Part shown: in pieces, positions 1-64,000 of the stretch | Layout: each line of letters opens with the position of its first letter | Position numbering within the stretch: the first letter of the stretch is position 1 | Assembly (NCBI GenBank): GCA_963700295.1 | Contig: CAVOWY010000005.1 | Span: 17,405 to 81,404 of the forward strand | Length of the DNA stretch: 64,000 nucleotides | Direction of reading: 5' to 3' | From: an uncultured Actinomycetes bacterium | GTDB taxonomy: Bacteria; Actinomycetota; Coriobacteriia; Anaerosomatales; Anaerosomataceae | Position numbers and translations under genes: made by a program | Notes under the pieces: generated by a model | Databases searched by the model: none | Seen by the model: only the letters and a program-made list of their open reading frames with translations | What the model was told of the DNA's origin: nothing

Positions 1-589
1 GGGAAGCGCCCTCGACGAGCGCGATCATGCGATCGATGAAGGTTTCGCCCGGGTTGGAGGTGATGCGTACGACGATCCGGTCGGATAGGACACGGGTTCC
101 TCCCGTGACCGCGCTCCGGTCACCTCCGCTTTCGCGGATCACCGGCGCGGACTCGCCGGTGATGGCCGATTCGTCCACCGACGCGATGCCCTCGATCACG
201 TCACCATCGCCGGGGATAGTCTGCCCGGCCTCGACGACGACCACGTCGCCCTTGCGCAGCCGGGATGCCGCGATCTGCGTAATCGTGTCGCCCTTGAGCA
301 GGTTGGCGGTCGTCTCCGTGCGCGTCTTGCGCAACGTGTCGGCCTGAGCCTTGCCCCGGCCCTCGGCAAGCGCCTCGGCGAGGTTCGCGAAGATGACCGT
401 GAACCACAGCCATGCCGCGAGCTGTCCGAGGAACGACGCCGAACCGGGCCCGCCCGCCAGCGCACGCACGAAGTACCCGGTCGCGACCAGGCTGCCCACC
501 TCTACCACGAACATGACGGGGTTGCGGACCTGGAGGCGCGGATCGAGCTTCCGCAGGGCCTCGAGCAGCGCGGTTCTCAACGTGTCCAC
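1..589 (-). CDS. kdpB: Potassium-transporting P-type ATPase subunit KdpB, N-terminal part; the gene continues past the window edge
   Basis: Manual minus-strand translation gives [33 protein letters not shown]...[19 protein letters not shown], a KdpB N-terminus through the phosphorylation-domain region. GTG start directly after the kdpA stop. Confidence 0.85.
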
Positions 590-2314
590 CTAGAACACCT
601 CCCCGGCCTGCATGAGGAAGTGCTCGAGAACCGGCCCCAGCGAAAGCGCTGGGAAGAACGTGAGTGCACCCACGATGAGCACCGTGCCCACAAGAAGCCC
701 GACGAACAGCGCCCCGTGGGTGGGGAAGGTGCCCGTGGAAGCCTCGGCTGTGCGCTTCTGGGCGAAGGAACCGGCGATGCCCAGCACCGGCATGATGAAG
801 AGATAGCGGCCGATAAGCATCGCAAGACCGATGCCCACGGTGAAGAACGGCGAGGCCGCGTTCAGGCCGCCGAACGCACTGCCGTTGTTACCCGCGCCCG
901 ACGAGAAGGCGTAAAGAAGCTCGGTCAGGCCGTGCGGACCGGCATTGCCGAGTGCTTCCAGGGCAGAGGGCGTGACCGCTCCGGCGCCGGCACCGACGAG
1001 TATCGTTCCCGAGATCGCCAGCATGGCGAGGATCGTGAGCTGTATCTCACGCGTCTCGATCTTCTTGCCGAGATACTCGGGTGTTCGTCCCACCATCAGT
1101 CCGGCGATGAAGATGGCGAGCAGCGCGAACAGGAACATGCCTGCCAGTCCCACGCCCACGCCCCCGAACACCACCTCGCCGAGCATGATGTTGAGCATCG
1201 CCAGCCCCCCGGCGAGCGGGGTGAGGCTGTCGTGCGAGTTCACGACGGCACCGCACGAGACCGCGGTCGTCGAGGTCGCGTAGAGCGCCGAGCCGCCCAC
1301 GCCGAGCCGCACCTCCTTGCCCTCCATGTTGCCGCCGTCCGTGGTTGCGTAGGAGTGCTGTGCGGCGCCCGCCTGCTCGAGAATGGGGTTTCCGGCGCGT
1401 TCGGCCAGGTACATGCCGGTGAGCGAGAGGCAGAACAGCACGAGCATCGCAGCGAACAGGGCCCACCCCTGGCGCGGGTCGCCCACGAATCGGCCGAACA
1501 TGTTGGTGAGCGCAGCCGGGATAGCGAGCATCGCGATCACCTGAAGCACGTTGGTGACAGGCGTCGGGTTCTCGAACGGATGCGCCGAGTTCGCATTGAA
1601 GTAGCCGCCGCCGTTGGTGCCGAGGATCTTGATCGCTTCTTGCGATGCGACAGGGCCTGCGGGAATCGTCTGGACGCTCCCCTCGAGCGTCTCCACCGCT
1701 GTCGCCGAACCGAGATTCTGGATCACGCCCTGCGAGGCGAAGACGAGTGCGAGCGCGACCGAGAGCGGCAGCAGCACGTAGAGCACGCTGCGGGTGACAT
1801 CAACCCACGCGTTCCCGAGGTCCCTCGTCTTCTGTCGGGACAGGCCCCGGGCGAGGGCCACGGCTACGGCGATGCCCGTGGCCGCCGAGAGGAAGTTCTG
1901 CCACGTCAGGCCGACCATCTGCGTGAGCACACTGGCAGACGACTCTCCTGCGTACGCCTGCCAGTTGGTGTTCGTCACGAAGCTCACCGCGGTGTTGAAC
2001 GCCACGAGTGCGTCCTGGTTCGCGGCCCCTGACGGATTGAGCGGCAGGTACGCCTGCAGCCGGGCGAGCGTGTACAGGATGGCGCCGCCGGCGGCGTTCA
2101 GGATGATGAGCGCGCTCACGTAGCCGACCCAGTTCATCTCGTGGGCCGGATCGATCCGGCACATCCGGTAGATGGTCCGCTCGACAGGTGCGATCACGCG
2201 CGAACGCGTGCTTCGCTCGCCGGAGTAGACCGCGGCGAGGTAGCCGCCGAACGGCCGGGTGAGCAGTGCGACAACGCCGAGCACGGCAATCGACAAAGCA
2301 GCGAATTGGACCAT
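590..2314 (-). CDS. kdpA: Potassium-transporting ATPase subunit KdpA
   Basis: ~575 aa polytopic membrane ORF with KdpA-like sequence throughout (MVQFAALSIAVLG...). Start taken at the internal Met 4 nt after kdpF; the supplied ORF extends further upstream. Confidence 0.9.
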   Translation of the reverse strand: MVQFAALSIAVLGVVALLTRPFGGYLAAVYSGERSTRSRVIAPVERTIYRMCRIDPAHEMNWVGYVSALIILNAAGGAILYTLARLQAYLPLNPSGAANQDALVAFNTAVSFVTNTNWQAYAGESSASVLTQMVGLTWQNFLSAATGIAVAVALARGLSRQKTRDLGNAWVDVTRSVLYVLLPLSVALALVFASQGVIQNLGSATAVETLEGSVQTIPAGPVASQEAIKILGTNGGGYFNANSAHPFENPTPVTNVLQVIAMLAIPAALTNMFGRFVGDPRQGWALFAAMLVLFCLSLTGMYLAERAGNPILEQAGAAQHSYATTDGGNMEGKEVRLGVGGSALYATSTTAVSCGAVVNSHDSLTPLAGGLAMLNIMLGEVVFGGVGVGLAGMFLFALLAIFIAGLMVGRTPEYLGKKIETREIQLTILAMLAISGTILVGAGAGAVTPSALEALGNAGPHGLTELLYAFSSGAGNNGSAFGGLNAASPFFTVGIGLAMLIGRYLFIMPVLGIAGSFAQKRTAEASTGTFPTHGALFVGLLVGTVLIVGALTFFPALSLGPVLEHFLMQAGEVF

Positions 2315-2319
2315 CGTGC

Positions 2320-2412
2320 TCAGAACCTGTCGGGGCGCAGCAGCGTGTACCCGAGGTAGATGATCAGTGCGAGTGCGAACGCTCCCAGCAGAATCGACTC
2401 GGCCACGTTCAT
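2320..2412 (-). CDS. kdpF: KdpF-like 30-aa hydrophobic peptide
   Basis: MNVAESILLGAFALALIIYLGYTLLRPDRF, a single TM helix lying immediately upstream of kdpA. ATG overlaps the stop of the preceding small ORF (ATGA). Confidence 0.6.
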   Translation of the reverse strand: MNVAESILLGAFALALIIYLGYTLLRPDRF

Positions 2413-2495
2413 CGCAGCTTCTCGATCCCCCGGAGGTACCCCGCACACGCCGCTCCGAACAGCGCCAGCATGCCGAACATCATCAGGTCGGTCAT
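2409..2495 (-). CDS. Second small hydrophobic peptide (28 aa) upstream of kdpF
   Basis: MTDLMMFGMLALFGAACAGYLRGIEKLR, preceded by a strong RBS (GGAAGGAGG, 7-nt spacer). Below the 60-aa cutoff of the ORF track. Confidence 0.45.
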   Translation of the reverse strand: MTDLMMFGMLALFGAACAGYLRGIEKLR

Positions 2496-2604
2496 CTCCG
2501 CGCCTCCTTCCAATCGTCTCCCCGAGCGTAGTCCGGGGGTCGTGAAGGGCGCGTGAAGGCAACGCTTGTGCGCGTTAGGAAACCGTGAAGATTGGCCCGT
2601 CCGG

Positions 2605-3297
2605 CTACTTCGTGGAGAAGATGAAGCCCACGCCGGGCTCGGTCTGGACGTACCGGGGTACGCTCGGATGCGCCTCGATCTTCTTGCGGAGATGGCTCAC
2701 GTGCACCCTGAGCGTCTGCCGGTCTTCGGCATACTCAGGACCCCAGACGTGTTCCAGGATCATCCGCGATGTCATCACACGATCGGGGTTGGACGCGAGC
2801 AAGGCCAGGATGTCGAACTCGGTCTTGGTGAGCGCGATCTCGGCCCCTGCTCTGGTCACGCGCCGTCGGGACAGGTCGATCTCGAGGTCCCCCACGGAGA
2901 TCAGGGCAGGCGCGCCTGCCCCGGCGACCGAGCGCCTGAGCAGCGCCCTCACGCGCGCGAGGAGTTCCCCTGCCGAGAACGGTTTGGTGAGGTAGTCGTC
3001 GGCTCCTGCGTCGAGTGCGGCAATCTTGTCCTCGTCGCCGTCGCGGACAGACAGGACCAGGATAGGTGCGGAGATCCAGGCGCGCAGCTCGCCCGCGAGA
3101 TCGATGCCATCGGCGTCGGGCAGTGTCAGGTCGAGCACGATCAGGTCGGGTCTCGCCTCGGCCGCGACACGCACTGCCTCCTCTGCCGAGCCGGCGAGGA
3201 TCACGCGGTAGCCGTGCGAGACCAGCACCGAGCGCAGTGCGCGGCGGATCTGCTCCTCATCGTCGATGACGAGCACACTGGGAGTGGCCTCCGGCAT
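2605..3297 (-). CDS. kdpE: OmpR-family response regulator KdpE
   Basis: REC domain (VLVIDDEEQIRRAL...DLIVLDLTLPDADG) plus winged-helix C-terminus (RLRKKIE...YVQTEPGVGF). RBS GAGGAGA upstream of ATG 3297. Sits between the kdpD-like gene and kdpFAB. Confidence 0.85.
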   Translation of the reverse strand: MPEATPSVLVIDDEEQIRRALRSVLVSHGYRVILAGSAEEAVRVAAEARPDLIVLDLTLPDADGIDLAGELRAWISAPILVLSVRDGDEDKIAALDAGADDYLTKPFSAGELLARVRALLRRSVAGAGAPALISVGDLEIDLSRRRVTRAGAEIALTKTEFDILALLASNPDRVMTSRMILEHVWGPEYAEDRQTLRVHVSHLRKKIEAHPSVPRYVQTEPGVGFIFSTK

Positions 3298-3307
3298 CAC
3301 CGTCTCC

Positions 3308-4861
3308 TCATGCAAGGGGCAGCGAGAACAAGAACCTGCTGCCGTGCGGTTCGACGTCCTCGATCCACACCGTACCACCGTGACGTGCGACGATCTCCTT
3401 GGTGATCGCCAGGCCGAGCCCGGTACTGGACTGACTGCGCGGTACGTGCGCGCTCCGGTAGAACTTCTGGAAGACCGCCTCGCGCTCCTGCTGGGGGATA
3501 CCGGGACCCCGGTCTTCCACCCATACGATCACGGCGTCACCGAGCACGCGGGCGCCGATCCTCACCCGCTCAGACTCCGGCGAGTAGGCGAGCGCGTTGT
3601 CAATGAGGTTGTGCAGCGCGCGGGCGATCTGGCGGAAGTCGCATCGGACGAGCGGCAGGGACTCCTCGACCGAAAGCTCGATGCGATCGTGCGTGCGGGC
3701 CGGCATGCTCGCCAGAACGCTCCCGATCACCTCGCCGATCTCGTAGTAGTCGGGCTGCATGTCCCACGCGGCGTTCTCGAGGCGTGACATGTCCAGCAGG
3801 TCGGCGATGTTCGCCTCGAGGCGACGGAGGTCTCCGACGACGGCGTCGAGCTCCTCGGAGACGGCGTGCGACAGCTGATGAGGGCCGTCTGACGACTCGA
3901 GCAGGCCCGTCACCGTTGCCATCGCAGAGGAAAGTGGCGTCTTGAGCTCGTGCGAGACCGAGTTCACGAAGGCGGTCTTCAGGTTGTCGATCTCCGTAAG
4001 CGCCTCGAGGTCGGCCGCGCGCCCGCGCAGGCGGTCGTGTTCGAGATGTGCGGTGAGTGCCCGCGCGATCGCACGGGCGAGCCGGACGGCGCGATCCCCG
4101 GACTCCTCAGCGCGCAACGCGATGTAGAGCACGCCGAAGACGGACTCGGGACCCATGAGCGGGAGGAAGAGCAGCATGGCCTGAGCTGCGGCTGCGGTCT
4201 TCCCGGGACGCGGTTCCACGGTCTCCAGGGGCTGTGCGGAGCCGAAGGACTCGGCTGCAGACGCCTCGATCTCGCTCGGCCATGATTCAGGCTGGGGCCG
4301 CCATGTGCGGTTGAATCCGCCCTCGGTGCGTGCCAGGTAGAGCGCGCACTCCAGGGGGAGGAGGGCTTCCCTCACCCGATCGAGGACGACGTCCGGGATC
4401 TCAGTGGCCGGCGGGGGTGAAGCGAGCTCGCCCAACAACCGGTTGAGCAGGCGAGCCTCGGTCTCGCGGGCCATCGCGTCGTGCTCCCTGCGGCGACGCA
4501 CCGCCGTCTGGAGACCCACTACGCTGCCCACGAGCAGGAAGACGGTGAGGTCGATCCACAGCGACGGGCGGGCGATGCGGAAGGTGTAGTACGGCGGGAT
4601 GAAGAAGAAGTTCCATGCGCCGAACGATAGGAGTGCGGCTGCGATCGCAGCGCGCTCGCCGGCGAGACTCGCGGCTGCAACGACCGCGAGCACGTACCAC
4701 AGGCCCCACTGGGTCTCACCCTGGGCGTTCTGCCAAGGCATCAGGACCGCCGTCCACGCGGCCACGATGAGGACAGCGGTCATGAGGGGGTGGGCCGAGG
4801 TCCACTCGTTCAGGGTTCTCCATGAGCCGGACTTCACGTCCCCGTGACCCAGCGCGACCAC
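3308..4861 (-). CDS. kdpD: KdpD-like sensor histidine kinase, short form lacking the N-terminal KdpD/Usp sensor domain
   Basis: 4-TM segment, a GAF-like region, HisKA (SHELKTPLSS) and HATPase_c (GGTVWIE). 517 aa against ~890 aa for canonical KdpD. RBS GAGGGGG 11 nt upstream of GTG 4861. Confidence 0.8.
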   Translation of the reverse strand: MVALGHGDVKSGSWRTLNEWTSAHPLMTAVLIVAAWTAVLMPWQNAQGETQWGLWYVLAVVAAASLAGERAAIAAALLSFGAWNFFFIPPYYTFRIARPSLWIDLTVFLLVGSVVGLQTAVRRRREHDAMARETEARLLNRLLGELASPPPATEIPDVVLDRVREALLPLECALYLARTEGGFNRTWRPQPESWPSEIEASAAESFGSAQPLETVEPRPGKTAAAAQAMLLFLPLMGPESVFGVLYIALRAEESGDRAVRLARAIARALTAHLEHDRLRGRAADLEALTEIDNLKTAFVNSVSHELKTPLSSAMATVTGLLESSDGPHQLSHAVSEELDAVVGDLRRLEANIADLLDMSRLENAAWDMQPDYYEIGEVIGSVLASMPARTHDRIELSVEESLPLVRCDFRQIARALHNLIDNALAYSPESERVRIGARVLGDAVIVWVEDRGPGIPQQEREAVFQKFYRSAHVPRSQSSTGLGLAITKEIVARHGGTVWIEDVEPHGSRFLFSLPLA

Positions 4862-4892
4862 ACGCCTGCGCCCCCTCGTCCCCGTTCATCGG

Positions 4893-5792
4893 TCAGCGCT
4901 TGCTGGCCTCCAGCCACGCCTGCGCGAACTCGGCCCAACCCTCGCCGCGTTCCCGTTCCGTGCGCCACACATTGTCGCGCGGGGTGCTCGCCAGGCCGCT
5001 CATCACGCCGTTACTGCTGAACGCGTTTGCCACGAGCGCCATCACGCCCACGGCGTCGGCCATCTGCAGGTCGGTGGCCGAGTCGCCGATCGCGGCGGCC
5101 TGGTCGCGCGTGAGACCCCGCCATGCAAGGTCCAGGTCGATCGCCCGGGTCTTCGAAACGCCCTGCGGCACCACATGATACGCGTGAGGTGGCATATCGC
5201 GGCAGGTGAGCGTGCCGTAGCTGCGCAGCATGCCGTTGTCGACCAGGTCGAGCGGGAGCGGGAGCGTGTCGAGGACCGCCTGGCCCTCGGCAACATCCAG
5301 ACAGCCCCTGAGCAGCAGTGAGACCTCTCGGTCCATCTGCCAGGGTGCGTAGTGTTCGATGCGGCCGGGAAGCGCCTCCATGAGCGTCTCGGCGGCGCGT
5401 ACCCCGTTGATCGCCTGAAAGGGCGTCACGCCTTCGGCGAGCGCATCCTCGGCCCAGGTTCCGTGGTCGACACGCTCCTCGAAGTCCAGCCCGGTGCCGT
5501 GCACGATGATCCCGCCGGCCTCCGCGATGTAGCCGTCCCAGCCGAGGAGCTGGGTGAGCTCGCGCAGCTGGAGGCGACCGCGGCCGGAGATCGGCACCAC
5601 CGACAGGCCCGCATGCGCGAGCGCGACGATCGCCTCGGCCACCACGAGCGACGGACGCGCCTGTGCGTCGGCGAGCACGCTGCCGCCCTTGGCCACGAGC
5701 GTGCCGTCGAGGTCGGTGTAGAGCACGCGCACGCCCGCGAGCGCTTCGAGGGCGCGCGGGTCAGCGGCGACGAGCGGCGTGTCGGTCGACAT
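4893..5792 (-). CDS. HAD-superfamily (Cof-like) hydrolase
   Basis: DLDGTL motif near the N-terminus (VLYTDLDGTLV) and a GDSATD C-terminal motif. Start at MSTDTP; the supplied 535-aa ORF is an over-extension. Confidence 0.7.
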   Translation of the reverse strand: MSTDTPLVAADPRALEALAGVRVLYTDLDGTLVAKGGSVLADAQARPSLVVAEAIVALAHAGLSVVPISGRGRLQLRELTQLLGWDGYIAEAGGIIVHGTGLDFEERVDHGTWAEDALAEGVTPFQAINGVRAAETLMEALPGRIEHYAPWQMDREVSLLLRGCLDVAEGQAVLDTLPLPLDLVDNGMLRSYGTLTCRDMPPHAYHVVPQGVSKTRAIDLDLAWRGLTRDQAAAIGDSATDLQMADAVGVMALVANAFSSNGVMSGLASTPRDNVWRTERERGEGWAEFAQAWLEASKR

Positions 5793-5894
5793 GCGGACGT
5801 TCCCTTCCCGAAGGTGCGTCCATTGTAGGTCAAGCCGCTCCCGACGGGTGCCCGGGGGAATACACAGAGAAACGCGGCCCGAGGAGGAGCAACG

Positions 5895-6305
5895 ATGTCG
5901 TTCGCGAAGCTGGCGGGGCTCTATGCGATCTGCACGGCGGTGTTCTTCGCGGTGGACCTGGTCTGGCTCTCGACCGCCACCAAACGAATCTACCAGCCGT
6001 ATCTCGGCTCCCTGCTGTCGAGTGAACCGAAACTGGGCGTCGCAGCGGTCTTCTACCTGCTGTACGTGGTTGGCGTCATCGCGCTCGCGGTGGTGCCCGG
6101 GCTCCGCGAGGGTGTCGTGCTCGGCGCGCTGTGGCGAGGGGCGCTCTTCGGACTGCTCGCGTACGCAACGTACGACCTCACGAACCTCGCCACGATCGAG
6201 GGCTGGGCGTGGCAGGTCTCCGCGATCGATCTCGTGTGGGGAACCACGGTCACGAGCATCGTCTCGGTCGCCGGATACTATGCGGGGCGCTGGCTGGGGC
6301 TGTAG
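5895..6305 (+). CDS. DUF2177-like small integral membrane protein
   Basis: 136 aa, 4 predicted TM helices, RBS GAGGAGGAG upstream. The family call is from memory. Confidence 0.55.
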   Translation: MSFAKLAGLYAICTAVFFAVDLVWLSTATKRIYQPYLGSLLSSEPKLGVAAVFYLLYVVGVIALAVVPGLREGVVLGALWRGALFGLLAYATYDLTNLATIEGWAWQVSAIDLVWGTTVTSIVSVAGYYAGRWLGL

Positions 6306-6433
6306 AGCGCGCGACCGGCCGCTCCGCTCACCGACGCGAAGTACCATCTGCCGACCAGCCGTCGCCGAAGCGCGTTCGGCGGCACTATACTGGGCACGCT
6401 CGCGCTCCCATCGTCGTCCGAGGAGGCTCGTCC

Positions 6434-7039
6434 GTGACCGATCAGGCAGATATCCCGTTCCCGCACTATCGCTGTGGCGAGTGTGGCAAAGACCTCCCAC
6501 TCACGGAGGCCCGACTTACCGTCACGTGCGACGGGCATCAGCCCGGTAGGGGCGATGTGGCCGTGGAGGTGCGTCCTTCCACGCGCGCCGACCGTCACGA
6601 TATCGAGGACATCTGCGATCAGGCGCTCGGAGAGACCGACGTCGATGTGTTCGGACGTTCGTTTGACGTGCTGCGCCAGGAGAACCTCGTCGCCGTCTCC
6701 GAAGGCCGTTTCGCGGGTGTCGTCTCGCTTGCGGTGGATGGGGGCGACCTGGCGGTCGTGTTGCTGAGCGTGTTCCCCGGCTTCCAGGGCCACGGCGTTG
6801 GCGGCGCGCTTCTCGACGCCGCGGTGAAGGTTGCCGCCGACCGCGGTCTGCCCGGCGTGAAGGCGGCGATCAGCAATGACGATGTGCCGTCGTTCTCCTT
6901 CTACCAGCGGCACGGCTTTGTGATCGACTCGGTGGCCAAGGGCCTGCTTGCGGACCGCTACGGCTCCGCCGAGCCTGGCTTCTCAGGGATTCGCGTGCGC
7001 GACGAGATCCGCCTTCGGCGTTCGGTGGGCCCGGCCTGA
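6434..7039 (+). CDS. GNAT N-acetyltransferase with an N-terminal Cys-x2-Cys zinc-ribbon-like segment
   Basis: RBS AGGAGG then GTG 6434. RCGECGK motif, then an acetyl-CoA-binding-like QGHGVGGALL and a C-terminal YQRHGF. Confidence 0.6.
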   Translation: MTDQADIPFPHYRCGECGKDLPLTEARLTVTCDGHQPGRGDVAVEVRPSTRADRHDIEDICDQALGETDVDVFGRSFDVLRQENLVAVSEGRFAGVVSLAVDGGDLAVVLLSVFPGFQGHGVGGALLDAAVKVAADRGLPGVKAAISNDDVPSFSFYQRHGFVIDSVAKGLLADRYGSAEPGFSGIRVRDEIRLRRSVGPA

Positions 7040-7097
7040 GCTGCGCGCTCGGGTGAGCTGCCCCGGACAGCGGTGCTCCGGATAGTCCACGGTCGTT

Positions 7098-8261
7098 CTA
7101 AGGCAGCGCGGCGACCGGGTGGCAGTTCATGCACAGGCCGTCGGTGTAGCCCGTGGTCGAAGCCTCCACGAGGAGCCGGTAACCGGTGGTCTCGTGGGGG
7201 AAGTTCTGGAATCGCGGATTGTCCGTTGCTACGGTGCCGTCGGCCTTCGTCACGATCGCTGGGCTCGGACTGGCCTGGGTGCCGTCCGTAGACAGCGAGC
7301 CTACGTCACGTGTGTCCTCGTGGCACTGCTGGCAGATCGGGTAGTGCCCCGCCTGCGCCCCCGTGCGCGGGTAGGGCATCAGGTAGGCCCGGTTGTACTG
7401 GTTGGCCAACTTGGTGTCGATCCCGGCGGGCCCCAGAACCGTGCTCGCTGTCGGATACGGGCCGGTGCCGACGATGCCGAGCTCCCGGTAGTTGTAGGGC
7501 ACATATGCCGGGTCGCCCGAGGCTACAAGGGAGTCAACGGGATGGTTGTGCGTGCTCAGTCCGGACGGACGGCCCGCATGGCAGGCCGCACACCAGTCTG
7601 AGCCGTACTCCTGCACGGGCGTAGTCGCGCCGCCGGGCGAGCGCTTCAGCAGACGGTTCTGGACCTGCACAGGCACGATGCCGTTGTGCACCATGTTCAC
7701 GAAGCGGGCTGCGCGCTGACGCTCGCCGAGGAAGGGCGTCACACAGTCGGACCCATGCGGCGAGTGGCAATCCGAGCAGGTCAGGGTGCCGTTGATTCCC
7801 GAGAATGCCATCGTCGCACTCCCGCCGTTCGAAGCGCTCCCGCCGGGAACCACGTTCGTGGTGTCGACGCTGTGATCGGCACCGACGGTCATTCCCCGGC
7901 CTGCTATCGCGCCGTACACGCCCTCACCGATCGTGGCGGTGCCGTCGTGGCAGGTGAAGCACGTTGCCGTGATCGTGGCCGCCGGCAGGAGCTTGGCGTT
8001 GGCCACAGGCGCGTCATGGATGGTGTGGCACTCCTCGCACTTGCTGGTGGTTGTGAGGTATCCGCCGTGCGGTCCGAACTTGGCCCCGTCAGTGGTAATC
8101 GACCCCATCCATGGGTCGTGGCAGGTCCCGCAGTATGCTGCGCTCGACGGAGGCTTGGGCAGGGGGAGGGTCTCGTCGTAGGCGAACGCACTTGTACAGC
8201 CGACCGCGAAGGTCAGGCACAACGCCGATACGAACACACCTCTTCTATTCCATCGCCGCAT
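7098..8261 (-). CDS. Secreted multiheme c-type cytochrome with 7 CxxCH motifs
   Basis: Signal peptide with a possible lipobox (LTFAVGC). Motifs CGTCH, CEECH, CFTCH, CSDCH, CAACH, CQQCH, CMNCH. Confidence 0.85.
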   Translation of the reverse strand: MRRWNRRGVFVSALCLTFAVGCTSAFAYDETLPLPKPPSSAAYCGTCHDPWMGSITTDGAKFGPHGGYLTTTSKCEECHTIHDAPVANAKLLPAATITATCFTCHDGTATIGEGVYGAIAGRGMTVGADHSVDTTNVVPGGSASNGGSATMAFSGINGTLTCSDCHSPHGSDCVTPFLGERQRAARFVNMVHNGIVPVQVQNRLLKRSPGGATTPVQEYGSDWCAACHAGRPSGLSTHNHPVDSLVASGDPAYVPYNYRELGIVGTGPYPTASTVLGPAGIDTKLANQYNRAYLMPYPRTGAQAGHYPICQQCHEDTRDVGSLSTDGTQASPSPAIVTKADGTVATDNPRFQNFPHETTGYRLLVEASTTGYTDGLCMNCHPVAALP

Positions 8262-8271
8262 GGGGCCCCCG

Positions 8272-8307
8272 CATCACACGCCGTGGGGTCAAGCATAGCG
8301 TGTGATG
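8272..8307. promoter_or_regulatory. Perfect 10-bp inverted repeat (CATCACACGC-N16-GCGTGTGATG) between the last receiver gene and the cytochrome gene
   Basis: Seen directly in the sequence. Could be a terminator hairpin for the upstream operon or an operator for the cytochrome gene. Confidence 0.3.
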
Positions 8308-8353
8308 CTGCCCGCGAGAATAGCTGAGCGCACATTAATCGCCGCGCGGCGAA

Positions 8354-8746
8354 CTAGCCCGCGGTGCAGCTCGGTCCCGCCAGCATGCGCTCGACGTGCG
8401 CGCGCAGGTCGCTCGGCGTGAACGGTTTGGTGAGGTAGTCGCTACAGCCGAGCGACGCGCCGTGCTCGAGGTCCACCTTCTGCGCGGCCGTCGTGAGCAT
8501 CATGACGGGCACTTCTGCCGTCTCGGGCCGCAGCCGCAGGAAGTGCAGGACTTCCCAGCCATCGAGCTTGGGCATGGTCACGTCGAGCAGAATGAGATCG
8601 GGCGTGCGCTCGAGGGCGAGTTCGAGCGCCTGCTCGCCGTCCACGGCCTCGATGAGCTCGTGCCCGAGCGAGCGTAGCGCCGCCTTCACGAGCATGCGGA
8701 TCTGCTGGTTGTCGTCAGCGGTGAGTATGAGCCGTTCGGCTGCCAC
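8354..8746 (-). CDS. Single-domain response regulator (CheY-like receiver)
   Basis: D-D-K receiver motifs (LTADDNQQIR, LILLDVTMP, YLTKPF). Confidence 0.8.
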   Translation of the reverse strand: MAAERLILTADDNQQIRMLVKAALRSLGHELIEAVDGEQALELALERTPDLILLDVTMPKLDGWEVLHFLRLRPETAEVPVMMLTTAAQKVDLEHGASLGCSDYLTKPFTPSDLRAHVERMLAGPSCTAG

Positions 8747-8781
8747 ATCTGCCCCTTGTGAGTGACGGTCGGATGGTCTCT

Positions 8782-9237
8782 CTAGTCGCGATCGCGATGC
8801 ATGATCTCCACGATCTTGTTGAGCTTGGCTTCGCGGCTCCTGCGCTCACGCTCGTGCTCGGCACGCCGTGCCGGATCCAGCATCGCCGAGATGTGATCGG
8901 CCACTTCCGAAGGCTTGAACGGCTTGGGCAGGTAGTCGCTGAACGGATCAGTGGCAATCTCCCGGTGCTGCTCTTCGAAGGTGCCCGCGGCCGAGAGGAA
9001 CAGGATCGGAAGTTCCTTGGTCTTGGGGTCCTGGCGGAGCTTGTCGTGGACCTGATGGCCGGTCATGCCCGGCATCATCACGTCGAGGACCACGAGGTCC
9101 GGCTTCTCGGCAGCAACCACGCCGAGCGCCTGGAGCCCGTCTTCGGCCTCGAGGACTTCGAACCCACGGCCCGTTAGGGCCACCTTCAGCAGTCTCCGGA
9201 TCGACGACTCATCGTCGACAACGAGAATCCTCTTCAT
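8782..9237 (-). CDS. Single-domain response regulator with a charged C-terminal tail
   Basis: ILVVDDESSIR, LVVLDVMMPGMTG, YLPKPF. Confidence 0.8.
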   Translation of the reverse strand: MKRILVVDDESSIRRLLKVALTGRGFEVLEAEDGLQALGVVAAEKPDLVVLDVMMPGMTGHQVHDKLRQDPKTKELPILFLSAAGTFEEQHREIATDPFSDYLPKPFKPSEVADHISAMLDPARRAEHERERRSREAKLNKIVEIMHRDRD

Positions 9238-9255
9238 GCGCAGACGTCCCTTCCC

Positions 9256-9621
9256 CTAGGTGCCGAGGATCTCCCCGACCCGCTGACACAAGTCTTTCGG
9301 CGTGAATGGCTTGCAGATGTACTCGCAGGCCCCCCCGGCCAGCCCCTCTTCGACCTCGGTGCGCTGGCTCTTTGCGGAGAGCATGATCACCGGTATGTGT
9401 TCCGTTGCCGGATCGGCCTTCAGTTTATTGAGAACCTCGTACCCTGTCATCACCGGCATCATCACGTCGAGCAAGATCAGGTCCGGGATCTCGGCGTGCG
9501 CCATATCGTATGCTTCGCCGCCGTCCGTGGCCTGCAGGACTTCATACCCCCTGTTCGCGAGGGTGAACGACACCAGCTTTCTGATGTGCGGTTCGTCATC
9601 TGCGATGAGGATCCGGGTCAC
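9256..9621 (-). CDS. Single-domain response regulator
   Basis: ILIADDEPHIR, LILLDVMMPVMTG, YICKPF. Start overlaps the stop of the upstream hybrid kinase. Confidence 0.8.
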   Translation of the reverse strand: MTRILIADDEPHIRKLVSFTLANRGYEVLQATDGGEAYDMAHAEIPDLILLDVMMPVMTGYEVLNKLKADPATEHIPVIMLSAKSQRTEVEEGLAGGACEYICKPFTPKDLCQRVGEILGT

Positions 9622-11801
9622 CGTGCCTCATCCTCCGTCATGACCGACTCCACACGCGTGACGAATGCCTCGACATCGAATGGTTTGCTCACGCGCTCCG
9701 TCGCCAGTGCGAGCACGTCAGACCGTTCGCGATCGATCGGGTACGCGGACATGATGACCACGGGAATGTCCATGGTCTCCTCGCTTGTCTTGAGTTCCTC
9801 GAGGACCGCGTAGCCGTCCATGACCGGCATCCGCAGATCGAGCAGGATGGCGTCCGGCTTGGCGCGCTTGACGGCGGCCATCGCCTCGCGTCCGTCGTAG
9901 GCGCCCATCACCGTGTAACCGCGCTGCTTGAGTGTGTGACAGAGCAGGTCGACGATCTGCTTGTCATCGTCCACCACCAGGACCACGGGTGCAGCGATCG
10001 AACCCACGAGGCCGTCGATCACGCCGATCAGCCGGTCCTTGTCGATCGGCTTCTCGAGATAGCCGGCCGCGCCGCACCGTTCGCTCTTGCCCTCATCGCA
10101 GATGATCGACAGCACCACCACAGGGATGTCCCGAGTGGCGGCATCTCCCTTGAGCTTCTTGAGCAGCTGGAACCCGGCGCCCTCGTCGAGCATCACGTCG
10201 AGCGTGATCACCCGCGGCTCGAGCTCTACCGCATACTCCCACGCTTCGCCGGCCGTGAACGCCTTGACCACCTCGTAGCCGCGGCGCGACAGATAGGTGG
10301 CGATGAGATTCGCCACGTCTTCGGAGTTGTCGACCACGAGTACCCGACCGCCGGGGGAGCCGAGCGGGCCTTCGAGCGCAGGGGTCCGCACATGCTTGTC
10401 CGAAGCGAGCGGCAACTCGAACCAGAACGTGGAGCCCTCTCCCTCGGCGCTCTTCACACCCACGCGTCCGCCGAGGAGCTCGATGATGCTCTTGCAGATG
10501 GACAGACCCAGGCCGGTGCCGCCGATCTCGCGCGTGAGCGAGGAGTCGACGCGGTAGAACTTGGTGAAGAGCTTGCCCTGGTCCTCCGCTGCAATGCCGA
10601 TGCCCTGGTCGGTGATGCTCACTCGCACCATCTTGTCCTCCACGGAGGCACGTACGTGCACGTCGCCGCCTTCGGGTGAGTACTTGATGGCGTTGCTGAT
10701 GAAGTTGATGAGCACCTGGCCCACGCGATCGGGGTCTCCCGCAGCGAGCGGGAGGTCCTCCGGGACGTCGGCGTGGATCGTGCGTCCTAGCTGGTCGAGC
10801 ACGGCCCTGAACGTGTTGACGGCACCGGCTACACGCTCGGCCACATCGAGGGGCTGCACCTTGAGGACGATGCGGCCGCTCTCGATGCGGGAGATGTCCA
10901 GCATGTCGTTGATGAGGTCCACGAGCCGGTCGGAGTTCTCCTTGACGATGCCGAGGAACTCCTGCTGGATCTCGTTCACCTCGCCGGCCTCGCCGTCGAG
11001 GATGAGATCGATGTAGCCCTTGATCGATGTCAGCGGCGTGCGCAACTCGTGGCTCACGGTGGACACGAACTCGTTCTTCATCTGCGTCGCCTCGCGCTCG
11101 GCGGTGACGTCGCGGATGTTGGTTATGGCTCCAAGGTAGCTGCCATCGTCATCGAGCACCGGGTCCACCCGCACGTCCACGATGCGGTGCTCCGGCTCCT
11201 CCATGCGGACCTCGCGGAGCTGCGTGCCGGTCTCGCGCACCGTGCCCTCGGGATCCGCGGCCAGACGGAATACCTTCCATGTGTCCGTGACGAGACCCAC
11301 GAGCGCCTCCGCGCCGATGCCCAGGATGCGTTCCGCAGCCGGGTTCACGAAGGTGATGCGGTCCTCGGCGTCGAAGACCACGATCCCGTCGCTCGTGCTC
11401 GTGAGGATGGCTTCCGAACGCCGTCGCACGGCGGTGATCTCGGTGTTGTCCCTGATGGTGACGACCGCGCCCCACGCGATGCCGTCGACGTAGGGGGTCA
11501 CCGTGAAGGTGTAGTCGTTCCCGTTGAGCTCGCACTTGGAGACGACTGCGGCCTGCTGGTCGAGCGCCTCACGGAGCGCGGCATTGAGCCCACAGACGCC
11601 CAGCCCGTCGATCGGGGTGCCGACACACTCGTTCCGTACGACGCCGAGCATGGCCGAAGCGGCCTCGTTGATCATGCGGACCGTGCGATCGGGCGACACG
11701 GCGATCATGCCTTCGCTCGTGCCGGCCAACAGCGCCCTGATGTGCGAGTAGCTGCGCCGTTCGTTGCTGTCGGGCACCGAACACCACCTCCGTTTGGGCA
11801 T
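9618..11801 (-). CDS. Hybrid sensor histidine kinase: PAS domains, HisKA, HATPase_c and two C-terminal receiver domains
   Basis: HELRTPLTSIKGY (H-box), GGTGLGLSICKSI (G2), then two REC domains (VLVVDNSED.. and VLVVDDDKQ..). Confidence 0.85.
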   Translation of the reverse strand: MPKRRWCSVPDSNERRSYSHIRALLAGTSEGMIAVSPDRTVRMINEAASAMLGVVRNECVGTPIDGLGVCGLNAALREALDQQAAVVSKCELNGNDYTFTVTPYVDGIAWGAVVTIRDNTEITAVRRRSEAILTSTSDGIVVFDAEDRITFVNPAAERILGIGAEALVGLVTDTWKVFRLAADPEGTVRETGTQLREVRMEEPEHRIVDVRVDPVLDDDGSYLGAITNIRDVTAEREATQMKNEFVSTVSHELRTPLTSIKGYIDLILDGEAGEVNEIQQEFLGIVKENSDRLVDLINDMLDISRIESGRIVLKVQPLDVAERVAGAVNTFRAVLDQLGRTIHADVPEDLPLAAGDPDRVGQVLINFISNAIKYSPEGGDVHVRASVEDKMVRVSITDQGIGIAAEDQGKLFTKFYRVDSSLTREIGGTGLGLSICKSIIELLGGRVGVKSAEGEGSTFWFELPLASDKHVRTPALEGPLGSPGGRVLVVDNSEDVANLIATYLSRRGYEVVKAFTAGEAWEYAVELEPRVITLDVMLDEGAGFQLLKKLKGDAATRDIPVVVLSIICDEGKSERCGAAGYLEKPIDKDRLIGVIDGLVGSIAAPVVLVVDDDKQIVDLLCHTLKQRGYTVMGAYDGREAMAAVKRAKPDAILLDLRMPVMDGYAVLEELKTSEETMDIPVVIMSAYPIDRERSDVLALATERVSKPFDVEAFVTRVESVMTEDEAR

Positions 11802-11884
11802 ACCTCCACACGGGACTATTCGGGTTAGTCACCCTGAATCCTGCCGGTCGCTCGATCGTCCCCGCCCGGTCTGGAACGGGAAAC

Positions 11885-11910
11885 GGGAGCGGATCGGCGG
11901 TCCGCTCCCG
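11885..11910 (-). terminator. GC-rich hairpin (GGGAGCGGA-TCGGCGG-TCCGCTCCC) downstream of tRNA-Arg
   Basis: 9-bp perfect stem seen in the sequence, with only a weak T-tract. Confidence 0.3.
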
Positions 11911-11921
11911 TCATGTCCGTG

Positions 11922-11997
11922 TGGTGCCCCCTGCTGGAATCGAACCAGCGACACCAGGTTTAGGAAACCTGTGCTCTATCCCCTGAGCTAAGAGGGC
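11922..11997 (-). tRNA. tRNA-Arg (anticodon CCT), CCA encoded
   Basis: Manual cloverleaf: acceptor GCCCTCT/AGGGGGC, D-arm GCTC..GAGC, anticodon stem CAGGT/ACCTG with loop TTCCTAA, T-arm GCTGG TTCGATT CCAGC. Confidence 0.75.
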
Positions 11998-12108
11998 GCG
12001 TGGCGCTCGCTAATGGTACCCGACTCAGCACCGCGGCTCCACCTCGGCGTGCGTGCCTGCACGGGCGGGTATGAACCCGACAAGCGCGACACGAGGAGGC
12101 GCCGGGCA

Positions 12109-13110
12109 GTGGACCGACGCGAGTTCTGCCGCATCGCACTGGGCTGCACGGTCGTGGGCTGCGTCGGCGGCCTCGCGGGGTGCGCGCGCCTGCTCGAGTG
12201 GTCGGCGCAGGACACCGGCGAGGGCCGCAGCGCCGCAATGGCCGAGCGCCCCGACGTCGCAACCGAGACCGTGGAGGCCACCGCAGCACCCGAGCCCGTG
12301 CCGCCTCCGCCCGATCTTGCGGTCTTCCGGGGCGAGGACCCGGCCGCCAACACGCGAGCGGCCATCCTCGCCCTCGGTGGCATGGAGCGGTTCGTGAAGC
12401 CCGGCGCCCGCGTGGCGATCAAGCCCAACATCGTGACGGGGCGCGAGCCGCAGTACGCCACCAGCACGAATCCGGAGGCGCTCGCCGAGGTCGTGCGGAT
12501 GGCGCTCGAGGCGGGTGCGGCCGATGTGATCGTCTTCGACCGTCCCACGGGCGACCCGTATACCTGCTACCGGGTGAGCGGCATCCAGGCCGCGGTCGAG
12601 GCGGCGGGTGGCTCGATGAAGGTGCTGACCGACCGCAACTTCGAACGCATCGACATCCCGGGCGCACGCGCGCTTGCGTCGTGGCCGCTCGTGACAGACG
12701 TGTTCGAGGTCGACACCTTCATCAACATGCCGATCGCAAAGCACCACGGGATGGCCATCCTCACCATGGCGATGAAGAACCTCATGGGCATCATGGGCGG
12801 CGAGCGCGGCGAGATCCACCAGGAGTTCCAGCACAAGATCGTGGACCTCGCCACGATCGTGCAGCCGCACCTCGTGATTCTCGACGCGTATCGCATCATG
12901 GTGCGCAACGGCCCCACCGGCGGCTCGCTCGACGATGTCGAGACGCCCAAGACAGTCGTCGCCGGCACCAACATGCCGTCGGTGGACGCGTACGGGACCA
13001 CGCTGTTCGGCATGCAGCCCACCGACCTCGACTACCTGCGTAACGCCGCCGAGCGAGGCCTCGGCGTGATCGACCTGGCGGCGCTCGTCATCCACGAGGG
13101 GACGGCGTAG
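12109..13110 (+). CDS. DUF362-domain protein with a Tat signal peptide
   Basis: RBS GAGGAGG 9 nt upstream of GTG 12109. N-terminus MDRREFCRIALGCTVVGCVGGLAGCA is a twin-arginine signal. The rest matches DUF362-like sequence (IKPNIV..., AKHHGMAILTMAMKNLMG). The supplied ORF start at 12013 is probably too far upstream. Confidence 0.65.
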   Translation: MDRREFCRIALGCTVVGCVGGLAGCARLLEWSAQDTGEGRSAAMAERPDVATETVEATAAPEPVPPPPDLAVFRGEDPAANTRAAILALGGMERFVKPGARVAIKPNIVTGREPQYATSTNPEALAEVVRMALEAGAADVIVFDRPTGDPYTCYRVSGIQAAVEAAGGSMKVLTDRNFERIDIPGARALASWPLVTDVFEVDTFINMPIAKHHGMAILTMAMKNLMGIMGGERGEIHQEFQHKIVDLATIVQPHLVILDAYRIMVRNGPTGGSLDDVETPKTVVAGTNMPSVDAYGTTLFGMQPTDLDYLRNAAERGLGVIDLAALVIHEGTA

Positions 13111-14625
13111 ATGTCCGAGTCGTCCCGTCACGGCATCCACCGCGTTCGGCGGTACCTCCAGCTTGGCTTCCTGCTGCTGTTCGTCATGCTGCTCGCCTTC
13201 ACCGTGTGGCCGCTCGGCGACGTCTATCTCGGGGCGTTCCTCGTCGGTGACCCGCTCGTGGCGCTCAACTCGGCGGTCAACGGCGTGCTGCGGCCGGAGA
13301 TGTGGCTCGCTCTCGTGATGCTTACGGTTCCGCTGGTGCTCGGCCGTGCGTTCTGCGGCTACGTGTGCCCGATGGGCGCGATCATCGAATGGGCCTCGCC
13401 GAAGGAGCGGCGCCACGGCCTATCGGATGCCGGACGGGAGAAGTGGCGCCGGGTGCCCGTGTTCGTGCTGCTCGTCTCAGCCGGCATGCTGCTGTTCGCG
13501 AGCGGCGCCTATCTGGTGTTCGATCCGCTTGCCACGATCACCCGCACCGCAACCGCACTGCTCTTCCCGTTCATCGACCGCATGGTGCGGCTCGCGGGCG
13601 ACATCCTGTACCTGGTGCCGGCCTTCCGCGGGAGCGTGGATACGGCCACTACCGCACTCGCCGGTCGGATCATCTACGCCGCGCCGCGGGTGTACGGTCT
13701 GTCGATGGCCGTGCTCGGCATGCTGCTCGCGATGCTTGGCGTGAACCTCGTGGAACGGCGCTTCTGGTGCCGCTACTTGTGTCCGCTCGGCGCTCTGCTT
13801 GGACTCGTGGGTCGGTTCGGGATCCGCAACCGCGTGGTGGATGCGGACGCCTGCATCTCGTGCGGGGCGTGCGACCGCGTCTGTCCGCTCGACGCGGTAC
13901 GGGACGGCTACCATGCCACGGACACGTCCCGCTGCCAGCTGTGCATGGAGTGCGCGGAAGCCTGCCCGCCCGATGCGATATCGATCGGCATGCGGCCGAA
14001 GAAGTCGCTCTACCGGCCGTCACGGCGTGCGTTCGTGGGCGGCGCGGCGGCGGGGCTTCTCGCCGGCTTCTTCACCTTCACCGGGCTCTCGCGGCGCACG
14101 CCCGACCGCCACCTCGTGCGTCCGCCCGGTACGGGAGCCGAAGGCCGCACCCTCGCGCTCTGCACCCGGTGCGGCCAGTGCATGAAGGTGTGCCCAACCA
14201 ACGTCTTGCAGCCGTCGTTCTCCAAAGCGGGCCTCGAAGGCTTCTTCACGCCGGAGATGGACTACCGGGTGGGCAACTGCGACTGGGCGTGCGCCGAGTG
14301 CGGCAAGGTCTGTCCGACGGGCGCCATCGAGCCGCTCGAGCTGCCTGAGAAGCGCGAGACCATCATCGGCCGCGCCTACATCGACACCACTCGCTGCATC
14401 CCGTGGACCGACTACCGCAACTGCCTGGTGTGCCAGGAGCTGTGCCCAATACCGGACAAGGCCATCGTCTTCACCGAAGACGAGGTGACCACGCCCGAGG
14501 GCGAGCCTCTCGTGGTGAAGCGTCCGCATGTGGTCGTCGAGCGCTGCATCGGCTGTGGCGTCTGCGAGTTCCACTGCCCCGTGCCGAGGGAGTCGGCGAT
14601 ACGCGTACGTGGCAATACGGCGTGA
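13111..14625 (+). CDS. NapH/MauN-like membrane-bound polyferredoxin (4Fe-4S)
   Basis: TM helices with RAFCGYVCP and CRYLCPLGAL motifs, plus several CxxCxxCxxxCP ferredoxin clusters. ATG overlaps the upstream stop. Confidence 0.8.
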   Translation: MSESSRHGIHRVRRYLQLGFLLLFVMLLAFTVWPLGDVYLGAFLVGDPLVALNSAVNGVLRPEMWLALVMLTVPLVLGRAFCGYVCPMGAIIEWASPKERRHGLSDAGREKWRRVPVFVLLVSAGMLLFASGAYLVFDPLATITRTATALLFPFIDRMVRLAGDILYLVPAFRGSVDTATTALAGRIIYAAPRVYGLSMAVLGMLLAMLGVNLVERRFWCRYLCPLGALLGLVGRFGIRNRVVDADACISCGACDRVCPLDAVRDGYHATDTSRCQLCMECAEACPPDAISIGMRPKKSLYRPSRRAFVGGAAAGLLAGFFTFTGLSRRTPDRHLVRPPGTGAEGRTLALCTRCGQCMKVCPTNVLQPSFSKAGLEGFFTPEMDYRVGNCDWACAECGKVCPTGAIEPLELPEKRETIIGRAYIDTTRCIPWTDYRNCLVCQELCPIPDKAIVFTEDEVTTPEGEPLVVKRPHVVVERCIGCGVCEFHCPVPRESAIRVRGNTA

Positions 14626-14691
14626 GTTCCGCTGTAAGGGTGGCGCTCACATGCCGATATACTCGGACAGGGACCGACAATGGAGGTGCGT

Positions 14692-14922
14692 ATGAACCGC
14701 TATGACCTCGACTGCCGTGGGCAGAAGTGCCCGATGCCTCTCGTGAACCTGCAGAAGCGCATGAAGGAGATCGAGCCGGGCGACGAAGTGGACTTCGTGG
14801 CCGATGACTCGAGCTGCGTTCAGGACGTCCCGGCCTGGTGTGGCGTCACGGGTCACGAGCTCGTCTCGATCGAGAGCAAGGACGGCCTCATCACCGCGCT
14901 GCTGAGGCGCGGTCCACGCTAG
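14692..14922 (+). CDS. TusA-like sulfurtransferase / redox protein
   Basis: CPMP motif (LDCRGQKCPMPLV), ~76 aa, RBS GGAGGTG. Confidence 0.7.
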   Translation: MNRYDLDCRGQKCPMPLVNLQKRMKEIEPGDEVDFVADDSSCVQDVPAWCGVTGHELVSIESKDGLITALLRRGPR

Positions 14923-15062
14923 AAGCACCTCCCGGCCTCCGCGTGAGGGTGCGTCTCCGACACCGAGCACGTACAATGCACGATGCCGGACGCTAATGTC
15001 CGCGCGCGCGAGTCACGGAGAATCCCCTGCGCTTTCTGCGGACATCGGCTACGTTCCTCGCG

Positions 15063-16280
15063 GTGGTGCTCGTCACCACCGCGGTGACGCTTGCCGGTCT
15101 CAGTTGGTGGCCGCTCGTGCTCCCGCAGTACGCCATGGCCACGCCGGACGTGGTCACCTGGCCGGAGGCCTCGGCCGAGCGCGTGATCCCCAGACCGCCC
15201 GACCCGGTCGAACGCTTCACGATCGTGGCAGTGGGCGACCTGATGGCGCACCTCCCGCAGGTCTCGGCGGCCAAGACCCCATCGGGCTACGACTTCACGC
15301 CGTGCTTCGCTCCCGTGGCCTCCCGCGTGTCGGCGGCCGACCTGGCGATCGGCAACTTCGAGACCGTGATGGCAGGCGGCGGCTACACCGGGTATCCGGC
15401 CTTTAATACGCCGGACGAGTACGCGCAGGCGGCCGTGGGCGCGGGCTTCGACGTGCTGACAAACGCGAACAACCACGTGCTCGATCGAGGGACGAACGGA
15501 CTCACCCGCACGCTCGACGTCCTCGACGGGCTCGGCGCGCTCCACACCGGCGCGGCGCGGACCGCCGAAGAGGCCGACCGCATCCTCGTCGCCGACGTGC
15601 GCGGCGTGAAGATCGCCGTCATCGCTTACACCTACGGGATGAACGGGCTCTCGGCGCCCGAAGGCAAGTCGTGGATGGTGAACGTCATCAGCGAGCAGAA
15701 GATGGTCGCCGACGTGAAGGAGGCGCGCGCGCTGGGCGCCGATCTCGTGGTCGTGAGCATCCACAACGGGACCGAGTATCAGCGCCAGCCCTCGGCAGCG
15801 CAGGAGAAGCTCGAGCAGGCGATGGTGGACGCCGGCGCCGACGTGGTGCTCGGCAGTCACCCGCACGTGATCCAGCCGATGAAGACGGTGGAAGCGACTC
15901 GTGCCGACGGCACGCCGCGCACCGCGTTCATCATCCACTCCCTCGGCAACTTCGTGTCGAGCCAGCGCGACCGGTACCGCGACACGGGGCTGATCCTGCA
16001 GTTCGAGTTCGAGAAGAACCTCAAGACCGGCGTGACCACGCTGCTTGGGGTCTCCTACGTGCCGGTGTGGGTGGACGAGACCGACGCCACCGGCGCAGAG
16101 ACCCGCGTGCTCCCCATCGGCGACGTGCTGGCCGATCCGGCATACGCGGGCGTGAGCGCAGCCGAGCGGACGAAGGTGCAGCAGGCGTGGGACGACACCA
16201 CGGCGCACCTGGGGAGCCTCGAGACCACGCTCACCGACACCGCGGCGGTGCCGTTCTACCGCACGGCGGTCACGCAGTAG
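15063..16280 (+). CDS. CapA/PGA_cap-family metallophosphoesterase-like protein with an N-terminal TM/signal segment
   Basis: GDLMAH, NANNH, GSHPHVIQP motifs. Confidence 0.75.
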   Translation: MVLVTTAVTLAGLSWWPLVLPQYAMATPDVVTWPEASAERVIPRPPDPVERFTIVAVGDLMAHLPQVSAAKTPSGYDFTPCFAPVASRVSAADLAIGNFETVMAGGGYTGYPAFNTPDEYAQAAVGAGFDVLTNANNHVLDRGTNGLTRTLDVLDGLGALHTGAARTAEEADRILVADVRGVKIAVIAYTYGMNGLSAPEGKSWMVNVISEQKMVADVKEARALGADLVVVSIHNGTEYQRQPSAAQEKLEQAMVDAGADVVLGSHPHVIQPMKTVEATRADGTPRTAFIIHSLGNFVSSQRDRYRDTGLILQFEFEKNLKTGVTTLLGVSYVPVWVDETDATGAETRVLPIGDVLADPAYAGVSAAERTKVQQAWDDTTAHLGSLETTLTDTAAVPFYRTAVTQ

Positions 16281-16286
16281 GCGCCG

Positions 16287-17117
16287 CTAGCGCTCGCCGC
16301 CGCGATCGGGCTCGGGCCCGAAGCGGTTTCCGCGGTCGAGTGCGGCGATAGCCCCCATCTCCTCGGCGGTGAGCGAGAAGTCGAACACGTCGGCGTTCTC
16401 GGCCACGCGCCCGGCATGCACGGACTTGGGGATGGTCACGACCTCGAGCTGGAGCAGCCAGCGGATCGCCACCTGGGCCGGGGTCTTGTCGTGTGCCGCG
16501 CCGATCGCGATGAGCTCGGGCACCTCGGCCACGCGGCCCTTCATGAGCGGCGCCCACGCCTCCACGACGATGTCGTGCGCCTGGCAGTACGCGCGGAGCG
16601 TCGGCTGCTGCAGCCAGGGGTGGAACTCGTACTGGTCGACCATCGGCGCCACGTCGGCCACCGCGAGAAGCGCCTCGAGGTGGTGCTCGAGGTGGTTGCA
16701 GACGCCGATCGCGCGCGCCGCACCCTCGGCGTACAGGCGCTCGAGCGCGCGCCAGGTCTCGTGCGTCTGCGGGCGCGGCCAGTGCACCAGGTACAGATCG
16801 AGGTAGCTGGTGCCGAGGCGCTTCAGGCTGCGCTCGAACGCTTCGAGCGTCTCGTCGTAGCCCTGCTCGTCGTTCCACACCTTGCTCGCCAGGAAGATCT
16901 CGCCGCGCGGCACGCCGCTTGCGGCGATCGCAGACCCGATGCCCGCTTCGTTGCCGTAGAGCGACGCGGTGTCGATGCTGCGGTAACCGAGTGCGAGCGC
17001 GGTGGCGACCGAGCGCTCCACGTCGCCGCCCTCGGCGGACTTGTACGTGCCGAGGCCGAGGCGGGGCATCTCGATCCCGTTCGCGAGACGGATCGTGGCT
17101 GTCATGTTCTCGAGCAT
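16287..17117 (-). CDS. Aldo/keto reductase (2,5-diketo-D-gluconate reductase-like)
   Basis: LGLGTY, IDTASLYGNE, LVHWP, IPKS motifs. RBS GGAGGTG. Confidence 0.85.
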   Translation of the reverse strand: MLENMTATIRLANGIEMPRLGLGTYKSAEGGDVERSVATALALGYRSIDTASLYGNEAGIGSAIAASGVPRGEIFLASKVWNDEQGYDETLEAFERSLKRLGTSYLDLYLVHWPRPQTHETWRALERLYAEGAARAIGVCNHLEHHLEALLAVADVAPMVDQYEFHPWLQQPTLRAYCQAHDIVVEAWAPLMKGRVAEVPELIAIGAAHDKTPAQVAIRWLLQLEVVTIPKSVHAGRVAENADVFDFSLTAEEMGAIAALDRGNRFGPEPDRGGER

Positions 17118-17161
17118 CAGGCACCTCCTATGGGCATGATACCTGTGGGGAGGTGAGCGCG

Positions 17162-17788
17162 ATGTTCGACGATCGCGTCTCGGCGGGTCGGCACCTGGCG
17201 ACGGCCCTCGGGGGAAGCGTCCATACGGACTCGCTTGTCCTTGGCGTGCCGAGGGGAGGCGTGGTGGTCGCCGCCGAGGTGGCCCGGGTGCACTCGCTCG
17301 AGCTCGACGTCGTCGTGGTGCGCAAGATCGGCGCGCCGGGGAACCCCGAGTACGCGGTGGGAGCCGTGGACGAGGACGGACGAATCATCGGGGGGCACGA
17401 CCCGCTCGTGGAGCGCGACTACCTCGAGCGCGCGGCCGAGGCCGGTCGGGCCGAGATCGCCCGGCGCCTTGCGGCGTATCGCGGCAGCAGGCCGGCCCCG
17501 CGGATCGCCGGTCGCGAGGTGATCGTCATCGACGACGGCATCGCCACCGGGCTCACACTCGAGGCCGCGCTCGAGTCGCTCCGCCGTAGAGGCGTCCATC
17601 GGATCACGGTGGCAACGCCCGTGGCCGCCCCCGAAGCGGCGAATCGCATCACCGGCATCGCCGACGAACTCGTGGTGCTCGAGCTTCCACACGGTTTCTC
17701 GGCGGTGGGCCAGTTCTATCGCGACTTCGGCCAGACCACCGATGCCGAAGTGGTGGCCCTGCTCGAGGAAGCGTGGTCCCGAACGTGA
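17162..17788 (+). CDS. Phosphoribosyltransferase-domain protein
   Basis: PRPP-binding motif VIVIDDGIATGLT. Confidence 0.7.
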   Translation: MFDDRVSAGRHLATALGGSVHTDSLVLGVPRGGVVVAAEVARVHSLELDVVVVRKIGAPGNPEYAVGAVDEDGRIIGGHDPLVERDYLERAAEAGRAEIARRLAAYRGSRPAPRIAGREVIVIDDGIATGLTLEAALESLRRRGVHRITVATPVAAPEAANRITGIADELVVLELPHGFSAVGQFYRDFGQTTDAEVVALLEEAWSRT

Positions 17789-17844
17789 AGCGAGCCCGCC
17801 GGAGGGCGGGCTCTGCTTGAGTGCCGTTCGATCAAAGGCGAGCG

Positions 17845-19738
17845 CTATGGCACCTTGCCGACCTCGAGTTCGACCTGGTCGCCGCGCTTGGCAGATGCGC
17901 CGGCGATCGGGAACTGGTTGATGACGAAGCCGTCCTCGGGCGCATCCACGTAGACCACCTTGGGCACGAGCCCCGCGGCGGTGATGATCGAGCGCGCCTC
18001 GGCCTCGGGCTTGTCACGCACCTCGGGCACGATGATCACTTCGGGACCCTTGGAGACCGCGATCGTGACGGTGCTGCCGGCCTCCAGCACGACGTTGGGG
18101 CTCGGGGTTCTGCGATCATCACGGTGCCTTTGGCGACGGTGTCGCTGAACTCCTCGACCGCCGACACCACGAGTCCCACGCGCCTCGAGGGTGGACTTGG
18201 CCTGAGCCTGCGCCTGACCCACGACGTTGGGGACCTTCACTTGCTCGATGCCGGCCGACACGAACAGGATCACGCGCGTGCCCTTGGGCACCGGCGTGCC
18301 CGCAGCGGGCTCGGTGCGGATCACGAGACCCTTCGCGATGGCGGCGCTGTTCTCGTCGGTGGTCTTGTCGTACTCGAGATCGCCGGTGGAGCGGAGCGCC
18401 TCGATGGCAGTCGCTTCAGGCATGTTGGTGAGGTCGGGCACGGTCACCTGCGCGATGCCCATGCTCACGACGATGTTGACGGCCGCGCCCTCCTCGACCT
18501 CGGCCCCGGCCTCGGGGTCCTGCGAGATGATCAGGCCGAGTTCGACCGTGTCGCTGTTCTCGGTGGTGATCTCGCCGAGCGCGAGCCCCCCGGCTTCGAG
18601 TGTCGTCTTCGCCTGCTCCTCGGTGAGGCCGGAGAGCGCGGGCACGGTCACGCCGCCGCCGCCGCCGAAGCGCGCATAGGCGACGCCCAGACCGACGAGC
18701 AGCAGCACCGCGGCCGGACCGACCCACAGCCATGGGTTCGTGCGCCGTTGCGGTACGGGGCGCATCTGGGGGGCCACGGTCGGCCGCGTACTTGCGGACT
18801 GCTCGACCGGCGGCAGTACGCTCGTGTGGTCGGCACCGGCTGCTCCGCCGTACGCGCCGCCCACCGCCGCCTGGCCGGTTGCGACGCGCTTGAGGTCGTC
18901 GCGCATCTCGGCGGCCGAGGAGTAGCGGTCGGCGGGGTTCTTCCGCATCGACGCGCAGGATGACCGCCTCGAGTGCCGGAGGGATCGATCCGCGGAGTCT
19001 GCCGCGGCGGGATCGGCTCCTCGTTGACCTGCGCGAGCGCGGTTGCCACGGGTGTCTCGTGGTCGAACGGCAGCTTGCCGGTCACGAGCTCGTAGAGCGT
19101 CACGCCGAGCGAATAGAGGTCCGAGGCAGGGGTGAGGGGCTTGCCCTGCGCCTGCTCGGGGCTGATGTACTGTGCGGTGCCGAGCACTGAGTTGGTCTGC
19201 GTCATGGTGGTGTTGCCGGCGCGCGCGATGCCGAAGTCCATGACCTTGATCTGGCCGTCCGGGGTGAGCACGATGTTGTGCGGCTTGATGTCGCGGTGGA
19301 TCGACGTCGTAGCCGTGCGCCACCGAAAGCGCCGCGCACACCTGCTGCGCGTACTCGGCAGCCTTCTGCGGGTCGAGCGGGCCGCGTCCAACGAGCGACT
19401 TGAGGTCGGTGCCGTTCACGTACTCCATGACGATGTAGTACGTCTCGTCCTCACGACCCCAGTCGTACATGTTGACGATGTTGGGATGCGAGAGGTTGGC
19501 CGCGGCCTGCGCCTCCTGGCGGAACCGCGCGACGAAGTTGGGCTCCGAGCGCGTAGCGCGGGTGCAGCACCTTGACGGCGACGGTCCGGCCGAGGACGTC
19601 GTCCACGGCCTTGTAGACGTCGGCCATGCCGCCCGAGCCGATCTTCTCGGTGACGCGGTACCTGCGTCCGAATACCAGATCTTCCACGTCCGCCCTGCCC
19701 TCTCTCACCTGCGATGACACGCTCGCGCGCTGACCCAT
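17845..19738 (-). pseudogene. pknB: PknB-type Ser/Thr kinase with PASTA repeats, broken by at least 3-4 frameshifts
   Basis: Kinase subdomains lie in three different minus-strand frames (YRVTEKIGSGGMADVY.. / IHRDIKPHNIVL..DFGIA.. / MEYVNGTDL..). PASTA repeats are intact to the C-terminus and one stretch is off-frame. Confidence 0.75.
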
Positions 19739-19787
19739 TCTATCCCATGGCCGCCGGGGGCGTGCGCCTCCGGCGGCTCGACGCTGC

Positions 19788-22529
19788 CTACTGGGTGACC
19801 TGCAGCGCAGTCTCGAGCACCGGCTTGGCCGCCGGCGCGGCCACCTGCCCGCCCACGCCCGCGTTCTCGAGCACGATCGCGATCGCCACGCGCGGCTCCT
19901 CCGCCGGTGCGAACGCGATGAACCAGGCGTGCGTCTCGACCGACTTGCCCGCCTCGGCGGTGCCGGTTTTGCCCGCGACCGTCACGCCGCTGATCTTCGC
20001 CCGCGTTCCCGAGCCGCTCTCCACCACGCTCACCATGATGTCGGTCACCCGCGCAGCGGTCGCGGCATCAATCGCGGTCCGCCACGTGCGCGGCGTGGTC
20101 GAGCTGAGGACCTCGCCCGCCCGATCCGTGACGGCGCTGATGACGTATGGCCGCATCACGTCTCCATCGTTGGCGATGCCCGATGCCACGAGCGCCATCT
20201 GGAGCGCGGTCACCTGCGGGCCGGGCGGGCTGTCATGCTCGCCCACCGGCTGACCCACACCTGCCCATGCCGTCTCCCACGTGGTCATCTCGGTGGGGTC
20301 GGGCATCAGCGAGGTGACACTCGGCAGGTCGAACGGCACCGGGCCGTTGATGCCGAACGCTTCGCTGCCCTCTACCAGCCGCTCGGCGCCCACGTCCACG
20401 GCGAGCTGTGCGAAGACCGTGTTGACCGAACTGGCGGTGGCCTTCCTGAGATCGATCGCGCCGTACGAGCTGCCGCCGTAGTTGGTGACGGGTGCTCCGC
20501 CGATCTCGATGCTCGCCGGCCCCGTGTAGGTCGTGCCTTCGGTCGCCACCCCGCTCTCAAGCGCGGCGGCGAGCGTCACGACCTTGTAGGTCGAGCCGGG
20601 CGGATAGAGGCTCATCGCCGCACGGTTCAGGAGCGCCGCGTTGGTGCTGTCCGAGGAGAGCGCCGCCCACTGGTCGTCCACGGCGCCCGGCGCGTACGCG
20701 GGGCTCGAGGCCATCGCGAGCACCGCGCCGGTGCGCGGGTCGAGCACCACGATCGCTCCGGTGCGGCCCGCGAGCGCGGCCTCGGCCGCAGCCTGGATGC
20801 GCGAGTCTATCGTGAGCCGGACGTCGTTTCCGGGCACCGGGGTGCCGGCGGCTGCTTCGATCATGTCGGCGAACGACGCGAAGTTGCTCTTGCCCGCAAG
20901 CGCCTCGTTGCCGGCGGCCTCCACGCCCGCGCGCCCGTAGCGGGTGGAGTAGTAGCCGAGCACGTGTGCCGCGAGCGATCCCTGCGGGTACTGCCGAACG
21001 TAGACGCTGCCGCTCTTCACCGACTCGGCGAGCACCACGCCGTCGGCCGAGATGATGGCGCCGCGCTCCTGGCGCATCTCGGCGGCCAGCCCCCGCGTGT
21101 TGGCGGGGTTCGCGGTGAGCGAGTCGGCCGCGATGGCCTGGACGTACGTGAGGTTGGCGGTGAGCGCGACCATCAGCGCGACCATGAGCCACGCCACCCC
21201 CGTGAGCCGCCTCGTGAGCGCGATGCGCCCGAGCAGCCCGGTGCCGCCGCTCACCACGATCTCGGTCTCGCTGCCGGTGCCGGTGTCGCCGGCGCGCATG
21301 AGCAGGCCGAGCAGGATGAAGTTCGAGAGTATCGAGCTGCCGCCGTAACTCACGAACGGGAGCGTGATGCCGGTGAGCGGGATGAGCCGCGTGACGCCGC
21401 CGATGATCACGAACGCCTGCAGGCCGAAGGTGGCGACAAGCCCGGTCGCGGCGAGGGCCGCGACGTCCGAGCGTGCCCGCGACGCGGTTGCGAGGCCGCG
21501 CAGGCAGAAGGCGAGGTAGGCGATGATGAGCGCCGCTCCGGCGAGCAGGCCGAGCTCCTCGGCGATGGCGGTGAAGATGAAGTCGGTCTCGACGAAGGGG
21601 ATGCGTCCGGGGAGCCCGCGCCCGATGCCCACGCCGAGCACGCGTCCGGCGGCGAGCGCGAACAGCGACTGCGCGAGCTGATACCCGCGCCCCGCCACGT
21701 CGGCGAACGGGTCGAGCCATATGGAGATGCGTTGCTGCACGTGGTCGAACGCGAGGTACGCGCCCGTGGCGCCCACAGCGAACAGCCCCATACCCACCGC
21801 GATGTAACCCGGACGGCCGGTCGCCGCATAGAGCATCACGAGGAACACACCGAAGAACAGCAGGCTCGAGCCGAGGTCCTTCTCGGCCACGAGCACGATC
21901 AGGCTCACCGCCCACATGACGAGCAGCGGTCCGAGATGCTTCGCAGGCGGCAGCCACATGCCGAGGGTGCGTTTCGTGCTCACCGAGAGCACCTCGCGCT
22001 TCTCGGCGAGGTACGCGGCGAGGAAGAGCACGATGAGTACCTTGGCGATCTCGGCGGGCTGGAAGGAGAACCCGGCGAAGCGCAGCCACAGCTTGGCACC
22101 GTTGACCTCCACGCCCACCAGTGCCGGCAGGACCAGCAGCACGATGCCGCCGAGCGCGATGGTGTACTTGAAGCGCGCGAGGCGCTCCAGCGAGGGCACG
22201 AGCACGAGCACTGCCGCGAGCGCGACCACGCCGGCAAGCACCCACAGCACCTGACTCGCAGCGAGCTCGGCGTCCAGGCGCGTTATGGTGGCGAGCCCGA
22301 CGCCGGTGAGCAGGAAGGCGATCGGGAGAAGGGACGGGTCGGCGCCGCGCGCGAGGTAGCGCGCGGCTGCGTGGGCGCCCAGGAAGCAGACGAGGAGTCC
22401 GACGGGGACGGTGATGTCGCTCCAGGTGAGCGTGGAGCCCTGTGCGCCGTGGACGAGCACAAAGTAGAGCACCACCACGGGAGCGGCGGAGAGCAGCAGG
22501 AGGAGCTCGGTGTCACGTCGGCTGCGCAT
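19788..22529 (-). CDS. SEDS protein (RodA/FtsW) and class B PBP (PbpA-like transpeptidase) as one 913-aa in-frame ORF
   Basis: N-terminal ~470 aa is a polytopic FtsW/RodA-like protein. From the TM helix RRLTGVAWLMVALMV onward the sequence is PBP dimerisation plus transpeptidase (SxxK in PGSTYKV, KTGTAE). No stop codon separates the two parts. Confidence 0.8.
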   Translation of the reverse strand: MRSRRDTELLLLLSAAPVVVLYFVLVHGAQGSTLTWSDITVPVGLLVCFLGAHAAARYLARGADPSLLPIAFLLTGVGLATITRLDAELAASQVLWVLAGVVALAAVLVLVPSLERLARFKYTIALGGIVLLVLPALVGVEVNGAKLWLRFAGFSFQPAEIAKVLIVLFLAAYLAEKREVLSVSTKRTLGMWLPPAKHLGPLLVMWAVSLIVLVAEKDLGSSLLFFGVFLVMLYAATGRPGYIAVGMGLFAVGATGAYLAFDHVQQRISIWLDPFADVAGRGYQLAQSLFALAAGRVLGVGIGRGLPGRIPFVETDFIFTAIAEELGLLAGAALIIAYLAFCLRGLATASRARSDVAALAATGLVATFGLQAFVIIGGVTRLIPLTGITLPFVSYGGSSILSNFILLGLLMRAGDTGTGSETEIVVSGGTGLLGRIALTRRLTGVAWLMVALMVALTANLTYVQAIAADSLTANPANTRGLAAEMRQERGAIISADGVVLAESVKSGSVYVRQYPQGSLAAHVLGYYSTRYGRAGVEAAGNEALAGKSNFASFADMIEAAAGTPVPGNDVRLTIDSRIQAAAEAALAGRTGAIVVLDPRTGAVLAMASSPAYAPGAVDDQWAALSSDSTNAALLNRAAMSLYPPGSTYKVVTLAAALESGVATEGTTYTGPASIEIGGAPVTNYGGSSYGAIDLRKATASSVNTVFAQLAVDVGAERLVEGSEAFGINGPVPFDLPSVTSLMPDPTEMTTWETAWAGVGQPVGEHDSPPGPQVTALQMALVASGIANDGDVMRPYVISAVTDRAGEVLSSTTPRTWRTAIDAATAARVTDIMVSVVESGSGTRAKISGVTVAGKTGTAEAGKSVETHAWFIAFAPAEEPRVAIAIVLENAGVGGQVAAPAAKPVLETALQVTQ

Positions 22530-22537
22530 GGGCGGCC

Positions 22538-23623
22538 TCAGGGTGCGGGGGTGGGCGTGGACTCCGCCGCGACCCGCGCCCGGTACCCGTCAAGCAGCGC
22601 GCGGGCCGCATCGAGCCCGTCGACCCGGATCCCCTCGGCAAGGCGGTTGGCGGTGATGGCGTCGAGGGAGGAGACCGGAAGCGTGGTCTCTTCCGAGAGC
22701 CAGCTCAGCTTGATGCCTGCGAGGCTTCCCGGCACACCTTCGTAGACGGCCACCACGCCGTTCTCCGAGATGAGGTACGCCTGCGAGCGCGCGTAGGAGT
22801 CGGCGGCCCATGCGGCGGTGGCCACGACCGCGACCACTGCGAGCAGCCACAGTGCGCGCAGACCCCAGCGCGGTCCGCCCGGCTGTCGCGTCGGCTGGCC
22901 GTGCGTCGGTCGGCCGATGTCGACGACCACCGCGGTGACGTTGTCGTGCCCGCCCGCGGCGAGCGCACGGTCGACAAGCGCGTCCACGGCGTCTTTCGGC
23001 GTGGGCTCCGAAGCGAGCACCCGGCCGATGTCGTCATCGGTGACCATGCTGGTCAGCCCGTCGGTGGCGAGCAGCAGGCGGTCTCCTTCGGCCGCCTGCA
23101 CGTCGTACGAGTCGGCGAGCATGTTGGGATCGCTTCCGAGCGCGCGCGTGATCACGCTGCGGTTCGGGTGATGACGCGACTCCTCGGCGGTGAGCTGTCC
23201 CGAACGCACGAGGTCGGCCACCATCGAGTGGTCCTGCGTGATCTGCTCGAGCGTGCCGAGGTGCAGCAGGTAGGCGCGGCTATCGCCCACGTGTGCGAGT
23301 GCGATGCGCGTGCCTTCGATCATCGCGGCGGTGAGCGTCGTGCCCATGCCGCTGCGCCCGCGGCCGATCTCGGCCGCCTCGATCACGGCGGCGTTTGCGC
23401 GACGGACCGCGCGTCCGAGTGCCTTGGAGTCCGCGGTCCGGGGGGCGTTCTCGAGCAGCTCGTCGATCGCGATCGAACTTGCGATCTCGCCCGCCTGATG
23501 CCCGCCGAGGCCGTCGGCCACCGCGAAGAGCGGGGGCGCCACCAGGAAGGCGTCCTCGTTGTCGGTGCGGACGAGCCCGACGTGGCTGTCGCCCGCAAAT
23601 CCCTCAGCATGCCGCGCGCTCAC
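22538..23623 (-). CDS. pstP: PP2C-family Ser/Thr phosphatase (PstP-like) with a C-terminal TM and extracellular segment
   Basis: FAVADGLGGH, GDSRAYL, LLATDGL, GGHDNVT motifs. Confidence 0.85.
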   Translation of the reverse strand: MSARHAEGFAGDSHVGLVRTDNEDAFLVAPPLFAVADGLGGHQAGEIASSIAIDELLENAPRTADSKALGRAVRRANAAVIEAAEIGRGRSGMGTTLTAAMIEGTRIALAHVGDSRAYLLHLGTLEQITQDHSMVADLVRSGQLTAEESRHHPNRSVITRALGSDPNMLADSYDVQAAEGDRLLLATDGLTSMVTDDDIGRVLASEPTPKDAVDALVDRALAAGGHDNVTAVVVDIGRPTHGQPTRQPGGPRWGLRALWLLAVVAVVATAAWAADSYARSQAYLISENGVVAVYEGVPGSLAGIKLSWLSEETTLPVSSLDAITANRLAEGIRVDGLDAARALLDGYRARVAAESTPTPAP

Positions 23624-24036
23624 AGACGCACCACCTCAAGACGGTTCTGGCCGAGTTCGATCACGTCGCCTGCCGCGAGCGGCAGCGGGCGCGTGGCGGG
23701 CTGGCCGTTGACGAGCGTGCCATTGGTCGAGCCGAGGTCCTCAAGCACGTGACCGTCATCAGTCGGCACGATCTTGGCGTGGGTCGAGGAGACGAAGTCG
23801 TCCGCGATCACGAGGTCCGCGTCGGGCGAGCGGCCGATGATGACGGGGCCTGCGAGGGGGATCGAGATGCCGGTGATCTCCTTCGGCCCGCGCACCACCC
23901 GTACTGCGAGGCCCCTGCGGACGTTCTTGGCCTTGCCACCCACCATTCCGATGCCGGTCTTCACCGCGGCGAAGAGGAACAGGTACAGCAGCGCTATCAG
24001 CACGATGCGTCCGAAGAGGAGTGCGACGTCGACCAT
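23620..24036 (-). CDS. fhaB: FHA-domain membrane protein (FhaB/FipA-like)
   Basis: N-terminal TM helix, C-terminal FHA domain (GRSPDADLVI..SSTHAKI..GSTNGTLVNG). Confidence 0.8.
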   Translation of the reverse strand: MVDVALLFGRIVLIALLYLFLFAAVKTGIGMVGGKAKNVRRGLAVRVVRGPKEITGISIPLAGPVIIGRSPDADLVIADDFVSSTHAKIVPTDDGHVLEDLGSTNGTLVNGQPATRPLPLAAGDVIELGQNRLEVVRL

Positions 24037-24040
24037 GGCC

Positions 24041-24754
24041 TCAGCCCTTCGGCGCGTGATACACGAGGCGGGTCAGGCCGATCTCGACCACGTCGCCGTC
24101 AGCAAGGCGCACGCGTTCGATCGGGCGGCCGTTCACGCGCGTCCCATTCGTTGAGCCGAGGTCGGTGATCGCCCAACCGTCGTCGAGTCGGATGAATGCG
24201 GCGTGGCGACGCGAGACGTTCGCGTCGTGGAGCTGGACCTGACATTCGGCGAGCCTGCCCACCGTCACCTCATCGCCGCCGAGCGCCACGTCGTGGTCGA
24301 TGTCGCCGACCGTGACGGTCGCCAGGTCGCTCGCGCCTGAGGGTGCGTCGGGGAGGCGCACAGCCGGGCCCTCGTCGTGCTCGTCGACCACGGCAAGTGC
24401 CGCGCTCACGCGGAATCTTCCGAGCTTGAGGTCGTCATGGACGGCGAAGCTGACCAGCGGGCGTATGGGCAACAGGTAACCCTGCTCCCGCGCGTGATCG
24501 ACGAGGTAGGTGGCAAGCTCGCCCGCAAGCACCGGCTTGAACGTGCCGAGTGCCTCGCTGTCCTCCGGCGAGAGGGCGACGGTGAACGAGGTCGGAGCGT
24601 AGACGGTTCCCACGCCGAGCACGCGGCCGTCGTCTGCGGCGCGGGTGAGCGCACGCGCGATCTCGACGGGCTGCACGGGCGAGCGGAACGCGCCCGCGAA
24701 CAGGCCCTCGATACCGGATGCGATGCGATCTTCAAAGTCGGAGAGGATGCCCAT
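24041..24754 (-). CDS. fhaA: FhaA-like protein (DUF3662 N-domain plus C-terminal FHA)
   Basis: MGILSDFEDRIASGIEGLF N-terminus, FHA motifs (VSRRHAAF..GSTNGTRVNG). Confidence 0.75.
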   Translation of the reverse strand: MGILSDFEDRIASGIEGLFAGAFRSPVQPVEIARALTRAADDGRVLGVGTVYAPTSFTVALSPEDSEALGTFKPVLAGELATYLVDHAREQGYLLPIRPLVSFAVHDDLKLGRFRVSAALAVVDEHDEGPAVRLPDAPSGASDLATVTVGDIDHDVALGGDEVTVGRLAECQVQLHDANVSRRHAAFIRLDDGWAITDLGSTNGTRVNGRPIERVRLADGDVVEIGLTRLVYHAPKG

Positions 24755-24872
24755 GTGCCTGCGCAAACGTCGGCGACGTGCCAGCGGACACTCAATGATA
24801 GCAGGGGGCGCACCGTGGCCGCTCAGGCGTCAGCGTGCCGTTGCATGTCCAACGAGCGCGAGAGGTCTGCCG

Positions 24873-26588
24873 CTACTCCTCCTCGGGCCGCGTGGGCGCG
24901 CCGAGTGCGACGACCACGAGCGCAAGCCCGACGCCGAGCGTGAGGTCGAGCGCGAAGGCCTCGGGGCCGAACGAGTGGCTGAGCCAGCTCCACGCAACGT
25001 ACCCGCCGAGGAGCGCGGCGCCGCCTGCGAGCACACCGGCGAACGCGCCCGCGCGCGTGGCGCGTCGGCAGCCCAGCGAGGTGAGCGCGCCGGCGAGCAT
25101 CCACGCGAGGACCATGATGCCCGTTCCGGGGGTGAGCAGGCGCGAGACAGGGTCGGTCGCCACCGGCGCCAGTTGCAGCGGGTCGCTCAGGAAGTGCCAG
25201 CACACCGAGAGCAGCGGCGGCCACGCGCCGGACATGACCGCCGCGGCCATCACGGCGAGCGCCGTGACGCCGGAGGTCAGCGCGGCCACGATCGGCGGAT
25301 ACGCGAAGCCGAGCAGCAACGGCGCGGCCGGCGCGGCATGGATCACCCCGAGCACCGGTCCGATGACTGGCGCGAACGCGTCGGTTCGGCCCGCGCGCCC
25401 GCGCGCTGCCCAGAAGGCGGCGAGGACGAGGCCGATCACGAGTCCCGGCACCCAGCCGAGCGCGATCGCCGCGCCCACCGCGAAGAGTCCGAACCCGAGC
25501 GCGGCACCGAGCCCTGGCGCGAGCGCCGCTGCAAGCGCGACCACCACGGCTCCGGCGATACGGGCGGGCCGGTCGAGCCCGAAGCCCTCGATGGCGGAGT
25601 ACGCGAGCCATGCCGACGCGATCGCGGCTATCGCGCGCCTGGCCGTGTCCGCGTGTGGCGCAAGCCGGTCCCAGAGCCCGAGGGGCTCATAATCGGCCTC
25701 CTCGTCTGCCTCATCGGTCCCGAGCAGTCCGTCGACTACCTCCGCCAGCGACTCGCGTCCGGCCTCGGGGTTGCCGAGGTGGGGCAGCAGCGCCCCGGCG
25801 AATGCGGTCGCACTCTCGTAGCGATCGAACGGGTCGGCGGCGAGCCCGGCCACGAGCACGTCGTCGACCGCCCGGGGGAGGTCCGGCTCGAACTCGGAGG
25901 GTGCGGGGAGATCGGCCACGTCGATCTTGAACAGCGATCCCTCGGCGGTCTCCGCGTCGAACGGGTTGGCATTCGTGAGCACCTCGAAGGCGAGTGTCGC
26001 AAGCGCCCACCCGTCGGTGCGTTCGTCGAGCGCCTGCCGACGCAGCTGCTCTGGTGGCATGTAGCCGATGGTGCCTGCTGTGCCGGATGCCCGGCCGGTG
26101 ATGTCGGTGAGGGCCGAGACGCCAAAGTCCGCCACCTTCACGTGACCGTCGCGGGTGACGATCACGTTGGCGGGCTTGAGATCGAGGTGTAGGACGCCGT
26201 TGGCGTGTGCGAACGCGAGCGCGGCCGACACGCCGGCGACGATGGCTGCCGCCTCGTCGAGCGTGAACGGTTCGTCGGTGGTGTCGAGGATCTCGGCAAG
26301 CGAGGCGCCGTCGAGGTGCTCCATGACGATGAACGCCTCGTCGTCGTCCGTGTCCCATTCGTGCACCGTGACGATGTTCGGGTGGTTGAGCATCGCGGCG
26401 GTGCGTGCCTCGGCAAGCCCGGTGCGCGCGAGCGCGCGTCCGGCGGCGTCGAGAGGACGTGGCAACCGCTTGATCGCCACGCGACGCGCCATCTTGGTGT
26501 CGAATGCGAGGACGACCGAGCCGTGCCCTCCCGCGCCGAGATCGGCGAGGGGCCGATACCGATCGAGGATGAGCGGCGCCTCCACCAC
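24873..26588 (-). CDS. Ser/Thr protein kinase with a long polytopic membrane C-terminal region
   Basis: Kinase motifs (GAGGHGSVV, VAIKRL, HLDLKPANVIV, DFG, GTIGYMPPE) then ~250 aa of Ala/Gly/Leu-rich TM helices. GTG start 1 nt after the FKBP stop; the supplied ORF over-extends upstream. Confidence 0.7.
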   Translation of the reverse strand: MVEAPLILDRYRPLADLGAGGHGSVVLAFDTKMARRVAIKRLPRPLDAAGRALARTGLAEARTAAMLNHPNIVTVHEWDTDDDEAFIVMEHLDGASLAEILDTTDEPFTLDEAAAIVAGVSAALAFAHANGVLHLDLKPANVIVTRDGHVKVADFGVSALTDITGRASGTAGTIGYMPPEQLRRQALDERTDGWALATLAFEVLTNANPFDAETAEGSLFKIDVADLPAPSEFEPDLPRAVDDVLVAGLAADPFDRYESATAFAGALLPHLGNPEAGRESLAEVVDGLLGTDEADEEADYEPLGLWDRLAPHADTARRAIAAIASAWLAYSAIEGFGLDRPARIAGAVVVALAAALAPGLGAALGFGLFAVGAAIALGWVPGLVIGLVLAAFWAARGRAGRTDAFAPVIGPVLGVIHAAPAAPLLLGFAYPPIVAALTSGVTALAVMAAAVMSGAWPPLLSVCWHFLSDPLQLAPVATDPVSRLLTPGTGIMVLAWMLAGALTSLGCRRATRAGAFAGVLAGGAALLGGYVAWSWLSHSFGPEAFALDLTLGVGLALVVVALGAPTRPEEE

Positions 26589-26589
26589 G

Positions 26590-27018
26590 CTATCGGCCGA
26601 CGATCTCCACGAGGCTGAGCTCGAACGTGAGGTCCTGGCCGGAGAGCGGATGGTTGAAGTCGAGGACGACATGGTCGTCGAGGACCTCGGAGACGGTCGC
26701 CGCCATCTGCTGACCATCGGGACTCTGCACCCCGATGACCATGCCCACCTCGGGCTCCATGTCCTCGAAGACATCGATCGGCACGTTCTGGAACGCCTCC
26801 GGATGGCGCTCGCCGTAGGCCTCATCCGAAGGGATGGTGACCGTTGTCGATTCGCCCACGACAAGTCCTGCTACCGCGGCCTCGAAGCCGGGGATCACGG
26901 ACTCCTCGCCGAGCGTGAACGTGAGCGGGTCGCGCCCTGCGCTGCTGTCGAACTCCGATCCGTCGGACAGCGTGCCCCGGTAGTGCACGCGAACGGTCTC
27001 GCCGGTTTGTGGATTCAC
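26590..27018 (-). CDS. FKBP-type peptidyl-prolyl cis-trans isomerase
   Basis: VHYRGTLSDGSEFDSS..., GLVVGE. Confidence 0.85.
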   Translation of the reverse strand: MNPQTGETVRVHYRGTLSDGSEFDSSAGRDPLTFTLGEESVIPGFEAAVAGLVVGESTTVTIPSDEAYGERHPEAFQNVPIDVFEDMEPEVGMVIGVQSPDGQQMAATVSEVLDDHVVLDFNHPLSGQDLTFELSLVEIVGR

Positions 27019-27093
27019 GGTGTTGCTCTCCTGTCTGAACGGTGCGGTTCAGCCCACACTCTACCGCACGCGGCACCCCTGCGGGGCGACGCG

Positions 27094-27513
27094 TCACGAG
27101 TGGCGCTCAGCGCTCGACAAGCTCCATAGCCTCGGCCACGTAAGCGGCGGCCAGTACGCCGGATCGCCGTGGATCGCGGGGTCCCAGACGCCCTCGAGGT
27201 CGATCTGCCATGCCTGGCGCAGCGCCGAGTAGCAGTCGAGTGCGGAGGTCACTGCGTGTTCGATGCGGTTGTCGGCAGGATTGCGGACTGCCAGTGCACG
27301 TTGCGTCGCTAGTGCCGTGCGCAGCGATGCGCTGAACTCCGCGTAGTCCGCATCGCCTTCCAGGGTCGCATCGATCTCGGCCACGGCCACGGTCATCCGG
27401 CGCGCGTTGGTCCCCGGTTTGGCGATCCCGAGCTCTACCGAGTAGGCCGCCAGGAGCACCACGGAGACGAGGACGACCGCAGCCTTCCTGCCTGTCCTGG
27501 CCGAGCGTGCCAC
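27094..27513 (-). CDS. Hypothetical secreted or membrane-anchored protein; C-terminus may be frameshifted
   Basis: N-terminal TM (AAVVLVSVVLLAAY). An overlapping alternative frame continues the 3' end. Confidence 0.3.
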   Translation of the reverse strand: MARSARTGRKAAVVLVSVVLLAAYSVELGIAKPGTNARRMTVAVAEIDATLEGDADYAEFSASLRTALATQRALAVRNPADNRIEHAVTSALDCYSALRQAWQIDLEGVWDPAIHGDPAYWPPLTWPRLWSLSSAERHS

Positions 27514-27546
27514 CTACAGGCCCCTTCGCCGATTCCTGCTGGTAGT

Positions 27547-28049
27547 ATGCGAAAGGTGCACGTGCATACGCAGGAATCGGAGGACGGCATGGGGCTGGGG
27601 CAGGCACCGCACGCGGCTGACGCGCCGGTCGCGGTTCCCGCGAAGTCGCGCCGGGCGCCCTGGGCATTCGTGGCCGTGGTGGCCGCTGTGTGCCTCGGCG
27701 GAGGCATGCTGTTCGGCTACTCGTTGGCGCAGTTCGATGTGCGCGACGCGCGCGCCGAGGTGACGGCGGCGCGTGAGAGCCTCGACCTCCTCGCTGAGGC
27801 ACACGAGACGCTGCACGAGCGCAACTGGATTCTGTACGAGGAGGCGTGGGGACCGACATCGAGCCCGGAACCTATCGCGGTGAGGTCACCGGCGAGTGGG
27901 GCTACTGGGCGCGTCTTTCCAACACGTCGGGCATGATCTCCGGCATCCTCAGCAATGCGGTCGTACGCGGCCCGTTCGAGCTCACCGTCCTGCCGAGCGA
28001 CACAGCGGTCGAGCTGCGCGGCGTGACGCTCACGGCCGGGGCGGACTGA
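27547..28049 (+). CDS. Hypothetical membrane-anchored protein, apparently split by one frameshift near 27850
   Basis: Two adjacent ORFs (27547.. and 27846..) read like a single protein. Confidence 0.3.
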
Positions 28050-29358
28050 CCACCCGCACGAGCTCGCGCGCGGCCCGTCGCGCGATTCGCAGAGGCAGCC
28101 GAAGGGCGGCCGCACGCCGCATCGCCCTGAGCCTGCGGGCGCGCTTGACGTGCTCGGCACCCGCGAGGTCGTAGGTCCGCGCGAACTCCTCGAGCTGCTT
28201 GAACGCACCGCCCTCGAGGTGCGCGGCGCGGCGTGCGTCCATGTCCGCCGCAGCCTGGCGGCCGATCCTGGCCCGGAGTTCGGGGTCTCCGGCGAGCCGG
28301 ACCATCCACTCGGCAGCGCGATCCACGCTCGGCTCGGCCCAGCGCGCGCCGCCGCCGGTCTGCGCATCCTGGTAGTCGTGGTGGAGCGCCTCAACCGGTA
28401 TCAGCTCGAAGTCGACGAGCGCCGCGTTCTCGGCCGTGGTGAAATCCATGCTGCCCGAGTATGCGGTGGCGATGACCGGCTTGCCGAGCGACATCGCCTC
28501 CATGAGCACCAGCCCGAGGCCCTCGGCACGATGGAGCGAGACGAAGACGTCGCTCGAGGCGTACAGGCACAGTGCGTCGCGGTAGGTGAGCTGCTCCTCG
28601 ATGAGTGTGACGCGCGGGTCGGTTGCGGCGATGGCGTCAAGTTCGTCCACGAGCGATGCGTACGCCGGGTCCACGCGCGCGTTGCTGAGCTTCACGAGGA
28701 GCCGCACACGGTCGCCTCCACCGGCCGGAAACGCCTGCTGGAACGCCCGGATCCCGGCCCACGGGTTCTTCCGGCGCATGTCACTCGTCACGTCGAACGC
28801 CGAGAAGAAGACGGTCTCGTCGTCGGCAAGGCCCCACCGCGCGCGGTTCGGCGCCACGTCGTCAGGCAGGTAGACGGCGGTGTACACGCGCATCAGCGGC
28901 AGGTCGGGGAGCGCCGCGCGCACCGTTTCGGCGACGAACTCGCTCGAGGCCAGCACCACGTCCATCATCTCGAAGCCTTCGCGCCACGCCGGGGGCAGAA
29001 CGTCGAGCTCCCAGTTGGGCAGCATCACGTTGATGCGCTTCTCGAACGGCACGGTGAGCCACTCGCGCTGGATGAGTGTCTTCAGTGTGAGCGGACCGAA
29101 GCCGAACAGGTTGATCGCGTACGGCTGGCTTCGGTTGGACGCGATGTAGAGGTCCTCGTACGTACCGTCGTGGCCGCTTCGGCTGTCGCCGGTCTCGAAG
29201 TTGCGCACCGCCACCCGGTGGCCGCCCGCCAGCAGCACGCGGATCGTGCTGCGCAGCACGACGGCCTCACCGAAGTTGCCGGACGCGCAGCCCATCACGT
29301 TGAAGCCGAATGGGGGTTTGGACGGCACGCAGACCTCCGGGTCGCGGGAGCGGCGCAT
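28030..29358 (-). CDS. GT4-family glycosyltransferase
   Basis: LHRAEGLGLVLMEAMSLGKPVIATAYSG (EX7E region). N-terminal start uncertain. Confidence 0.7.
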   Translation of the reverse strand: MRRSRDPEVCVPSKPPFGFNVMGCASGNFGEAVVLRSTIRVLLAGGHRVAVRNFETGDSRSGHDGTYEDLYIASNRSQPYAINLFGFGPLTLKTLIQREWLTVPFEKRINVMLPNWELDVLPPAWREGFEMMDVVLASSEFVAETVRAALPDLPLMRVYTAVYLPDDVAPNRARWGLADDETVFFSAFDVTSDMRRKNPWAGIRAFQQAFPAGGGDRVRLLVKLSNARVDPAYASLVDELDAIAATDPRVTLIEEQLTYRDALCLYASSDVFVSLHRAEGLGLVLMEAMSLGKPVIATAYSGSMDFTTAENAALVDFELIPVEALHHDYQDAQTGGGARWAEPSVDRAAEWMVRLAGDPELRARIGRQAAADMDARRAAHLEGGAFKQLEEFARTYDLAGAEHVKRARRLRAMRRAAALRLPLRIARRAARELVRVVSPPRP

Positions 29359-29491
29359 CGCCGCTACTCGAATCGGTATCGTATCACCCCGTCCGTACCG
29401 CCCGCGACAGAGCGTCGCTGCTGCTCACGGTACGTGCGCCACCATCTTCCCCCTGCTTGTGCGGCTGTGGTAATCTTCTCAGGCACCACAC

Positions 29492-29577
29492 GCGGGTGTG
29501 GCGGAATGGCAGACGCGCATGGTTCAGGTCCATGTGGGGGCAACCCCGTGAAGGTTCAACTCCTTTCACCCGCACCA
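29492..29577 (+). tRNA. tRNA-Leu (anticodon CAG), long variable arm, CCA encoded
   Basis: Acceptor GCGGGTG/CACCCGC, anticodon stem CATGG/CCATG with loop TTCAGGT, variable arm TGGGGGCAACCCCGT, T-loop TTCAACT. Confidence 0.75.
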
Positions 29578-29742
29578 GAGCTATCGAACGACTTCACAGC
29601 TGCCGCTGCGGAGTCGTTCTTGCTTCTCCGTCCGGCGCGCCGAGGCTCGCCCGCGGGAGGTTGGCGCAGGTGGGGTAGTGTCCGGGTAGTGGCGCCAAGC
29701 GCGGCGCCGGACGCACCCGGATCCGTAGAGGGGGCATCGGCG

Positions 29743-30786
29743 ATGAGCGAAGACATGCTGCTCATCTTGCAGGACGCTTTCACGATCACCGGCAGGGGCA
29801 CGGTGTTGGTGGGCGAACTGGTGGCGGGCTCAGTTGCGGTAGGCGATGAGATCGTCGTCACCGAGCCGAGCGGACAGAGTCGTGTCGTACGCGTCACCGG
29901 TGTCGAATCCAAGCGGAAGCTCCTCGAGGGTGCTTCGGTCGGCATCGGGCAGATCGGCCTGCTGGTGGACGGCGTGCGCAAAGACGAGGTCGCACGGGGA
30001 TCGTCGGTGCGCGGCGTGCCTGCGCCGGCCTCGCGCACGTCCGGTGTGCCCGCAGCCTGGCTCGCCGACCCGGCGGGGCGGCACCAGCTGCGCTACTGGG
30101 ACGGCACGACGTGGACCGCACATGTTGCAGACGCGGGCGTCACCGCGCGGGATCCACTAGCGGCTGAGCCGCCCGCGGAGAGCGGCGCGGTAGCTGGCGG
30201 TTCGCCTGCGGCCGCCGAACTCGAAGCCCTGCGCGCGCGCGTCACGGAGGTTCTCCTGAGCCACGGCCCCACGGTGTTCGCGCCCCTGAAGCTCGATATC
30301 GACCTGCAGCAACTGCCCGAGCGCATCGTGTCCCTCGGCGCCGAGCTCGAGCGCGCCGATCGGCCGGGGAAGGCGCTAGACGTGCTCCACCGCCGAGCGG
30401 CAATCTACGAGGTCTTAGGCATGCAGACCGAGGCTGATCGCGACCGACTCGCATGGGCGGCCATCAAGGAAGGTCACTCAGGGCTGCGCCGGACCTCGAA
30501 GGCCTGGGCCGTGGGCGTCTTCGGCCTTGAGCATGGCGCCACGTTTGCGGCGGCATACGACCTGTCCGTCAGAGACGAGGGGAAGAGGGTGCGCGTGCCG
30601 CTGATGCGCGCGGGACGTGCGATAGCCCTCGGGTACTGCACGAAGTGCGGGGGCGTCCAGCAACTCGATGAGCACCTGCGCTGCCAGCGAGGGCACACCA
30701 AGATCGAGGACGTTGCGTGCGTCGTTCCCGAGGACATGCCAGAGACACGGACGGCGCTGCAGGCGGCTCATTCCGACAGCAGGTGA
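29743..30786 (+). CDS. Protein with an N-terminal EF-Tu domain-2-like beta-barrel and a DUF2510-like motif
   Basis: LLILQDAFTITGRGTVLVGELVAGSVAVGDEIVV resembles EF-Tu domain II. AWLADPAGRHQLRYWDGTTWTAHV resembles DUF2510. RBS GAGGGGG. Confidence 0.55.
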   Translation: MSEDMLLILQDAFTITGRGTVLVGELVAGSVAVGDEIVVTEPSGQSRVVRVTGVESKRKLLEGASVGIGQIGLLVDGVRKDEVARGSSVRGVPAPASRTSGVPAAWLADPAGRHQLRYWDGTTWTAHVADAGVTARDPLAAEPPAESGAVAGGSPAAAELEALRARVTEVLLSHGPTVFAPLKLDIDLQQLPERIVSLGAELERADRPGKALDVLHRRAAIYEVLGMQTEADRDRLAWAAIKEGHSGLRRTSKAWAVGVFGLEHGATFAAAYDLSVRDEGKRVRVPLMRAGRAIALGYCTKCGGVQQLDEHLRCQRGHTKIEDVACVVPEDMPETRTALQAAHSDSR

Positions 30787-30886
30787 TGCGGAGGACGGGG
30801 CCTCCGAATGCCGACGCCGGGAGTCATAATCAAAGGGTACACTCATTACCAACATCCATCCGGGGTAGTCGAGATCGGGGGGGCAT

Positions 30887-33115
30887 GTGGACGCCATCAT
30901 AGGTGTGCTCGGCGTGCTTGGAGCGGTGATCGTCCTTGCCATCGTCGGCATAGCGATCCTGTGGTTCTTACTCGGGGTGCGGGTCATCCGCTCGGACCGC
31001 GTCGGCATCCTCGAGAAGTGGTGGTCGCCGAGGGGGTCCCTCAAGGACAACATCATCGCGCTCAAGGGCGAAGCCGGTTACCAGCCGGGCGTTCTGCGCG
31101 GCGGTATCCACTTCCGGACCCCGCTCATGTACCGGGTGCACGTGATGCCGCTCATCACGATCCCGCAGGGCAAGATCGGCTACGTCTTCGCCCGTGACGG
31201 TCAGCCGCTCGAGCCGCAGCAGACGCTGGCGCACCTGGTGAGCTGCAATTACTTCCAGGACGTCCAGGCGTTCTTCGCCAACGGCGGGCAGCGTGGTCCG
31301 CAGCGCGCGATCCTCCGCGAGGGCACCTACGCGTTCAACCTCGCGCAGTTCGTCATCATCACCGAGAGCCGGACCTTCTTCCTGCCGATGGGCAGCCGCG
31401 AAGAGGAGTCCACGATCATCTCGATGGCGCAGTACCTGCAGGCGCTCAAGGGCTTCGACCCGGTCGTCATCCGCGGTGCGGACGACCGTACCGGCATCGT
31501 GACGATCCACGACGGCCCGTCGCTGCCGGGGGGCGACATCATCGCTCCGACCGTGGGAGACGTCGCAACAGACCCGAACTATCACAACAGCTTCCAGAAC
31601 CCCGAGAAGTTCCTCGCCGCAGGCGGCTACCGTGGCCGTCAGTACCAGGTACTGACCGAGGGCACGTACTTCATCAACCGCCTGTTCGGTACCGTCGAGG
31701 TCATCCCCAAGATCACCGTGCCGGTCGGCTTTGCCGGCGTGGTCGTGAGCTACATCGGCCCGCGCGGCACGGACACTTCGGGTGAGGAGTACCGTCACGG
31801 CGAGCTCGTTGCCCAGGGCAACCGCGGGGTCTGGAACGAAGCGCTGTTGCCTGGCAAGTACGCATTCAACACCTACGCGGGCTCCATCGTGATGGTCCCC
31901 ACCACCAACATCATCCTCAAGTGGGTGCGCGGCGAGTCCGGCGAGCACCACTACGACGAGAACCTCGCCGAAGTGAACCTCATCACCAAGGACGCGTTCG
32001 AGCCGCTGCTGCCGCTGTCCGTGGTCGTACACATCGACTACAAGAAGGCTCCGCTGGTGATCCAGCGATTCGGCGACATCAAGATGCTCGTGAACCAGAC
32101 CCTCGACCCGATGGTTTCGGCGTACTTCAAGAACGTGGGCCAGACCAAGACGATCATCGAGCTCATCCAGCAGCGTTCTGATATCCAGAAGACCTCATCG
32201 GTCGAGATGCAGGAGAAGTTCGGTCACTACAACCTGCAGCTTGAAGAGGTCCTCATCGGCACGCCGCACTCCCCGCAGGGCGACGACCGCATCGAGACGA
32301 TCCTCATGCAGCTCCGCGACCGGCAGGTGGCGTTCGAGAAGCTCGAGACGTTCGAGAAGCAGCGCATCGCTGCCGACAAGGAACGCGAGCTCAAAGAGGC
32401 CGAGGCAACCGCCGAGCAGCAGACCACGCTCACCCAGTCGCAGATCAACATCCAGGTGCAGGAGAACCAGGCGCGTGCCGATCTGCAGCGCGCGGTGCAA
32501 GACGCCGAGCGGGTGCGCACGCTCGCCAAGGCCGACGCCGACCGGGTCAAGACGCTCGCCGACGGTGACGCCGAGAAGATCAAGCTCATGGCGAACGCGG
32601 ATGCCAAGAAGGTCGAGATGATGGCCGAGGCGGACGCCACCCGCGTGAAGAAGATCGGCGAGGCCGACGCTCTCCGCGTCAAGCTCATCGCGCAGGCCGA
32701 CGCCGAGAAGGAAGCCAAGGTCGGTGTCGGTAAGGCCATCGCCATCGACGAGCAGGTCCGCGCCTACGGCGGCCCGCAGCTCCAGCTCATGCAGGACGTG
32801 ATGACCAAGCTCGCGACGGCGATCGAGTCTTCCAAGGTGCCGATCGTCCCCAGCACCGTCGTCAACATGGGCGGCGAGGGCGGGGACAGCTCGAGCATGA
32901 ACGCCTTCGGCCTGCTGATGGGCCTCATGGCCACCGACAAGCTCGGCGAGTTCACCGCGGCGGCCGAGCGGCCGATCGATCCCTCGCAGCTGCAGATGGT
33001 CGCCGAGATCAAGAAGCAGATGCGCGATCAGGCGGTTGCAGAGGCGAAGCCGGCTGCGAAGCCGTCGACAAAGGCGCCTGAGCCCCCGGCCGCGCCACCC
33101 AGCGCGGAGGTGTAG
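30887..33115 (+). CDS. SPFH / flotillin-like membrane protein (YqiK/FloA type)
   Basis: N-terminal TM, SPFH domain, long coiled-coil with repeated ADA(D/E)..VK.. segments, Pro/Ala-rich tail. Followed by a strong hairpin terminator. Confidence 0.8.
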   Translation: MDAIIGVLGVLGAVIVLAIVGIAILWFLLGVRVIRSDRVGILEKWWSPRGSLKDNIIALKGEAGYQPGVLRGGIHFRTPLMYRVHVMPLITIPQGKIGYVFARDGQPLEPQQTLAHLVSCNYFQDVQAFFANGGQRGPQRAILREGTYAFNLAQFVIITESRTFFLPMGSREEESTIISMAQYLQALKGFDPVVIRGADDRTGIVTIHDGPSLPGGDIIAPTVGDVATDPNYHNSFQNPEKFLAAGGYRGRQYQVLTEGTYFINRLFGTVEVIPKITVPVGFAGVVVSYIGPRGTDTSGEEYRHGELVAQGNRGVWNEALLPGKYAFNTYAGSIVMVPTTNIILKWVRGESGEHHYDENLAEVNLITKDAFEPLLPLSVVVHIDYKKAPLVIQRFGDIKMLVNQTLDPMVSAYFKNVGQTKTIIELIQQRSDIQKTSSVEMQEKFGHYNLQLEEVLIGTPHSPQGDDRIETILMQLRDRQVAFEKLETFEKQRIAADKERELKEAEATAEQQTTLTQSQINIQVQENQARADLQRAVQDAERVRTLAKADADRVKTLADGDAEKIKLMANADAKKVEMMAEADATRVKKIGEADALRVKLIAQADAEKEAKVGVGKAIAIDEQVRAYGGPQLQLMQDVMTKLATAIESSKVPIVPSTVVNMGGEGGDSSSMNAFGLLMGLMATDKLGEFTAAAERPIDPSQLQMVAEIKKQMRDQAVAEAKPAAKPSTKAPEPPAAPPSAEV

Positions 33116-33139
33116 AACCACCCGCACGCATCGTAGGAG

Positions 33140-33170
33140 AGGCCCCGCTCCTGGCGGGGCCTCTCCGCGT
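33140..33170 (+). terminator. Hairpin GGAGAGGCCCCGC-TCCTG-GCGGGGCCTCTCC downstream of the flotillin gene
   Basis: 13-bp perfect stem seen in the sequence. Confidence 0.4.
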
Positions 33171-33233
33171 CCGGAAGTTGTGTTCGCGTAGCCAGGGGCA
33201 CACAATGCATATGCGGGCGAAAGGAGTTCTACT

Positions 33234-33773
33234 GTGATTCGCCGAGTGCTTCTCGCAACCCTCGTTCTCGCAATCTCCCTGGCGGCCTTCGGCTGCGATG
33301 GCGCGGCTGACGACACGACCGCTACCGACGATGGGATCGACACCGGCGCACCGAATGCTGCGGACGGCGCGGTGGATGCCTCGGCTCTGCTCACGCCCGC
33401 CGACGTTGAAGCGATCTCCGGGCTCACCGGCTTGGAAGTCGTGCCGTACGATCCGGCCGTCGGCGCCGGTGGGGACGTGAACATCGCGACCGCCGACGGA
33501 CAGCTGGTGACGATGCTCGTCGTCGAGGGTCCCGAGACCTGGGACGCATGGCTCACGGACGGCTACACCGTGGCCGAGTCGGTGACACCACCGGTGGGCG
33601 ATGAGTCGTTCATCGGCCCCAACCCGGACACCTCGTCGACCACCTATATCTTCGGCTTCCGGAAGGGCGACATCGCCGTCGTGCTCGACACGTACTTCGA
33701 CACGAACGGCGAGACGATCCTGAGCGTCGAGCAACTGCGGCAGCTGGCCGAGATCGTCGAGGGCAGGCTCTAG
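33234..33773 (+). CDS. Hypothetical lipoprotein
   Basis: Signal peptide with lipobox LAAFGC, RBS AAAGGAG. Confidence 0.5.
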   Translation: MIRRVLLATLVLAISLAAFGCDGAADDTTATDDGIDTGAPNAADGAVDASALLTPADVEAISGLTGLEVVPYDPAVGAGGDVNIATADGQLVTMLVVEGPETWDAWLTDGYTVAESVTPPVGDESFIGPNPDTSSTTYIFGFRKGDIAVVLDTYFDTNGETILSVEQLRQLAEIVEGRL

Positions 33774-33873
33774 CTTCATCCGTTGCCCGCCCGTAACCGC
33801 CGCGGGCAGGGAAAGCGGTCTCCGCGTCGTACTCTCCCAAAGGGACGACCTGTCCCCATGATCCGGTTAGGAC

Positions 33874-35280
33874 GTGCTATTCATGCTCTCCGAACGCATC
33901 GTCACTGGTGCGCTGCGCATACTCAATCGAAGCTACCTCGGCCAGCAGCCCGCTGATGTGACACAGCTTCCCGCTCCGTCGCCCGGCAAGCAGTACACGC
34001 TGTATCTGCACGTGCCGTTCTGCGAGCGCCTGTGCCCGTACTGTTCGTTCAACCGGTTCCTGTACGGCGAGGACCGGGCACGCACGTACTTCAAGTCGCT
34101 GCGCACCGAGCTCGAGCGCTCCGCTGACCTCGGCTACCAGTTCGCGACGCTCTACGTCGGCGGAGGCACGCCGACCATTCTGATCGACGAGCTCTGCGAG
34201 ACGATCGACCTCGCGCGGCGGCTGTTCCCGGAGATCCAGGAGGTCTCCGCCGAGACGAGCCCCAACCACATCACCGAAGCGACGATCGAGGCGCTCAAGG
34301 ACCGCGTGGACCGCTTCAGCGTGGGCGTGCAGAGCTTCGACGACACGCTGCTCAACCAGATGGCCCGCTACGACAAGTACGGCTGCGGCGAGAAGGTGTT
34401 CGAGCGGGTGCAGTTCGCGGCCGGCAAGTTCCACTCGCTCAACGTGGACATGATCTTCAACTTCCCGAGCCAGAACCGCGCCATGCTCGAGCGGGACATC
34501 GAGCTCGTGAAGCAGACCGGCGCAAACCAGACGACGTTCTACCCGCTCATGGCTTCGCCAAAGAACCGCCGGGAGCTTGCCCGCACTATCGGGGCGATCG
34601 ACTTTGCCCGAGAGGCCGACTACTACCGCATCGTCTACGAGGGACTTGCTCCGGAGTTCGAGGCCGCGTCGGCCTGGACGTTCTCCAAGGAGAAGGGCGG
34701 CATGATCGACGAGTACATCGTCGACTACGACGAGTACGTGGGTCTCGGCTCGGGTGCGCTGTCGTTCATCGGCGGTCGCATCTACAACAACACGTTCTCG
34801 CTCTCGGACTACTCCACCCGCATCGATGAGGGTCGGACTCCGATCGCTAACATGGGTCGAACGTACAGCCGCAAGGCCCGGATGCGCTACCGGTTCGTGA
34901 CCGATCTCTTCGGCCTGCGGCTCGACAAAGAGCGCTTCCAGCGCGATTTCGGCATGCCGGTGGAGCGAGGGCTGTGGGCAGAGCTTGCGTTCATGCGGAT
35001 GGCGGGAGGGATCGCCACCGACACACCCACGGAGATCACCCTCACGCCGGCCGGCCGCTATCTGCTGCTCGTGATGATGCGCGAGACGCTCGCTGCATCG
35101 AACGATCATCGTGATCACGCGCGCGAACTGCTGCCTGCCGAGGAGAAGCTCCTTCTGAACGACGACGCCGAGATGTCGTGCCAGGCCACGGCGGAGGAGT
35201 TCGAGGTCCCGCTTGAGGGATACAGTCTCCCGCTGGACGCTCCCGAGGCTCCTGTGGAGGAGTGCCGCGCCGTCTGCTAG
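33874..35280 (+). CDS. HemN/HemW-family radical SAM protein
   Basis: CERLCPYCSF (CxxxCxxC), GGGTP, HemN C-terminal region. Confidence 0.8.
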   Translation: MLFMLSERIVTGALRILNRSYLGQQPADVTQLPAPSPGKQYTLYLHVPFCERLCPYCSFNRFLYGEDRARTYFKSLRTELERSADLGYQFATLYVGGGTPTILIDELCETIDLARRLFPEIQEVSAETSPNHITEATIEALKDRVDRFSVGVQSFDDTLLNQMARYDKYGCGEKVFERVQFAAGKFHSLNVDMIFNFPSQNRAMLERDIELVKQTGANQTTFYPLMASPKNRRELARTIGAIDFAREADYYRIVYEGLAPEFEAASAWTFSKEKGGMIDEYIVDYDEYVGLGSGALSFIGGRIYNNTFSLSDYSTRIDEGRTPIANMGRTYSRKARMRYRFVTDLFGLRLDKERFQRDFGMPVERGLWAELAFMRMAGGIATDTPTEITLTPAGRYLLLVMMRETLAASNDHRDHARELLPAEEKLLLNDDAEMSCQATAEEFEVPLEGYSLPLDAPEAPVEECRAVC

Positions 35281-35355
35281 CGCGGGTTCGGGGGAATCCT
35301 CACAAGCAGACGCACCATCGCGCGGGTCCGACCATGTGATCGAGGGGCGAACGGC

Positions 35356-35568
35356 ATGAGCGAGTTCTCGCCCATACGCGGCAAGTGCCTGTACTGGCGC
35401 GAGCAACCGAACTACGACGACCTGTACGATCCGCGCGTGAAGCAGGGCCAGCGGCGCATCGTGTGCTCGTGCTTCGTCGAGGGCGACACGTGGACGTACA
35501 CCGAAGATGAGGTCCCTTCGGACTGCCTCCAGAAGATGCACTGCCGGTACTACATCCACTTCGGCTAA
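35356..35568 (+). CDS. Small Cys-rich protein (70 aa, 5 Cys)
   Basis: RBS GAGGGG, followed by a hairpin terminator. Confidence 0.45.
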   Translation: MSEFSPIRGKCLYWREQPNYDDLYDPRVKQGQRRIVCSCFVEGDTWTYTEDEVPSDCLQKMHCRYYIHFG

Positions 35569-35578
35569 GGAATAAGAA

Positions 35579-35607
35579 GCGGCCCCCCTCGTGAGAGGAA
35601 GGGCCGC
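35579..35607. terminator. Bidirectional hairpin (GCGGCCCCCCTC-GTGA-GAGGAAGGGCCGC) between convergent genes
   Basis: Seen in the sequence. Confidence 0.35.
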
Positions 35608-35671
35608 CTCCGGAAGCCGGCTCGATTGAATGCTTTGCAGGTCCGACTTGTACGAGCCAGCGGTTCCGCAA

Positions 35672-35830
35672 TCAGTAGCGCACTGAGCACCCGATGCCGT
35701 GCACGACCCGGATCTGGTAGCCGGCCCCGTTGCAGGCGTGGCACTTGCGCCAGTCCTTGGAGCCGGAATGCGCCGCGGACTCCACGACCTTGTTGCCCTT
35801 GCAGATCGGGCACGTCTCTCTCTTGACCAT
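35672..35830 (-). CDS. 52-aa zinc-ribbon protein with two CxxC pairs
   Basis: MVKRETCPICKGNKVV...CHACNGAGYQ.., strong RBS GAGGAGGTG. Not in the ORF track (<60 aa). Confidence 0.55.
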   Translation of the reverse strand: MVKRETCPICKGNKVVESAAHSGSKDWRKCHACNGAGYQIRVVHGIGCSVRY

Positions 35831-36082
35831 CGCGGGCACCTCCTCGGCAGCTGTTCGCCCATGTTAAGCAACGTTCAGGCCAATTCTCCGCAGAGCGAGG
35901 AGTGACTTGTTCACTTCGGACGAGCGGGCATCGCGGGCCTGCATCGGTGACATCGGTCACCATGTGACGGCGCGGCAACGAATCAGGGGCAGCACGGCAG
36001 CGGAGGGTTGATGCATACCCGCATGCGCACGATAGTCAAGTGGAATGCATACGAGCGATGCACGGCAAGAGGATGAGCGGAG

Positions 36083-36415
36083 ATGGGCGCACTGAGATCG
36101 GAACGGCACATTCGCCAGGCGGCCGAGGCGTTGGCGCCCCGCATGGTGCGGGCCGAGGCGGCGATCGAGCCGCACGTGGACCGGGCCGTCGTCCTCATCG
36201 GCATCGCCTACCCGTTCGCGATGACACCGCAGCTGTACAACGTCTGGGCGCTGCATCGCACCGCGGGATTCTCGGGCATCACCTACGGGATCGGCCTGGC
36301 GATGGCTATCACGTGGACGGCCTACGGCCTGATCCACCGCGAGAAGGCGATCTGGATGCTCAACACCATCTGGGTCGGCGTGCACGGTGCGATGATCGCG
36401 GGGCTGCTCCGCTAG
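36083..36415 (+). CDS. PQ-loop (SemiSWEET-like) small membrane protein; true start may be Met 36143
   Basis: 3 TM helices, with PQLYNV in the first helix. Confidence 0.5.
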   Translation: MGALRSERHIRQAAEALAPRMVRAEAAIEPHVDRAVVLIGIAYPFAMTPQLYNVWALHRTAGFSGITYGIGLAMAITWTAYGLIHREKAIWMLNTIWVGVHGAMIAGLLR

Positions 36416-36433
36416 ACGATCAGCGCCCGGCGC

Positions 36434-37603
36434 CTACATCGCTTCCTTGCTCGTCTCCTCGATGGCCTTGTCGATCTGCTTGCGCAGCACGTCCGGCAGG
36501 CCGGGGATGTCGATGTTCACGAACCCGCGGGTGATCATCGAGACAGCTTCGTCTTTCGGCAAGCCGCGCGTCATGAGGTAGTAGATCTCCTCGGCGGCGA
36601 TCGGTGAGATCGCGGCCTCGTGGCTGAGTTCCGCGCCGGGTGCGCCCTCGCTCGCAAGATCCGGGATCGCCCACTGCGTTGATTCCGGGGACTGTACGAT
36701 GCCACGGCAGTCGAGATGCGCCTTGCAGTCGTTGGTCCTGCCGATGAGGCGTCCGCGCGAGTACACGGTCGACTGGTCGAGGGAGACGGTGCGTGCCACG
36801 GCTTCCGAGCGCGAACCCTCGCCGATGAGCTGGGTCTCGCTGCCGAGGTCGATGATGGAGTCCTTGAGGCCGTAGACGATCGAGTTGAAGACGGCGGTCG
36901 AGCGCTTGCCGATAAGCTTGGCCACGGGGAACGCCTGGATCGACTTCACCGGCGTGAGCAGCACGTAGTTGTTGATGTAGATGCCGTCGTCGTCCACGAC
37001 CACCCCGGTGCGTGGGCGGACGCTGAAGTCCTGGGCCCAGTTGTGCACCATCGTGAAGGTGAGCTTGGCGTTCTTGCCGATGTAGAACTCGGAGATGCCC
37101 GCGTGCAGGCCCTCCTTCACGTCTACGTGGACGTTGCAGCCGGTGATGACGTTCGCCTCGGCGCCGTCCTCCACGATGATGATGTTGTGCACGTTCTGGC
37201 TGACGTTGCTCTCGGACACGAAGAGGCACGCCTGGATCGGCTTCTCCACCTTGCGGCCGGCCTTCACGCGGATGAAGTAGCCCTCGGTCTGGTGAAGCGC
37301 CACGATGGCGGTGTACTTGTCCTTATCGGGCATGACCGCGCGCCACCAGTACTTCTCGAGCATCTCCTCGGGCCACAGGCGCAGTGCGTCCTCGGTGCTC
37401 ATGATCTCGATGGCGTCGTCGAATGCTTTCTGGACGCGCTCGTAGATCGGGGTGCGGTCCATCTGGAAGTAGCTGGCCGAGCGGTCGGACTCGTCGGCCA
37501 TGAAGCCCGAGTGGATGACGGTCTCCTTGACCTGCTTCTGCAGCGACTCGAGGGAGTCGATCTTGTCCTGCTCGGACACGGTCTTGAACCGCGTGATGTC
37601 CAC
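36434..37603 (-). CDS. sufD: SufB/SufD-family Fe-S cluster assembly protein
   Basis: SufBD beta-helix region. Confidence 0.75.
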   Translation of the reverse strand: MDITRFKTVSEQDKIDSLESLQKQVKETVIHSGFMADESDRSASYFQMDRTPIYERVQKAFDDAIEIMSTEDALRLWPEEMLEKYWWRAVMPDKDKYTAIVALHQTEGYFIRVKAGRKVEKPIQACLFVSESNVSQNVHNIIIVEDGAEANVITGCNVHVDVKEGLHAGISEFYIGKNAKLTFTMVHNWAQDFSVRPRTGVVVDDDGIYINNYVLLTPVKSIQAFPVAKLIGKRSTAVFNSIVYGLKDSIIDLGSETQLIGEGSRSEAVARTVSLDQSTVYSRGRLIGRTNDCKAHLDCRGIVQSPESTQWAIPDLASEGAPGAELSHEAAISPIAAEEIYYLMTRGLPKDEAVSMITRGFVNIDIPGLPDVLRKQIDKAIEETSKEAM

Positions 37604-37687
37604 GTCGGGGCCGAGGGCCGCGGGCTTGTCGATGGCCGACTCCGCTGCGAGCGCGGATCTCCTCGAGGCGCGCTGCCGCGCTGGGGC

Positions 37688-38462
37688 TTAGCTGAAGCTC
37701 TGGCATAGTTTGCACTCCACACAGGCGTCGTAACCGTGGCTGGATATCTCTTCGATCAGGTCGAGCGGGTTGCCCTTGCAGGCAAGCCGGCCGCTGTAGA
37801 GCACGTGCGCCACGTCGGCGTTCACGAACTCCAGGATGTGGCCGGTGTGGGTGATGATGAGGCCGGCGCGGGTGCGCTCGGAGATGCGCTCCTCGCCCTT
37901 GAGCAGCGCGTTCATGGCGCTGCCGACGACCGCGATGTTGTCGAGGTCCACGCCGCTCTCGGGCTCGTCGAACAGCGCGAGCTCGGGCATCTGTGCGAGC
38001 AGCTGGGCCATCTCGGAGCGCTTGGCCTCGCCGCCGGAGAAGCCCATGTTCACGTCGCGCTCGAGCATGTGGCCGAGATTGAGGTCCTCGTCGAGGGCGG
38101 CGACCGTGTCGTCTGTGAGCTCTCCGCGCGCCGCCACTTCGATCAGCTGGCGCAGCTTAACGCCGCGGACCGCTGGCGGACGCTGGAACGCGATGCCGAT
38201 GCCCATGCGGGCGCGCTCGTCGATCGTCGAGGTCGGCAAGGTCCATGCCCTTGAAGAGGATGCGGCCCTTGGTCACCTGGTAGCCGGGCATGCCGACGAT
38301 CGTGTTGAGCAGAGTCGACTTGCCACCGCCGTTAGGGCCGAGCAGGACGTGGGTCTCGCCCTCGTTGATGGTGAGATCGACGCCGCGCAGGATCTCACGG
38401 TCGCCAACGGAGACGTGCAGGTCTTCGATCTGCAGCAGGGGTACGGGCTTCTCTGAGGCCAT
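37688..38462 (-). pseudogene. sufC: SufC-type ABC ATPase split by one frameshift near 38230
   Basis: Walker A LLGPNGGGKST in ORF 38157-38462; Q-loop and signature FSGGEAKR in ORF 37688-38239. Confidence 0.7.
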
Positions 38463-38616
38463 CGGTCACCTCGGTTCACTGGTCGTGGGGTCTGACAGGT
38501 CATACTACCCCTAAGCGGGGAGGAGATGCGGCATAACTGTAGCAGTATGCACGCCAACGTTATACCCCTAGGGGGTATACCTCAACCGACACCGGGCGAG
38601 CCGAGGGAGGCGAGTG

Positions 38617-39477
38617 ATGGAGAGCAGGAGGGCGGACTCGCCCAGCGGCGACGCCGCGCTCGCGTCGTTCGTCCGCCGCGTGTGGGAACACTACCGCGAG
38701 CAGGGGCGCGATCTGCCCTGGCGCCGGACCGACGACCCGTACGCCGTGCTTGTCTCGGAGGTCATGCTCCAGCAGACGCAGGTGATTCGCGTCGTCCCCA
38801 AGTACGCCGAGTTCCTCGAGGCGTTCCCCACGGTCGAGACGCTGGGCACGGCGCCGCTCGACGAGCTACTGCGCGTCTGGAGCGGTCTCGGCTACAACCG
38901 GCGCGCCCTCAACCTCAAGCGAGCGGCCGAGACGATCGTGGCGGAGCATGGCGGCCGGGTGCCGGATACGCTCGAGGGCCTCACCGCGCTCCCCGGCATC
39001 GGTCATGCCACGGCCGCTCAGGTCCTCGCGTTCGCGTTCGACCTCGGCGTGCCGTTCATCGAGACGAACATCCGCAGCGTCTTCCTGCACGAGTTCTTCG
39101 GCGATGCCGAGGACGTGCCGGACGCCGCGATCCTGCCGCTCGTAGAGGCGACCCTTCCTGCCGAGGGGGCACGCGAGTGGTTCTGGGCGCTCATGGACTA
39201 CGGCACGCACCTGAAGGCGACGCTGCCCAACCCCTCGCGCCGCAGCCGCCATCACGTGCAGCAGGGTCGCTTCGAGGGGTCGAACCGCCAACTGCGCGGG
39301 CGGCTGCTCGTGGCGCTTGCCGAAGACGCCGGGCGTGTGGCCGGCTCCCGCGGGCTCGCCACCAACGTACTCGCCGAGGCGGTCCGCTTCGAGCCTGAGC
39401 GCGTGGAGGCGGCGCTCGCGGCGCTTCAGTCCGAGGGGTTCGTCGTCTCCGAGGACGGCCGCTGGCGCATCGGCTGA
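38617..39477 (+). CDS. HhH-GPD-family DNA glycosylase (MutY/Nth-like)
   Basis: LPGIGHATAAQVLAFAF helix-hairpin-helix. RBS GAGGGAGG. Confidence 0.65.
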   Translation: MESRRADSPSGDAALASFVRRVWEHYREQGRDLPWRRTDDPYAVLVSEVMLQQTQVIRVVPKYAEFLEAFPTVETLGTAPLDELLRVWSGLGYNRRALNLKRAAETIVAEHGGRVPDTLEGLTALPGIGHATAAQVLAFAFDLGVPFIETNIRSVFLHEFFGDAEDVPDAAILPLVEATLPAEGAREWFWALMDYGTHLKATLPNPSRRSRHHVQQGRFEGSNRQLRGRLLVALAEDAGRVAGSRGLATNVLAEAVRFEPERVEAALAALQSEGFVVSEDGRWRIG

Positions 39478-40662
39478 ACGCCGGTGGTGCGTGCGGCGTC
39501 GCGTTCGAGGATGCGCGCTGCTTCGTCCACGGGCAGGTTGCGGCTCGCGGCGATGCGCGCCGCGTCGTCGCTCTCCACCCGGAGTGCGCGCGTCCCGTCC
39601 GGCAGGTACGCCGTCTTGAACCGCGCCGTGCCGAGCGAGGTCTCGACCTCGGCCACATCTCGCTCCACCAGCCGGCGAGCAGCCGGCATCAAGCGGACGC
39701 CGAGCGTGCCGGTCTCGGCGATCACGCGGTCGGCGAGGCGCGCTGCGTCGGCCGCGGGCGCAAGGGCGGTGAGCAGCGTGGCCGCCCGCCCCTTCTTCAT
39801 CACGATGGGCGTCTGCCAGACGTCGAGCGCGCCTGCCTGTCGCAGTCGCTCCGAGGCGACGGCGAGCTCCTCGGGCGTGAGGTGGTCGATGTTGGTCTCG
39901 AGCACGACAACGTCCTCGGCATCCGATGCAGGCGGCATGGGTTCGCCGAGGAGCAGGCGGCAGACGTTGGGCGTTCCGAGATCGCGCGTTCCGCACCCGA
40001 CGCCCACGCGGCGGAGCGTCATCGGCGGGAGGGTGCCGAAGCCGGTGGCGAACGTGGCGAGCAGCGCCGCGCCGGTGGGGGTGGTGAGCTCCCCGGGTGC
40101 CGTGCCCGGCACGACGGGCATGCCGCGCAGCAGGAGCGCTGTGGCGGGCGCCGGCACCGGCAGCTCGCCGTGCTCGGTCATCACCGTGCCGCTGCCCACC
40201 GCTACCGGCGATGTCACGAGGTCGAGCACTCCCAGGTGGTAGAGCGCGAGCGACACGCCGAGGATGTCGGCGATGGTGTCGGCCGCGCCGATCTCGTGGA
40301 AGTGAACGTCCTCGGAGCTCCACGCCATGCACCTGCGCCTCGGCGCCTGCGAGGAGGCCGAGCGCGTGGAGCGCGCCGTCGGCCACCTGTGCGGGGAACT
40401 CGGCCGCCGGCGATCAGCTCGCTCAGACTCGAGCCAGTTGCGGCGGGGCGCGGCCGGGCTCCTCCACGTGGATGCCGATGCCGCTGATATCGTGCCGAGC
40501 TGCATTCGTGCGCCGACACGCGCACGGTGCCGAGGCCGAGCGTCTGGAGCGCCGTGCCGAGATCGCCGGGTCGAACCCGGCGTCGACGAGCGCGCCGAGC
40601 AGCTTGTCGCCTGAGACGCCCGTGGAGCAGTCGAGGTACGCGATCACTCGCTGCCGCGCCAC
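39426..40662 (-). pseudogene. larC: LarC-like nickel-insertion protein (DUF111), N-terminal third broken by several frameshifts
   Basis: IAYLDCSTGVSGDKLLGALVDAG, then homologous pieces in all three frames, then VHFHEIGAADTIADILG and an intact C-terminal ~270 aa. Confidence 0.65.
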
Positions 40663-41407
40663 CAGTCTGGTTGATGCGGCTTGCCATGGCTGCCGCGCCG
40701 AAGCCGTTGTCGATGTTCACGACCGCCATACCCGAGGCGCAGGCGTTGAGCATGCCGAGCAGCGCCGCGATGCCGCCGAGGTTCGCCCCGTAGCCCACCG
40801 AGGTGGGGACCGCGATGACCGGGCAGCAGACGAGCCCGGTGACGAGCGAAGGCAGCGCGCCCTCCATGCCCGCAACCGCGATGATCGCATTCGCGTCGCG
40901 CAGCAGATCCTCGTGGGCGAGCAGCCGGTGTACGCCCGCCACACCCACGTCGTAGAGGCGGGTCACGCGGTTGCCCATGACCTCGGCCGAGATCGCCGCT
41001 TCCTCGGCCACGTGCTGGTCGGCCGTGCCGCCGGTGGCGACCACGATGTGGCCGAGTGCCGGACGCTCGGCGCGGCGGTCCACGAGCAGGATCCGCGACT
41101 CCTCGAAGTAGCGGGCGTCGGAGGCCACCTGCGCCACCTTCTGGAAGTGCGCGGCGCTCGCGCGCGTGCCGAGGAACACCTCTCCATGCTCGAGGATCTC
41201 CCGGGCGATGGAGCGCACCTGCGACGCTGACTTGCCCTCGCACAGCACCACTTCGGCAAAGCCGCATCTGAGCGCGCGATGATGGTCGACCTTCGCCTCG
41301 CCGATGTCGGCGAACGGGAGGTGCTCGAGTCGCGCGAGCGCTTCATCGGCGCTCGACTCTCCACGGGCGACCGATTCCAGCAGCTCCCTCATGGTATTCG
41401 GATCCAT
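40660..41407 (-). CDS. larB: LarB-like PurE-family carboxylase; 3' end approximate because the frame runs on without a stop into the larC region
   Basis: MDPNTMRELL..., GVAGMEGALP, PurE-like fold. RBS CAGGAGGG. Confidence 0.7.
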
Positions 41408-41508
41408 CTGGCCCTCCTGGTCAAGCATCCGGTGAAGGCGTTTCGTACGACAATCCATCGTGAAGGTTATACACTGTTCAGACACGCAACAGGCGGGGGT
41501 AGCCCGGA

Positions 41509-43020
41509 GTGAACCTTCCGAAGTCCCTTGAGCGGATGGATCTGGCGACGAGAGTCCTCGTGGCCGGTCGTGCGATCGTGCTTGTGCTGATGCTCGCGTT
41601 CCACGTTCCGATGGGCGCGAGCGAGTTCACGCATTCCGCGGCCCTCAGCGTGGGAGTCACGCTGTACGCGGTGTGGTCGATCATCTGGATCGTCCACTGC
41701 TCATGAGGCCCACCAGCAACCACGTGACGATGCTCACGGTATCCGCGGTCATCGACTGGAGCGGGACTCGGCGCTTCTGGTCGTAGCCACGTCGCAGTAT
41801 CGGGACCCCTTCTTTGCGTGGTACGTGGCCGAGGCCGCCGTGTTCGGTCTCTTGCTGCGGCGACACCGGGCGTGGGTCCTCGGTGGCGTGATCACGGGGT
41901 CGTACGTGGTCGGACACCTTCTCGGCGGCCTGCTGGCCGATCCCATCGAGACCGTGTTCATTCTGGTGAACGCCGGCGCCCTGATGGGCGTGGTGGTGGC
42001 CGTTTCGCTTGCGCTCCGGGGGCAGGAGCAGCGGCAGGCCGAGGTCGAGTCGCAGCGCTCCGAGGTCGTGAACCTCAACGAGCGGCTCGAGCGCAGTGTG
42101 GCCGAGTTGCGCGCGGTCACCGAGATCACCGAACTCATCCACTCCACGCTCGAGGTCGAGTCGGTAGGACCGGTACTCCTCGAGATCCTCGAGAAGGTCA
42201 TCAACATCCCGGCCGGGTCGCTCTACGTCATCGACAAGGCTAAACAGGAGACCATCTTCTCCACGAGCAGCATCGCCGCCGCCGCCTCCCGGTCGTACTC
42301 GGGTCTCGAGCTTGCGGGGGCGCTGCCCGTGGGTTCTCCTGACGGTGCGCTCTCCTGCATAGAGCTGGTGGACCACAACCAGACGGTCGTCGTCTTCTGT
42401 GCGGACTCGGCGGCCATAGACGGTCTGTCGTCTGACGACCGGATCGTTCTCCAGGCGGTCGCGTCGGAGCTCGTCGTGGCGGTGGAGAACTCGCGGCTGT
42501 ACCGGCTCACCAAGCGTCTCGCGATCACCGACGAGCTCACCGACCTTACAACTACCGCTTCCTGCAGCAGCGCCTCGACGACGAGATCGGGCGTGCCGAC
42601 CGCTACAGCAAGACGGCTGTCGCTTCTCATGCTCGACGTCGACGACTTCAAGCGCGATCAACGACACCTACGGCCATCTCGTGGGCGACGCGGCGCTCTG
42701 GCCGAGGTGGGCAGCGTGCTGAAGAGCACCGTTCGCGAGGTCGACATCGTGGCCCGCTACGGCGGCGAGGAGTTCACGATCATCCTGCCCGAGACCGACG
42801 CGTCCGGGCGCGTTCATCGTGGCCGAGAAGATCCGCGAGGCCATCGCGATGCACCGCTTCCCCGATGCCGACGGCGGTCGCTCTGTCCACCTCACGGTGA
42901 GCATCGGGCTGGCGAGCTACCCGGTGCACGCGGACGACAAGGAGTCGCTGCTGCGCTCGGCCGACGACGCGCGTCTACCACGCCAAGGAGACCGGCAAGG
43001 ACCGCGTGCGCGCGCCTCGG
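41509..43020 (+). pseudogene. Membrane-anchored GAF-GGDEF diguanylate cyclase broken by at least 5 indels
   Basis: TM N-terminus, GAF-like middle, GGDEF (RYGGEEF) pieces alternate between frames near 41700-41780, 42545, 42610, 42665, 42820 and 42985. Confidence 0.6.
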
Positions 43021-43072
43021 CTGCGCCTGCGGCCGGATGCCGGGCTGCCGACCCGCTCGAGGAGGCCGCCGA

Positions 43073-43899
43073 ATGACGACCGTCGCCATTCCTCGGGCCC
43101 GCAGGGACGTTCAGCGAGGTGGCGGCTGCTCTCGCTCGGGCTGCCCGACGTGGAGCCGCTGCCATGCGTGACCATCGCCGAGGTGTTCGAGGCCGTGGAG
43201 CGCGGCAAGGCCGATGTCGGCGTGGTGCCGATCGAGAACTCGATCGAGGGCTCGGTGGTGGCGACGCTCGACGCGCTCGTGTTCGACTACGACGCTCGAG
43301 ATCCAGCGCGAACTCGTGCTCGACATCCACTTCTCGCTCGTGGCGGCGCCGGGCACGAAGCTGGCCGACGTCACCTCGGTGGTCGCGCATCCGCAGGCGG
43401 GCGGGCAGTGCCGCCGGTGGCTGGAGCGGAACCTGCCCGGTCGCCCGGTCGCGGCCGCGAACAGCAACGCCGAGGCGGTGCAGACGGCGGTCGGCAGCCC
43501 GGGCGTGGCCGCGCTCGGGACCGGCACTCGCCGCCGAGCTCTACGGCGCCGAGATCCTCGAAGAGGGCGTCGCAGGACTACGCGGGCAACCAGACGCGTT
43601 TCGTGGTGCTCGGCCGGGGCCTGCAGCCGCGCACCGGCCACGACAAGACGTCGCTCGCGCTGTTCATGAAGAAGGACAAGCCGGGCGCGCTCCTGATGAT
43701 CCTCTCCGAGTTCGCCTACGGCGACATCAACCTCACGAAGATCCAGAGCCGGCCCACCAAGCGCCAGCTGGGCGACTACATGTTCTTCGTCGACCTCGAG
43801 GGCCACGTGGACGACCCGCACGTGCGCCTCGCGCTCGACTGCCTGCGCCTGAAGCTGCGCGAAGTGAAGGTCCTCGGCAGCTACCCCGTCGCGCAGTAG
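43073..43899 (+). pseudogene. pheA: Prephenate dehydratase (PDT plus ACT domain) broken by at least 4 frameshifts
   Basis: MTTVAIPGPAGTF.., VGVVPIENSIEGSV.., TRF motif, and an ACT domain (LALFMKKDKPGALL..) spread over three frames. RBS GAGGAGG. Confidence 0.65.
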
Positions 43900-43999
43900 G
43901 TTCGACTTCCCCGTTCCCAACTGCGGCCCCATCTGTGATCACAAGGTATAAGCATATCGGAACAGTCCGATAATGAAACCGAGTAGCAGGGGGTTCCTC

Positions 44000-45281
44000 A
44001 TGAGCGATCAGGCGGTCGACTACCACCCGATGTGGGCCGAGCTCGGACTCGACCTGCCCACCCACGATGCGCTGCTCGGTGCGGTCGGACAGCTCTTCGG
44101 CGACGCGTACCTCACGCAGGAGAACCGCCCCGAGGGCATGGACTACCTCAACTTCGTGATGAGCGAGGTCCACGGCCTGCGCATCAAGGAGCTCGACGAC
44201 TTCCGCAAGTCCGGCGGCAAGGTATTCGGCACGTTCTGCCTGTACGTGCCCGAGGAGATCATCCGCGCGGCAGGCGGCTGGTGCGTGGGCCTGTGTGCCG
44301 GCGCCGAGTTCGGCTACGACCAGGTCGAGCAGATCATGCCGCGCAACACCTGCGCGCTCATCAAGGCATCGATGGGCTTCAAGCTCGCGCAAGGTGTGCC
44401 CGTACATCGAGTCGGCGGACCTCGTGATCGGCGAGACCACGTGCGACGGCAAGAAGAAGGCGTACGAGCTGCTCGGCGAACTCCACAACACGTGGGTGAT
44501 GGAGCTGCCGCAGATGAAGCGGCCCGAGGACGTCGCGATGTGGAAGGCCGAGATTCGCGAGCTGGTGAAGAAGGCCGAGGAGCTCACCGGCAACACCATC
44601 ACCGCCGAGAGCCTGCGCGCGTCGATCAAGGAAGTGAACGACAAGCGTCGCGCGCTGCAGCGCATCGCCGCGGCGTGCAAGGCCGCCCCGGCGCCGATCA
44701 GCGGCAAGGATCGTCTGCTCGCCACCCAGGTGGCCTTCTACGACGACGTCCCGCGCTTCACCACGATGATGAACGCGCTCGCAGACGAGCTCGAGGACCG
44801 CGTGGCTGCGGGCGAGGGCGTGGCTCCCAAAGAAGCGAAGCGCGTGCTCGTGACCGGTACGCCGATGGCGCTGCCGAACTGGAAGCTCCACGACATCATC
44901 GAGAAGGCGGGTGCCGTGGTGGTGGCCGAGGAGATGTGCACCGGCAGCCGCTACTACTCGCAGCTGGTTACCGAAGACGGCGCCTCGCTCGACGAGATGC
45001 TCGACGACATCGCCGAGAAGTACCTCGACATCAACTGCGCGTGCTTCACGCCCAACAAGGGCCGCATCGACGACGTGGTGCGCATGGCCAAGGAGTACGG
45101 CGCGGACGGCGTCATCGACTACTCGCTCCAGTTCTGCGGCCTCTACGAGATGGAGAGTCACGGCGTGGAGGCAGCCGTCCGCGAGGCAGGGCTGCCGGTG
45201 CTGAAGATCACCACCGACTACTCGATGGAAGACGTGGGCCAGCTCGCCACGCGCGTCGAGGCTTTCCTCGAGATGCTCTAG
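44000..45281 (+). pseudogene. HGD-D-family 2-hydroxyacyl-CoA dehydratase / double-cubane-cluster-type protein, with one frameshift near 44390
   Basis: N-terminal part in ORF 43973 and the remainder in ORF 44295. IGETTCDGKKK motif. Paralog of the gene at 52240-53418. Confidence 0.7.
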
Positions 45282-45285
45282 GCGC

Positions 45286-46032
45286 ATGCGGGTCCTCGGA
45301 CTGGATATCGGTTCCCGGAGCGTGGATGCGGTCTGGCTCGAAGATGGCCGGATCGTGGACTGGGCGGTGGCCGACTCGGGTTTCGACCCCGGGTCGGCCG
45401 CGGCCGTCTTCGTCGATCGTGGCGTGCACGATGCGATCGTCTCCACAGGCTACGGCCGCCATGCGGCCAAGGAGCGCTTCGGCGGGTCGGCGGTGACCGA
45501 GATCACCGCATACGGACTTGGCGCGTGGGCGCTGTTCCCCGAGGCGGCCTCGGTGCTCGACATCGGCGGCCAGGACACCAAGGTGATCTCGCTCGGGCAC
45601 TGCGGCCGCGTGGTGGATTTTGAGATGAACGACAAGTGCGCGGCCGGCACCGGCAAGTTCCTCGAAGTGATGGCCCGCGCGCTCGGCTACACGCTGGAGG
45701 AGATGGCCGACGAGGCACTTGCCGCCGAGAGCGGTGTGGCGATCTCGAGCATGTGCACGGTGTTCGCCGAGAGCGAGGTCACCGGGCTCGTGCATCGCGG
45801 CGAGGACCGCGCTCGCATCGCCCGCGGGCTGCACGACGCGATCGCCAAGCGCACGCTCGGCTCGCTCAAGCGGGTCAACGCCCAGGGGCCGCTGGTGTTC
45901 GCCGGCGGCGTGGCCAAGAACCCGGCGATGGTGGCACTGATCACCGGGGGATTCACGGGCGACGTGTGCGTGCCCGCAGAGGCGCAGATCGTGGGCGCGT
46001 ACGGGGCGGCGCTGTCCGCGGCCGAGGGGTGA
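45286..46032 (+). CDS. HgdC/BadF/BcrAD-type ATPase activator (ASKHA fold)
   Basis: LGLDIGSRSVDAV, DIGGQDTK, C(x)AAGTGKF (cluster-binding Cys) motifs. Confidence 0.85.
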   Translation: MRVLGLDIGSRSVDAVWLEDGRIVDWAVADSGFDPGSAAAVFVDRGVHDAIVSTGYGRHAAKERFGGSAVTEITAYGLGAWALFPEAASVLDIGGQDTKVISLGHCGRVVDFEMNDKCAAGTGKFLEVMARALGYTLEEMADEALAAESGVAISSMCTVFAESEVTGLVHRGEDRARIARGLHDAIAKRTLGSLKRVNAQGPLVFAGGVAKNPAMVALITGGFTGDVCVPAEAQIVGAYGAALSAAEG

Positions 46033-46038
46033 GGCCGG

Positions 46039-46308
46039 GTGTCCGGGGAGCGCGCGATCCTGATCGAGTTCGTCAACACATGACCGAGCTGTGACGAGTA
46101 CGCACGGATCGTGCGTGAGGTCGCTTCGAGATACGAGGGGAGGGTCGAGGTGCGAATCTACCAGGCCGGGCGTGACATGGCGTACCTAGCCAAGTATGGG
46201 CCCGTGATGCGCGGGACCCTCATCATCGACGAACGCATCCGCCTCGAGCATCTCACGCGACCGATCATCGAGGATGCGATCGCGCGTGCGGTCGAGGACG
46301 CCTCGTGA
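46039..46308 (+). CDS. Thioredoxin-like small protein (redox-active disulfide protein 2 type) with an in-frame TGA at the first redox Cys: UxxC selenoprotein candidate
   Basis: GTG 46039 (RBS GAGG) reads MSGERAILIEFVNT-[TGA 46081-83]-PSCDEYARIV..KYGPVMRGTLIIDER... The supplied ORF 46111-46308 is the same frame downstream of the TGA. Hairpin ACGCAC-GGATC-GTGCGT at 46100-46116, 15 nt after the TGA. Confidence 0.5.
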
Positions 46309-47393
46309 GCTTCCTCAGAGACACGCTTGCGGGCACCTGGCTGGTGCTAGCCGATGCCGCACCCTGGCTGCTGGTGAGCTACGTGCTCGCCGGCCTGATG
46401 CACGAGTTCGTGAGTCCGGAGCGGCTCCAGGCGCACCTCGGCAACAAGCGCCTGTCGTCGATTGTGAAAGCCACGTTCTCGGGCATGCTGCTGCCGATGT
46501 GCAGCTGCGGCGCGATTCCGCTCGGCCTGAGCCTGTACTACTCCGGTGCATACCTGGGGCCGGCCCTCGCGTTCATGGTCGCCGCCCCGATGATCAACCC
46601 TGCAGCCATCTTGCTGACTTACAGCCTGCTCGGCCCGCAGATCGCCACGATCTACGTCATCGGTGGCATCCTGATCCCGATCATCGTCGGCCTGATCGCC
46701 AACGCGCTCGGTGGTGAGCAACTGTACGCACAGGGCGTCGATGAGGTGTCGCGTGTGCAGCTGGCCGCGGCGCAGGGTACGCCGCTCAGGGATCGGCTGC
46801 GAGCCGGCCTCAGCTACGGGTTCGGCGACCTGGGCGTGGTCGTGAGCAAATACGTGGTGATCGGCGCGATTTCGGCCGGGGTTCTGTTCGCGCTCATCCC
46901 TGACACGTTCATCGATCGATACCTGGGCGACCCAGGGTTGCTGTCGCTCTTCGGCGTGAGCGTTCTCGGGGCGACCATGTATGTCTGCGCAGTCGGCCAT
47001 ATCCCGTTCATCGCAGCGATCGTGGCGGCCGGGGCGGCGCCCGGAACCGCGATTACGTTCCTGATGGCCGGCGCCGCCACCAACGTGCCCGAGTTCATCA
47101 TGATCTCGAAGCTCATCGGAAAGCGCACGGCCCTCTTCTACTCCGTGGTGGTCGTGTTCTTCGCTCTGGCGGCAGGTTGGTTCGCCAATGCCCTGATCGG
47201 GGACGGGTTCGTGCCGTTCATAGACCCGGAGCGCAGCGCCGGAACGATCGCGATCGCCAACTGGTTCATCATCACGGTCCCGCCCTGGCTTCAGGTGCTG
47301 AGCGCCGTCGCGGTCGTTGGTCTGGGGCTCCTCGCCTATCGGGGCAGGCTCACCGCGCTGTTCGCGCGCGTCCCTGCGGGGGCCGAGTCATGA
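46305..47393 (+). CDS. COG0701-type permease with a CxC motif (ArsP-like)
   Basis: LLPMCSCGAIPL motif, ~9 TM. GTG overlaps the stop of the thioredoxin-like gene, suggesting translational coupling. Confidence 0.8.
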   Translation: MSFLRDTLAGTWLVLADAAPWLLVSYVLAGLMHEFVSPERLQAHLGNKRLSSIVKATFSGMLLPMCSCGAIPLGLSLYYSGAYLGPALAFMVAAPMINPAAILLTYSLLGPQIATIYVIGGILIPIIVGLIANALGGEQLYAQGVDEVSRVQLAAAQGTPLRDRLRAGLSYGFGDLGVVVSKYVVIGAISAGVLFALIPDTFIDRYLGDPGLLSLFGVSVLGATMYVCAVGHIPFIAAIVAAGAAPGTAITFLMAGAATNVPEFIMISKLIGKRTALFYSVVVVFFALAAGWFANALIGDGFVPFIDPERSAGTIAIANWFIITVPPWLQVLSAVAVVGLGLLAYRGRLTALFARVPAGAES

Positions 47394-47881
47394 AGCGGAT
47401 CGCCGTGATCGCCGCCACGCTGGCCGCGCTCGTGCTGGCCGGATGCGCGCCTGAGACTGCCGCCGAGACCGTGACCACCGTGCCGGAGTCCAACGCGCTT
47501 GTGAACTGGTACGTGGGGCAGCACGCGGACACCCGCGTCGTTGCTTCGGCGCTCGGCGACGTCACCGCGGACGGCACCGATGACCTGGTCGTCATCTACC
47601 AGAAGGCTGACGACGAGGACCGGCGTTGGATGCGCGTGGTCGTTGGGGGCGACGAGCCGACCGCGACCGACGAGGTGCCGGCCCCTGTAGAGAACCAGCG
47701 CATCGACTTCCGCGACATCGACGAGCAAGCCCCCATTGAGTTCGTCATCCGGGGATCGAAAGCGGGCAACGTGGGCTTCGCGATCTTCCGGGTGACCGAC
47801 GGGAAGCTCGAGAACGTCTTCGGCGAGGACATGGATCGCTGCTGCGAAGCGCAGCCGCGCGTGACGCACCAAGCGTCCTAA
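47390..47881 (+). CDS. Hypothetical lipoprotein
   Basis: Lipobox LAGC. ATGA overlap with the permease stop. Confidence 0.5.
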   Translation: MKRIAVIAATLAALVLAGCAPETAAETVTTVPESNALVNWYVGQHADTRVVASALGDVTADGTDDLVVIYQKADDEDRRWMRVVVGGDEPTATDEVPAPVENQRIDFRDIDEQAPIEFVIRGSKAGNVGFAIFRVTDGKLENVFGEDMDRCCEAQPRVTHQAS

Positions 47882-47941
47882 AGGGTTCATCGGCGGATGG
47901 CGCCGTGCAGCACGTATGTATACCGAACAGGGAGGGAATGC

Positions 47942-49072
47942 ATGGACAGGTTCGGACGGGTGATCGCGCTGCTGCTGGCAGTGGTGCTCATCGCAGGGAT
48001 GGTCGCTGGTTGTGCGGTTGAGGACACGACGACCGGTGAGACGACCGAGGAGGAAGCGGTCGACGACTACACGGTCAAGCTCGGCTACTACAACTGCGAC
48101 CACATGCTCGCATCGGTCGTGGCGAACGACGCCGGCATCTTCGAGGAGATGGGCCTCGACGTCGAGCTCACCGGCAACGGCAACGTGCCCGAGGCGATGG
48201 CCGCCGGTCAGATGGACGTGGGCTACATCGGCACGGAGGGTCTGATCAAGGCGCGGGAGAAGGGATCGCCCATTTTCGTGGCTGCGTGCAATCACGTGGG
48301 TGGCTCGTTCTACCTCGTGGCCTCGAATGACATCAAGACCAAGGAGGACCTTGTCGGCAAGGAGCTTGGCCTTGCTCCGGACATCGACAAGACCGACGCC
48401 TACTGGGTACGCATCGCGAAGAACACCGGCATCCCGGTGGAGGCGAGCAACTACCAGCCGTACGCCATGGAGATCAAGGACCAGTTCCTCGCACTCACCG
48501 CCGGGCAGATCGACGGCTACGTGACCTGTGATCCGTGGGGCTCCGCTGCGGTCGTGGATGGCGTGGGCTGGATCGTCGGCGACGACACGCACATCCCGGG
48601 CACCGATGAGTACGGTGTGTGCTGCTCCTACGCGATGAACGAGGACTTCGCTGCCGAGCATCCCGAGCTTGCGGTGAAGATGGTGCAGGCGCACGCCAAG
48701 GCGATCCAGTACACATACGAGCACCCGGCCAAGGCCGCGAAGATCTTCGCCGAGAACTACGGCGTCAAAGACGAGGTCGCACTCATGACCATCTGGCACA
48801 AGCTCATCGCCGATGGACGCACGCTGACCTGGAAGATCGACGAGGAGCTCTACCAGAACGAGGTCGACTATGCGATCGAGGTCGGCACCATGGACTTCAC
48901 GCCATCGCTCGACGACTTCGTCAAGACCGACATCTACGACCAGGCCGAACTGGCTGACTTTGACGCGTTCATCGCAGACGAGGTCGACTCGGTCATGCCG
49001 CTCGACATGAGCTACGAGGACTTCAAGGCCTATGCGCTCGAGACTGACCGCGACTCCGGGCTTGAGCTCTAG
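47942..49072 (+). CDS. ABC transporter substrate-binding lipoprotein (NMT1/SsuA/TauA-like)
   Basis: Lipobox VAGC, RBS GGGAGGG, NMT1-like sequence. Confidence 0.75.
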   Translation: MDRFGRVIALLLAVVLIAGMVAGCAVEDTTTGETTEEEAVDDYTVKLGYYNCDHMLASVVANDAGIFEEMGLDVELTGNGNVPEAMAAGQMDVGYIGTEGLIKAREKGSPIFVAACNHVGGSFYLVASNDIKTKEDLVGKELGLAPDIDKTDAYWVRIAKNTGIPVEASNYQPYAMEIKDQFLALTAGQIDGYVTCDPWGSAAVVDGVGWIVGDDTHIPGTDEYGVCCSYAMNEDFAAEHPELAVKMVQAHAKAIQYTYEHPAKAAKIFAENYGVKDEVALMTIWHKLIADGRTLTWKIDEELYQNEVDYAIEVGTMDFTPSLDDFVKTDIYDQAELADFDAFIADEVDSVMPLDMSYEDFKAYALETDRDSGLEL

Positions 49073-49137
49073 CCGTACTCCAGAGCAGGAAGGAGCCGAG
49101 GCGGGGCGCCGCGCAGGCGGCGCTCCGCCCGTCCCCG

Positions 49138-49947
49138 ATGAAACGACTCGCACGCAGTGTGCTGGTGGTAGCGACGGTCCTTACTGTGGTCGTCTTGGTT
49201 CTTGTCGCCTCGTCGGCCTCACGTATCGACGAGTCCGGCGAGGGCGCCACAATCAACCTCGGCACGCCCGCTGACTCGGCGGGACTGCTAGGTAGCGTGC
49301 TGGATGGCGTCAGCGTGAACGGCGGGAGCGAGATCGTCGCCTACCCGCTCAAGGACTGCTGCACTACCAAGACCGAGTATGCGCTGTCGGTGGACTTGCT
49401 CGACGCGGCGCTTCTCTGTCCCGATGCGGCCGAGCGTCTTGTCGAGCGGGATGCGCGGTACGTGCGCGTGGGAGCTGTGGTGATGAACTCGGATGTGCTT
49501 GTGGCTCGCGGGGACGGTCAGCCGATCGTGGTCGTGGCGGTCGGTGTGAACCGGGACTATCAGGTGCAGATCGCACGGGAGCAGTGGGGTGCGGCCATCG
49601 ATGTGCGGCCAACGCTTTCCTCGGTGATCTCGCTGGCGGTGGCCGATGGTGAGGTCGACGCTGCGGTGGTCGATCTGCTGGATGCGCGTGCGCTCGTCAC
49701 CACGGGATCGGACGTGACTCCTGTCGAAGGCGACGTGGTCTCGTACGAACTCGTGGTGACGCGCGACTTCGCGGTGAGCGACGAATACGCGACCTTTCTC
49801 GACCAGATGGGCGATGCGGCCGAGAGCCTCAATCGCGCTGAGGTCTTCAGCTCGACGGTCCGTTCCTGGACGGGGACGGCGATGACGAAGGAGGAGGTGG
49901 ACCTGTGGAGAGACTCGAAGATGTGCTTCGTGAGGCCGAGCCCCTGA
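49138..49947 (+). CDS. Hypothetical secreted protein, possibly a degenerate substrate-binding-like protein
   Basis: N-terminal TM/signal segment only. Confidence 0.35.
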   Translation: MKRLARSVLVVATVLTVVVLVLVASSASRIDESGEGATINLGTPADSAGLLGSVLDGVSVNGGSEIVAYPLKDCCTTKTEYALSVDLLDAALLCPDAAERLVERDARYVRVGAVVMNSDVLVARGDGQPIVVVAVGVNRDYQVQIAREQWGAAIDVRPTLSSVISLAVADGEVDAAVVDLLDARALVTTGSDVTPVEGDVVSYELVVTRDFAVSDEYATFLDQMGDAAESLNRAEVFSSTVRSWTGTAMTKEEVDLWRDSKMCFVRPSP

Positions 49948-50736
49948 CGGCGCCGCCCGTGTCCGCAGCGCGCGGCGGCGTGCTCGGGTGGTTGAGCAGA
50001 CAGCAGTGGCTCATCTCGATCGCAGCGATCTTGATAGTGTGGCAGTTCGCCGCGGCGCACTATGACGCGGAGATCGATCCTGCCCTACCCGGTGGCGACC
50101 CTGAAGGCGCTCGCCTTTGCCTTTGTGGACGCCGAAACGCTCATCAATCTCGCCATCACCGTGCGAAGGGTGCTGATCGGCTTCGTCTGGGCCCTCGGCA
50201 TCGGTATCCCACTTGGTATGGCGATGGGCTCCTCCAAGACGATCAGGCGGCTCGTGGGTCCCATCGCGGACTCCGTGCGACAGGTCCCGATCATGGCGTG
50301 GGTCCCGCTCACGATCGTGTGGTTCGGTCTTGGGGACGGGCCCACGGTATTCCTCATCGCCATGGTCGGCCTGTTCCCGGTCCTGCTCTCGACGATCGCA
50401 GGCGTGGACAGCATCTCGAAGGACTACTACAACGCCGCGCGCAGCATGGGGGCGAACCGCTCGAGCGTGATACGTAACGTGGTGATTCCTGCGGCGATGC
50501 CGGACGTTCTGACCGGCATGAGGCTCGCGCTCTCGGCCGGCTGGATGTCCGTCATTTGAGCAGAGTTCATAGCGACGAGTGCAGGTTTCGGGTACTCGAT
50601 GGTAAGGGCGCAGACGATGATGCAGACCGACCGGCTGGTCGCGCTGATGATCATGGCCGCCCTGATAGGATTCTCGATCGATCGGCTGCTGTTGATGGTC
50701 AACCGGCGGCTCGCGCCGTGGAGGTTCGCGGCGTGA
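49905..50736 (+). pseudogene. ABC permease (SsuC/TauC-like) with one frameshift near 50060 and an in-frame TGA at 50557-50559
   Basis: N-terminus in ORF 49905, the core in ORF 50062, and the protein continues in the same frame after the TGA (AEFIATSAGFGY...). Confidence 0.6.
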
Positions 50737-51521
50737 GGCGTCTGTGCATCGATAGCCTGTCCAAGGAGTTCACCGGTCGGGGTGGCACGCACCGCGTCCT
50801 CGACAACGTGTCACTGTGCGTCGAGCCCGGTGAGTTCGTGACCCTGCTCGGGCCGTCGGGATGCGGCAAGACGACGCTCCTCACGATCGTTGCGGGATTC
50901 CAGTCGGCCACCAGCGGGCGCGTGTCGCTCGACGGCATGGCGCTCGACGGGCCTGGTCCGGACCGCGGCTTCGTGTTCCAGGACTACGCGCTCTTTCCGT
51001 GGATGACGGTGCGCGACAACATCCTGTTCCCGATGCAGCAGGTGGGAATGGATCCGCCAGATCAGGAGCGCAGACTCACCGAGCTGCTCACGATGTCGCA
51101 CCTGGCCGGCAGGGAGCACCTCTACCCCCATCAACTGTCGGGCGGCATGAAGCAGCGGACGGCGTTCGTGCGGGCCCTCGCAACGCGGCCAGAGGTGCTC
51201 TTGATGGACGAACCTCTCGGCGCGCTCGACTACCAGATGCGCATCCGGCTGCAGGCCGAGCTCGAAGCCATCTTCTGCGCCGAGCGAACGACGATTCTCA
51301 TGGTCACGCACGACGTGGAAGAAGCCGTCTACCTGAGCGATCGCGTTGTGGTGATGGCACTCGGCGGCGGCCACGTCGTCGCCGACGTCCGTATCGACAT
51401 GGAGCGTCCGCGGCACCGGCGAAGCGAGGCCTACCACCGCTACAAGGACGACCTGATGGAAGCGCTTGAAGTGGCGATGGGACCAGCGGGCGACAACGGC
51501 ACCACCGGATTCATCGCGTGA
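50733..51521 (+). CDS. ABC transporter ATP-binding protein (SsuB/TauB-like)
   Basis: GPSGCGKTT (Walker A), LSGGMKQR, LLMDEP. GTG overlaps the permease stop. Confidence 0.8.
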   Translation: MRRLCIDSLSKEFTGRGGTHRVLDNVSLCVEPGEFVTLLGPSGCGKTTLLTIVAGFQSATSGRVSLDGMALDGPGPDRGFVFQDYALFPWMTVRDNILFPMQQVGMDPPDQERRLTELLTMSHLAGREHLYPHQLSGGMKQRTAFVRALATRPEVLLMDEPLGALDYQMRIRLQAELEAIFCAERTTILMVTHDVEEAVYLSDRVVVMALGGGHVVADVRIDMERPRHRRSEAYHRYKDDLMEALEVAMGPAGDNGTTGFIA

Positions 51522-51537
51522 GGAGAAGGGGAGGCAG

Positions 51538-52209
51538 ATGCATACGTTCAAGGACTACCCGACCGAACAGCTGCTGATCGACAGCCTGTGGTCCCGGATG
51601 ACGCCCACTGAGCGGGAGTTCCGGATCGAGGTGCTCAACGCGATCATCGGCGCCGGCGGACCTGTGGGGCCGGCAGACGTGGCATGGGTCGCCGAGGACC
51701 ATGGTGGCGCCTCGGCAGCGGACCTGTTCGATGCGATCGCCGCGAAGCATGTGATCGTAGTAAGCGACGGGCTCGTGCAGTTCGCCTACCCCCTCTCCGC
51801 CCTCGCCACCAATCACACCGTGCACCTCGCCGATGGCCGCTCGTTCAGTGCCATGTGCGCGATCGACGCGATGGGCTCGGCGCTCACGCTCGGACAGAAC
51901 ACGGTGGTGGAGGACAAGTGCAGCGTGTGCGGCACGCCGATCACCGTGCGGGTCGTGAACGGCGCGCTGGCGAGTGTGGATCCTCCCACCGCACACGCGA
52001 TCCACGCGGACCTGTCGGGGACGGGAGAGGACTGGGCCGCCAGCTGTTGAAACGTCATGAACTTCTTCTGTACGAAGAAGCATTTTGAGGAGTGGCGTGA
52101 CGCATCGGGAACCAGCATGGACGGGTTGTTCATCCTTGATGCGGAAGACGCATTCAAGGCCGCCGACATCGTGTTCGGCCGACATGAGGAGCGTGCGACG
52201 GGGAAGTGA
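51538..52209 (+). CDS. merB: Organomercurial lyase (MerB) homolog with an in-frame TGA at the position of catalytic Cys159/Cys160: selenoprotein candidate
   Basis: RBS GGGAGG. SAMCAIDAMG matches MerB AWCALDTLI (Cys96/Asp99). CSVCGTPITV matches CAATGAPVSL. ...AASC-[TGA 52048-50]-NVMNFFCTKKHFEEW continues in the same frame and matches MerB SFCCHVHFFASVPTAEDW. Hairpin CTTCTTC-TGTAC-GAAGAAG at 52062-52080, 11 nt after the TGA. Confidence 0.55.
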
Positions 52210-52239
52210 GCGTGCGCCGCAGGTAGGCAGCGGAGGGCT

Positions 52240-53418
52240 CTAGATCATCTGCTCCACGAACGCCTCGATGCGCGTGCGCAGCTGGCCGAGGTCCGACTCG
52301 GAGTAATCGGTCTCGAGCTTGAGGTACGGCAGCTTGAGGACGTCTCGCGTGTAGCGCCCCACCTCTACCGACTCAACGTTGAAGGTGTGGCAGCTCTGCC
52401 AGACGGTGTCGATGACGCCGTCCACGCGGTAGTCGACCACGCAGCGACCGAGGAGCTCGGTGCGCCCGTTGTTCGGGCTCATGCATGCGCACGGGATGCC
52501 GAGCGTGTGGCGTGCGAGCGCCTCGAACGGATCGCCGTCCTCGTCGATCACGCGGTCGTACATCTTGATGCCGCTGCACGCGTCGTGACACACGACGTGT
52601 GCCCCCGCCTCTTCGGCGAGGCGCATGACCTTGTTCGTCTCCGGTGCCATGGGCGTGCCGGTGACCAAGATGCGCGGCCGGGCCGGAGCGGTCCGGGACT
52701 CGGCACGCCGCGCCGCGGACTCCTCCTCGAGCACTGAGATCAGTTCGCGCAGCTTCTCGTGGTAGGGCTCTTCGTCCACGAGGAAGCCTCCGCCGTCTTG
52801 CACGGTGAGCATCTGGGTCCAGGTCATCGGGGGCTCGTCTTCGGCGAAGAACGAGGCCACCTTCCGAAGGAGCGCAGCGCACTCGTTGGACTCGCGGATC
52901 GCGGCGCGCAGCGATTCCGTGGTGATCGTGCCGCCGGTGGCCTCCTCGACGAACGCAGCAACCCCGCGGATCTCGCTGAGCCACCAGGAGAACGCCGGCT
53001 CAGCACCGTCGCCGCCCGCAAACGGGAGCTGCATCACGTGAACCGGTTTGAGCGCGCGAAGCAGCTCGAAGACCTTCTTCTTGCCATCGCACGTGGTCTC
53101 GCCGATGAGCGCGTCGGAGAAATGGAAGAACGGACAGGTGTCGGTGATCGCGAGACCATACGACGACTTGATGAGCGGGCAGAAGGCCCGGGGGAGATCT
53201 ACTTCCGCCGCGGAGATGGCGTTGTTGTCATTCCCGCACAGCGAGACGGGTATGGCGCCGGCAGCGCGAACGAGTTCGGCCGGCATGAAGCCGCAATAGA
53301 GGCCAACCACTTTCCGGCCGTCGTCCTTCGCGTGCTTGAAGTCGACTCGCGCCCAGTCCGCCATCTCGGCGAACTCCTCCACCAGCGCCGCGATACGCTC
53401 GTTGCCCCCATCCGGCAT
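52240..53418 (-). CDS. HGD-D-family 2-hydroxyacyl-CoA dehydratase / double-cubane-cluster-type protein (intact paralog)
   Basis: IGETTCDGKKK plus conserved Cys positions. 392 aa. Confidence 0.8.
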   Translation of the reverse strand: MPDGGNERIAALVEEFAEMADWARVDFKHAKDDGRKVVGLYCGFMPAELVRAAGAIPVSLCGNDNNAISAAEVDLPRAFCPLIKSSYGLAITDTCPFFHFSDALIGETTCDGKKKVFELLRALKPVHVMQLPFAGGDGAEPAFSWWLSEIRGVAAFVEEATGGTITTESLRAAIRESNECAALLRKVASFFAEDEPPMTWTQMLTVQDGGGFLVDEEPYHEKLRELISVLEEESAARRAESRTAPARPRILVTGTPMAPETNKVMRLAEEAGAHVVCHDACSGIKMYDRVIDEDGDPFEALARHTLGIPCACMSPNNGRTELLGRCVVDYRVDGVIDTVWQSCHTFNVESVEVGRYTRDVLKLPYLKLETDYSESDLGQLRTRIEAFVEQMI

Positions 53419-53525
53419 GAGCCGTCCCCCTGTCTCGACGTGTCATATTGTTTGCTGATTGTATCAATCAGCGATGTAGATATAAACTCGGGGTGCGCAC
53501 CAGCTTCGCCCCGGCAGGAGTGCTC

Positions 53526-54164
53526 ATGAGCGACATGATCCAGATGATGAAGTCCTTCCTCGCCGACTGGCGACGTTACGGCAAGGACGCCAGGAAGCAC
53601 GACGCGTGGATTCGCAAGCATGCCCGTAATCGCGGGTGGAGCGTGAACTCCCGCTGGATGATCTACACGAACCTCAAGCTGTGGATCGCCGACTCGGAGG
53701 CGATGTACGGGCGACGCTACTGTCCGTGCTACGAACCTTCGGGCGACCCTGACCTCGACCGCAGCCTCATCTGTCCCTGCCAGTTCGCGCAGGAGGAGAT
53801 CGACACGACGGGTTGGTGCCACTGCACGCTCTTCGGGCGGGGCGACCTCACCCCTGCGGACTTCAAGCGCGCCGAGGACCAGCTCATGAAGGAGTATCGC
53901 GGCACCCCCCTCAAGCTCGTCGAGGGCGTGCTCGATACGCGCGGCCAGCACATCGATGTCTTGCGCGGCATCCCCGTACCCGATGCGATCCACCAGGTGA
54001 AGCGGGCGATCGGAGCCGTCGGTCTGCCGCTCGAGGTGATCGTTGCCACCAAGCCCGAGGGGGAGCACCTGCTCCGACTTGCCGAGATGCGCGGGCTTTC
54101 CGCCAACCTGGAGGAGCACGACGACCACTTTCGGGTCATGCTCACGCCGGGTTCGGTCGGCTAG
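53526..54164 (+). CDS. Ferredoxin:thioredoxin reductase catalytic-subunit-like domain (CPC..CPC..CHC) fused to a ~110-aa C-terminal domain of unknown function
   Basis: YCPCYEPSGDPDLDRSLICPCQFAQEEIDTTGWCHCTLF matches the FTR beta-subunit 4Fe-4S/disulfide motif. RBS GGCAGGAG. Confidence 0.7.
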   Translation: MSDMIQMMKSFLADWRRYGKDARKHDAWIRKHARNRGWSVNSRWMIYTNLKLWIADSEAMYGRRYCPCYEPSGDPDLDRSLICPCQFAQEEIDTTGWCHCTLFGRGDLTPADFKRAEDQLMKEYRGTPLKLVEGVLDTRGQHIDVLRGIPVPDAIHQVKRAIGAVGLPLEVIVATKPEGEHLLRLAEMRGLSANLEEHDDHFRVMLTPGSVG

Positions 54165-54225
54165 GCGTGGTTGAGCGCAGATGAACCCTACTGCTACTCT
54201 CAGGTGTCCCCTGCCGGAGTCGTGC

Positions 54226-54939
54226 ATGACGCGGTTCACCGTAGACCTCCACAACCACACACCGCTGATCCCGAGCGACTACCGCGGCGACATCGCCACG
54301 ACACCGCGGCAGATCGTCGAGCGCGCCCTAGAGATGGGCATCGACGTCTGGGGCATCGCGGACCACTGGAGCCTGGAGTACGGCGCCCGTGTGGTGGCGG
54401 CGGCCGCCGAGGTGACGGCCGAGACCGGGCGTACGCTTCTCGTGCTGCCCGGTGCCGAGTTGCGCATCCGACACGAGGGCGAGGAGACGCACCTTGTCGC
54501 GCTCTTCCCGCCGGAGGATGCTGCCCGGCGCTTCGACGCGTTGCTCGCCGAGCTGGGTCTGCGGGCGCCGGTGGCGCCGCTCGATGAGCTCCCGCACTTC
54601 GCGCTTGAGTTCGATCCGCTTGAGGTCGCACGTCTGGTGACCGAGGTCGGCGGGCTGTGTCATGCGGGCCACGTGGACCGCACCTTCGGCGAGTATCGCT
54701 TCATCGACTCCGAGCTCGTGCATCATCTCGCCGAGTGCGAGCACGTCTCGGCGATCGAACTCGTCGATCACTCCGCACGGAGCCACTTCCGTGACGGGCT
54801 TGCGATCGCGCACATCGCCTCCTCGGACTCACACTCGCTCGAGGAGATGGGGCGTCGCACCGCAACGCTCGAGATGCCGGAGCTGTCCTTCGAGGGCCTG
54901 CGAGCCGCATTCCGCACCGCTCGGCTCAGCGCGACCTGA
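54226..54939 (+). CDS. PHP-domain metal-dependent phosphoesterase
   Basis: VDLHNHT, ADHW, SDSH motifs. Confidence 0.65.
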   Translation: MTRFTVDLHNHTPLIPSDYRGDIATTPRQIVERALEMGIDVWGIADHWSLEYGARVVAAAAEVTAETGRTLLVLPGAELRIRHEGEETHLVALFPPEDAARRFDALLAELGLRAPVAPLDELPHFALEFDPLEVARLVTEVGGLCHAGHVDRTFGEYRFIDSELVHHLAECEHVSAIELVDHSARSHFRDGLAIAHIASSDSHSLEEMGRRTATLEMPELSFEGLRAAFRTARLSAT

Positions 54940-55121
54940 CGCGCGGGCGATTAGCCCCCCCAACCGGGCGGAACACTCACTGTGTACGCACGCGACCGCC
55001 TCTGAGGCCGGCCGCGTGCTCGGTGTACCCTGACGGCGGCTGTCGGGGGCGCCGCAGGGCCCGGCGTTCTGGATCGGACAGTGAGGGGCACGGGCGGGCA
55101 GCCCGCGTGAAGGGAGCGACC

Positions 55122-57480
55122 ATGAGAGGGTCGAGGATTCTCAGCCTGCTGGTGTGTCTGACCGTGATCGCCGGAGTGGTAGTTGCGGCACCGGTGCCAG
55201 CAGCACGGGCGGGTACCTCGCCGTGGCGGTGGCAGAATCCCCTGCCGAACGGGGAGACTCTTAAGGCGGTGTGTCTGGCACCTGGAGCGGGCTCTTCGGC
55301 GGTCTGGACCGTGGGTGACTACGGCACGGTCCTCTATTCGGCAGACAACGGCGCTACCTGGAGCGCGAAGGCCTCGGGTACGACCGCGAGCCTCGCGGGC
55401 GTGGACATGATCAACGACAACACCGGCTGGGCGGTTGGAGCGTACGGGACTGTGGTCAAGATCTCGGGCGGCGCGTGCTCCGTGCAGGCCGAGCCCACGG
55501 GGCAGCACATCGCTGATGTGGACGTGATCGACGCAACCCACGCGTGGGCCGTTGGCTCGAACGGCGCGATCATTCGGACGGTCAACGGCACCGACTGGAC
55601 GACCGTGAGCTCGCCCACTATCCAGTACCTGACCGCAGTCCAATTCCTGAATGCGAACGAAGGATGGGTAGCCGGCTACAACAACGCGCTCTACTACACA
55701 GCCGACGCCGGTTCCACCTGGCGATTCAAAGGCACGGCTGATGGTGACTTCCAGATCGCCGACTTCTGGGTGGACGGAGACACCGTCTGGGCGGTCGGTC
55801 GTGATTCGACGTTCGCGAACCGCGTCTACACGGCGACCGACGGCAAGATTCACACGAACCTTCCCGGGGATGCCCCGTTCTACGCCGGCGTACCCATCGG
55901 CGGTCTCTCGACTGCCGTGACGTCTCTCTGCTACCTGGACAGCACGCACCTGTGGCTCACGTCAGCCGCCGGCCAGGTCATGTGCTTCAACGGGACGACC
56001 TGGACCGAGCAGACGACTCCCTACGGCTACCAATGGCTGTACGGCGTCGACTTCAGGAGTGCTTCCACGGGGGTCGTCGTGGGCAGCGGTGGTGCCATCG
56101 GCAGGACGAGCACGGGCGGTTCGTCGTGGGCGGCACGCACGAGCTACACCATCAACCCGGTCTACGGTCTGGACTTCGTGTCGCTCACGACCGGCTACAC
56201 CGTGAGCGGACAGGACGTCCTGAAGACGACCGATGGCGGCCAGTCCTGGGCGGCCATGGGCATGGGCGTGGGCCACGAACTGCTCAACGTGGACTTCCTC
56301 GACGCGACTCACGGCGCAGCTGTTGGGCAGAGCGGCACGGTCATGCTCAACACCGGCGGTGCGGCTTGGACGCCGGCGCCCTACTCGAACCCCGGCATCG
56401 AGCTCCGGGGTGCGAGCTACCAGAGTCCGACGCGGCTCTGGGCATGCGGCATCAACGGCACCATCTGCTGGTGGGATGGGGGGGCGTGGCACACGGTTGC
56501 TGACAGCAAGGCGGGCACGAACCTCCTGTTCGACATCGACTTCTTCGACGCGAACCACGGCATCGCGGTGGGCGTGAACGGCATCGTGGTGTACACGACC
56601 GACGGCGGCACCACATGGACCGCCGGTGATTCGGGCGAGGGCCCCGGAGATCGCATCGTGGGCGTGGACATGGTGAGCAGCACGGTCGGGTTCATCGTTG
56701 GCGACGACGACAACGGCACCAACTCCGGCATGCTGATGAAGAAGACGACCGACGGCGGCGCCACCTGGACGCCGATGACGCCCCCCACCTCGGAGAGCTA
56801 TAAGCCGCTTGAGGACGTCTCCTTTGCCGATGTGAACAACGGTTGGATCGTTGGCGGCGCGGGCAGTTGGTACCACACGACCAACGGCGGCGACACCTGG
56901 ACCAACGAGGTGGGGAACGGCGCGTGGCCGGTCTCTGTCTTCGCGTTCAGCCCCACGGCCGCCTGGGCCGGCACCAACTACGGCGGCATCCTCACGACCA
57001 CGCCCGCTCCGTCCACCGTCGTCCTTGTCCCCGTCTACCGCTTCTACAACTTCACCAACAGCACGCACTTCTTCACCCCATCGCTCGATGAGGCGAACTA
57101 GGTGATCGCCAACTACCCGAAGGTCTTCCGCTACGAGGGCATCTGCTACTACACCAACCCCGCCAACAACACGCAGCCGCTCTACCGCTTCTATAACCGC
57201 GTGAGCGCAAGCCACTTCTATACTGCGTCGCTCGACGAGGCGAACCACATCCTGGCCACCTGGCCGAATATCTTCACGCTCGACGGCCCGACCTACGCCG
57301 TGAACCCGGCGCCGGTCCCGAACAGCGTGCCGGTCTACCGGTTCTTCAACCTGCGCAACGGCAGCCACTTCTACACCGCGAGCGCCGAAGAGGCGGACAT
57401 GGTGATCGCCACCTGGCCCACATCTATCGCTACGAGGGGCCTGCGTTCTGGATCGGGCAGTGAGGGGACGGGCGCACAGC
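55122..57480 (+). pseudogene. Secreted BNR/Asp-box repeat beta-propeller protein with C-terminal YRFYN...SHFYT repeats, broken by an in-frame TAG (57099-57101) and a frameshift near 57430
   Basis: Signal peptide. Repeated S/T-x-D-G-G-x-T/S-W units. The repeat region continues after the TAG and its last repeat ends off-frame. Confidence 0.55.
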
Positions 57481-57500
57481 CTGCACGAGAGGAGCCGACG

Positions 57501-59507
57501 ATGAGAAGGCGCTGGACAGCTCGGATTGCGGCGGTCGTGATCGGGGCGCTGATGCTTGCGACGATGGCGCCGGTCGCGGTGCCGTCAGCGGCGGCGAGCG
57601 CTGCGCCCTATGCGGTGAAGGAGGGGCGCCTCTATCAGCCGGTTCAGTCGGAAGGCTCCGCCTTCGGCTGGGATGTGGATATCTCGGGCGACACCCTTGT
57701 AGTGGGCGCCCCCTGGTACAGCAGCGACCGGGGCGCCGCATACGTCTTTGTGCGTTCCGGTGCCTCCTGGGTGCATCAGGCCACGCTGCAGGCGCCTGCG
57801 CCAGCTGCCGGCGACGAGTTCGGCTACTCGGTGGCGATCGACGGCGACATCATCGTCGTCGGGGCGCCGTGGGATGTGGGTGCCCACGGCATGTCGGGCT
57901 CGGCTTATGCGTTCCGGCGCACTGGCGTGGTCTGGTCTGCGGGATCGCTGCTGCCCACCGAACTCGAGCAGGACGGTGACCAGCAGGGTCTGTCAGTGGA
58001 CTTTGACGGGCACTGGGCCGTTGTCGGCTGTCCTGGCCGAGGCGCAGAGCAGGGCGCGGTCCGCCCGATCGAGTGGACGGGCACCGGCTGGGACTCTCAC
58101 GGCGGAGTGACGCTCACCGGTGGCGCGCTGGCCGGCGATCGGCTCGGTGGTGCTGTGGCTGTTTCGGGCGACACCATCCTTGCTGTCTCGGCGCAGGACG
58201 ACTACGACGTACACACCGACGCCGGCAGCGTGATCGCGTACAGCTGGAGCGGCGCTGCATGGATGAATGACGAGAAGATATACTGCCCGACCCCGGTGGA
58301 CGACGGTGCCTTCGCCACCTCGATCGATCTGAACGATTCAGGCACGATCGCTGTTGTGGGCTGGGGCTGGTACGACGCGACGCCGCTTGACGGCACGTTC
58401 GCCGGACGGGCGTACATCTACACCCAGCCCATGGGCGACTGGGACCTGGCGCAAACGATCGCCAACCCGAACCCTGACTCGCCTGACGGCGAGCACTTCG
58501 GATGGGATGTGGCGCTCGACGACAGCACCGCGGTGATCGGCGGGTTCTGGGACGACGCACACCTGGGCGCGGCATACGCGTTCCTGGGCCGCAACGGCAC
58601 TTTCACCCAGCAGCAGAAGATCACCGTTACCGACGAGCCGCTCATGACGCTCTACTTCGGCCGGTCGGTAGCGCTCGACGGCGGGGTCGCCGTGATCGGT
58701 GCCGACGGTGCGTACTCGCCCACGGTCGATGACTGCGGGGCGGCGTTCGTCTACAACGCCAACGCCACGATCACCGGCATCTGCCGCGACGCCGGTACCG
58801 GCTTGCCGCTTGCGGGCGTGGAGATCCAGGCGCACTACCCCGGCGCTGGCGGCGATCCAGAACCTGCGAGCGACTACGTGCTGAGCGGTGCCGACGGGCG
58901 GTACACGCTCAAGGTGCCCTCCGCTCCGTACTACCTAAACTTCCTTCCCGGCCCCATGTACCAGGCAGGCTGGTACAACGACGTCGAGTCGTGGCTGGAC
59001 GCCACGCCGATCACCGTTGCGGCAGGCAACACGTACAACGTGGACTTCACGATCTACCCGAAGTTCTCCGTCTTCCGCTTCTTCAACGTCACGAACAACA
59101 CGCACTTCTTCACCAACTCGTTGCAGGAGAAGAACATGGTGCTCGCTACGTGGCCCGCGATCTTCCGCTACGAAGGGATCGCGTACACCACGAATCCCGC
59201 GCTCAACCGGCAGCCGCTCTATCGCTTCTACAACCGGGTGAGCAAGAGCCACTTCTACACGGCGTCACTCGATGAAGCGAATCACGTGATTGTCACCTGG
59301 TCGCACATCTTCACCTATGACGGGCCGACGTACTCGGTCTCTCCGATCGCGGGTGCGGGCATGTCGCCGGTCCACCGGTTCTACAACCTGCGCAACGGGA
59401 GCCACTTCTACACGGCCTCCACGCAGGAAGCCGACATGGTGATCGCCACCTGGCCGGATGTGTATCGCTACGAGGGGCCGGCGTTCTGGGTGGGCGGGTC
59501 GTTCTAG
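57501..59507 (+). CDS. Secreted FG-GAP-repeat beta-propeller protein with a CarboxypepD_reg-like domain and four C-terminal YRFYN..SHFYTAS..EA..WP repeats
   Basis: Signal peptide. FGxSVAxxGDTxVVGAP...GAAYVF repeats. RBS GAGAGGAG. Confidence 0.75.
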   Translation: MRRRWTARIAAVVIGALMLATMAPVAVPSAAASAAPYAVKEGRLYQPVQSEGSAFGWDVDISGDTLVVGAPWYSSDRGAAYVFVRSGASWVHQATLQAPAPAAGDEFGYSVAIDGDIIVVGAPWDVGAHGMSGSAYAFRRTGVVWSAGSLLPTELEQDGDQQGLSVDFDGHWAVVGCPGRGAEQGAVRPIEWTGTGWDSHGGVTLTGGALAGDRLGGAVAVSGDTILAVSAQDDYDVHTDAGSVIAYSWSGAAWMNDEKIYCPTPVDDGAFATSIDLNDSGTIAVVGWGWYDATPLDGTFAGRAYIYTQPMGDWDLAQTIANPNPDSPDGEHFGWDVALDDSTAVIGGFWDDAHLGAAYAFLGRNGTFTQQQKITVTDEPLMTLYFGRSVALDGGVAVIGADGAYSPTVDDCGAAFVYNANATITGICRDAGTGLPLAGVEIQAHYPGAGGDPEPASDYVLSGADGRYTLKVPSAPYYLNFLPGPMYQAGWYNDVESWLDATPITVAAGNTYNVDFTIYPKFSVFRFFNVTNNTHFFTNSLQEKNMVLATWPAIFRYEGIAYTTNPALNRQPLYRFYNRVSKSHFYTASLDEANHVIVTWSHIFTYDGPTYSVSPIAGAGMSPVHRFYNLRNGSHFYTASTQEADMVIATWPDVYRYEGPAFWVGGSF

Positions 59508-59552
59508 GCCGAGACGGGCGAGTTCGAGGGGAGCTGGGATGAGGTCCGAAGG

Positions 59553-61214
59553 GTGCGGCTGCAGCCGCTTGCTGTGACTGCGGCGCTGGTGGCCGCAGTG
59601 GTCGTGCTGACGGCGCCAGCGGCGGCCTATGGCGCGTTCGCCGAGCAGGTGGCGAGACTGCACGCGTACGATGCGGCAACCAACGACTTCTACGGGCACG
59701 TAGTGGACATCGATGGCGACACGGCGGTGGTGGGTTCCCCCTGGGATGACTCGGAGCGAGGATCCGTCTACGTCTACACGCGCAGTGCTGCCGGATGGGC
59801 GTTCCAGCAGAAGCTGACAGCGCCGGTTCGCGCCGTGGGGGATCACTTTGGCTTCTCCGCGGCGGTGTCCGGCGACGTGGTCGTGGTAGGCGCACCAGGG
59901 CGAACGGTCAGCGCCCAGGGCGCCGCGGGATCAATCTACATCTACCGACGTGTCGGAGGTATCTGGCAGGCCCCCACCATCGTGAACAACCCGGCTGCGC
60001 AGGCAGGCGAGCACTACGGGTGGTCGGTCGACATCGACGGCACCACGATGGTTGTCGGGGAGCCCGAATCGAGCGGCACCATCTACGGACCACATCACGG
60101 CTTCGCGCGAGTGTACGGATGGAACGGGGCGTCCTGGGCGCTGCAGGCGGGCCTCGAGGACACCGAGGTGGATGGCTCCGGTGCGCTTCTCGGCTGGGAT
60201 GTCGCCGTATCAGGCACCACTGTGATCACCGGCTGTCCGGCCGAGGACTCGGGCCGGGAATCCGTGAGTGTGTGGGGTTGGAACGGCGCGACCTGGATTT
60301 ACAAGCAGAAGCTGCAGGTTGCGGGCGGAGCGGCGAGCGACCAGTTCGGACAGTCGGTCGACATCTCGGGCAACACGCTCGTGGGCGGTGCGCCAGGACG
60401 AGACCTGATGACCGGGATGGATGCTGGCGCGGCGTACGTGTACGTGAACCCCGGAGACGCATGGGAGTGGCAGGCGTCGCTCATCTCCCCGGACCCGAGC
60501 GAGTACAAGGGCTTTGGTTCGGGCGTGGGCATCGATGGCAACACGCTCGCGATCGGCGAGTGGCAGGGCTCGGCGGGTGCTGGTGCAGCGCATTTCTACC
60601 GGCGAAGCGGCACACTCTGGCCACGCGTGCAGTCCACGGACATGTCGGCGGCCGATCCGGCGGTGCGCATGTTCGGCTGCTCGACCGCGGTGAGTAACGG
60701 CACGATCATCATCGGCTCGTACCTGGCCAGCAGCGCCACGGTGACCGAGCCGGGTGGCGCCTTCATCTACTCGCACCTTGAGCCCGTCTATCGCTTCTAC
60801 AAGCCGAGTGGGGGCACGCACTTCTACACCCCGTCGACCGAGGAGCGCGACCACGTGCTGGCCACCTGGCCGAGCATCTTCTCCTACGAAGGGGTCGTGT
60901 ACAAGACGAATCCCGAGAACAACCCGCAGCCGCTCTACCGCTTCTTCAATCACACGAACGGCAGTCACTTCTACACGGCGTCGCTCGTTGAGGCGGATCA
61001 TGTGATTGCCACATGGCCGAGTGTCTTCACGTACGAGGGGCAGACGTACGCGGTCACTCCGTGGCCGTGCGCCGGGCCGACCGTGTACCGCTTCTACAAC
61101 CTGAAGAACGGCAGTCACTTCTACACAGCCTCTGCCGAAGAGGCCGACATGGTTATCGCAACGTGGCCGACGGTGTACCGTTACGAGGGGCCAGTATTCT
61201 GGCTTGGGCAGTAG
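59553..61214 (+). CDS. Paralogous secreted FG-GAP-repeat protein with three C-terminal YRFYN repeats
   Basis: Same architecture as the preceding gene; start approximate. Confidence 0.7.
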   Translation: MRLQPLAVTAALVAAVVVLTAPAAAYGAFAEQVARLHAYDAATNDFYGHVVDIDGDTAVVGSPWDDSERGSVYVYTRSAAGWAFQQKLTAPVRAVGDHFGFSAAVSGDVVVVGAPGRTVSAQGAAGSIYIYRRVGGIWQAPTIVNNPAAQAGEHYGWSVDIDGTTMVVGEPESSGTIYGPHHGFARVYGWNGASWALQAGLEDTEVDGSGALLGWDVAVSGTTVITGCPAEDSGRESVSVWGWNGATWIYKQKLQVAGGAASDQFGQSVDISGNTLVGGAPGRDLMTGMDAGAAYVYVNPGDAWEWQASLISPDPSEYKGFGSGVGIDGNTLAIGEWQGSAGAGAAHFYRRSGTLWPRVQSTDMSAADPAVRMFGCSTAVSNGTIIIGSYLASSATVTEPGGAFIYSHLEPVYRFYKPSGGTHFYTPSTEERDHVLATWPSIFSYEGVVYKTNPENNPQPLYRFFNHTNGSHFYTASLVEADHVIATWPSVFTYEGQTYAVTPWPCAGPTVYRFYNLKNGSHFYTASAEEADMVIATWPTVYRYEGPVFWLGQ

Positions 61215-61252
61215 GGGTGCGGGCGGGGAGCTCGCTCGGAGGGAGTCGTGGC

Positions 61253-63274
61253 ATGAGACGTCATTGGGTGACCCGGTGTGTAACGATCGCGACCGGAGCG
61301 CTGGTGCTTGCCACGGTGGTGCCGCTTGCGGTGCCGACCGCGATGGCCGGTTCGGCTCCATTCGCGGTCGACGAGGACATCATCTACGCGCCAACGCCTG
61401 TGGATCAGGAGCACTTCGGAAGCGCGGTTGCGCTCGACGGCGACACGCTCGTGGTGGGCGTGCCCGATCACGACTCTCTCGCAGGGCCTCAGGACATCGG
61501 CGTCGCGTACGTCTACGTGAAGTCGGGCACCGACTGGGTCCTCCAGGCCACGCTCCAGCAGCCCTCTCCGGGTGACGGCGACAAGTTCGGCACCGCAGTA
61601 GGGATTTCGGGCAACCGCATCGTCGTGGGTGCGCCATATCGCACCACCGCCCACGGGGAGTGCGGTGCAGCCTATGTCTTCACGCGCACCGGCACCGCAT
61701 GGTCTGCCGCAGTCTCGCTTCCGATGGAACTCGAGCAAGACGGCGACCAGGCCGGGCAGTCGGTGGACATCGAGGGCGACACCGTCGTGGTGGGCTGTCC
61801 GGGGCGCGGCAGCTCGCGCGGGGCGGTCCGCCCGATTGTGTGGAACGGCAGCAGCTGGGACTCGGGCGGGGGCATCACGCTCACAGACCCCACCTCGGCC
61901 ACGGGAGACCGCCTCGGCACGTGCGTGTCGCTCTCGGGCAACACGGTGCTTGCATCCGCGGGTGGTGACGATGTGGGCACGGTGGCGGCGATCGTGGACG
62001 CGGGCAGCGTGCTGTCGTTCACGCGCAGCGGCACGACGTGGTCGTTCGAGCAGAAGTGGCAGGCGCCCACGCCGGTAGCCGACGAGCAGTTCGGCGGCCC
62101 GATCGACCTGCAGGCGAACGGCTACGTGGCTGTCGTCGGCTCGCCCGCTCATGACGTAGGTACCGAGAACGAGCAGGGCATCGCGTACGTGTACGCGCGC
62201 GGCACGAGCGGTTGGGTGCTCACCGCCACGCTCGACAACCCCGGCCCCAACTCGCCGGACGGCGACTGGTTCGGCTCGGCGGTGGCCTTCGACGGTCACA
62301 ACCTGATCCTCATCGGCGCCTTCTGGGACGACAGCCACACCGGCGCGGCGTACTACTTCCAGTACCGCGAGGGCGAGTGGGTGATGGCGCAGAAAGTGAC
62401 GCCGCCTGTGGTCCCGTGTTGCGCGCTCTTTGGTGACTCGGCGGCACTCGACGGCGGCATCGCGATGGTCGGTGCGACGCTGGCGTCTACAGGTTGAAGC
62501 GGCCAGCAGGGCGCAGTTTACGCCTACAACAGCAACGCGACGATCACCGGCACCTGCTACGACGCGCTGACGGGGCTCCCGCTCTCGGGCGTGGAGGTCT
62601 CGGCATACTACCCCGACGTGTGGGGAGACCCGGAACTCGAGCAGTACGTCACCACAGGCGCTGACGGCAGGTACACGCTCACGGTCGACTCAGGCGAGTA
62701 CTACCTCGGCACGATGGGGCCAAGCTCGCTCTACCAGGCTGGCTGGTACAACCACGCGAGCGGCTGGACGGATGCCGACCCCTGGACGTTCTGGGCGGGC
62801 ACGAGCACCACGATCGACTTCACCATCCACCGGAAGGCGCCGGTCTTCCGGTTCTTCAACAAGCTCAACAACACGCATTTCTTCACCGACTCGATCGCCG
62901 AGCGCGACCACGTGATCGCGACCTGGCCGGGTGTGTACGACTACGAGGGCATCGCCTACTACACAAGCCCGAATACCGACCTGCAGCCGCTGTACCGCTT
63001 CTACAACACGCGATCGAGCAGCCACTTCTACACGGCGTCGGCCGACGAGCGGAATCGTGTGATCGCAACGTGGCCGACCATCTTCAACTACGACGGTCCC
63101 ACCTATCGCGTCTCGGCGGCACCGGACTACGGGAGGTCTCCTGTCTACCGCTTCTACAACGTGCGAAATGGCAGCCACTTCTACACGGCGAGTCTCGATG
63201 AAGCGAACCACGTGATCGTCACGTGGCCAGACGTGTACCAGTTCGAGGGCCCGGCATTCTGGATCGGACAGTAA
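61253..63274 (+). CDS. Paralogous secreted FG-GAP-repeat protein with an in-frame TGA at 62495-62497 and four C-terminal repeats
   Basis: RBS GGAGGGAG. ORFs 61013-62497 and 62591-63274 are in the same frame, separated only by the TGA. Confidence 0.6.
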
Positions 63275-63325
63275 GGAAGACGGCACGCCCCGGGGAGGAG
63301 GCGTGCCACGGGGGAGGTGGCAGCG

Positions 63326-64000
63326 ATGCCGCACGTTCGATGCTCTTCCTCGGCGCTGGCCGTCGTGCTCGCGTTCGCGTTGGCGGTGGGTCCGCTACCC
63401 GCACACGCGGCGCCCGTTGAGACGCCTCCTCCCGTTCAGTTCACGGCCCGGGTGTTCGCCGCTGACAGCCCGACCGACGAGGACTTCGGCTACTCGGTGG
63501 CGATCGACGGGAACACTGCGGTGGTGGGCTCGCCGGGCTACAACGGGAAGGGCGCCGTCTTCGTCTATGAGTATGTGAGCGGACTGTGGACGTTCAGCGA
63601 GGAGCTGCCGGCGGATTCGGGCGTCGGTGACCGTTTCGGCCACTCGGTGGACATCGATGGCGACCTTATAGTCGTGGGCATGCCGTACGGGAACTCGAGC
63701 GCGGCGGACGACACGGGTGCGGCCATCGTGTACGAGCGTGGTTTGGCGGGGTGGGTGTACCTGACCGAACTGGCTCCCGAGCCCAGCTCGGTCGGCGACC
63801 GCTTCGGCTGGTCGGTTGCCATTTCGGGGAACCGGGCAGTCGTGGGCTCGCCCAAGGACGACCAGATGGCCACCGATTCAGGTGCGATCTACATCTTTAC
63901 GAGGACCGAACCCGCCTCTGTCAAGTACATGTCCTCGGCCGCCGAGGGGGGCGCGGAGTATGGCACGTCGGTCGACCTTGATGGCGACTCCATCATCGTG
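63326..64000 (+). CDS. Fifth paralogous secreted FG-GAP-repeat protein (partial, runs off the window)
   Basis: RBS GGGGGAGG, signal peptide, FGYSVAIDGNTAVVGSP.. repeats. Confidence 0.7.
   Translation, partial: MPHVRCSSSALAVVLAFALAVGPLPAHAAPVETPPPVQFTARVFAADSPTDEDFGYSVAIDGNTAVVGSPGYNGKGAVFVYEYVSGLWTFSEELPADSGVGDRFGHSVDIDGDLIVVGMPYGNSSAADDTGAAIVYERGLAGWVYLTELAPEPSSVGDRFGWSVAISGNRAVVGSPKDDQMATDSGAIYIFTRTEPASVKYMSSAAEGGAEYGTSVDLDGDSIIV

Follow-up and report, generated by a model that had tools for sequence, protein, structure and literature searches.

The locus lies in a 64-kb stretch of DNA (hereafter the window) and consists of five minus-strand genes in the 5' to 3' order kinase, REC1, REC2, REC3 and cytochrome, whose ORFs we confirmed at the coordinates in Table 1. 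Beyond the kinase/REC1 overlap, the intergenic gaps measure 18, 35 and 92 nt (REC1-REC2, REC2-REC3 and REC3-cytochrome, respectively). The ORF coordinates and the Pfam assignments bear out the initial annotation of one same-strand unit with five receiver (REC) domains, set in a high-GC Gram-positive background: the GC content of the window is 63-72%, and it contains an actinobacterial PknB / RodA-PBP / PP2C / FHA cluster. Named homologues belong to Anaerosomatales, Coriobacteriia or Actinomycetota MAGs, and the host genome is of the Anaerosomatales type (OPB41) within the Coriobacteriia. A tRNA-Arg gene precedes the kinase gene, also in the sister genome L172, and the hairpin between them likely serves as the tRNA terminator and bounds the kinase transcription unit on its 5' side; the tRNA transcript would stop there, so that a new transcription unit would begin at the kinase.

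Table 1. Features of the locus, in order of position in the window.
Feature	Position	Strand	Evidence and remarks
GNAT acetyltransferase	6422..7039 (start approximate)	+	Pfam; convergent with cytochrome; conserved backbone neighbour
Segment absent from L172, 1.3 kb	7050..8378		blastn breakpoints and junction sequences
Heptaheme c-type cytochrome, predicted Sec-secreted, 387 aa	7098..8261	-	Seven CxxCH; Pfam
Inverted repeat, 12 paired positions	8271..8308	-	In the 92-nt REC3-cytochrome gap; sequence and fold
REC3, 130 aa	8354..8746	-	Response_reg 6e-26
REC2, 151 aa	8782..9237	-	Response_reg 1.4e-25
REC1, 121 aa	9256..9621	-	Response_reg 3.7e-29; start overlaps kinase stop by 4 nt
Soluble hybrid histidine kinase, PAS-PAS-HisKA-HATPase_c-REC-REC, 727 aa	9618..11801	-	Pfam
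12-bp GC-rich hairpin, then UUU	11882..11912	-	RNA fold of 11802-11921
tRNA-Arg (anticodon CCT)	11922..11997	-	Directly upstream of kinase gene; ARAGORN; Rfam tRNA 64.5 bits
DUF362 protein, predicted Tat-exported lipoprotein	12013..13110	+	DUF362 3.9e-47 (Pfam); twin-arginine motif DRREF, LAGC lipobox
Segment absent from L172, 2.5 kb (DUF362 and polyferredoxin)	12102..14596		Breakpoints and junctions
Membrane polyferredoxin, NapH-NapG fusion-like, 504 aa	13111..14625	+	Fer4 families (Pfam); hydropathy, motifs

The first gene encodes, as initially proposed, a PAS-containing hybrid histidine kinase that carries two receivers. Pfam detects PAS (E-value 1.8e-12), PAS_4 (3.5e-14), HisKA (2.4e-22; residues 241-309), HATPase_c (1.7e-32; residues 355-466) and Response_reg (2.5e-39) across two stretches, the better at residues 607-717 and the other at about 487-600. 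The kinase core is PnpS/WalK/PhoR-like (NCBIfam), the second PAS domain resembles the cytoplasmic PAS domain of WalK (4mn5, E 9e-7), and no transmembrane segment was found by hydropathy.

Each of the three following proteins has Response_reg as its sole Pfam domain, in agreement with their description as CheY-like single-domain response regulators. All three and their orthologues carry the acidic pair, the phospho-accepting Asp, the Thr/Ser, the aromatic (Tyr) switch and the Lys-Pro of predicted canonical phosphorylatable receivers, with a KPF..P..L motif rather than one of the FATGUY type (compared with PMC9981736). REC1 orthologues in syntenic loci are 62-79% identical and keep the DD, D, S, Y and K residues; those of REC3 are 65-84% identical with a complete active site. 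REC2 extends at its C-terminus by about 30 aa (LDPARR..ERER..REAKL..IVEIMHRDRD), a tail that is conserved in its orthologues, and its full-length homologues are 148-154 aa long, with identity down to 42%. REC1, REC2 and REC3 each form a separate orthologous lineage, and three distinct orthologues with complete active sites argue for more than the redundant phosphate sinks that had been suggested.

Pfam found no HPt domain in any of the five cluster proteins at E <= 0.01, nor a DNA-binding or other output domain in any protein of the unit, and the syntenic loci contain no extra conserved small gene for a separate phosphotransferase. A His-Asp-His-Asp multistep phosphorelay was rejected for want of either an HPt domain or such a phosphotransferase protein. 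Likewise, a chemotaxis-type CheY system was discarded: no CheA, CheW or MCP partner adjoins the cluster, either here or in the annotated syntenic loci, the rest of the window having been inspected by eye. The kinase would probably phosphorylate the three receivers directly, and these may act via protein-protein contacts.

The cytochrome matches Paired_CXXCH_1 (2.1e-15; 56.5 bits, cut-off 20.6) and Cytochrom_c3_2 (8e-9) in Pfam. Its seven CxxCH motifs, already reported in the initial annotation, are all kept in an alignment of 115 homologues, with two first cysteines present in 114 of the 115 and the remaining motif residues invariant; in this alignment, their conservation is far beyond chance. 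Multiheme c-type cytochromes need an export signal, since haem attachment happens outside the cytoplasm. Such a signal is predicted here, in keeping with the proposed secretion, from a hydrophobic N-terminal segment (residues 9-27 by hydropathy) and, conserved among the homologues, an A-x-A followed by [FY]-[DN]-E-[TS], a putative signal peptidase I site. The possible lipobox did not hold up: Cys22 occurs in just 7 of 115 homologues, the residue at -3 is Ala, and it is the AxA that is conserved instead. The cytochrome was therefore rejected as a lipoprotein, and no membrane, lipobox or cell-wall anchor motif was seen in its sequence.

The candidate distal ligands H65, H82, H130, H169, H240 and H356 are invariant in the 115 homologues, and at the position of H238 103 of them have His (86) or Met (17), suggesting that all seven haems are six-coordinate, which would fit an electron carrier and not an enzyme. 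Strong conservation in the family also extends to the start of the mature protein ([FY][DN]E[TS]) and to the LP at its C-terminal end. AlphaFold2 gave a model with pLDDT 81 and pTM 0.82. At least 693 homologues were detected, several per genome, the heptaheme family forming about 150 clusters at 50% identity; a literature search found no experimental study of any member. The 64-kb window encodes no cytochrome c maturation system (CcsAB/ResBC, CcdA). Extracytoplasmic electron transfer, which the initial annotation proposed, is plausible for a secreted multiheme protein; the supporting argument that such cytochromes are uncommon in Actinobacteria-like genomes is not borne out, given the number of homologues and the Anaerosomatales/OPB41 lineage of the Coriobacteriia. 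According to the published description of this order, its cultured members carry 17-18 multiheme cytochromes together with cytochrome c biogenesis genes, and include an obligate Fe(III) reducer; a role in Fe(III) reduction was proposed there (PMC9686372).

Just upstream of the unit, outside the coordinates of the initial annotation, lies a pair of genes encoding candidate redox partners (12013-14625): a DUF362 lipoprotein and a membrane polyferredoxin. The first part of the polyferredoxin has four transmembrane segments with CxxCP motifs and two [4Fe-4S] motifs; the second has an internal SRRAF motif and a fifth transmembrane segment, followed by more [4Fe-4S] motifs. We did not assign it to the NapGH families, its architectural similarity notwithstanding: its scores fall below both NCBIfam cut-offs (NapH/MauN 1.5e-27, 96.7 bits, cut-off 213; NapG 2.9e-22, 79 bits, cut-off 269), and the window contains no nap genes. 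On a metagenome contig, L094, genes for a DUF362 homologue (with RRDF and LSGC), a polyferredoxin and a paralogue of the cytochrome are collinear, separated by 1 and 105 nt. The pair is absent from the flanks retrieved for the other nine kinase-linked cytochrome loci.

The order kinase-REC1-REC2-REC3-cytochrome recurs in 10 loci, counting the window itself (the others being L001, L005, L008-L010, L086, L090, L091, which is partial, and L166). L166 belongs to Parvivirga hydrogeniphila, a cultured Fe(III) reducer whose cytochrome is 64% identical to that of the window; neither the kinase-receiver-cytochrome cluster nor a phosphorelay link is mentioned in the passages of PMC9686372 that were consulted. 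The site holds one to four cytochrome copies in tandem (four in L005, two in L086), and the upstream neighbours vary among the 10 loci. In a neighbour-joining tree the kinase-linked cytochromes form one clade. Sister copies of the cytochrome in the window are found behind dnaG-rpoD instead, and members of the family occur in at least four unrelated contexts. The downstream housekeeping genes (GNAT, HAD, Kdp/MgtE) are syntenic as well, GNAT in L001, L005, L008-L010, L086, L090, L166 and L172, so part of the cluster's conservation is plain backbone inheritance.

Synteny in relatives, recommended as a check in the initial annotation, thus supports the cluster order and at the same time separates the module from the cytochrome, because five loci (L167, L169, L170, L171 and L172) hold the signalling module without any cytochrome. 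In L167, a distant relative, the next gene after the module encodes a REC-PAS-HD-GYP phosphodiesterase. The sister genome L172 shares about 95% DNA identity with the window, and its kinase is 98.9% identical in protein; the 1.3-kb segment that it lacks comprises the cytochrome gene, the gap upstream of it and the end of REC3 (its final 8 sense codons). At the second breakpoint, the 5' end of the DUF362 gene is fused to the last polyferredoxin codons, which places the deletion in L172. As L172 is a MAG contig, strain mixing in the assembly could in principle mimic deletions; the junctions, however, are clean. The presence of the module without the cytochrome means that the latter has its own conservation pattern, and the independent pattern that had been named as evidence against a functional link is in part what these five loci display.

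We conclude that the cytochrome is an optional accessory at the 3' end of the operon in one subclade, whose loss leaves the module intact, and that the kinase and its receivers make up an older signalling module that stands on its own. Our preferred reading, to which we give about even odds, is that the cytochrome serves as an accessory extracellular electron carrier, for which the DUF362/polyferredoxin pair is a likelier partner than phosphorelay control. The cytochrome would move electrons outside the membrane to Fe(III) or other extracellular acceptors, and its likeliest electron donor would be the divergently encoded Tat-exported DUF362 lipoprotein with the NapH/NapG-like membrane polyferredoxin. 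The phosphorelay would affect the cytochrome through shared transcription at most. Gene order is the source of the co-transcription and donor-acceptor relations proposed here, and the link between the pair and the cytochrome consists of two observations, one co-loss (L172) and one collinear locus (L094).

A bolder version seems improbable to us. The DUF362 lipoprotein, the NapH-NapG fusion (Sec/Tat-inserted) and the heptaheme cytochrome would form an undescribed, compact and strain-variable electron-export route for single-membrane Actinobacteria, with the phosphorelay operon merely a conserved landing site between the parts. Electrons would leave the quinol pool or cytoplasmic Fe-S clusters, reach Fe-S clusters beyond the membrane and end on the cytochrome. 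The window has the parts of this route, and a genome sharing about 95% DNA identity with it has lost them by deletion.

We also regard as unlikely a phosphorelay devoted to extracellular respiration, in which the PAS kinase would sense the redox or energy state of the cell and, via the three receivers, govern how the cytochrome of the same operon is made, secreted or used. The genes lie on the same strand with short gaps (40-113 nt) and no predicted intrinsic terminator, their order survives changes of upstream neighbours, extra cytochrome copies pile up at this very site, the linked cytochromes group in one clade, and an obligate Fe(III) reducer carries the cluster. The unit, however, has no output or HPt domain, its module stands intact in five loci without the cytochrome, backbone inheritance explains part of the synteny, and sister copies of the window's cytochrome follow dnaG-rpoD; the suggestion that the phosphorelay may regulate the cytochrome is weakened accordingly. 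The cytochrome is nevertheless kept after REC3 at kinase identities of 58-74%, which still allows real regulatory coupling.

Equally doubtful is a neighbourhood without function, in which the cytochrome has its own promoter, is unrelated to both the phosphorelay and the DUF362/polyferredoxin pair, and occupies a site permissive for accessory gain and loss. The strong hairpin in the REC3-cytochrome gap could uncouple transcription; its 10-bp core is CATCACACGC ... GCGTGTGATG, and it ends about 9 nt before the cytochrome ATG. This inverted repeat is not conserved in relatives, and the fold of the whole 92-nt gap is not significant (z = -1.0). In L172 the operon is unchanged between two independent indels, and the varied contexts of the family would also suit this explanation. 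Against it stand the persistence of the cytochrome after REC3 over wide divergence, and the co-loss and collinearity with DUF362-polyferredoxin, which exceed the expectation for unrelated genes, albeit as two data points.

Very unlikely, finally, is that cytochrome monomers assemble outside the cell into a haem filament, an OmcE/OmcS-like nanowire, which would account for the usefulness of an unanchored secreted protein to a single-membrane cell: the sequence shows no transmembrane segment, lipobox or other anchor motif, both mature termini are strongly conserved, the family profile matches OmcE (7tfs_A, E 6e-6) over two haem-motif segments, and a preprint has proposed that OmcE-like proteins carrying additional haems represent new nanowire families (bioRxiv 10.1101/2025.10.22.684050), but the OmcE likeness is partial and motif-level, MtrA (6r2q_A) scores better (1e-7), no structural match was obtained, the seven haems compare with four in OmcE and six in OmcS, and seven conserved distal ligands are consistent with a closed monomer. 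An OmcE/OmcS-type assignment was rejected, as similarity did not extend to the full-length sequence or the fold.

The cytochrome, the kinase and the receivers are known kinds of protein, and the five-gene cluster itself is real and recurrent in iron-respiring relatives. To our knowledge, electron export to outside acceptors by single-membrane cells is documented for only a few Firmicutes, and actinobacterial examples are essentially unstudied. The locus offers a small, defined gene set, the heptaheme family and the DUF362/polyferredoxin pair, and the question is made experimentally approachable by two near-identical genomes that form a natural with/without pair, and by the same cluster in cultured P. 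hydrogeniphila. It also cautions against inferring regulation from adjacency, the signalling operon being unchanged when the cytochrome is deleted.

Among known systems, the signalling module recalls one-to-many pathways (CheA/CheY with phosphate sinks, DivJ/PleC-DivK and LovK-LovR), in which one kinase likewise serves several output-less receivers. It differs from them in having no CheA, CheW, MCP, HPt or ChpT-like protein, and in a PhoR/WalK/PnpS-like kinase core with two fused receivers. NapGH passes quinol electrons to a periplasmic c-type cytochrome in periplasmic nitrate reductase systems. The polyferredoxin similarly joins NapH-like transmembrane/CxxCP and ferredoxin parts to a NapG-like poly-[4Fe-4S] part preceded by a twin-arginine motif; here, however, both parts are fused in one polypeptide and paired with a DUF362 lipoprotein, and the function is a putative one. 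For the cytochrome, weak profile matches were found to MtrA of Shewanella and OcwA of Thermincola (6i5b, E 1e-4), which have ten and nine haems, and to the Pfam MtrC/MtrF domain II/IV family (full-protein score 32.3 bits, cut-off 30, with no single stretch passing alone). A monoderm would not be expected to have an MtrB-like barrel partner, and the window showed no further Mtr-type cytochrome. OmcE and OmcS of Geobacter (7tfs, 6ef8) are also secreted multiheme proteins of the bis-His type with CxxCHxxH-type motifs. Counterparts are also found in the Anaerosomatales: Anaerosoma tenue and P. hydrogeniphila (PMC9686372) represent the same lineage and the same protein family as the window's cytochrome.

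The hybrid histidine kinase, the three stand-alone receivers and the cytochrome form a genuine and conserved five-gene cluster. The open reading frames that we found agree exactly in their coordinates with those of the initial annotation, and the kinase-REC1-REC2-REC3-cytochrome order extends to relatives, being found in 10 loci: the window and, among loci of other genomes and metagenome contigs (L numbers), L001 (GCA_030017365.1), L005 (GCA_032942435.1), L008, L009, L010, L086, L090, L091 (partial) and L166 (P. hydrogeniphila). Cytochrome copy number at the kinase operon differs between loci, with four tandem copies in L005 (8822-13535) and two in L086 (2271-3386 and 7001-8119), one on either side of the module. 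L010 (JADIIM010000043.1) is labelled 'Aeromicrobium sp.', yet its cluster is of the Anaerosomatales type and its kinase shares 74% identity with that of the window; this contig is probably mis-binned or mislabelled.

Features of the window and segments missing from its close relative L172
Feature	Position	Strand	Content
Cytochrome	7098-8261	-	387 aa; Pfam Paired_CXXCH_1 (E 2e-15) and related cytochrome families
REC3	8354-8746	-	Pfam: receiver domain only
REC2	8782-9237	-	Pfam: receiver domain only
REC1	9256-9621	-	Pfam: receiver domain only
Hybrid histidine kinase	9618-11801	-	Pfam PAS, HisKA, HATPase_c, two receiver stretches
DUF362 protein (predicted lipoprotein)	12013-13110	+	Twin-arginine motif and LAGC lipobox
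Polyferredoxin	13111-14625	+	504 aa; four NapH-like TM segments with CxxCP motifs; two [4Fe-4S] motifs; SRRAF before fifth TM segment; NapG/NapF-like cluster domain
Segment absent from L172	7050-8378		Cytochrome, its upstream gap, last 8 sense codons of REC3
Segment absent from L172	12102-14596		DUF362 and polyferredoxin
Acyl-CoA gene sets	44163-46032; 52240-53442		Resemble 2-hydroxyacyl-CoA dehydratase or benzoyl-CoA reductase components, plus activator (translations read)
Secreted paralogues	54795-64000	+	Run of large proteins, C-terminal repeats roughly 'PLYRFYN..NGSHFYTAS..EA..V'

The kinase and REC1 genes overlap by 4 nt, and the later gaps are, in order, 18, 35 and 92 nt. The kinase gene is preceded by a tRNA-Arg(CCT) and a 12-bp hairpin that ends in a few U residues, past which we infer that the transcription unit begins anew; downstream of the cytochrome is a convergent GNAT gene. 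A scan of 6900-12100 for consensus promoters and terminators gave nothing useful. We claim no special role for a hairpin in the REC3-cytochrome gap, given that the whole gap is statistically ordinary (z = -1.0) and that the hairpin is absent as a conserved feature in relatives.

The kinase is soluble, so that a membrane-bound sensor was rejected; its core is PhoR/WalK/PnpS-like, and the second of its PAS domains is similar to WalK's cytoplasmic one. A Pfam search detected no HPt or output domain in the proteins of the unit, and a classic His-Asp-His-Asp relay was rejected for want of the former. All three receivers possess the acidic pair, phospho-accepting Asp, Thr/Ser, Tyr switch residue and Lys-Pro, and each has its separate orthologue in the syntenic loci (62-85% identity); they are therefore old paralogues, not recent copies. 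REC2 carries a conserved C-terminal tail of ~30 aa, a charged helix (residues about 120-151) ending in IMHRDR[DE] with an invariant His, which is far too short for an HPt domain. A REC-PAS-HD-GYP gene adjoins the module in L167 (4214-5602), and a REC-(PAS)-HD-GYP gene is convergent with the cytochrome paralogue of L002 (11160-12287); these neighbours may hint at a c-di-GMP output of the receivers.

The seven CxxCH motifs initially counted in the cytochrome were borne out and are conserved across 115 aligned homologues, the first cysteine of two motifs being present in 114 and the remaining motif residues invariant. Six further histidines are invariant in this alignment (H65, H82, H130, H169, H240, H356), and position H238 is His in 86 and Met in 17 homologues, a variation typical of what would be an axial ligand. 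Seven six-coordinate haems would suit an electron carrier better than an enzyme. A Sec-type signal forms the N-terminus, with a conserved A-x-A followed by [FY]-[DN]-E-[TS]; the cysteine of the suspected lipobox occurs in only seven of the homologues, and a lipoprotein anchor was thus rejected. The protein showed no hydrophobic segment beyond this signal and no anchor motif. Its family is small and lineage-restricted, with 151 clusters at 50% identity (E <= 1e-30) in a set of 1.84 billion representatives, and an exact-sequence look-up returned no record.

Homologues whose source is named are assigned to Anaerosomatales, Coriobacteriia or Actinomycetota MAGs, and the window contains an actinobacterial PknB / RodA-PBP / PP2C / FHA cluster. 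The initial annotation considered a multiheme cytochrome unusual in such a background; it is instead expected, because two isolates of the Anaerosomatales (OPB41), an order described in 2022, carry 17-18 multiheme cytochromes as well as cytochrome c biogenesis genes according to the main account, which describes Parvivirga hydrogeniphila as an obligate Fe(III) reducer (PMC9686372). The supplement of that paper holds no cytochrome table. Within the 64-kb window, we detected neither cytochrome c maturation genes nor a second multiheme ORF. The two acyl-CoA gene sets would be in keeping with anaerobic growth.

The kinase-receiver module stands on its own and predates its association with the cytochrome. 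Five loci reached via REC2 homologues hold part or all of it without a CxxCH-rich ORF (a sixth, L168, was too partial to count). L167 and L170 (kinase 52% identical in both) have the kinase and three receivers, followed by the REC-PAS-HD-GYP gene and a second kinase (Pfam) or by a PAP2 gene on the opposite strand, respectively. L171 has a short kinase (62%, no PAS), REC2 and REC3, then an ABC transporter / HAD / MgtE backbone like that of L001, and L169 has REC1 (68%) and REC2, then GNAT. A contig scan with a single kinase sequence yielded only four true orthologues, other matches being unrelated hybrid kinases (26-44% identity); in Gaiellales loci, several receiver genes lie near hybrid kinases, without a cytochrome.

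Most telling is the fifth, L172 (GCA_030652115.1), which matches the window at about 95% DNA identity over the shared backbone (kinase 98.9%, receivers 95-98% at the protein level) and in which GNAT directly follows the kinase and three receivers. It lacks exactly two segments of the window, one with the cytochrome and one with the DUF362/polyferredoxin pair. About 90 nt from the start of the DUF362 ORF remain, joined to the last codons of polyferredoxin, so loss of the pair was a deletion; outgroups mark the presence of the cytochrome as the ancestral state. In L172 coordinates the junctions lie at 10860-10894 (cytochrome) and about 7113-7127 (pair), and about 15 bp of L172 match the sequence on either side of the larger deletion, suggesting that it arose via short homology. 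The cytochrome-bearing variant also occurs in nature, since metagenome fragment L088 carries the neighbouring GNAT gene together with a stretch that matches the C-terminal part of the window's cytochrome at 98% identity.

The cytochrome, in turn, occurs in other contexts. Among 80 metagenome loci surveyed, the module precedes only three of the closest relatives (61-63% identity); the L087 cytochrome is closer still (66%), yet does not lie behind it. In a neighbour-joining tree without bootstrap support, with neighbours assigned by Pfam, clades divide by genomic context: a seven-haem clade whose neighbours are NHL-repeat proteins, 14-haem fusions and giants of roughly 19 haems; an eight-haem clade that adjoins Rieske/FeThRed-B fusions, FdhE-like proteins and cytochrome b561; and a third holding every kinase-linked copy and a few relocated ones. 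Those nearest to the window's cytochrome, L087 and L002, are located after dnaG-rpoD. A small protein (4841-5599) adjoining the L087 paralogue bears the same PLYRFYN-type repeats as the secreted paralogues of the window.

In our main reading, to which we give about even confidence, the cytochrome of this lineage-specific family is an accessory carrier of electrons outside the membrane, the DUF362/polyferredoxin pair is its likely donor and the phosphorelay bears on it at most via co-transcription. Dedicated regulatory coupling to the phosphorelay, as initially proposed, has the ten syntenic loci on its side and the module-only loci against it, and we consider it unlikely. We found no description of such a cluster in the literature on phosphorelays linked to multiheme cytochromes. 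A coincidental neighbourhood appears similarly doubtful. That the cytochrome forms filaments, which is compatible with the other readings, seems improbable.

The proposed donor role of the pair rests on three observations: its architecture, its co-loss in L172 and the cluster in L094. In L094, homologues of DUF362 (68% identical; RRDF and LSGC) and polyferredoxin (63%) are collinear with a cytochrome paralogue, with gaps of 1 and 105 nt. The polyferredoxin resembles a NapH-NapG fusion, and an internal twin-arginine motif stands just ahead of its fifth TM segment, a layout shared by L094; in this it is reminiscent of polytopic Fe-S proteins of actinobacteria whose insertion depends on both Sec and Tat. 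NapGH feeds quinol electrons to periplasmic cytochromes, and by analogy the pair may be a comparable donor to the cytochrome.

Follow-up and report, generated by a model that had tools for sequence, protein, structure and literature searches.

The window analysed here, a 64-kb stretch of DNA, carries on its minus strand at positions 19788-22529 an open reading frame of 913 codons that starts with ATG at 22529, ends with the stop codon at 19788-19790 and contains zero internal stops. The ORF listing and the translation bear out the original prediction of a single 913-aa ORF, whose product is 100% identical to a public protein (P0001). Three Pfam domains, FTSW_RODA_SPOVE (residues 87-413), PBP_dimer_2 (489-570) and Transpeptidase (591-906), were found within this one unbroken frame, so that the SEDS, PBPA_dimer and transpeptidase modules are all encoded together. 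No further SEDS or class B PBP (bPBP) genes were detected by tblastn in the 64-kb window.

The fused gene is flanked immediately upstream by pstP, encoding a PP2C Ser/Thr phosphatase (22538-23623; Stp1_PP2C_phos 244 bits, above the cut-off of 230), the stop of which lies 8 nt ahead of the fusion ATG, and immediately downstream by pknB for a PASTA Ser/Thr kinase (17845-19738), recognized through Pfam, NCBIfam and the comparison with L081, a genome of 95% DNA identity. Further upstream lie the genes for an fhaB-like FHA-domain protein (23620-24036) and for FhaA (FhaA_N and FHA domains; 24041-24766), both assigned by Pfam and the gene order in L081, and an ORF for a second Ser/Thr kinase (24873-26864, as listed; Pfam). 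The true start of the latter is probably located further in, since its L081 homologue has 571 aa. All these genes are on the minus strand. The order fhaA-fhaB-pstP-(rodA-pbpA)-pknB is common to the window and L081. The conserved actinobacterial pstP operon has the order fhaA-fhaB-pstP-rodA-pbpA-pknA-pknB in M. tuberculosis (PMC6554272); the window differs in having no pknA between pbpA and pknB and a second kinase upstream of fhaA instead.

The N-terminal part of the protein is a SEDS (RodA/FtsW) glycosyltransferase module. Its core (aa 61-414; 21288-22349, minus strand, as for all parts of the gene below) was recognized by PF01098 with 242.2 bits versus a cut-off of 26.4, residues 87-413 corresponding to profile positions 35-350 of 356, and E. 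coli RodA matches this half at E 4e-30. The core is preceded by aa 1-60 (22350-22529) with two extra TM helices (4-29 and 36-59) visible both in the AF2 model and in the hydropathy profile; the SEDS structures from PDB begin aligning only at aa 66-97, i.e., past these helices. Together, the 10-TM core and the two N-terminal helices make a module of 12 TM helices. Residues E160 (22050-22052) and K163 (22041-22043) align with E108 and K111 of T. thermophilus RodA within the FQPxExxK motif (6BAR/6PL5/8TJ3 alignments). The catalytic D316 (21582-21584) aligns with D255 of T. thermophilus RodA and D262 of E. coli RodA, the catalytic Asp of the extracellular loop before TM8. All three residues are invariant across 43 homologues.

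The SEDS core is followed by a cytoplasmic linker of aa 415-440 (DTGTGSETEIVVSGGTGLLGRIALTR; 21210-21287), delimited by pLDDT and conserved motifs, and then by the single TM anchor of the PbpA-type module (aa 441-466; 21132-21209), delimited by the AF2 helix, hydropathy and alignment. The region at ~21130-21200, previously indicated as the junction, corresponds to this TM anchor, and the actual linker occupies 21210-21287. The anchor, the 13th TM helix of the protein, is modelled as part of a helix spanning residues 430-466 (pLDDT ~92), contains a hydrophobic stretch at 442-468 and lines up with the N-terminal TM segment of PbpA encoded by unfused genes. The linker is the former RodA C-tail joined to the former PbpA N-terminus, with the consensus R-A/C-G-D-x2-T/P-G ... 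L-G-R-x-x-L-x-x-R-L. GD (414-415) and LGR (433-435)..R441 in the linker region are invariant among close relatives.

The anchor leads to the PbpA-type dimerisation domain PBP_dimer_2 (aa 489-570; 20820-21065; PF21922, 73.4 bits versus a cut-off of 27), which takes the place of the classical bPBP pedestal; the pedestal profile PF03717 scored 22.5 bits, under its cut-off of 24.4. The D,D-transpeptidase domain (aa 591-906; 19812-20759; PF00905, 202.3 bits) contains the SxxK and KTG motifs named in the original prediction, as S646-T-Y-K649 (20583-20594) and K854-T-G856 (19962-19970), and additionally the motif S701-V-N703 (20421-20429). SxxK, SxN and KTG are invariant in the 43 homologues. In a Foldseek comparison, the C-terminal half of the model corresponded to the Eggerthella lenta structure 4MNR with a TM score of 0.95 and an rmsd of 1.5 Å. 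The M. tuberculosis PbpA structures 3LO7 and 3UN7 gave TM scores of 0.87-0.89 to the model (35% identity, E 1e-58), 3UPN scored in the same TM range, and E. coli PBP2 matches the PBP half at E 2.5e-33. Class A PBPs likewise combine a polymerase and a transpeptidase in one polypeptide, but their polymerase is a soluble extracytoplasmic GT51 domain, whereas that of the window is a polytopic SEDS membrane protein. The GT51 domain (PF00912) was absent from the Pfam scan of the 913-aa protein, and the match to the NCBIfam model PBP_1a_fam was limited to the transpeptidase part (117 versus a cut-off of 508.75).

The structure prediction proposed along with the original reading gave an AF2 model with a mean pLDDT of 84 and a pTM of 0.63, in which the linker is disordered (pLDDT <50 over aa 417-431) and the C-terminal half is PbpA-like. 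The model and hydropathy agree on a topology of 12 TM helices, a cytoplasmic linker and one more TM helix, the catalytic loops lying outside, and the charge distribution places the linker (aa 415-440) as well as the N-terminus in the cytoplasm.

The NCBIfam equivalog cut-offs were missed for RodA (TIGR02210, 208.7 versus 336.7), FtsW (TIGR02614, 241.8 versus 337.5) and, with the PBP half, MrdA (TIGR03423, 299.6 versus 455), hence the 913-aa protein is not filed as an equivalog of any of the three and its RodA/PbpA assignment rests on synteny and on PBP_dimer_2. The SEDS half is even slightly nearer FtsW than RodA, in the above NCBIfam scores (241.8 versus 208.7 bits) as well as in the PDB matches (P. 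aeruginosa FtsW 133 bits versus E. coli RodA 108), and kinase/phosphatase neighbours are also known for spoVD/spoVE (2025 survey, PMC12516126). A divisome FtsW-FtsI or a sporulation-type SpoVE-SpoVD synthase in place of the RodA-PbpA elongation/maintenance pair is nevertheless unlikely. No equivalog cut-off was reached by any model, the PBP half carries the PbpA-specific PBP_dimer_2 domain, and the best match of this half outside Coriobacteriia is M. tuberculosis PbpA (E 1e-58 versus 1e-27 for FtsI). Moreover, the arrangement fhaA-fhaB-pstP-X-pknB matches the rodA-pbpA operon of actinobacteria, no dcw genes are present near the fused gene, and Senegalimassilia faecalis, which has a related fusion (see below), reportedly possesses canonical FtsW/FtsI and RodA/MrdA pairs besides it (PMC12516126).

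A fused reading frame may also arise when an erroneous base merges adjacent rodA and pbpA during sequencing or assembly. The local sequence quality of the window is not above suspicion, since the comparison with L081 revealed ten single-nt insertions across the 2 kb directly downstream of the fusion; pknB is broken by seven single-nt insertions. The single-base insertions in pknB are probably an assembly artefact, which makes indel errors in this assembly plausible; the fused ORF itself is clean. Against such an origin of the fusion, the same ORF recurs in L081, in another 16 genomes of Coriobacteriia and in over 120 independent protein clusters that stem from different projects (NCBI, ENA, JGI and Logan assemblies). 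The best 120 clusters at 90% identity, with 66-100% identity to the window protein, share its architecture, and most of their proteins have 910-913 aa. L081 contains an intact 913-aa gene with 118 substitutions, distributed 12/12/94 over the three codon positions, and no net indel, and the amino-acid sequence of the linker is conserved. Neither a stop codon nor a frameshift was found at the junction in the closely related genomes, which keep the frame. The artefact explanation is thus effectively refuted, and we consider its probability negligible.

Comparisons with near relatives gave dN/dS values of ~0.06-0.1 for each of the two modules and no more than 0.19 for the linker, i.e., purifying selection acts on the linker as well as on both halves. 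The similar selection on the two halves and the invariance of the known catalytic residues of both modules in the 43 sequences make it very improbable that one module is catalytically dead and acts as a mere scaffold or regulator. The transpeptidase domain of the Atopobium orthologue has, besides, been crystallised as beta-lactam complexes, according to the PDB entry titles.

The distribution of the fusion was followed in species-representative genomes with tblastn, read-through being scored by explicit in-frame stop counts. An earlier scan of 80 related loci for stop-free segments was misleading, because off-frame stretches in high-GC DNA are also stop-free, and it was replaced by this procedure; many seemingly full-length matches proved to be two genes with a stop or frame change between them. 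All Coriobacteriia loci with an intact junction (16/16) read through in one frame; in one of them, L015, the frame is lost downstream of the junction, near aa 719. Orthology to the fusions of cultured Coriobacteriia was borne out by full-length single-frame matches of 48-52% identity for Parvibacter, Adlercreutzia and Eggerthellaceae, and a partial one (query aa 314-911) for Raoultibacter. Stops or frame changes were found at the loci of Gaiellales, Thermoleophilia, Solirubrobacterales, Acidimicrobiia, Chloroflexota, Clostridia and Actinomadura, and in the retrieved sister actinobacterial lineages rodA and pbpA are adjacent yet separate. The original statement that the two genes are separate in Actinobacteria holds for the loci examined from Acidimicrobiia, Thermoleophilia, Gaiellales and Actinomadura but fails for Coriobacteriia, the class of the window, in which all retrieved loci whose junction is intact read through it in one frame.

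In a rough neighbour-joining tree, the fusions of Coriobacteriia group in a single clade: the node that unites the window with the Eggerthellaceae sequences subtends 25 leaves, all of them fused, with zero split loci inside. A single fusion event, in the common ancestor of Coriobacteriia or earlier, appears most likely. At least nine unfused relatives have a rodA stop directly abutting an in-frame start, so one substitution could create the fusion, and loss of such a rodA stop codon next to the in-frame pbpA start is the putative origin. L033, a MAG of Acidimicrobiia whose name suggests a long-read assembly, was considered as an independent fusion and treated as an artefact, because its linker resembles out-of-frame sequence and its frame is lost at aa 819. 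The fused gene in L012, an 'Oscillospiraceae' bin, is of the Coriobacteriia type and is interrupted by 10 in-frame stops, so it is regarded as degraded or of low quality. At least one of the ten distant fused representatives comes from an Armatimonadota MAG.

A fused gene might still yield two proteins, by internal initiation near the linker or by proteolysis, the functional unit then being a non-covalent RodA-PbpA complex. The predicted disorder of the linker (pLDDT <50 at 417-431), its variable length and sequence among Coriobacteriia and the presence of GTG codons (V425/V426) within it would suit this scenario. Inspection of the sequence upstream of these codons revealed no convincing Shine-Dalgarno motif, and an internal start in the linker was rejected as a candidate. 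Furthermore, the frame is kept across the class at 46-100% identity, which would be needless if two proteins were made, and engineered SEDS-PBP fusions work as single chains (PMC10449877). In the literature searched, no biochemical or proteomic evidence was found for any natural fusion. We regard the production of two separate proteins as improbable. In our preferred reading, very probably correct, the gene is a genuine fusion inherited vertically, and its product combines SEDS and class B PBP in one chain as a peptidoglycan synthase of the RodA-PbpA type known from actinobacteria. The domains, catalytic residues, topology, operon and relatives all support the covalent synthase envisaged in the original prediction.

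SEDS-bPBP pairs are core cell-wall synthases of most bacteria and major antibiotic targets, and in other bacteria the pair is a non-covalent complex. In the fused synthase, the 12-TM module would polymerise lipid II into glycan strands on the external side of the membrane, using D316 together with E160/K163. Its cytoplasmic C-tail continues via the flexible linker of ~26 aa into the PbpA-type TM anchor, which may pack on the SEDS core; in RodA-PBP2, the PBP TM helix reportedly packs on RodA TM8/TM9. The external PBP_dimer_2 and transpeptidase (S646) domains would then cross-link the nascent strands. Such a fusion would fix the 1:1 stoichiometry and guarantee co-assembly of SEDS and PBP. Its location within the fhaA-fhaB-pstP-pknB operon suggests that the synthase is presumably controlled by Ser/Thr phosphorylation.

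The linker could take part in such control, for instance if one of its threonines were phosphorylated by PknB, dephosphorylated by PstP and recognized in its phosphorylated form by the FHA proteins of the operon, which could couple Ser/Thr signalling directly to the synthase. T418 was examined as a universal phospho-site and turned out to be a weak candidate: it is kept in at least 90% of close relatives, but several Eggerthellaceae and other members of Coriobacteriia have P or V at this position. The combined proposal of a class-wide, single-origin fusion in Coriobacteriia with a linker that is more than a passive tether, and possibly regulatory, is doubtful in our opinion. If it is true, the natural fusions would provide ready-made SEDS-bPBP enzymes of defined stoichiometry for structural and mechanistic work.

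The novelty implied in the original prediction was not supported, as this fused architecture in this bacterial class and gene context (PMC12516126), natural SEDS-PBP fusions (PMC10449877) and crystal structures of the C-terminal half of orthologues from 2013-14 had been reported. In Coriobacteriia, a RodA-PbpA fusion is the normal state and has been described before. S. faecalis (Coriobacteriales) encodes a 931-aa FtsW/RodA/SpoVE, PBPA_dimer and transpeptidase protein named a 'bifunctional bPBP' (Microlife 2025, PMC12516126), which has the same three domains in the same order, a similar length, and kinase and phosphatase neighbours, and belongs to the same class as the window. It was described in a database survey (PMC12516126). 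The window group differs in representing an uncultured environmental lineage of 67% G+C, with ~50% identity to the Eggerthellaceae-type proteins. The D,D-transpeptidase domains of the Eggerthella lenta and Atopobium parvulum orthologues, labelled 'peptidoglycan glycosyltransferase' (4MNR, 4JBF, 4N1X, 4RA7, 4QJG and others; 2013-14), match query residues 459-911 with E values from 1e-108 to 1e-120 (4MNR 7e-120), 43-46% identity and TM scores of 0.92-0.95 to the model. By its title, 4MNR is the transpeptidase domain from a larger protein termed a 'glycosyltransferase', and these crystals comprise the soluble C-terminal half only, without the SEDS module, the linker and the TM anchor.

M. tuberculosis RodA (Rv0017c) and PbpA (Rv0016c) share the operon logic and the PbpA-type dimerisation domain, but they are two polypeptides from two genes, unlike the single chain of the window. 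The 947-aa SEDS-pedestal-transpeptidase protein of Rhodococcus jostii RHA1, also a natural fusion (Nygaard 2023, PMC10449877; PMC12516126), is similarly encoded by a single ORF with the SEDS half N-terminal; in contrast to the window protein, it has the classical pedestal PBP_dimer and adjoins mreB (PMC12516126). On account of this pedestal and neighbour, it is of the RodA-PBP2 (MrdA) type and presumably of independent origin. The engineered E. coli RodA-PBP2 (cryo-EM 8TJ3), FtsW-PBP3 and B. subtilis SpoVE-SpoVD fusions are active single chains (PMC10449877) with the same SEDS-linker-bPBP order, but with a synthetic linker (TSGSGSGS) and a pedestal-type PBP. The engineered fusions studied by cryo-EM were partly motivated by the natural ones, and a natural single chain indicates that SEDS and bPBP work as an obligate 1:1 unit.

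Since the architecture has already been catalogued, the window itself adds only another orthologue. Added here are the presence of the fusion in every intact-junction Coriobacteriia locus retrieved, the selection acting on both halves and the linker, and the stop-start abutment in unfused relatives. Routine NCBI annotation lists proteins of this architecture as 'FtsW/RodA/SpoVE family cell cycle protein'.

The fused rodA-pbpA gene of the window (19788-22529, minus strand) could be translated from an ATG start without an internal stop, in accordance with the original prediction of a single 913-codon ORF. A GAGG motif lies 8 nt 5' of the ATG, and the upstream gene's stop likewise falls 8 nt before the start codon. 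Three Pfam domains scored far over their cut-offs: FTSW_RODA_SPOVE (aa 87-413, 242 bits), PBP_dimer_2 (aa 489-570, 73 bits), and Transpeptidase (aa 591-906, 202 bits). The anticipated SxxK and KTG motifs were found as S646-T-Y-K649 and K854-T-G856, accompanied by a further transpeptidase motif, S701-V-N703. The region previously designated as the junction (approximately 21130-21200) proved to encode the TM helix that anchors the PBP part (aa 441-466), whereas the linker itself comprises aa 415-440 (nt 21210-21287, minus strand).

An assembly or sequencing error as the source of the fused ORF was effectively excluded by independent assemblies, the intact gene of a close relative, and the pattern of purifying selection. 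A search of 5.8 billion protein clusters revealed an identical public protein (P0001) and a 98% relative annotated as 'FtsW/RodA/SpoVE family cell cycle protein [Coriobacteriia bacterium]'. The best 120 clusters listed, which stem from NCBI, ENA, JGI, and Logan assemblies, had the same three Pfam domains and were mostly 910-913 aa long, with identity (bar these two proteins) of 66-89%. In the alignment of 43 clusters, the linker indels were merely 1-2 residues and G414, D415, L433, G434, R435, and R441 were invariant. The gene of the 98% relative, situated on a 509-kb contig of GCA_030652115.1 (locus L081, with 95% DNA identity to the window over 12.5 kb), is an intact 913-aa ORF. It differs from the window gene by 118 substitutions, distributed over codon positions 1/2/3 as 12/12/94, with no net indel. 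The dN/dS values (Nei-Gojobori) were approximately 0.06-0.1 in both modules, and for the linker 0 versus L081 and 0.19 versus the related locus L014. A stop codon or frameshift in the junction, which according to the original prediction would refute it, was looked for in closely related genomes and none was found.

The fused gene is preceded by genes for a Ser/Thr kinase (24873-26864), fhaA (24041-24766), fhaB (23620-24036), and pstP (22538-23623), and followed by the PASTA kinase gene pknB (17845-19738), all on the minus strand; the gene order in L081 is identical. This set corresponds to the pstP operon conserved in actinobacteria, whose pstP, rodA, and pbpA genes are transcribed together (PMC6554272). 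Sequence alone leaves the SEDS half ambiguous, none of the NCBIfam equivalog cut-offs being reached, and the pair was named RodA-PbpA because of the synteny and the PBP_dimer_2 domain. Both these features, together with the structural match to PbpA, disfavour an FtsW-FtsI or SpoVE-SpoVD pair. Comparison of the modelled PBP half with solved structures gave a TM-score of 0.95 (rmsd 1.5 Å) for 4MNR, entitled 'D,D-Transpeptidase Domain of Peptidoglycan Glycosyltransferase from Eggerthella lenta', 0.92-0.95 for the Atopobium parvulum beta-lactam complexes, and 0.87-0.89 for M. tuberculosis PbpA. No other SEDS or bPBP genes were found in the window.

The structure prediction proposed for the fusion was carried out with AlphaFold2 on a 43-sequence alignment (mean pLDDT 84.2, pTM 0.63). 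The SEDS half aligned with P. aeruginosa FtsW (8BH1, E 1e-37), E. coli RodA (8TJ3_B, E 4e-30), and T. thermophilus RodA (6PL5/6BAR, E ~1e-28). In these alignments, E160 and K163 correspond to E108 and K111 of T. thermophilus RodA, and D316 to the catalytic Asp in the 'TDF' motif (D255 of T. thermophilus RodA, D262 of E. coli RodA); none of the three varies in the 43-sequence alignment of the family. Model helices and hydropathy indicated 12 TM segments ahead of the linker and catalytic loops facing outward, with basic residues enriched in the predicted cytoplasmic loops. The linker was assigned to the cytoplasm because of these 12 segments and the basic-residue distribution. Residues 417-431 had pLDDT below 50, and a long helix covered 430-466. 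According to the model, the 13th TM segment would carry the PBP domains outside, the orientation that both activities require. The predicted topology agrees with that of SEDS proteins and bPBPs reportedly established by Sjodt in 2018 and 2020. Two extra predicted TM helices (aa 4-29 and 36-59; window 22350-22529, aa 1-60) precede the region aligning to the solved 10-TM SEDS structures and are conserved in 43/43 aligned relatives, bringing the total to 12+1 TM.

The domains, the invariant catalytic residues, and the synteny uphold the interpretation of the protein as a RodA-PbpA-type single-chain synthase with putative activity. The SEDS module would polymerise lipid II, the tethered PbpA module would cross-link its product, and the fusion would enforce 1:1 stoichiometry and co-assembly. 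Engineered single chains of E. coli RodA-PBP2, SpoVE-SpoVD, and FtsW-PBP3 do work (PMC10449877). The production of two proteins from one gene, via an internal start or cleavage of the linker, is improbable and unsupported, as the GTG codons of the linker have no convincing ribosome-binding site upstream and the frame is preserved across the whole class. Inactivity of one module within the fusion is disfavoured, since the catalytic residues are invariant and the two halves are under equal purifying selection.

The proposed survey of relatives was based on scanning a single genome for each species (GTDB), which returned 80 loci. In-frame stops were counted explicitly because tblastn HSPs can extend past stops and the off-frames of high-GC DNA have long stretches free of them. 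Sixteen loci (L001-L011, L014-L016, L035, and L044) were read across the junction in a single frame without a stop, with L015 losing the frame further downstream, near aa 719, and the match of L044 beginning only at query aa 314. Fifteen of them are labelled Coriobacteriia (including Eggerthellaceae, Parvibacter, Adlercreutzia, and Raoultibacter), and L002, a MAG labelled only 'Actinomycetota', groups with these. Separate adjacent rodA and pbpA, with a stop or frame change, were found in Gaiellales, Thermoleophilia, Solirubrobacterales, Acidimicrobiia, Nanopelagicales, Actinomadura, Chloroflexota, and Clostridia loci. In at least nine unfused loci (L013, L020, L021, L022, L024, L025, L027, L028, and L031), an in-frame pbpA start follows immediately after the rodA stop (e.g., 'EGA*MDKPI', 'VA*MERQI'), a frequency that is inflated and not representative since the locus ranking favours same-frame cases. 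Judging from these sequences, a single substitution in such a rodA stop would create a fused gene. An apparent independent fusion in an Acidimicrobiia MAG (L033:6001-8753) has no junction stop, but its linker resembles sequence translated off-frame and the reading frame breaks down at approximately aa 819; it is probably an indel artefact.

In a query-anchored neighbour-joining tree, crude in its Kimura distances, midpoint root, and biased sampling, the window and Eggerthellaceae fell into one clade of 25 leaves, 25/25 fused (the degraded copy L012 among them) and with no split loci inside, which fits a single origin of the fusion at or before the base of Coriobacteriia. L012:1530-4259, from a bin labelled Oscillospiraceae, is a Coriobacteriia-type fused rodA-pbpA (46% identity) with 10 in-frame stops, which points to decay of the gene, poor sequence, or mis-binning of the contig. 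An exhaustive HMMER search over 1.84 billion 50%-identity representatives gave 103/150 best representatives of at least 800 aa and 96/150 with a single match spanning the junction. Sampled distant representatives (30-45% identity) combined SEDS and TPase domains in 10/10 cases and had PBP_dimer_2 in 8/10. Such distant fused proteins (among P0122-P0270) formed all-fused clades of 39, 17, and 14 among split loci outside the Coriobacteriia clade, suggesting several independent fusions. P0135 (NCBI MFN3652935.1, Armatimonadota MAG, 1058 aa) is a triple fusion with an N-terminal FHA domain ahead of SEDS, PBP_dimer_2, and Transpeptidase, in which the synthase is also joined to a phosphothreonine reader resembling FhaB of the rodA-pbpA operon.

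This type of fusion is already known, as evidenced by a 2025 survey, the work of Nygaard et al., PDB entries, and NCBI annotation, and the window protein itself is already in public databases. The survey (PMC12516126) counted 117 InterPro proteins combining SEDS and TPase, named them 'bifunctional bPBPs', and also noted Rhodococcus jostii RHA1 and others. It describes a 931-aa Senegalimassilia faecalis (Coriobacteriales) protein that combines TPase, PBPA_dimer, and FtsW/RodA/SpoVE domains and whose gene, like the window fusion, has Ser/Thr kinase and phosphatase genes as neighbours on its flanks. Natural SEDS-PBP fusions were noted by Nygaard et al. (PMC10449877), the PDB has contained the C-terminal half of both the Eggerthella and the Atopobium orthologue since 2013-14, and NCBI annotation of the Coriobacteriia fused proteins is routine. 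The fusion is a lineage-typical, previously described gene state in Coriobacteriia. In our incomplete coverage of the literature, no work was found that examined a natural fusion by biochemistry, proteomics, or genetics; the remaining interest lies in the biochemistry of natural single-chain SEDS-bPBP synthases and a possible regulatory role of the conserved linker.

Downstream of the fusion, ten single-nt insertions relative to L081 (19781, 19549, 19303, 18997, 18953, 18181, 18114, 18103, 17812, and 17782) were clustered within 2 kb, the first of them 7 nt past the fusion's stop codon, with no deletions and none at homopolymer sites. Seven lie inside pknB, whose reading frame they split into five or more segments; the gene is intact in L081 (611 aa) and L014. 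The rest of the 12.5-kb alignment had few isolated or compensating indels. Because the broken pieces retain 87-93% protein identity to L014, the insertions either arose very recently or stem from the assembly, and the sequence pattern looks like a local assembly/polishing problem rather than an old pseudogene. The insertions have no effect on the fused ORF. Elsewhere, the window encodes a multihaem cytochrome c with paired CXXCH (7098-8261, minus), a hybrid histidine kinase of the PAS type carrying two receiver domains (9618-11801, minus), and a DUF362 protein followed by a poly-ferredoxin (12013-14625, plus), a respiratory-looking set unusual for a Coriobacteriia MAG of 67% G+C.

Follow-up and report, generated by a model that had tools for sequence, protein, structure and literature searches.

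A predicted chromosomal sao operon embedded in a double-cubane reductase operon of an uncultured Coriobacteriia-like actinobacterium

Gene content of the locus

Profile searches of the window (the whole stretch of DNA analysed, 64 kb) located eight consecutive genes, saoT-E-C-X-B-P-A-L, at 46039-52209, with all eight sao families present and the canonical order kept. The cassette is flanked by two old DCCP paralogs and one activase. Every gene that an earlier note on this DNA had named was recovered where the note had put it by Pfam and NCBIfam searches. The features, with their predicted products, are the following:

44000..45281, plus strand: DCCP1, double-cubane cluster protein (HGD-D family), ~426 aa; NF040772 491 bits, cut-off 350
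45286..46032, plus strand: activase / DCCP reductase, ATP-dependent (BcrAD_BadFG, HgdC-like), 248 aa; PF01869 E=1e-44
46039..46308, plus strand: saoT, thioredoxin-like selenoprotein, motif U15-P-S-C18; NF040730 116 bits, cut-off 65
46305..47393, plus strand: saoE, ArsP/SO_0444-type efflux permease; NF040736 457.5 bits, cut-off 325; PF03773
47390..47881, plus strand: saoC, small lipoprotein, lipobox LAGC; NF040734 146 bits, cut-off 80
47942..49072, plus strand: saoX, extra substrate-binding lipoprotein (NMT1/SsuA-like); NF040735 470 bits, cut-off 300
49138..49947, plus strand: saoB, ABC substrate-binding protein; NF040727 188 bits, cut-off 140
49905..50736, plus strand: saoP, ABC permease selenoprotein (BPD_transp_1); NF040733 378.6 bits, cut-off 295
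50733..51521, plus strand: saoA, ABC ATP-binding subunit; NF040729 378.3 bits, cut-off 360
51538..52209, plus strand: saoL, MerB-like lyase selenoprotein; NF040728 138.3 bits, cut-off 140; PF03243 97 bits
52240..53418, minus strand: DCCP2, second double-cubane cluster protein, 392 aa; NF040772 445 bits, cut-off 350
53419..53525, no strand: intergenic region separating the divergent DCCP2 and FDR-like genes, with a sigma-70-like site and a palindrome
53526..54164, plus strand: fusion of an FTR catalytic-type domain and a TusA/SirA-like domain, 212 aa; PF02943 (FeThRed_B) 49.5 bits, cut-off 22

Seven of the eight sao proteins pass the curated NCBIfam cut-offs, the exception being SaoL (138.3 against 140). 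At least nine families above curated thresholds lie in a single block of genes that share one direction, a block also found in other genomes; such a co-occurrence is far beyond chance. The selenocysteine-assisted organometallic system (SAO) has already been named and published, with curated HMMs available for each of its nine families (Haft & Gwadz, bioRxiv 10.1101/2022.07.06.499078; J Bacteriol 2023), and its pairing with DCCP and activase has been published by the same authors. Judging from its sequence, the locus is a real, intact copy of this selenoprotein transport and lyase operon, to which a function has been assigned by inference. The earlier note had presented the system as uncharacterised; it is not new, and that word is true only experimentally. 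The ninth family, saoD, was not found in the whole window.

Cys/Sec motifs are intact in every sao component. SaoE, an ArsP_1 permease, carries CSC at residues 66-68 within the motif MCSCG, and SaoX (376 aa in the gene call of an independent assembly, L086) has two further conserved Cys besides its CC pair. SaoB is of the Cys-Cys form (C74, C75, C94) and not Cys-Sec, as in all relatives of the lineage. The NF040734 profile ends at the Cys-Cys pair that is a feature of the SaoC family (TGC TGC at 47840-47845); here the pair precedes an 11-codon tail and is therefore not the C-terminus, and tails of 2-18 residues likewise occur in the related loci L011, L012, L013 and L015. The GTG start of saoA overlaps the saoP stop (GTGA). 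In SaoL, the motif residues are C107, D110 and the dipeptide C170-U171; C107, D110 and U171 align with the catalytic positions of MerB, and U171 with the lone catalytic Cys of MerB2 (5C17).

Both HGD-D genes are predicted to encode double-cubane cluster proteins and not dehydratases. DCCP1 (PF06050, 416 bits) has an N-terminal extension of ~40 residues, shows 75-90% identity to its relatives across the full 426 aa and carries the 7-Cys motif C80/99/118/148/313/346/379, which is also found in DCCP2; the earlier note's question about the double-cubane ligands is thus answered for both paralogs. The activase (TIGR00241 203 bits, cut-off 125) lies directly after DCCP1 in 11 related loci. It could be argued that the products of the HGD-D genes are 2-hydroxyacyl-CoA dehydratase subunits serving amino-acid fermentation, with no relation to the other genes, as PF06050 and the activase family are common to dehydratases and close homologues are named "2-hydroxyacyl-CoA dehydratase" in many database records. 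However, the two proteins reach only 122 and 75 bits on the dehydratase-beta model, whose cut-off is 700, against 491 and 445 on the DCCP model (cut-off 350). Both paralogs resemble the solved DCCP much more closely than dehydratases; DCCP2 matches the structures 6ENO/7YYL with E=3e-72 and the dehydratase beta subunit 3O3M with 2e-14. Moreover, the locus holds neither an alpha-subunit partner nor a CoA-transferase, and the paralogs are 38% identical, ~7 kb apart and on opposite strands. We consider the dehydratase explanation effectively refuted.

In-frame TGA codons and frame changes

SaoT, SaoP and SaoL each contain one in-frame TGA, and all three would be read as selenocysteine, because relatives have TGA or Cys at these positions and a hairpin follows each codon. 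In saoT (TGA at 46081-46083), the same column is TGA in L011, L012, L013 and L015 and Cys in L087, and a hairpin of 7 bp, also conserved, begins 18 nt downstream of the UGA. The saoP codon (50557-50559) is at the gating position, the Sec position of the family; the NF040733 match runs in one stretch across it, the column is TGA in L012 and L015 and Cys in L008, L011, L013 and L087, and the Cys forms lack the hairpin seen in the Sec forms. In saoL (52048-52050), the TGA is kept in L008, L011, L013, L015 and L087. The PF03243 match spans it, while the NF040728 profile stops just before the Sec. Six sequences retain all 7 pairs of the saoL hairpin; 2 of these pairs show compensatory changes, which also alter amino acids. 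Taken singly, none of the hairpins exceeds shuffled sequence significantly in stability (z = -0.6 to -2.0). As the window contains no sel genes and no tRNA-Sec, the case for Sec decoding is a comparative one only.

Two genes change frame in the window as given, DCCP1 and saoP. Together with the three in-frame TGA, they could be taken for real pseudogenising lesions of a decaying locus, and the earlier note had described the SsuC-like permease, SaoP, as damaged. The single saoP frameshift is due to an extra G at 50076, missing in L086, an independent assembly of the same sample (run ERR11561443) that is otherwise identical to the window over 5,221 bases; this G is spurious, and the TGA at 50557 is the Sec position, so the description of damage does not hold. 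The frame change of DCCP1 (44391-44401) comes from one additional base in the window sequence, a G within CAAGGTG. The assembly is prone to indels: at least 4 frame changes occur in pheA (43089-43893), and the Pfam matches of larC and sufC miss the N-terminus, which suggests that they are frameshifted as well. Since housekeeping genes are affected too, the pattern points to assembly error. With all catalytic motifs intact, and the three TGA at known Sec positions conserved across species, we find decay scarcely credible and read the locus as intact.

Arrangement in relatives and the FDR-like fusion

The earlier note had proposed gene neighbourhood conservation as a check, and the arrangement indeed recurs in related genomes. 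The order DCCP1, activase, FDR-like fusion, saoTECXBPAL, DCCP2 is found in L011, L013 and L015, and L012 shares it up to a contig end in saoL. L087 and L088 have DCCP, activase, saoTECXBPAL, NifU, SaoD and DCCP2. The arrangement of the window itself is seen in L008, where saoP-A-L and extra genes precede DCCP2 on the minus and the fusion gene on the plus strand. Among accessory genes, L087 and L008 have those for SaoD (DsrE-like) and a NifU-like protein, and L008 has a DsrE/YedF-like ORF in addition. DCCP2 occurs in this lineage only where sao genes are present.

DCCP1, activase and the fusion gene are also found without sao genes (L002, L005, L006, L010, L018, L019, L022). The activase stop overlaps the start of the fusion gene in L002, and in L011 the fusion gene and the start of saoT share 4 bp. 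Within this lineage, the DCCP1-activase operon has the FDR-like/TusA-like fusion as its conserved third gene. Beyond what has been published, DCCP1, activase and fusion form a conserved operon in Coriobacteriia-like MAGs, with or without SAO, and the sao cassette with DCCP2 is sited inside or beside it. Consequently, the earlier note's inclusion of the FTR-like protein in the system does not stand: the fusion is not part of SAO proper and, by its distribution in relatives, belongs to the DCCP1-activase operon. Its link to SaoT is weak, because it also occurs in sao-free DCCP operons and stands alone in many other phyla.

The fusion carries the motifs CPC-X14-CPC-X12-CHC, and its AF2 model has a pLDDT of 94.5. 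Foldseek matched the N-terminal domain to 7PWE, 4TPU and FTR catalytic chains, and the C-terminal domain to 3HZ7 (SirA-like). By conserved-column comparison, the TusA-like domain is without the TusA cysteine. In the intergenic region upstream, the sigma-70-like site is on the minus strand (53486-53458) and the perfect palindrome CTGATTGTATCAATCAG is at 53455-53471; the palindrome is not statistically exceptional and not conserved in L008.

Proposed function and comparison with known systems

Our preferred reading, held with moderate confidence, is that of a chromosomal SAO operon, saoTECXBPAL, embedded in a double-cubane reductase operon of an uncultured Coriobacteriia-like actinobacterium, with a mechanism that we infer from the Haft & Gwadz model and from synteny in relatives. 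Outside the cell, the lipoproteins SaoX, SaoB and SaoC would bind a small molecule bearing a soft metal(loid) or chalcogen through their Cys-Cys sites, and SaoP2-SaoA2 would import it through a passage gated by two selenocysteines. The imported molecule or its organic part may then be reduced in the cytoplasm by the DCCPs, supplied with ultra-low-potential electrons by the ATP-hydrolysing activase. The Cys-Asp-Sec triad of SaoL would cleave the carbon-metal(loid) bond, SaoT (UxxC) could shuttle or reduce the bound species, and SaoE (CSC) could export the released metal(loid). For the FDR-like fusion, the likeliest role is to return a selenylsulfide or disulfide, for example on SaoT, to the reduced state with electrons from ferredoxin or the activase. 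Substrate, transport direction and the role of the DCCPs are inferences, since the literature searched contained no experimental test of any SAO component in any organism. The earlier note's suggestion of reductive organometal(loid) or organosulfur handling is essentially the published SAO and double-cubane hypothesis, and is partly supported.

A substrate other than metal is an unlikely alternative: the importer, of TauABC/SsuABC type, could take up an organosulfur, organoselenium or inorganic selenium compound, and the DCCPs, SaoL and the FDR/TusA-like, DsrE-like and NifU-like proteins would process or relay sulfur or selenium. SaoX, SaoP and SaoA are indeed closest to taurine/sulfonate/nitrate ABC components, SaoD and the NifU-like, DsrE/YedF-like and TusA-like proteins or domains are all of sulfur or selenium relay types, and 955/970 strong DCCP hits are in SelD-containing genomes (Haft & Gwadz). 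However, SaoL retains the MerB fold with its metal-binding Cys/Asp/Cys(Sec) triad, SaoE, with its CSC motif, is a member of the Cu-Zn efflux family ArsP / SO_0444, CC and CU pairs typically serve as soft-metal ligands when they occur in extracytoplasmic binding proteins, and the TusA-like domain lacks the persulfide-carrying Cys.

A MerB homologue with its catalytic triad next to a CxC efflux permease could also suggest a variant mer operon conferring mercury or organomercury resistance, and one published species has an authentic MerB in place of SaoL. Nevertheless, MerA, MerR, MerT, MerP and transposases were absent among the 43 window proteins scanned (Pfam, NCBIfam), as the earlier note had already seen for MerA and MerR. 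On the MerB model, whose cut-off is 200, SaoL reaches 50 bits. The surroundings are chromosomal and of housekeeping type, with neither mobile-element genes nor a GC anomaly, and Haft & Gwadz argue that detoxification would be poorly served by an ATP-driven importer equipped with two binding proteins. We regard a resistance determinant as very improbable and retain the SAO reading.

Compared with the published SAO loci, saoDTECXBPAL in Clostridioides difficile and saoTECXLBPAD in C. botulinum (bioRxiv 10.1101/2022.07.06.499078), the locus has eight families in common and keeps the C. difficile order minus saoD. It shares the predicted Sec in SaoT (UxxC), SaoP (gating residue) and SaoL (CU), the CSC of SaoE, the CC pairs of SaoX, SaoB and SaoC, the chromosomal, non-mobile context and the adjacent double-cubane proteins and activase, which are found in 40% of published loci. 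It differs in the missing saoD, the CC form of SaoB, the 11-residue tail after the SaoC CC, the position of the cassette between the DCCP1-activase pair and the DCCP2 / FDR-TusA-like pair, and the host, a high-GC Actinomycetota (Coriobacteriia-like) MAG. The main text of Haft & Gwadz names Firmicutes, spirochetes and deltaproteobacteria, with Actinobacteria never mentioned there; an Actinomycetota MAG already has a SaoX named by PGAP.

DCCP and DCCP-R of Carboxydothermus hydrogenoformans (6ENO, 7YYL; Jeoung & Dobbek; PMC9351452) share NF040772, the 7-Cys pattern and an adjacent BcrAD/HgdC-type ATPase with the locus. Unlike there, two paralogs (38% identity) accompany one activase, DCCP1 has its extension of ~40 residues, and in this lineage DCCP1 and activase are co-operonic with an FDR-like/TusA-like gene, which is undescribed for the characterised enzyme. 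SaoL resembles MerB and MerB2 (3F0P, 5C17) in PF03243 and in the catalytic positions, kept as Cys107, Asp110 and Sec171, and differs in that Sec replaces the second catalytic Cys within a CU dipeptide, outside any mer operon context and with only 50 bits on MerB equivalog models (cut-offs 193-200).

The fusion shares CPC...CPC...CHC with M. acetivorans FDR (4TPU), Desulfotalea psychrophila Grx-FDR (7PWE) and the plant/cyanobacterial FTR catalytic chain, and its N-terminal ~110 residues are modelled with the fold of FTR-type FDRs (probability 1.00; rmsd 1.8 A over 87 columns to 7PWE). A C-terminal TusA/SirA-like domain, with I/L-P-V-P-D at the reactive Cys-Pro site of TusA, takes the place of rubredoxin or glutaredoxin, and there is no FTR variable subunit. 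A further difference is that the fusion is co-operonic with DCCP and activase in this lineage.

The sao operon and its family assignment

The locus was inventoried over 43973-54164 by ORF listing, translation and Pfam scans, and every gene named in the earlier note was found there. The sao genes were assigned with the curated HMMs of NCBIfam, and their bit scores are listed against the curated cut-offs.

Genes of the locus (for sao genes, NCBIfam model and bit score versus cut-off)
44000-45281, plus strand, HGD-D protein no. 1 (DCCP1), one frame change near 44394
45286-46032, BcrAD/HgdC-type ATPase (activase)
46039-46308, plus strand, small thioredoxin-fold protein (SaoT), in-frame TGA; NF040730, 116 vs 65
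46305-47393, plus strand, ArsP_1 permease (SaoE), motif MCSCG; NF040736, 457 vs 325
47390-47881, plus strand, lipoprotein (SaoC); NF040734, 146 vs 80
47942-49072, plus strand, NMT1/SsuA-like binding protein (SaoX); NF040735, 470 vs 300
49138-49947, plus strand, second binding protein (SaoB), without Pfam match; NF040727, 188 vs 140
49905-50736, plus strand, BPD_transp_1 permease (SaoP); NF040733, 379 vs 295
50733-51521, plus strand, ABC ATPase (SaoA); NF040729, 378 vs 360
51538-52209, plus strand, MerB-family protein (SaoL), in-frame TGA; NF040728, 138.3 vs 140, the profile stopping just short of Sec
52240-53418, minus strand, HGD-D protein no. 2 (DCCP2)
53526-54164, plus strand, FeThRed_B protein (FDR-like fusion)

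According to these family models, the window locus belongs to the SAO ("selenocysteine-assisted organometallic") system, described as a nine-gene operon; of 15,511 representative genomes, 52 had it, every one from an anaerobe (Haft & Gwadz, bioRxiv 10.1101/2022.07.06.499078; J Bacteriol 2023). The sao operon (46039-52209) is contiguous, lies entirely on the plus strand with gaps of at most 65 bp or overlaps, and encodes an ABC importer (SaoX, SaoB, SaoP, SaoA) and the efflux pump SaoE. The signature Sec/Cys sites are all present: UxxC in SaoT, the gating residue in SaoP, CC in SaoB, SaoX and SaoC, and CSC in SaoE. The only deviation among them is in SaoC, where 11 residues follow the CC pair. 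Since SaoC tails in relatives range from 2 to 18 residues, the pair is not the C-terminus in this lineage. At 47840-47881, the pair, C-terminal by family definition, is followed by 11 codons to a TAA, and a perfect 6-bp hairpin, GCUGCG-AAG-CGCAGC (47841-47855), overlaps both Cys codons. The SaoL family is characterised by a CU dipeptide about 50 residues from the C-terminus (Haft & Gwadz); in the window protein 52 residues follow C170-U171, and five relatives keep the TGA. By these traits SaoL counts, in substance, as an SAO-family member. With SaoD from an Actinomycetota MAG (locus L087) as query, itself verified with NF040732 (178.8 bits vs cut-off 169), a tblastn search of the 64-kb window detected no SaoD (E<=0.01); SaoD is not universal in SAO loci (Haft & Gwadz).

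The earlier note had proposed an uncharacterised anaerobic system for the reductive handling of organometal(loid) or organosulfur compounds. This interpretation agrees with the published SAO hypothesis, but the system had already been named and modelled. A 2026 review still lists the SAO proteins as predicted only and of unknown function, and our literature search found no experimental paper on SAO.

SaoL was also compared with mercury resistance proteins. It reached 50-51 bits with the MerB equivalog HMMs NF033555 and NF009710 (cut-offs 193-200). Where MerB has the triad Cys96/Asp99/Cys159, SaoL has C107-x-x-D110 and U171, thus carrying Sec instead of Cys; in MerB2 (5C17) the residue that aligned with U171 is the catalytic Cys. 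As the earlier note had stated for MerA and MerR, none of MerA, MerR, MerT and MerP was found among the 43 window proteins scanned. A mer-resistance reading was rejected on this basis and on the sub-cut-off MerB score.

The locus is flanked by housekeeping genes, namely kdp, the actinobacterial fhaA-pstP-rodA-pbpA-pknB cluster, suf, larBC and pheA. The cell-division/signalling cluster at 17845-26864 (FhaA-like protein, PP2C phosphatase, RodA-PBP fusion, Ser/Thr kinase, PASTA protein), together with nearest relatives that are Coriobacteriia/Actinomycetota MAGs, places the host in Actinomycetota. The window also contains a multihaem c-type cytochrome (7098-8261), a DUF362 protein beside a poly-ferredoxin (12013-14625) and, just downstream of a PHP gene, a row of large secreted repeat proteins (55023-63274; Ycf48/BNR-like, then FG-GAP and DUF5648).

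Selenocysteine codons and reading-frame changes

Three in-frame TGA codons, at 46081 (SaoT, T-U-P-S-C), 50557 (SaoP) and 52048 (SaoL, C-U), are predicted selenocysteine codons. Homology runs across each of them: the SaoP HMM matches in one stretch and the Pfam MerB domain spans the SaoL codon. For SaoT, four relatives have TGA in the corresponding column and L087 has Cys; for SaoP, TGA is present in L012 and L015, and L008, L011, L013 and L087 have TGC or TGT; for SaoL, five relatives have TGA. Hairpins were found after the TGA codons by single-sequence folding, but they were not significant against shuffled sequence (z -0.6 to -2.0), and comparative folding was therefore used as evidence. In SaoL, a 7-bp hairpin with a UGUAC/UGUGC loop follows the UGA and is preserved in 6/6 sequences, two of its pairs being altered on both sides despite changes in the encoded residues. 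The SaoT hairpin is conserved among relatives, and that of SaoP is restricted to the Sec forms. Rfam and ARAGORN returned two ordinary tRNAs only for the window, without any tRNA-Sec or match to a known RNA family, and neither selA/B/D genes nor tRNA-Sec lie within the 64 kb. The Sec/Cys pairs of the relatives and the covarying SECIS-like hairpins back the recoding calls of Haft and Gwadz. For annotation, the lesson is that an in-frame TGA in an ABC permease or MerB-like gene should be read as Sec.

In the window, saoP has one real anomaly, a frame change near 50070. A separate assembly of this sample (L086; Logan, run ERR11561443) agrees with the window over 5,221 bases, the single difference being a G at 50076. 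Because the gene reads through once this G is removed, saoP is intact; the "damaged" permease of the earlier note was an artefact of the extra G, missing in L086, and of the Sec codon. The one frameshift noted before in the first HGD-D gene is indeed in the window sequence, near 44394. It consists of one extra G whose deletion restores the spacing of the paralog. It is probably an assembly error too; no intact, 100% identical DCCP1 was found in the protein database, where the top match was 90% identical. Among the neighbouring housekeeping genes, pheA (43089-43893) has at least four frame switches, and larC (39426-40505) and sufC (37688-38239) match their Pfam profiles only from positions 111 and 55 on, respectively, which suggests that their N-terminal parts are missing. 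The larB ORF (40214-41485) continues into out-of-frame sequence. These apparently broken housekeeping genes near the locus point to an indel-prone assembly and not to gene decay. A further lesson for annotation is to take frameshifts of this assembly as errors. A pseudogene reading of the locus was rejected.

Double-cubane proteins, the FDR/TusA-like fusion and their neighbours in relatives

Both HGD-D paralogs are, by family, double-cubane cluster proteins. DCCP1 scored 491 bits and DCCP2 445 bits with the DCCP model NF040772 (cut-off 350), and both were far under the cut-offs of the dehydratase and benzoyl-CoA reductase models. They share seven Cys, C-X18-C-X18-C-X29-C-X164/166-C-X32-C-X32-C, a spacing that differs from the published pattern by one or two residues in the first and fourth gaps. 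Comparison with the PDB was made with DCCP2, which matched the Carboxydothermus DCCP (6ENO/7YYL) with E=3e-72, BzdN with 4e-18 and a dehydratase beta subunit (3O3M_B) with 2e-14; for DCCP1 the contrast comes from NCBIfam, where the DCCP model gave 491 bits and the dehydratase-beta model 122. The earlier note had asked whether these proteins carry double-cubane Cys ligands or the dehydratase signature. HMM scores, the seven Cys and the PDB matches all favour the former, and the dehydratase reading was rejected. The cognate ATPase, the activase, adjoins at 45286-46032. As DCCP1 and DCCP2 are only 38% identical, they are old paralogs.

In these GC-rich genomes, a TATAAG-type motif lies 48-80 nt upstream of the DCCP1 start in the window (43946-43952) and in L006, L010, L012, L015, L018 and L087, with the form GTATAAG in the window, L012, L015 and L087. 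Probably the motif represents the -10 box of the promoter of the operon, which would leave a 5' leader of ~40-70 nt.

The protein at 53526-54164 matches FeThRed_B (PF02943) with 49.5 bits (cut-off 22). Across 59 homologues, C66PC68, C83PC85 and H99-C100 do not vary, and C98 is kept in at least 90%. With 59 homologues as input, AlphaFold2 gave a confident model (pLDDT 94.5). Foldseek matched its N-terminal domain to the ferredoxin:disulfide reductases (FDRs) 7PWE and 4TPU, to 7BZK (probability 1.00 for the three) and to FTR catalytic chains, and its C-terminal domain to the SirA/TusA-like 3HZ7 (TM 0.76 on target, rmsd 2.7 A); some homologues of the fusion also match PF01206. Although the fold is that of a TusA/SirA carrier, the reactive Cys of the CPxP motif is replaced by Ile/Leu (R-G-[LI]-P-V-P-D), and this domain has no Cys at all. 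Unlike the classical FTR heterodimer, the protein is a single chain, as in FDRs, and no FTR variable subunit gene adjoins it. The match to the NCBIfam "FtrB double-selenoprotein" model is weak (52 bits vs 160). A search of the accessible literature found nothing on FDR-TusA fusions or on a DCCP-FTR link.

The 107-bp divergent intergenic region that separates DCCP2 from the FDR-like gene contains a perfect 7-3-7 palindrome, CTGATTGTATCAATCAG (53455-53471), overlapping with a minus-strand sigma-70-like site (53486-53458). The palindrome could serve as an operator; it is a single site in the window, not above chance, and is missing from L008.

GTDB species representatives were scanned with the fusion alignment, and the 80 loci obtained were searched with the window proteins; altogether 85 loci were examined. 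The nearest relatives (55-84% identity) are MAGs labelled Coriobacteriia, Actinomycetes or Actinomycetota. Fourteen loci of this group extend far enough upstream to be assessed; in 12 of them DCCP1 lies upstream on the same strand, with the activase between in 10 of these 12. A fifteenth locus, L002, has the same arrangement, the activase stop overlapping the fusion start. The sao genes are found in 5 of the 14. Three of them (L011, L013, L015) read DCCP1-activase-fusion-saoTECXBPAL-DCCP2, with DCCP2 on the plus strand, and L012 has the same order until its contig ends in saoL. In L008, saoP-A-L are followed by DCCP2 on the minus strand and the fusion on the plus strand, as in the window, with extra genes between: a second activase/DCCP pair, a NifU-like protein and SaoD. 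DCCP1, activase and fusion occur without sao in L002, L005/L017, L006, L010, L018, L019 and L022. Conversely, the Actinomycetota MAG of L087/L088 has DCCP-activase-saoTECXBPAL-NifU-like-SaoD-DCCP2 without the fusion, and in the Firmicutes examples sao occurs with or without activase-DCCP and without fusion.

On this gene order, the DCCP1-activase-FDR/TusA-like genes form a lineage-specific conserved operon independent of SAO, and DCCP2 travels with the sao cassette. In other phyla the fusion occurs alone, the sole exception being the Clostridiales contig L027; outside Actinomycetota its neighbours are conserved only among close Sulfurimonas relatives, and thus no general function can be read from its context.

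In the window, the cassette and an inverted DCCP2 lie between activase and fusion. A search for repeats as insertion scars round the cassette returned only the DCCP1/DCCP2 paralogy signal, and nothing pointed to a mobile element. The cassette and its surroundings have the same GC content. Together with the housekeeping flanks and the lack of repeat scars, this does not indicate a recent mobile origin. In one MAG (7-NCT_026, loci L008 and L022) the FDR/TusA-like gene occurs twice: within a DCCP1-activase-FTR-PHP operon that lacks sao genes, and next to the sao cassette, where it follows an inverted DCCP2. The window arrangement may consequently stem from operon duplication or rearrangement and not from simple insertion.

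Accessory genes of sulfur/selenium relay type vary among the loci, and none is in the window. In L008 and L087 a NifU-like scaffold protein and SaoD lie between saoL and DCCP2, and in L008 a DsrE/YedF-like ORF ends directly before the FDR-like gene start; these accessories are at 7324-8042 and 9660-9995 of L008 and at 8918-9641 of L087. Between saoA and saoL, L011 (~15950-16290) and L013 (~16150-16450) carry an extra small gene for a PASTA-domain lipoprotein ending in C-Y-R-C-R, which is missing from the window and falls outside the nine published sao families.

Proposed mechanism and comparison with the known SAO system

From the model of Haft and Gwadz and from synteny we infer the following mechanism, for a locus whose composition, motifs, recoding and gene order are shown here. 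SaoX, SaoB and SaoC would use their Cys-Cys sites to bind, outside the cell, a small molecule bearing a soft metal(loid), and SaoP2A2 would import it past two gating selenocysteines. The double-cubane proteins, energised by the activase, would perform reductive chemistry. SaoL, with C107, D110 and U171 aligned to MerB catalytic positions, would break the C-metal(loid) bond, and the bound species would then be handled by SaoT through its UxxC motif and exported by SaoE through its CSC motif. In the main alternative, which we regard as unlikely, a compound of sulfur or selenium and not a metal would be the substrate. In its support, the importer is TauABC-like, and SaoD, the NifU-like protein and the TusA-like domain are of sulfur/selenium-relay type.

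Within the organometallic mechanism, a place for the fusion is suggested by its gene overlapping the saoT start by 4 bp in L011 and lying directly upstream of saoT in L012 and L013. Because it also has the fold of thioredoxin-type disulfide reducers, it is a reasonable guess that the FDR-like fusion re-reduces SaoT. It is tempting, at rather long odds, to go further and propose that the DCCP1-activase-FDR/TusA-like triad is one functional module, in which ATP-energised electrons of ultra-low potential would serve to reduce a disulfide, a selenylsulfide or a persulfide. In loci where the module has recruited sao and saoT adjoins the FDR-like gene, its task would be to regenerate SAO's Sec/Cys proteins. 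We know of no physiological substrate of double-cubane proteins. If true, the module would provide them with a first physiological partner and reaction class, and SAO with a mechanistic anchor. The insertion of the sao cassette exactly at the DCCP-activase-FDR-like operon gives a testable handle linking both.

The SAO operon is among the densest selenoprotein operons known and is present in Clostridioides difficile; to our knowledge, it encodes the only reported selenocysteine-bearing ABC transporter subunits. The window order, saoTECXBPAL, is the C. difficile order minus saoD, and double-cubane proteins are already strongly linked to SAO, lying at most 5 kb from the cassette in 40% of cases (Haft & Gwadz). 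The window thus leaves the known composition of SAO unchanged and offers a clean example of it from Actinomycetota, a phylum that goes unmentioned in the main text of Haft and Gwadz. The DCCP-activase-FDR/TusA-like operon hosting the sao cassette is an unreported feature, specific to this lineage.
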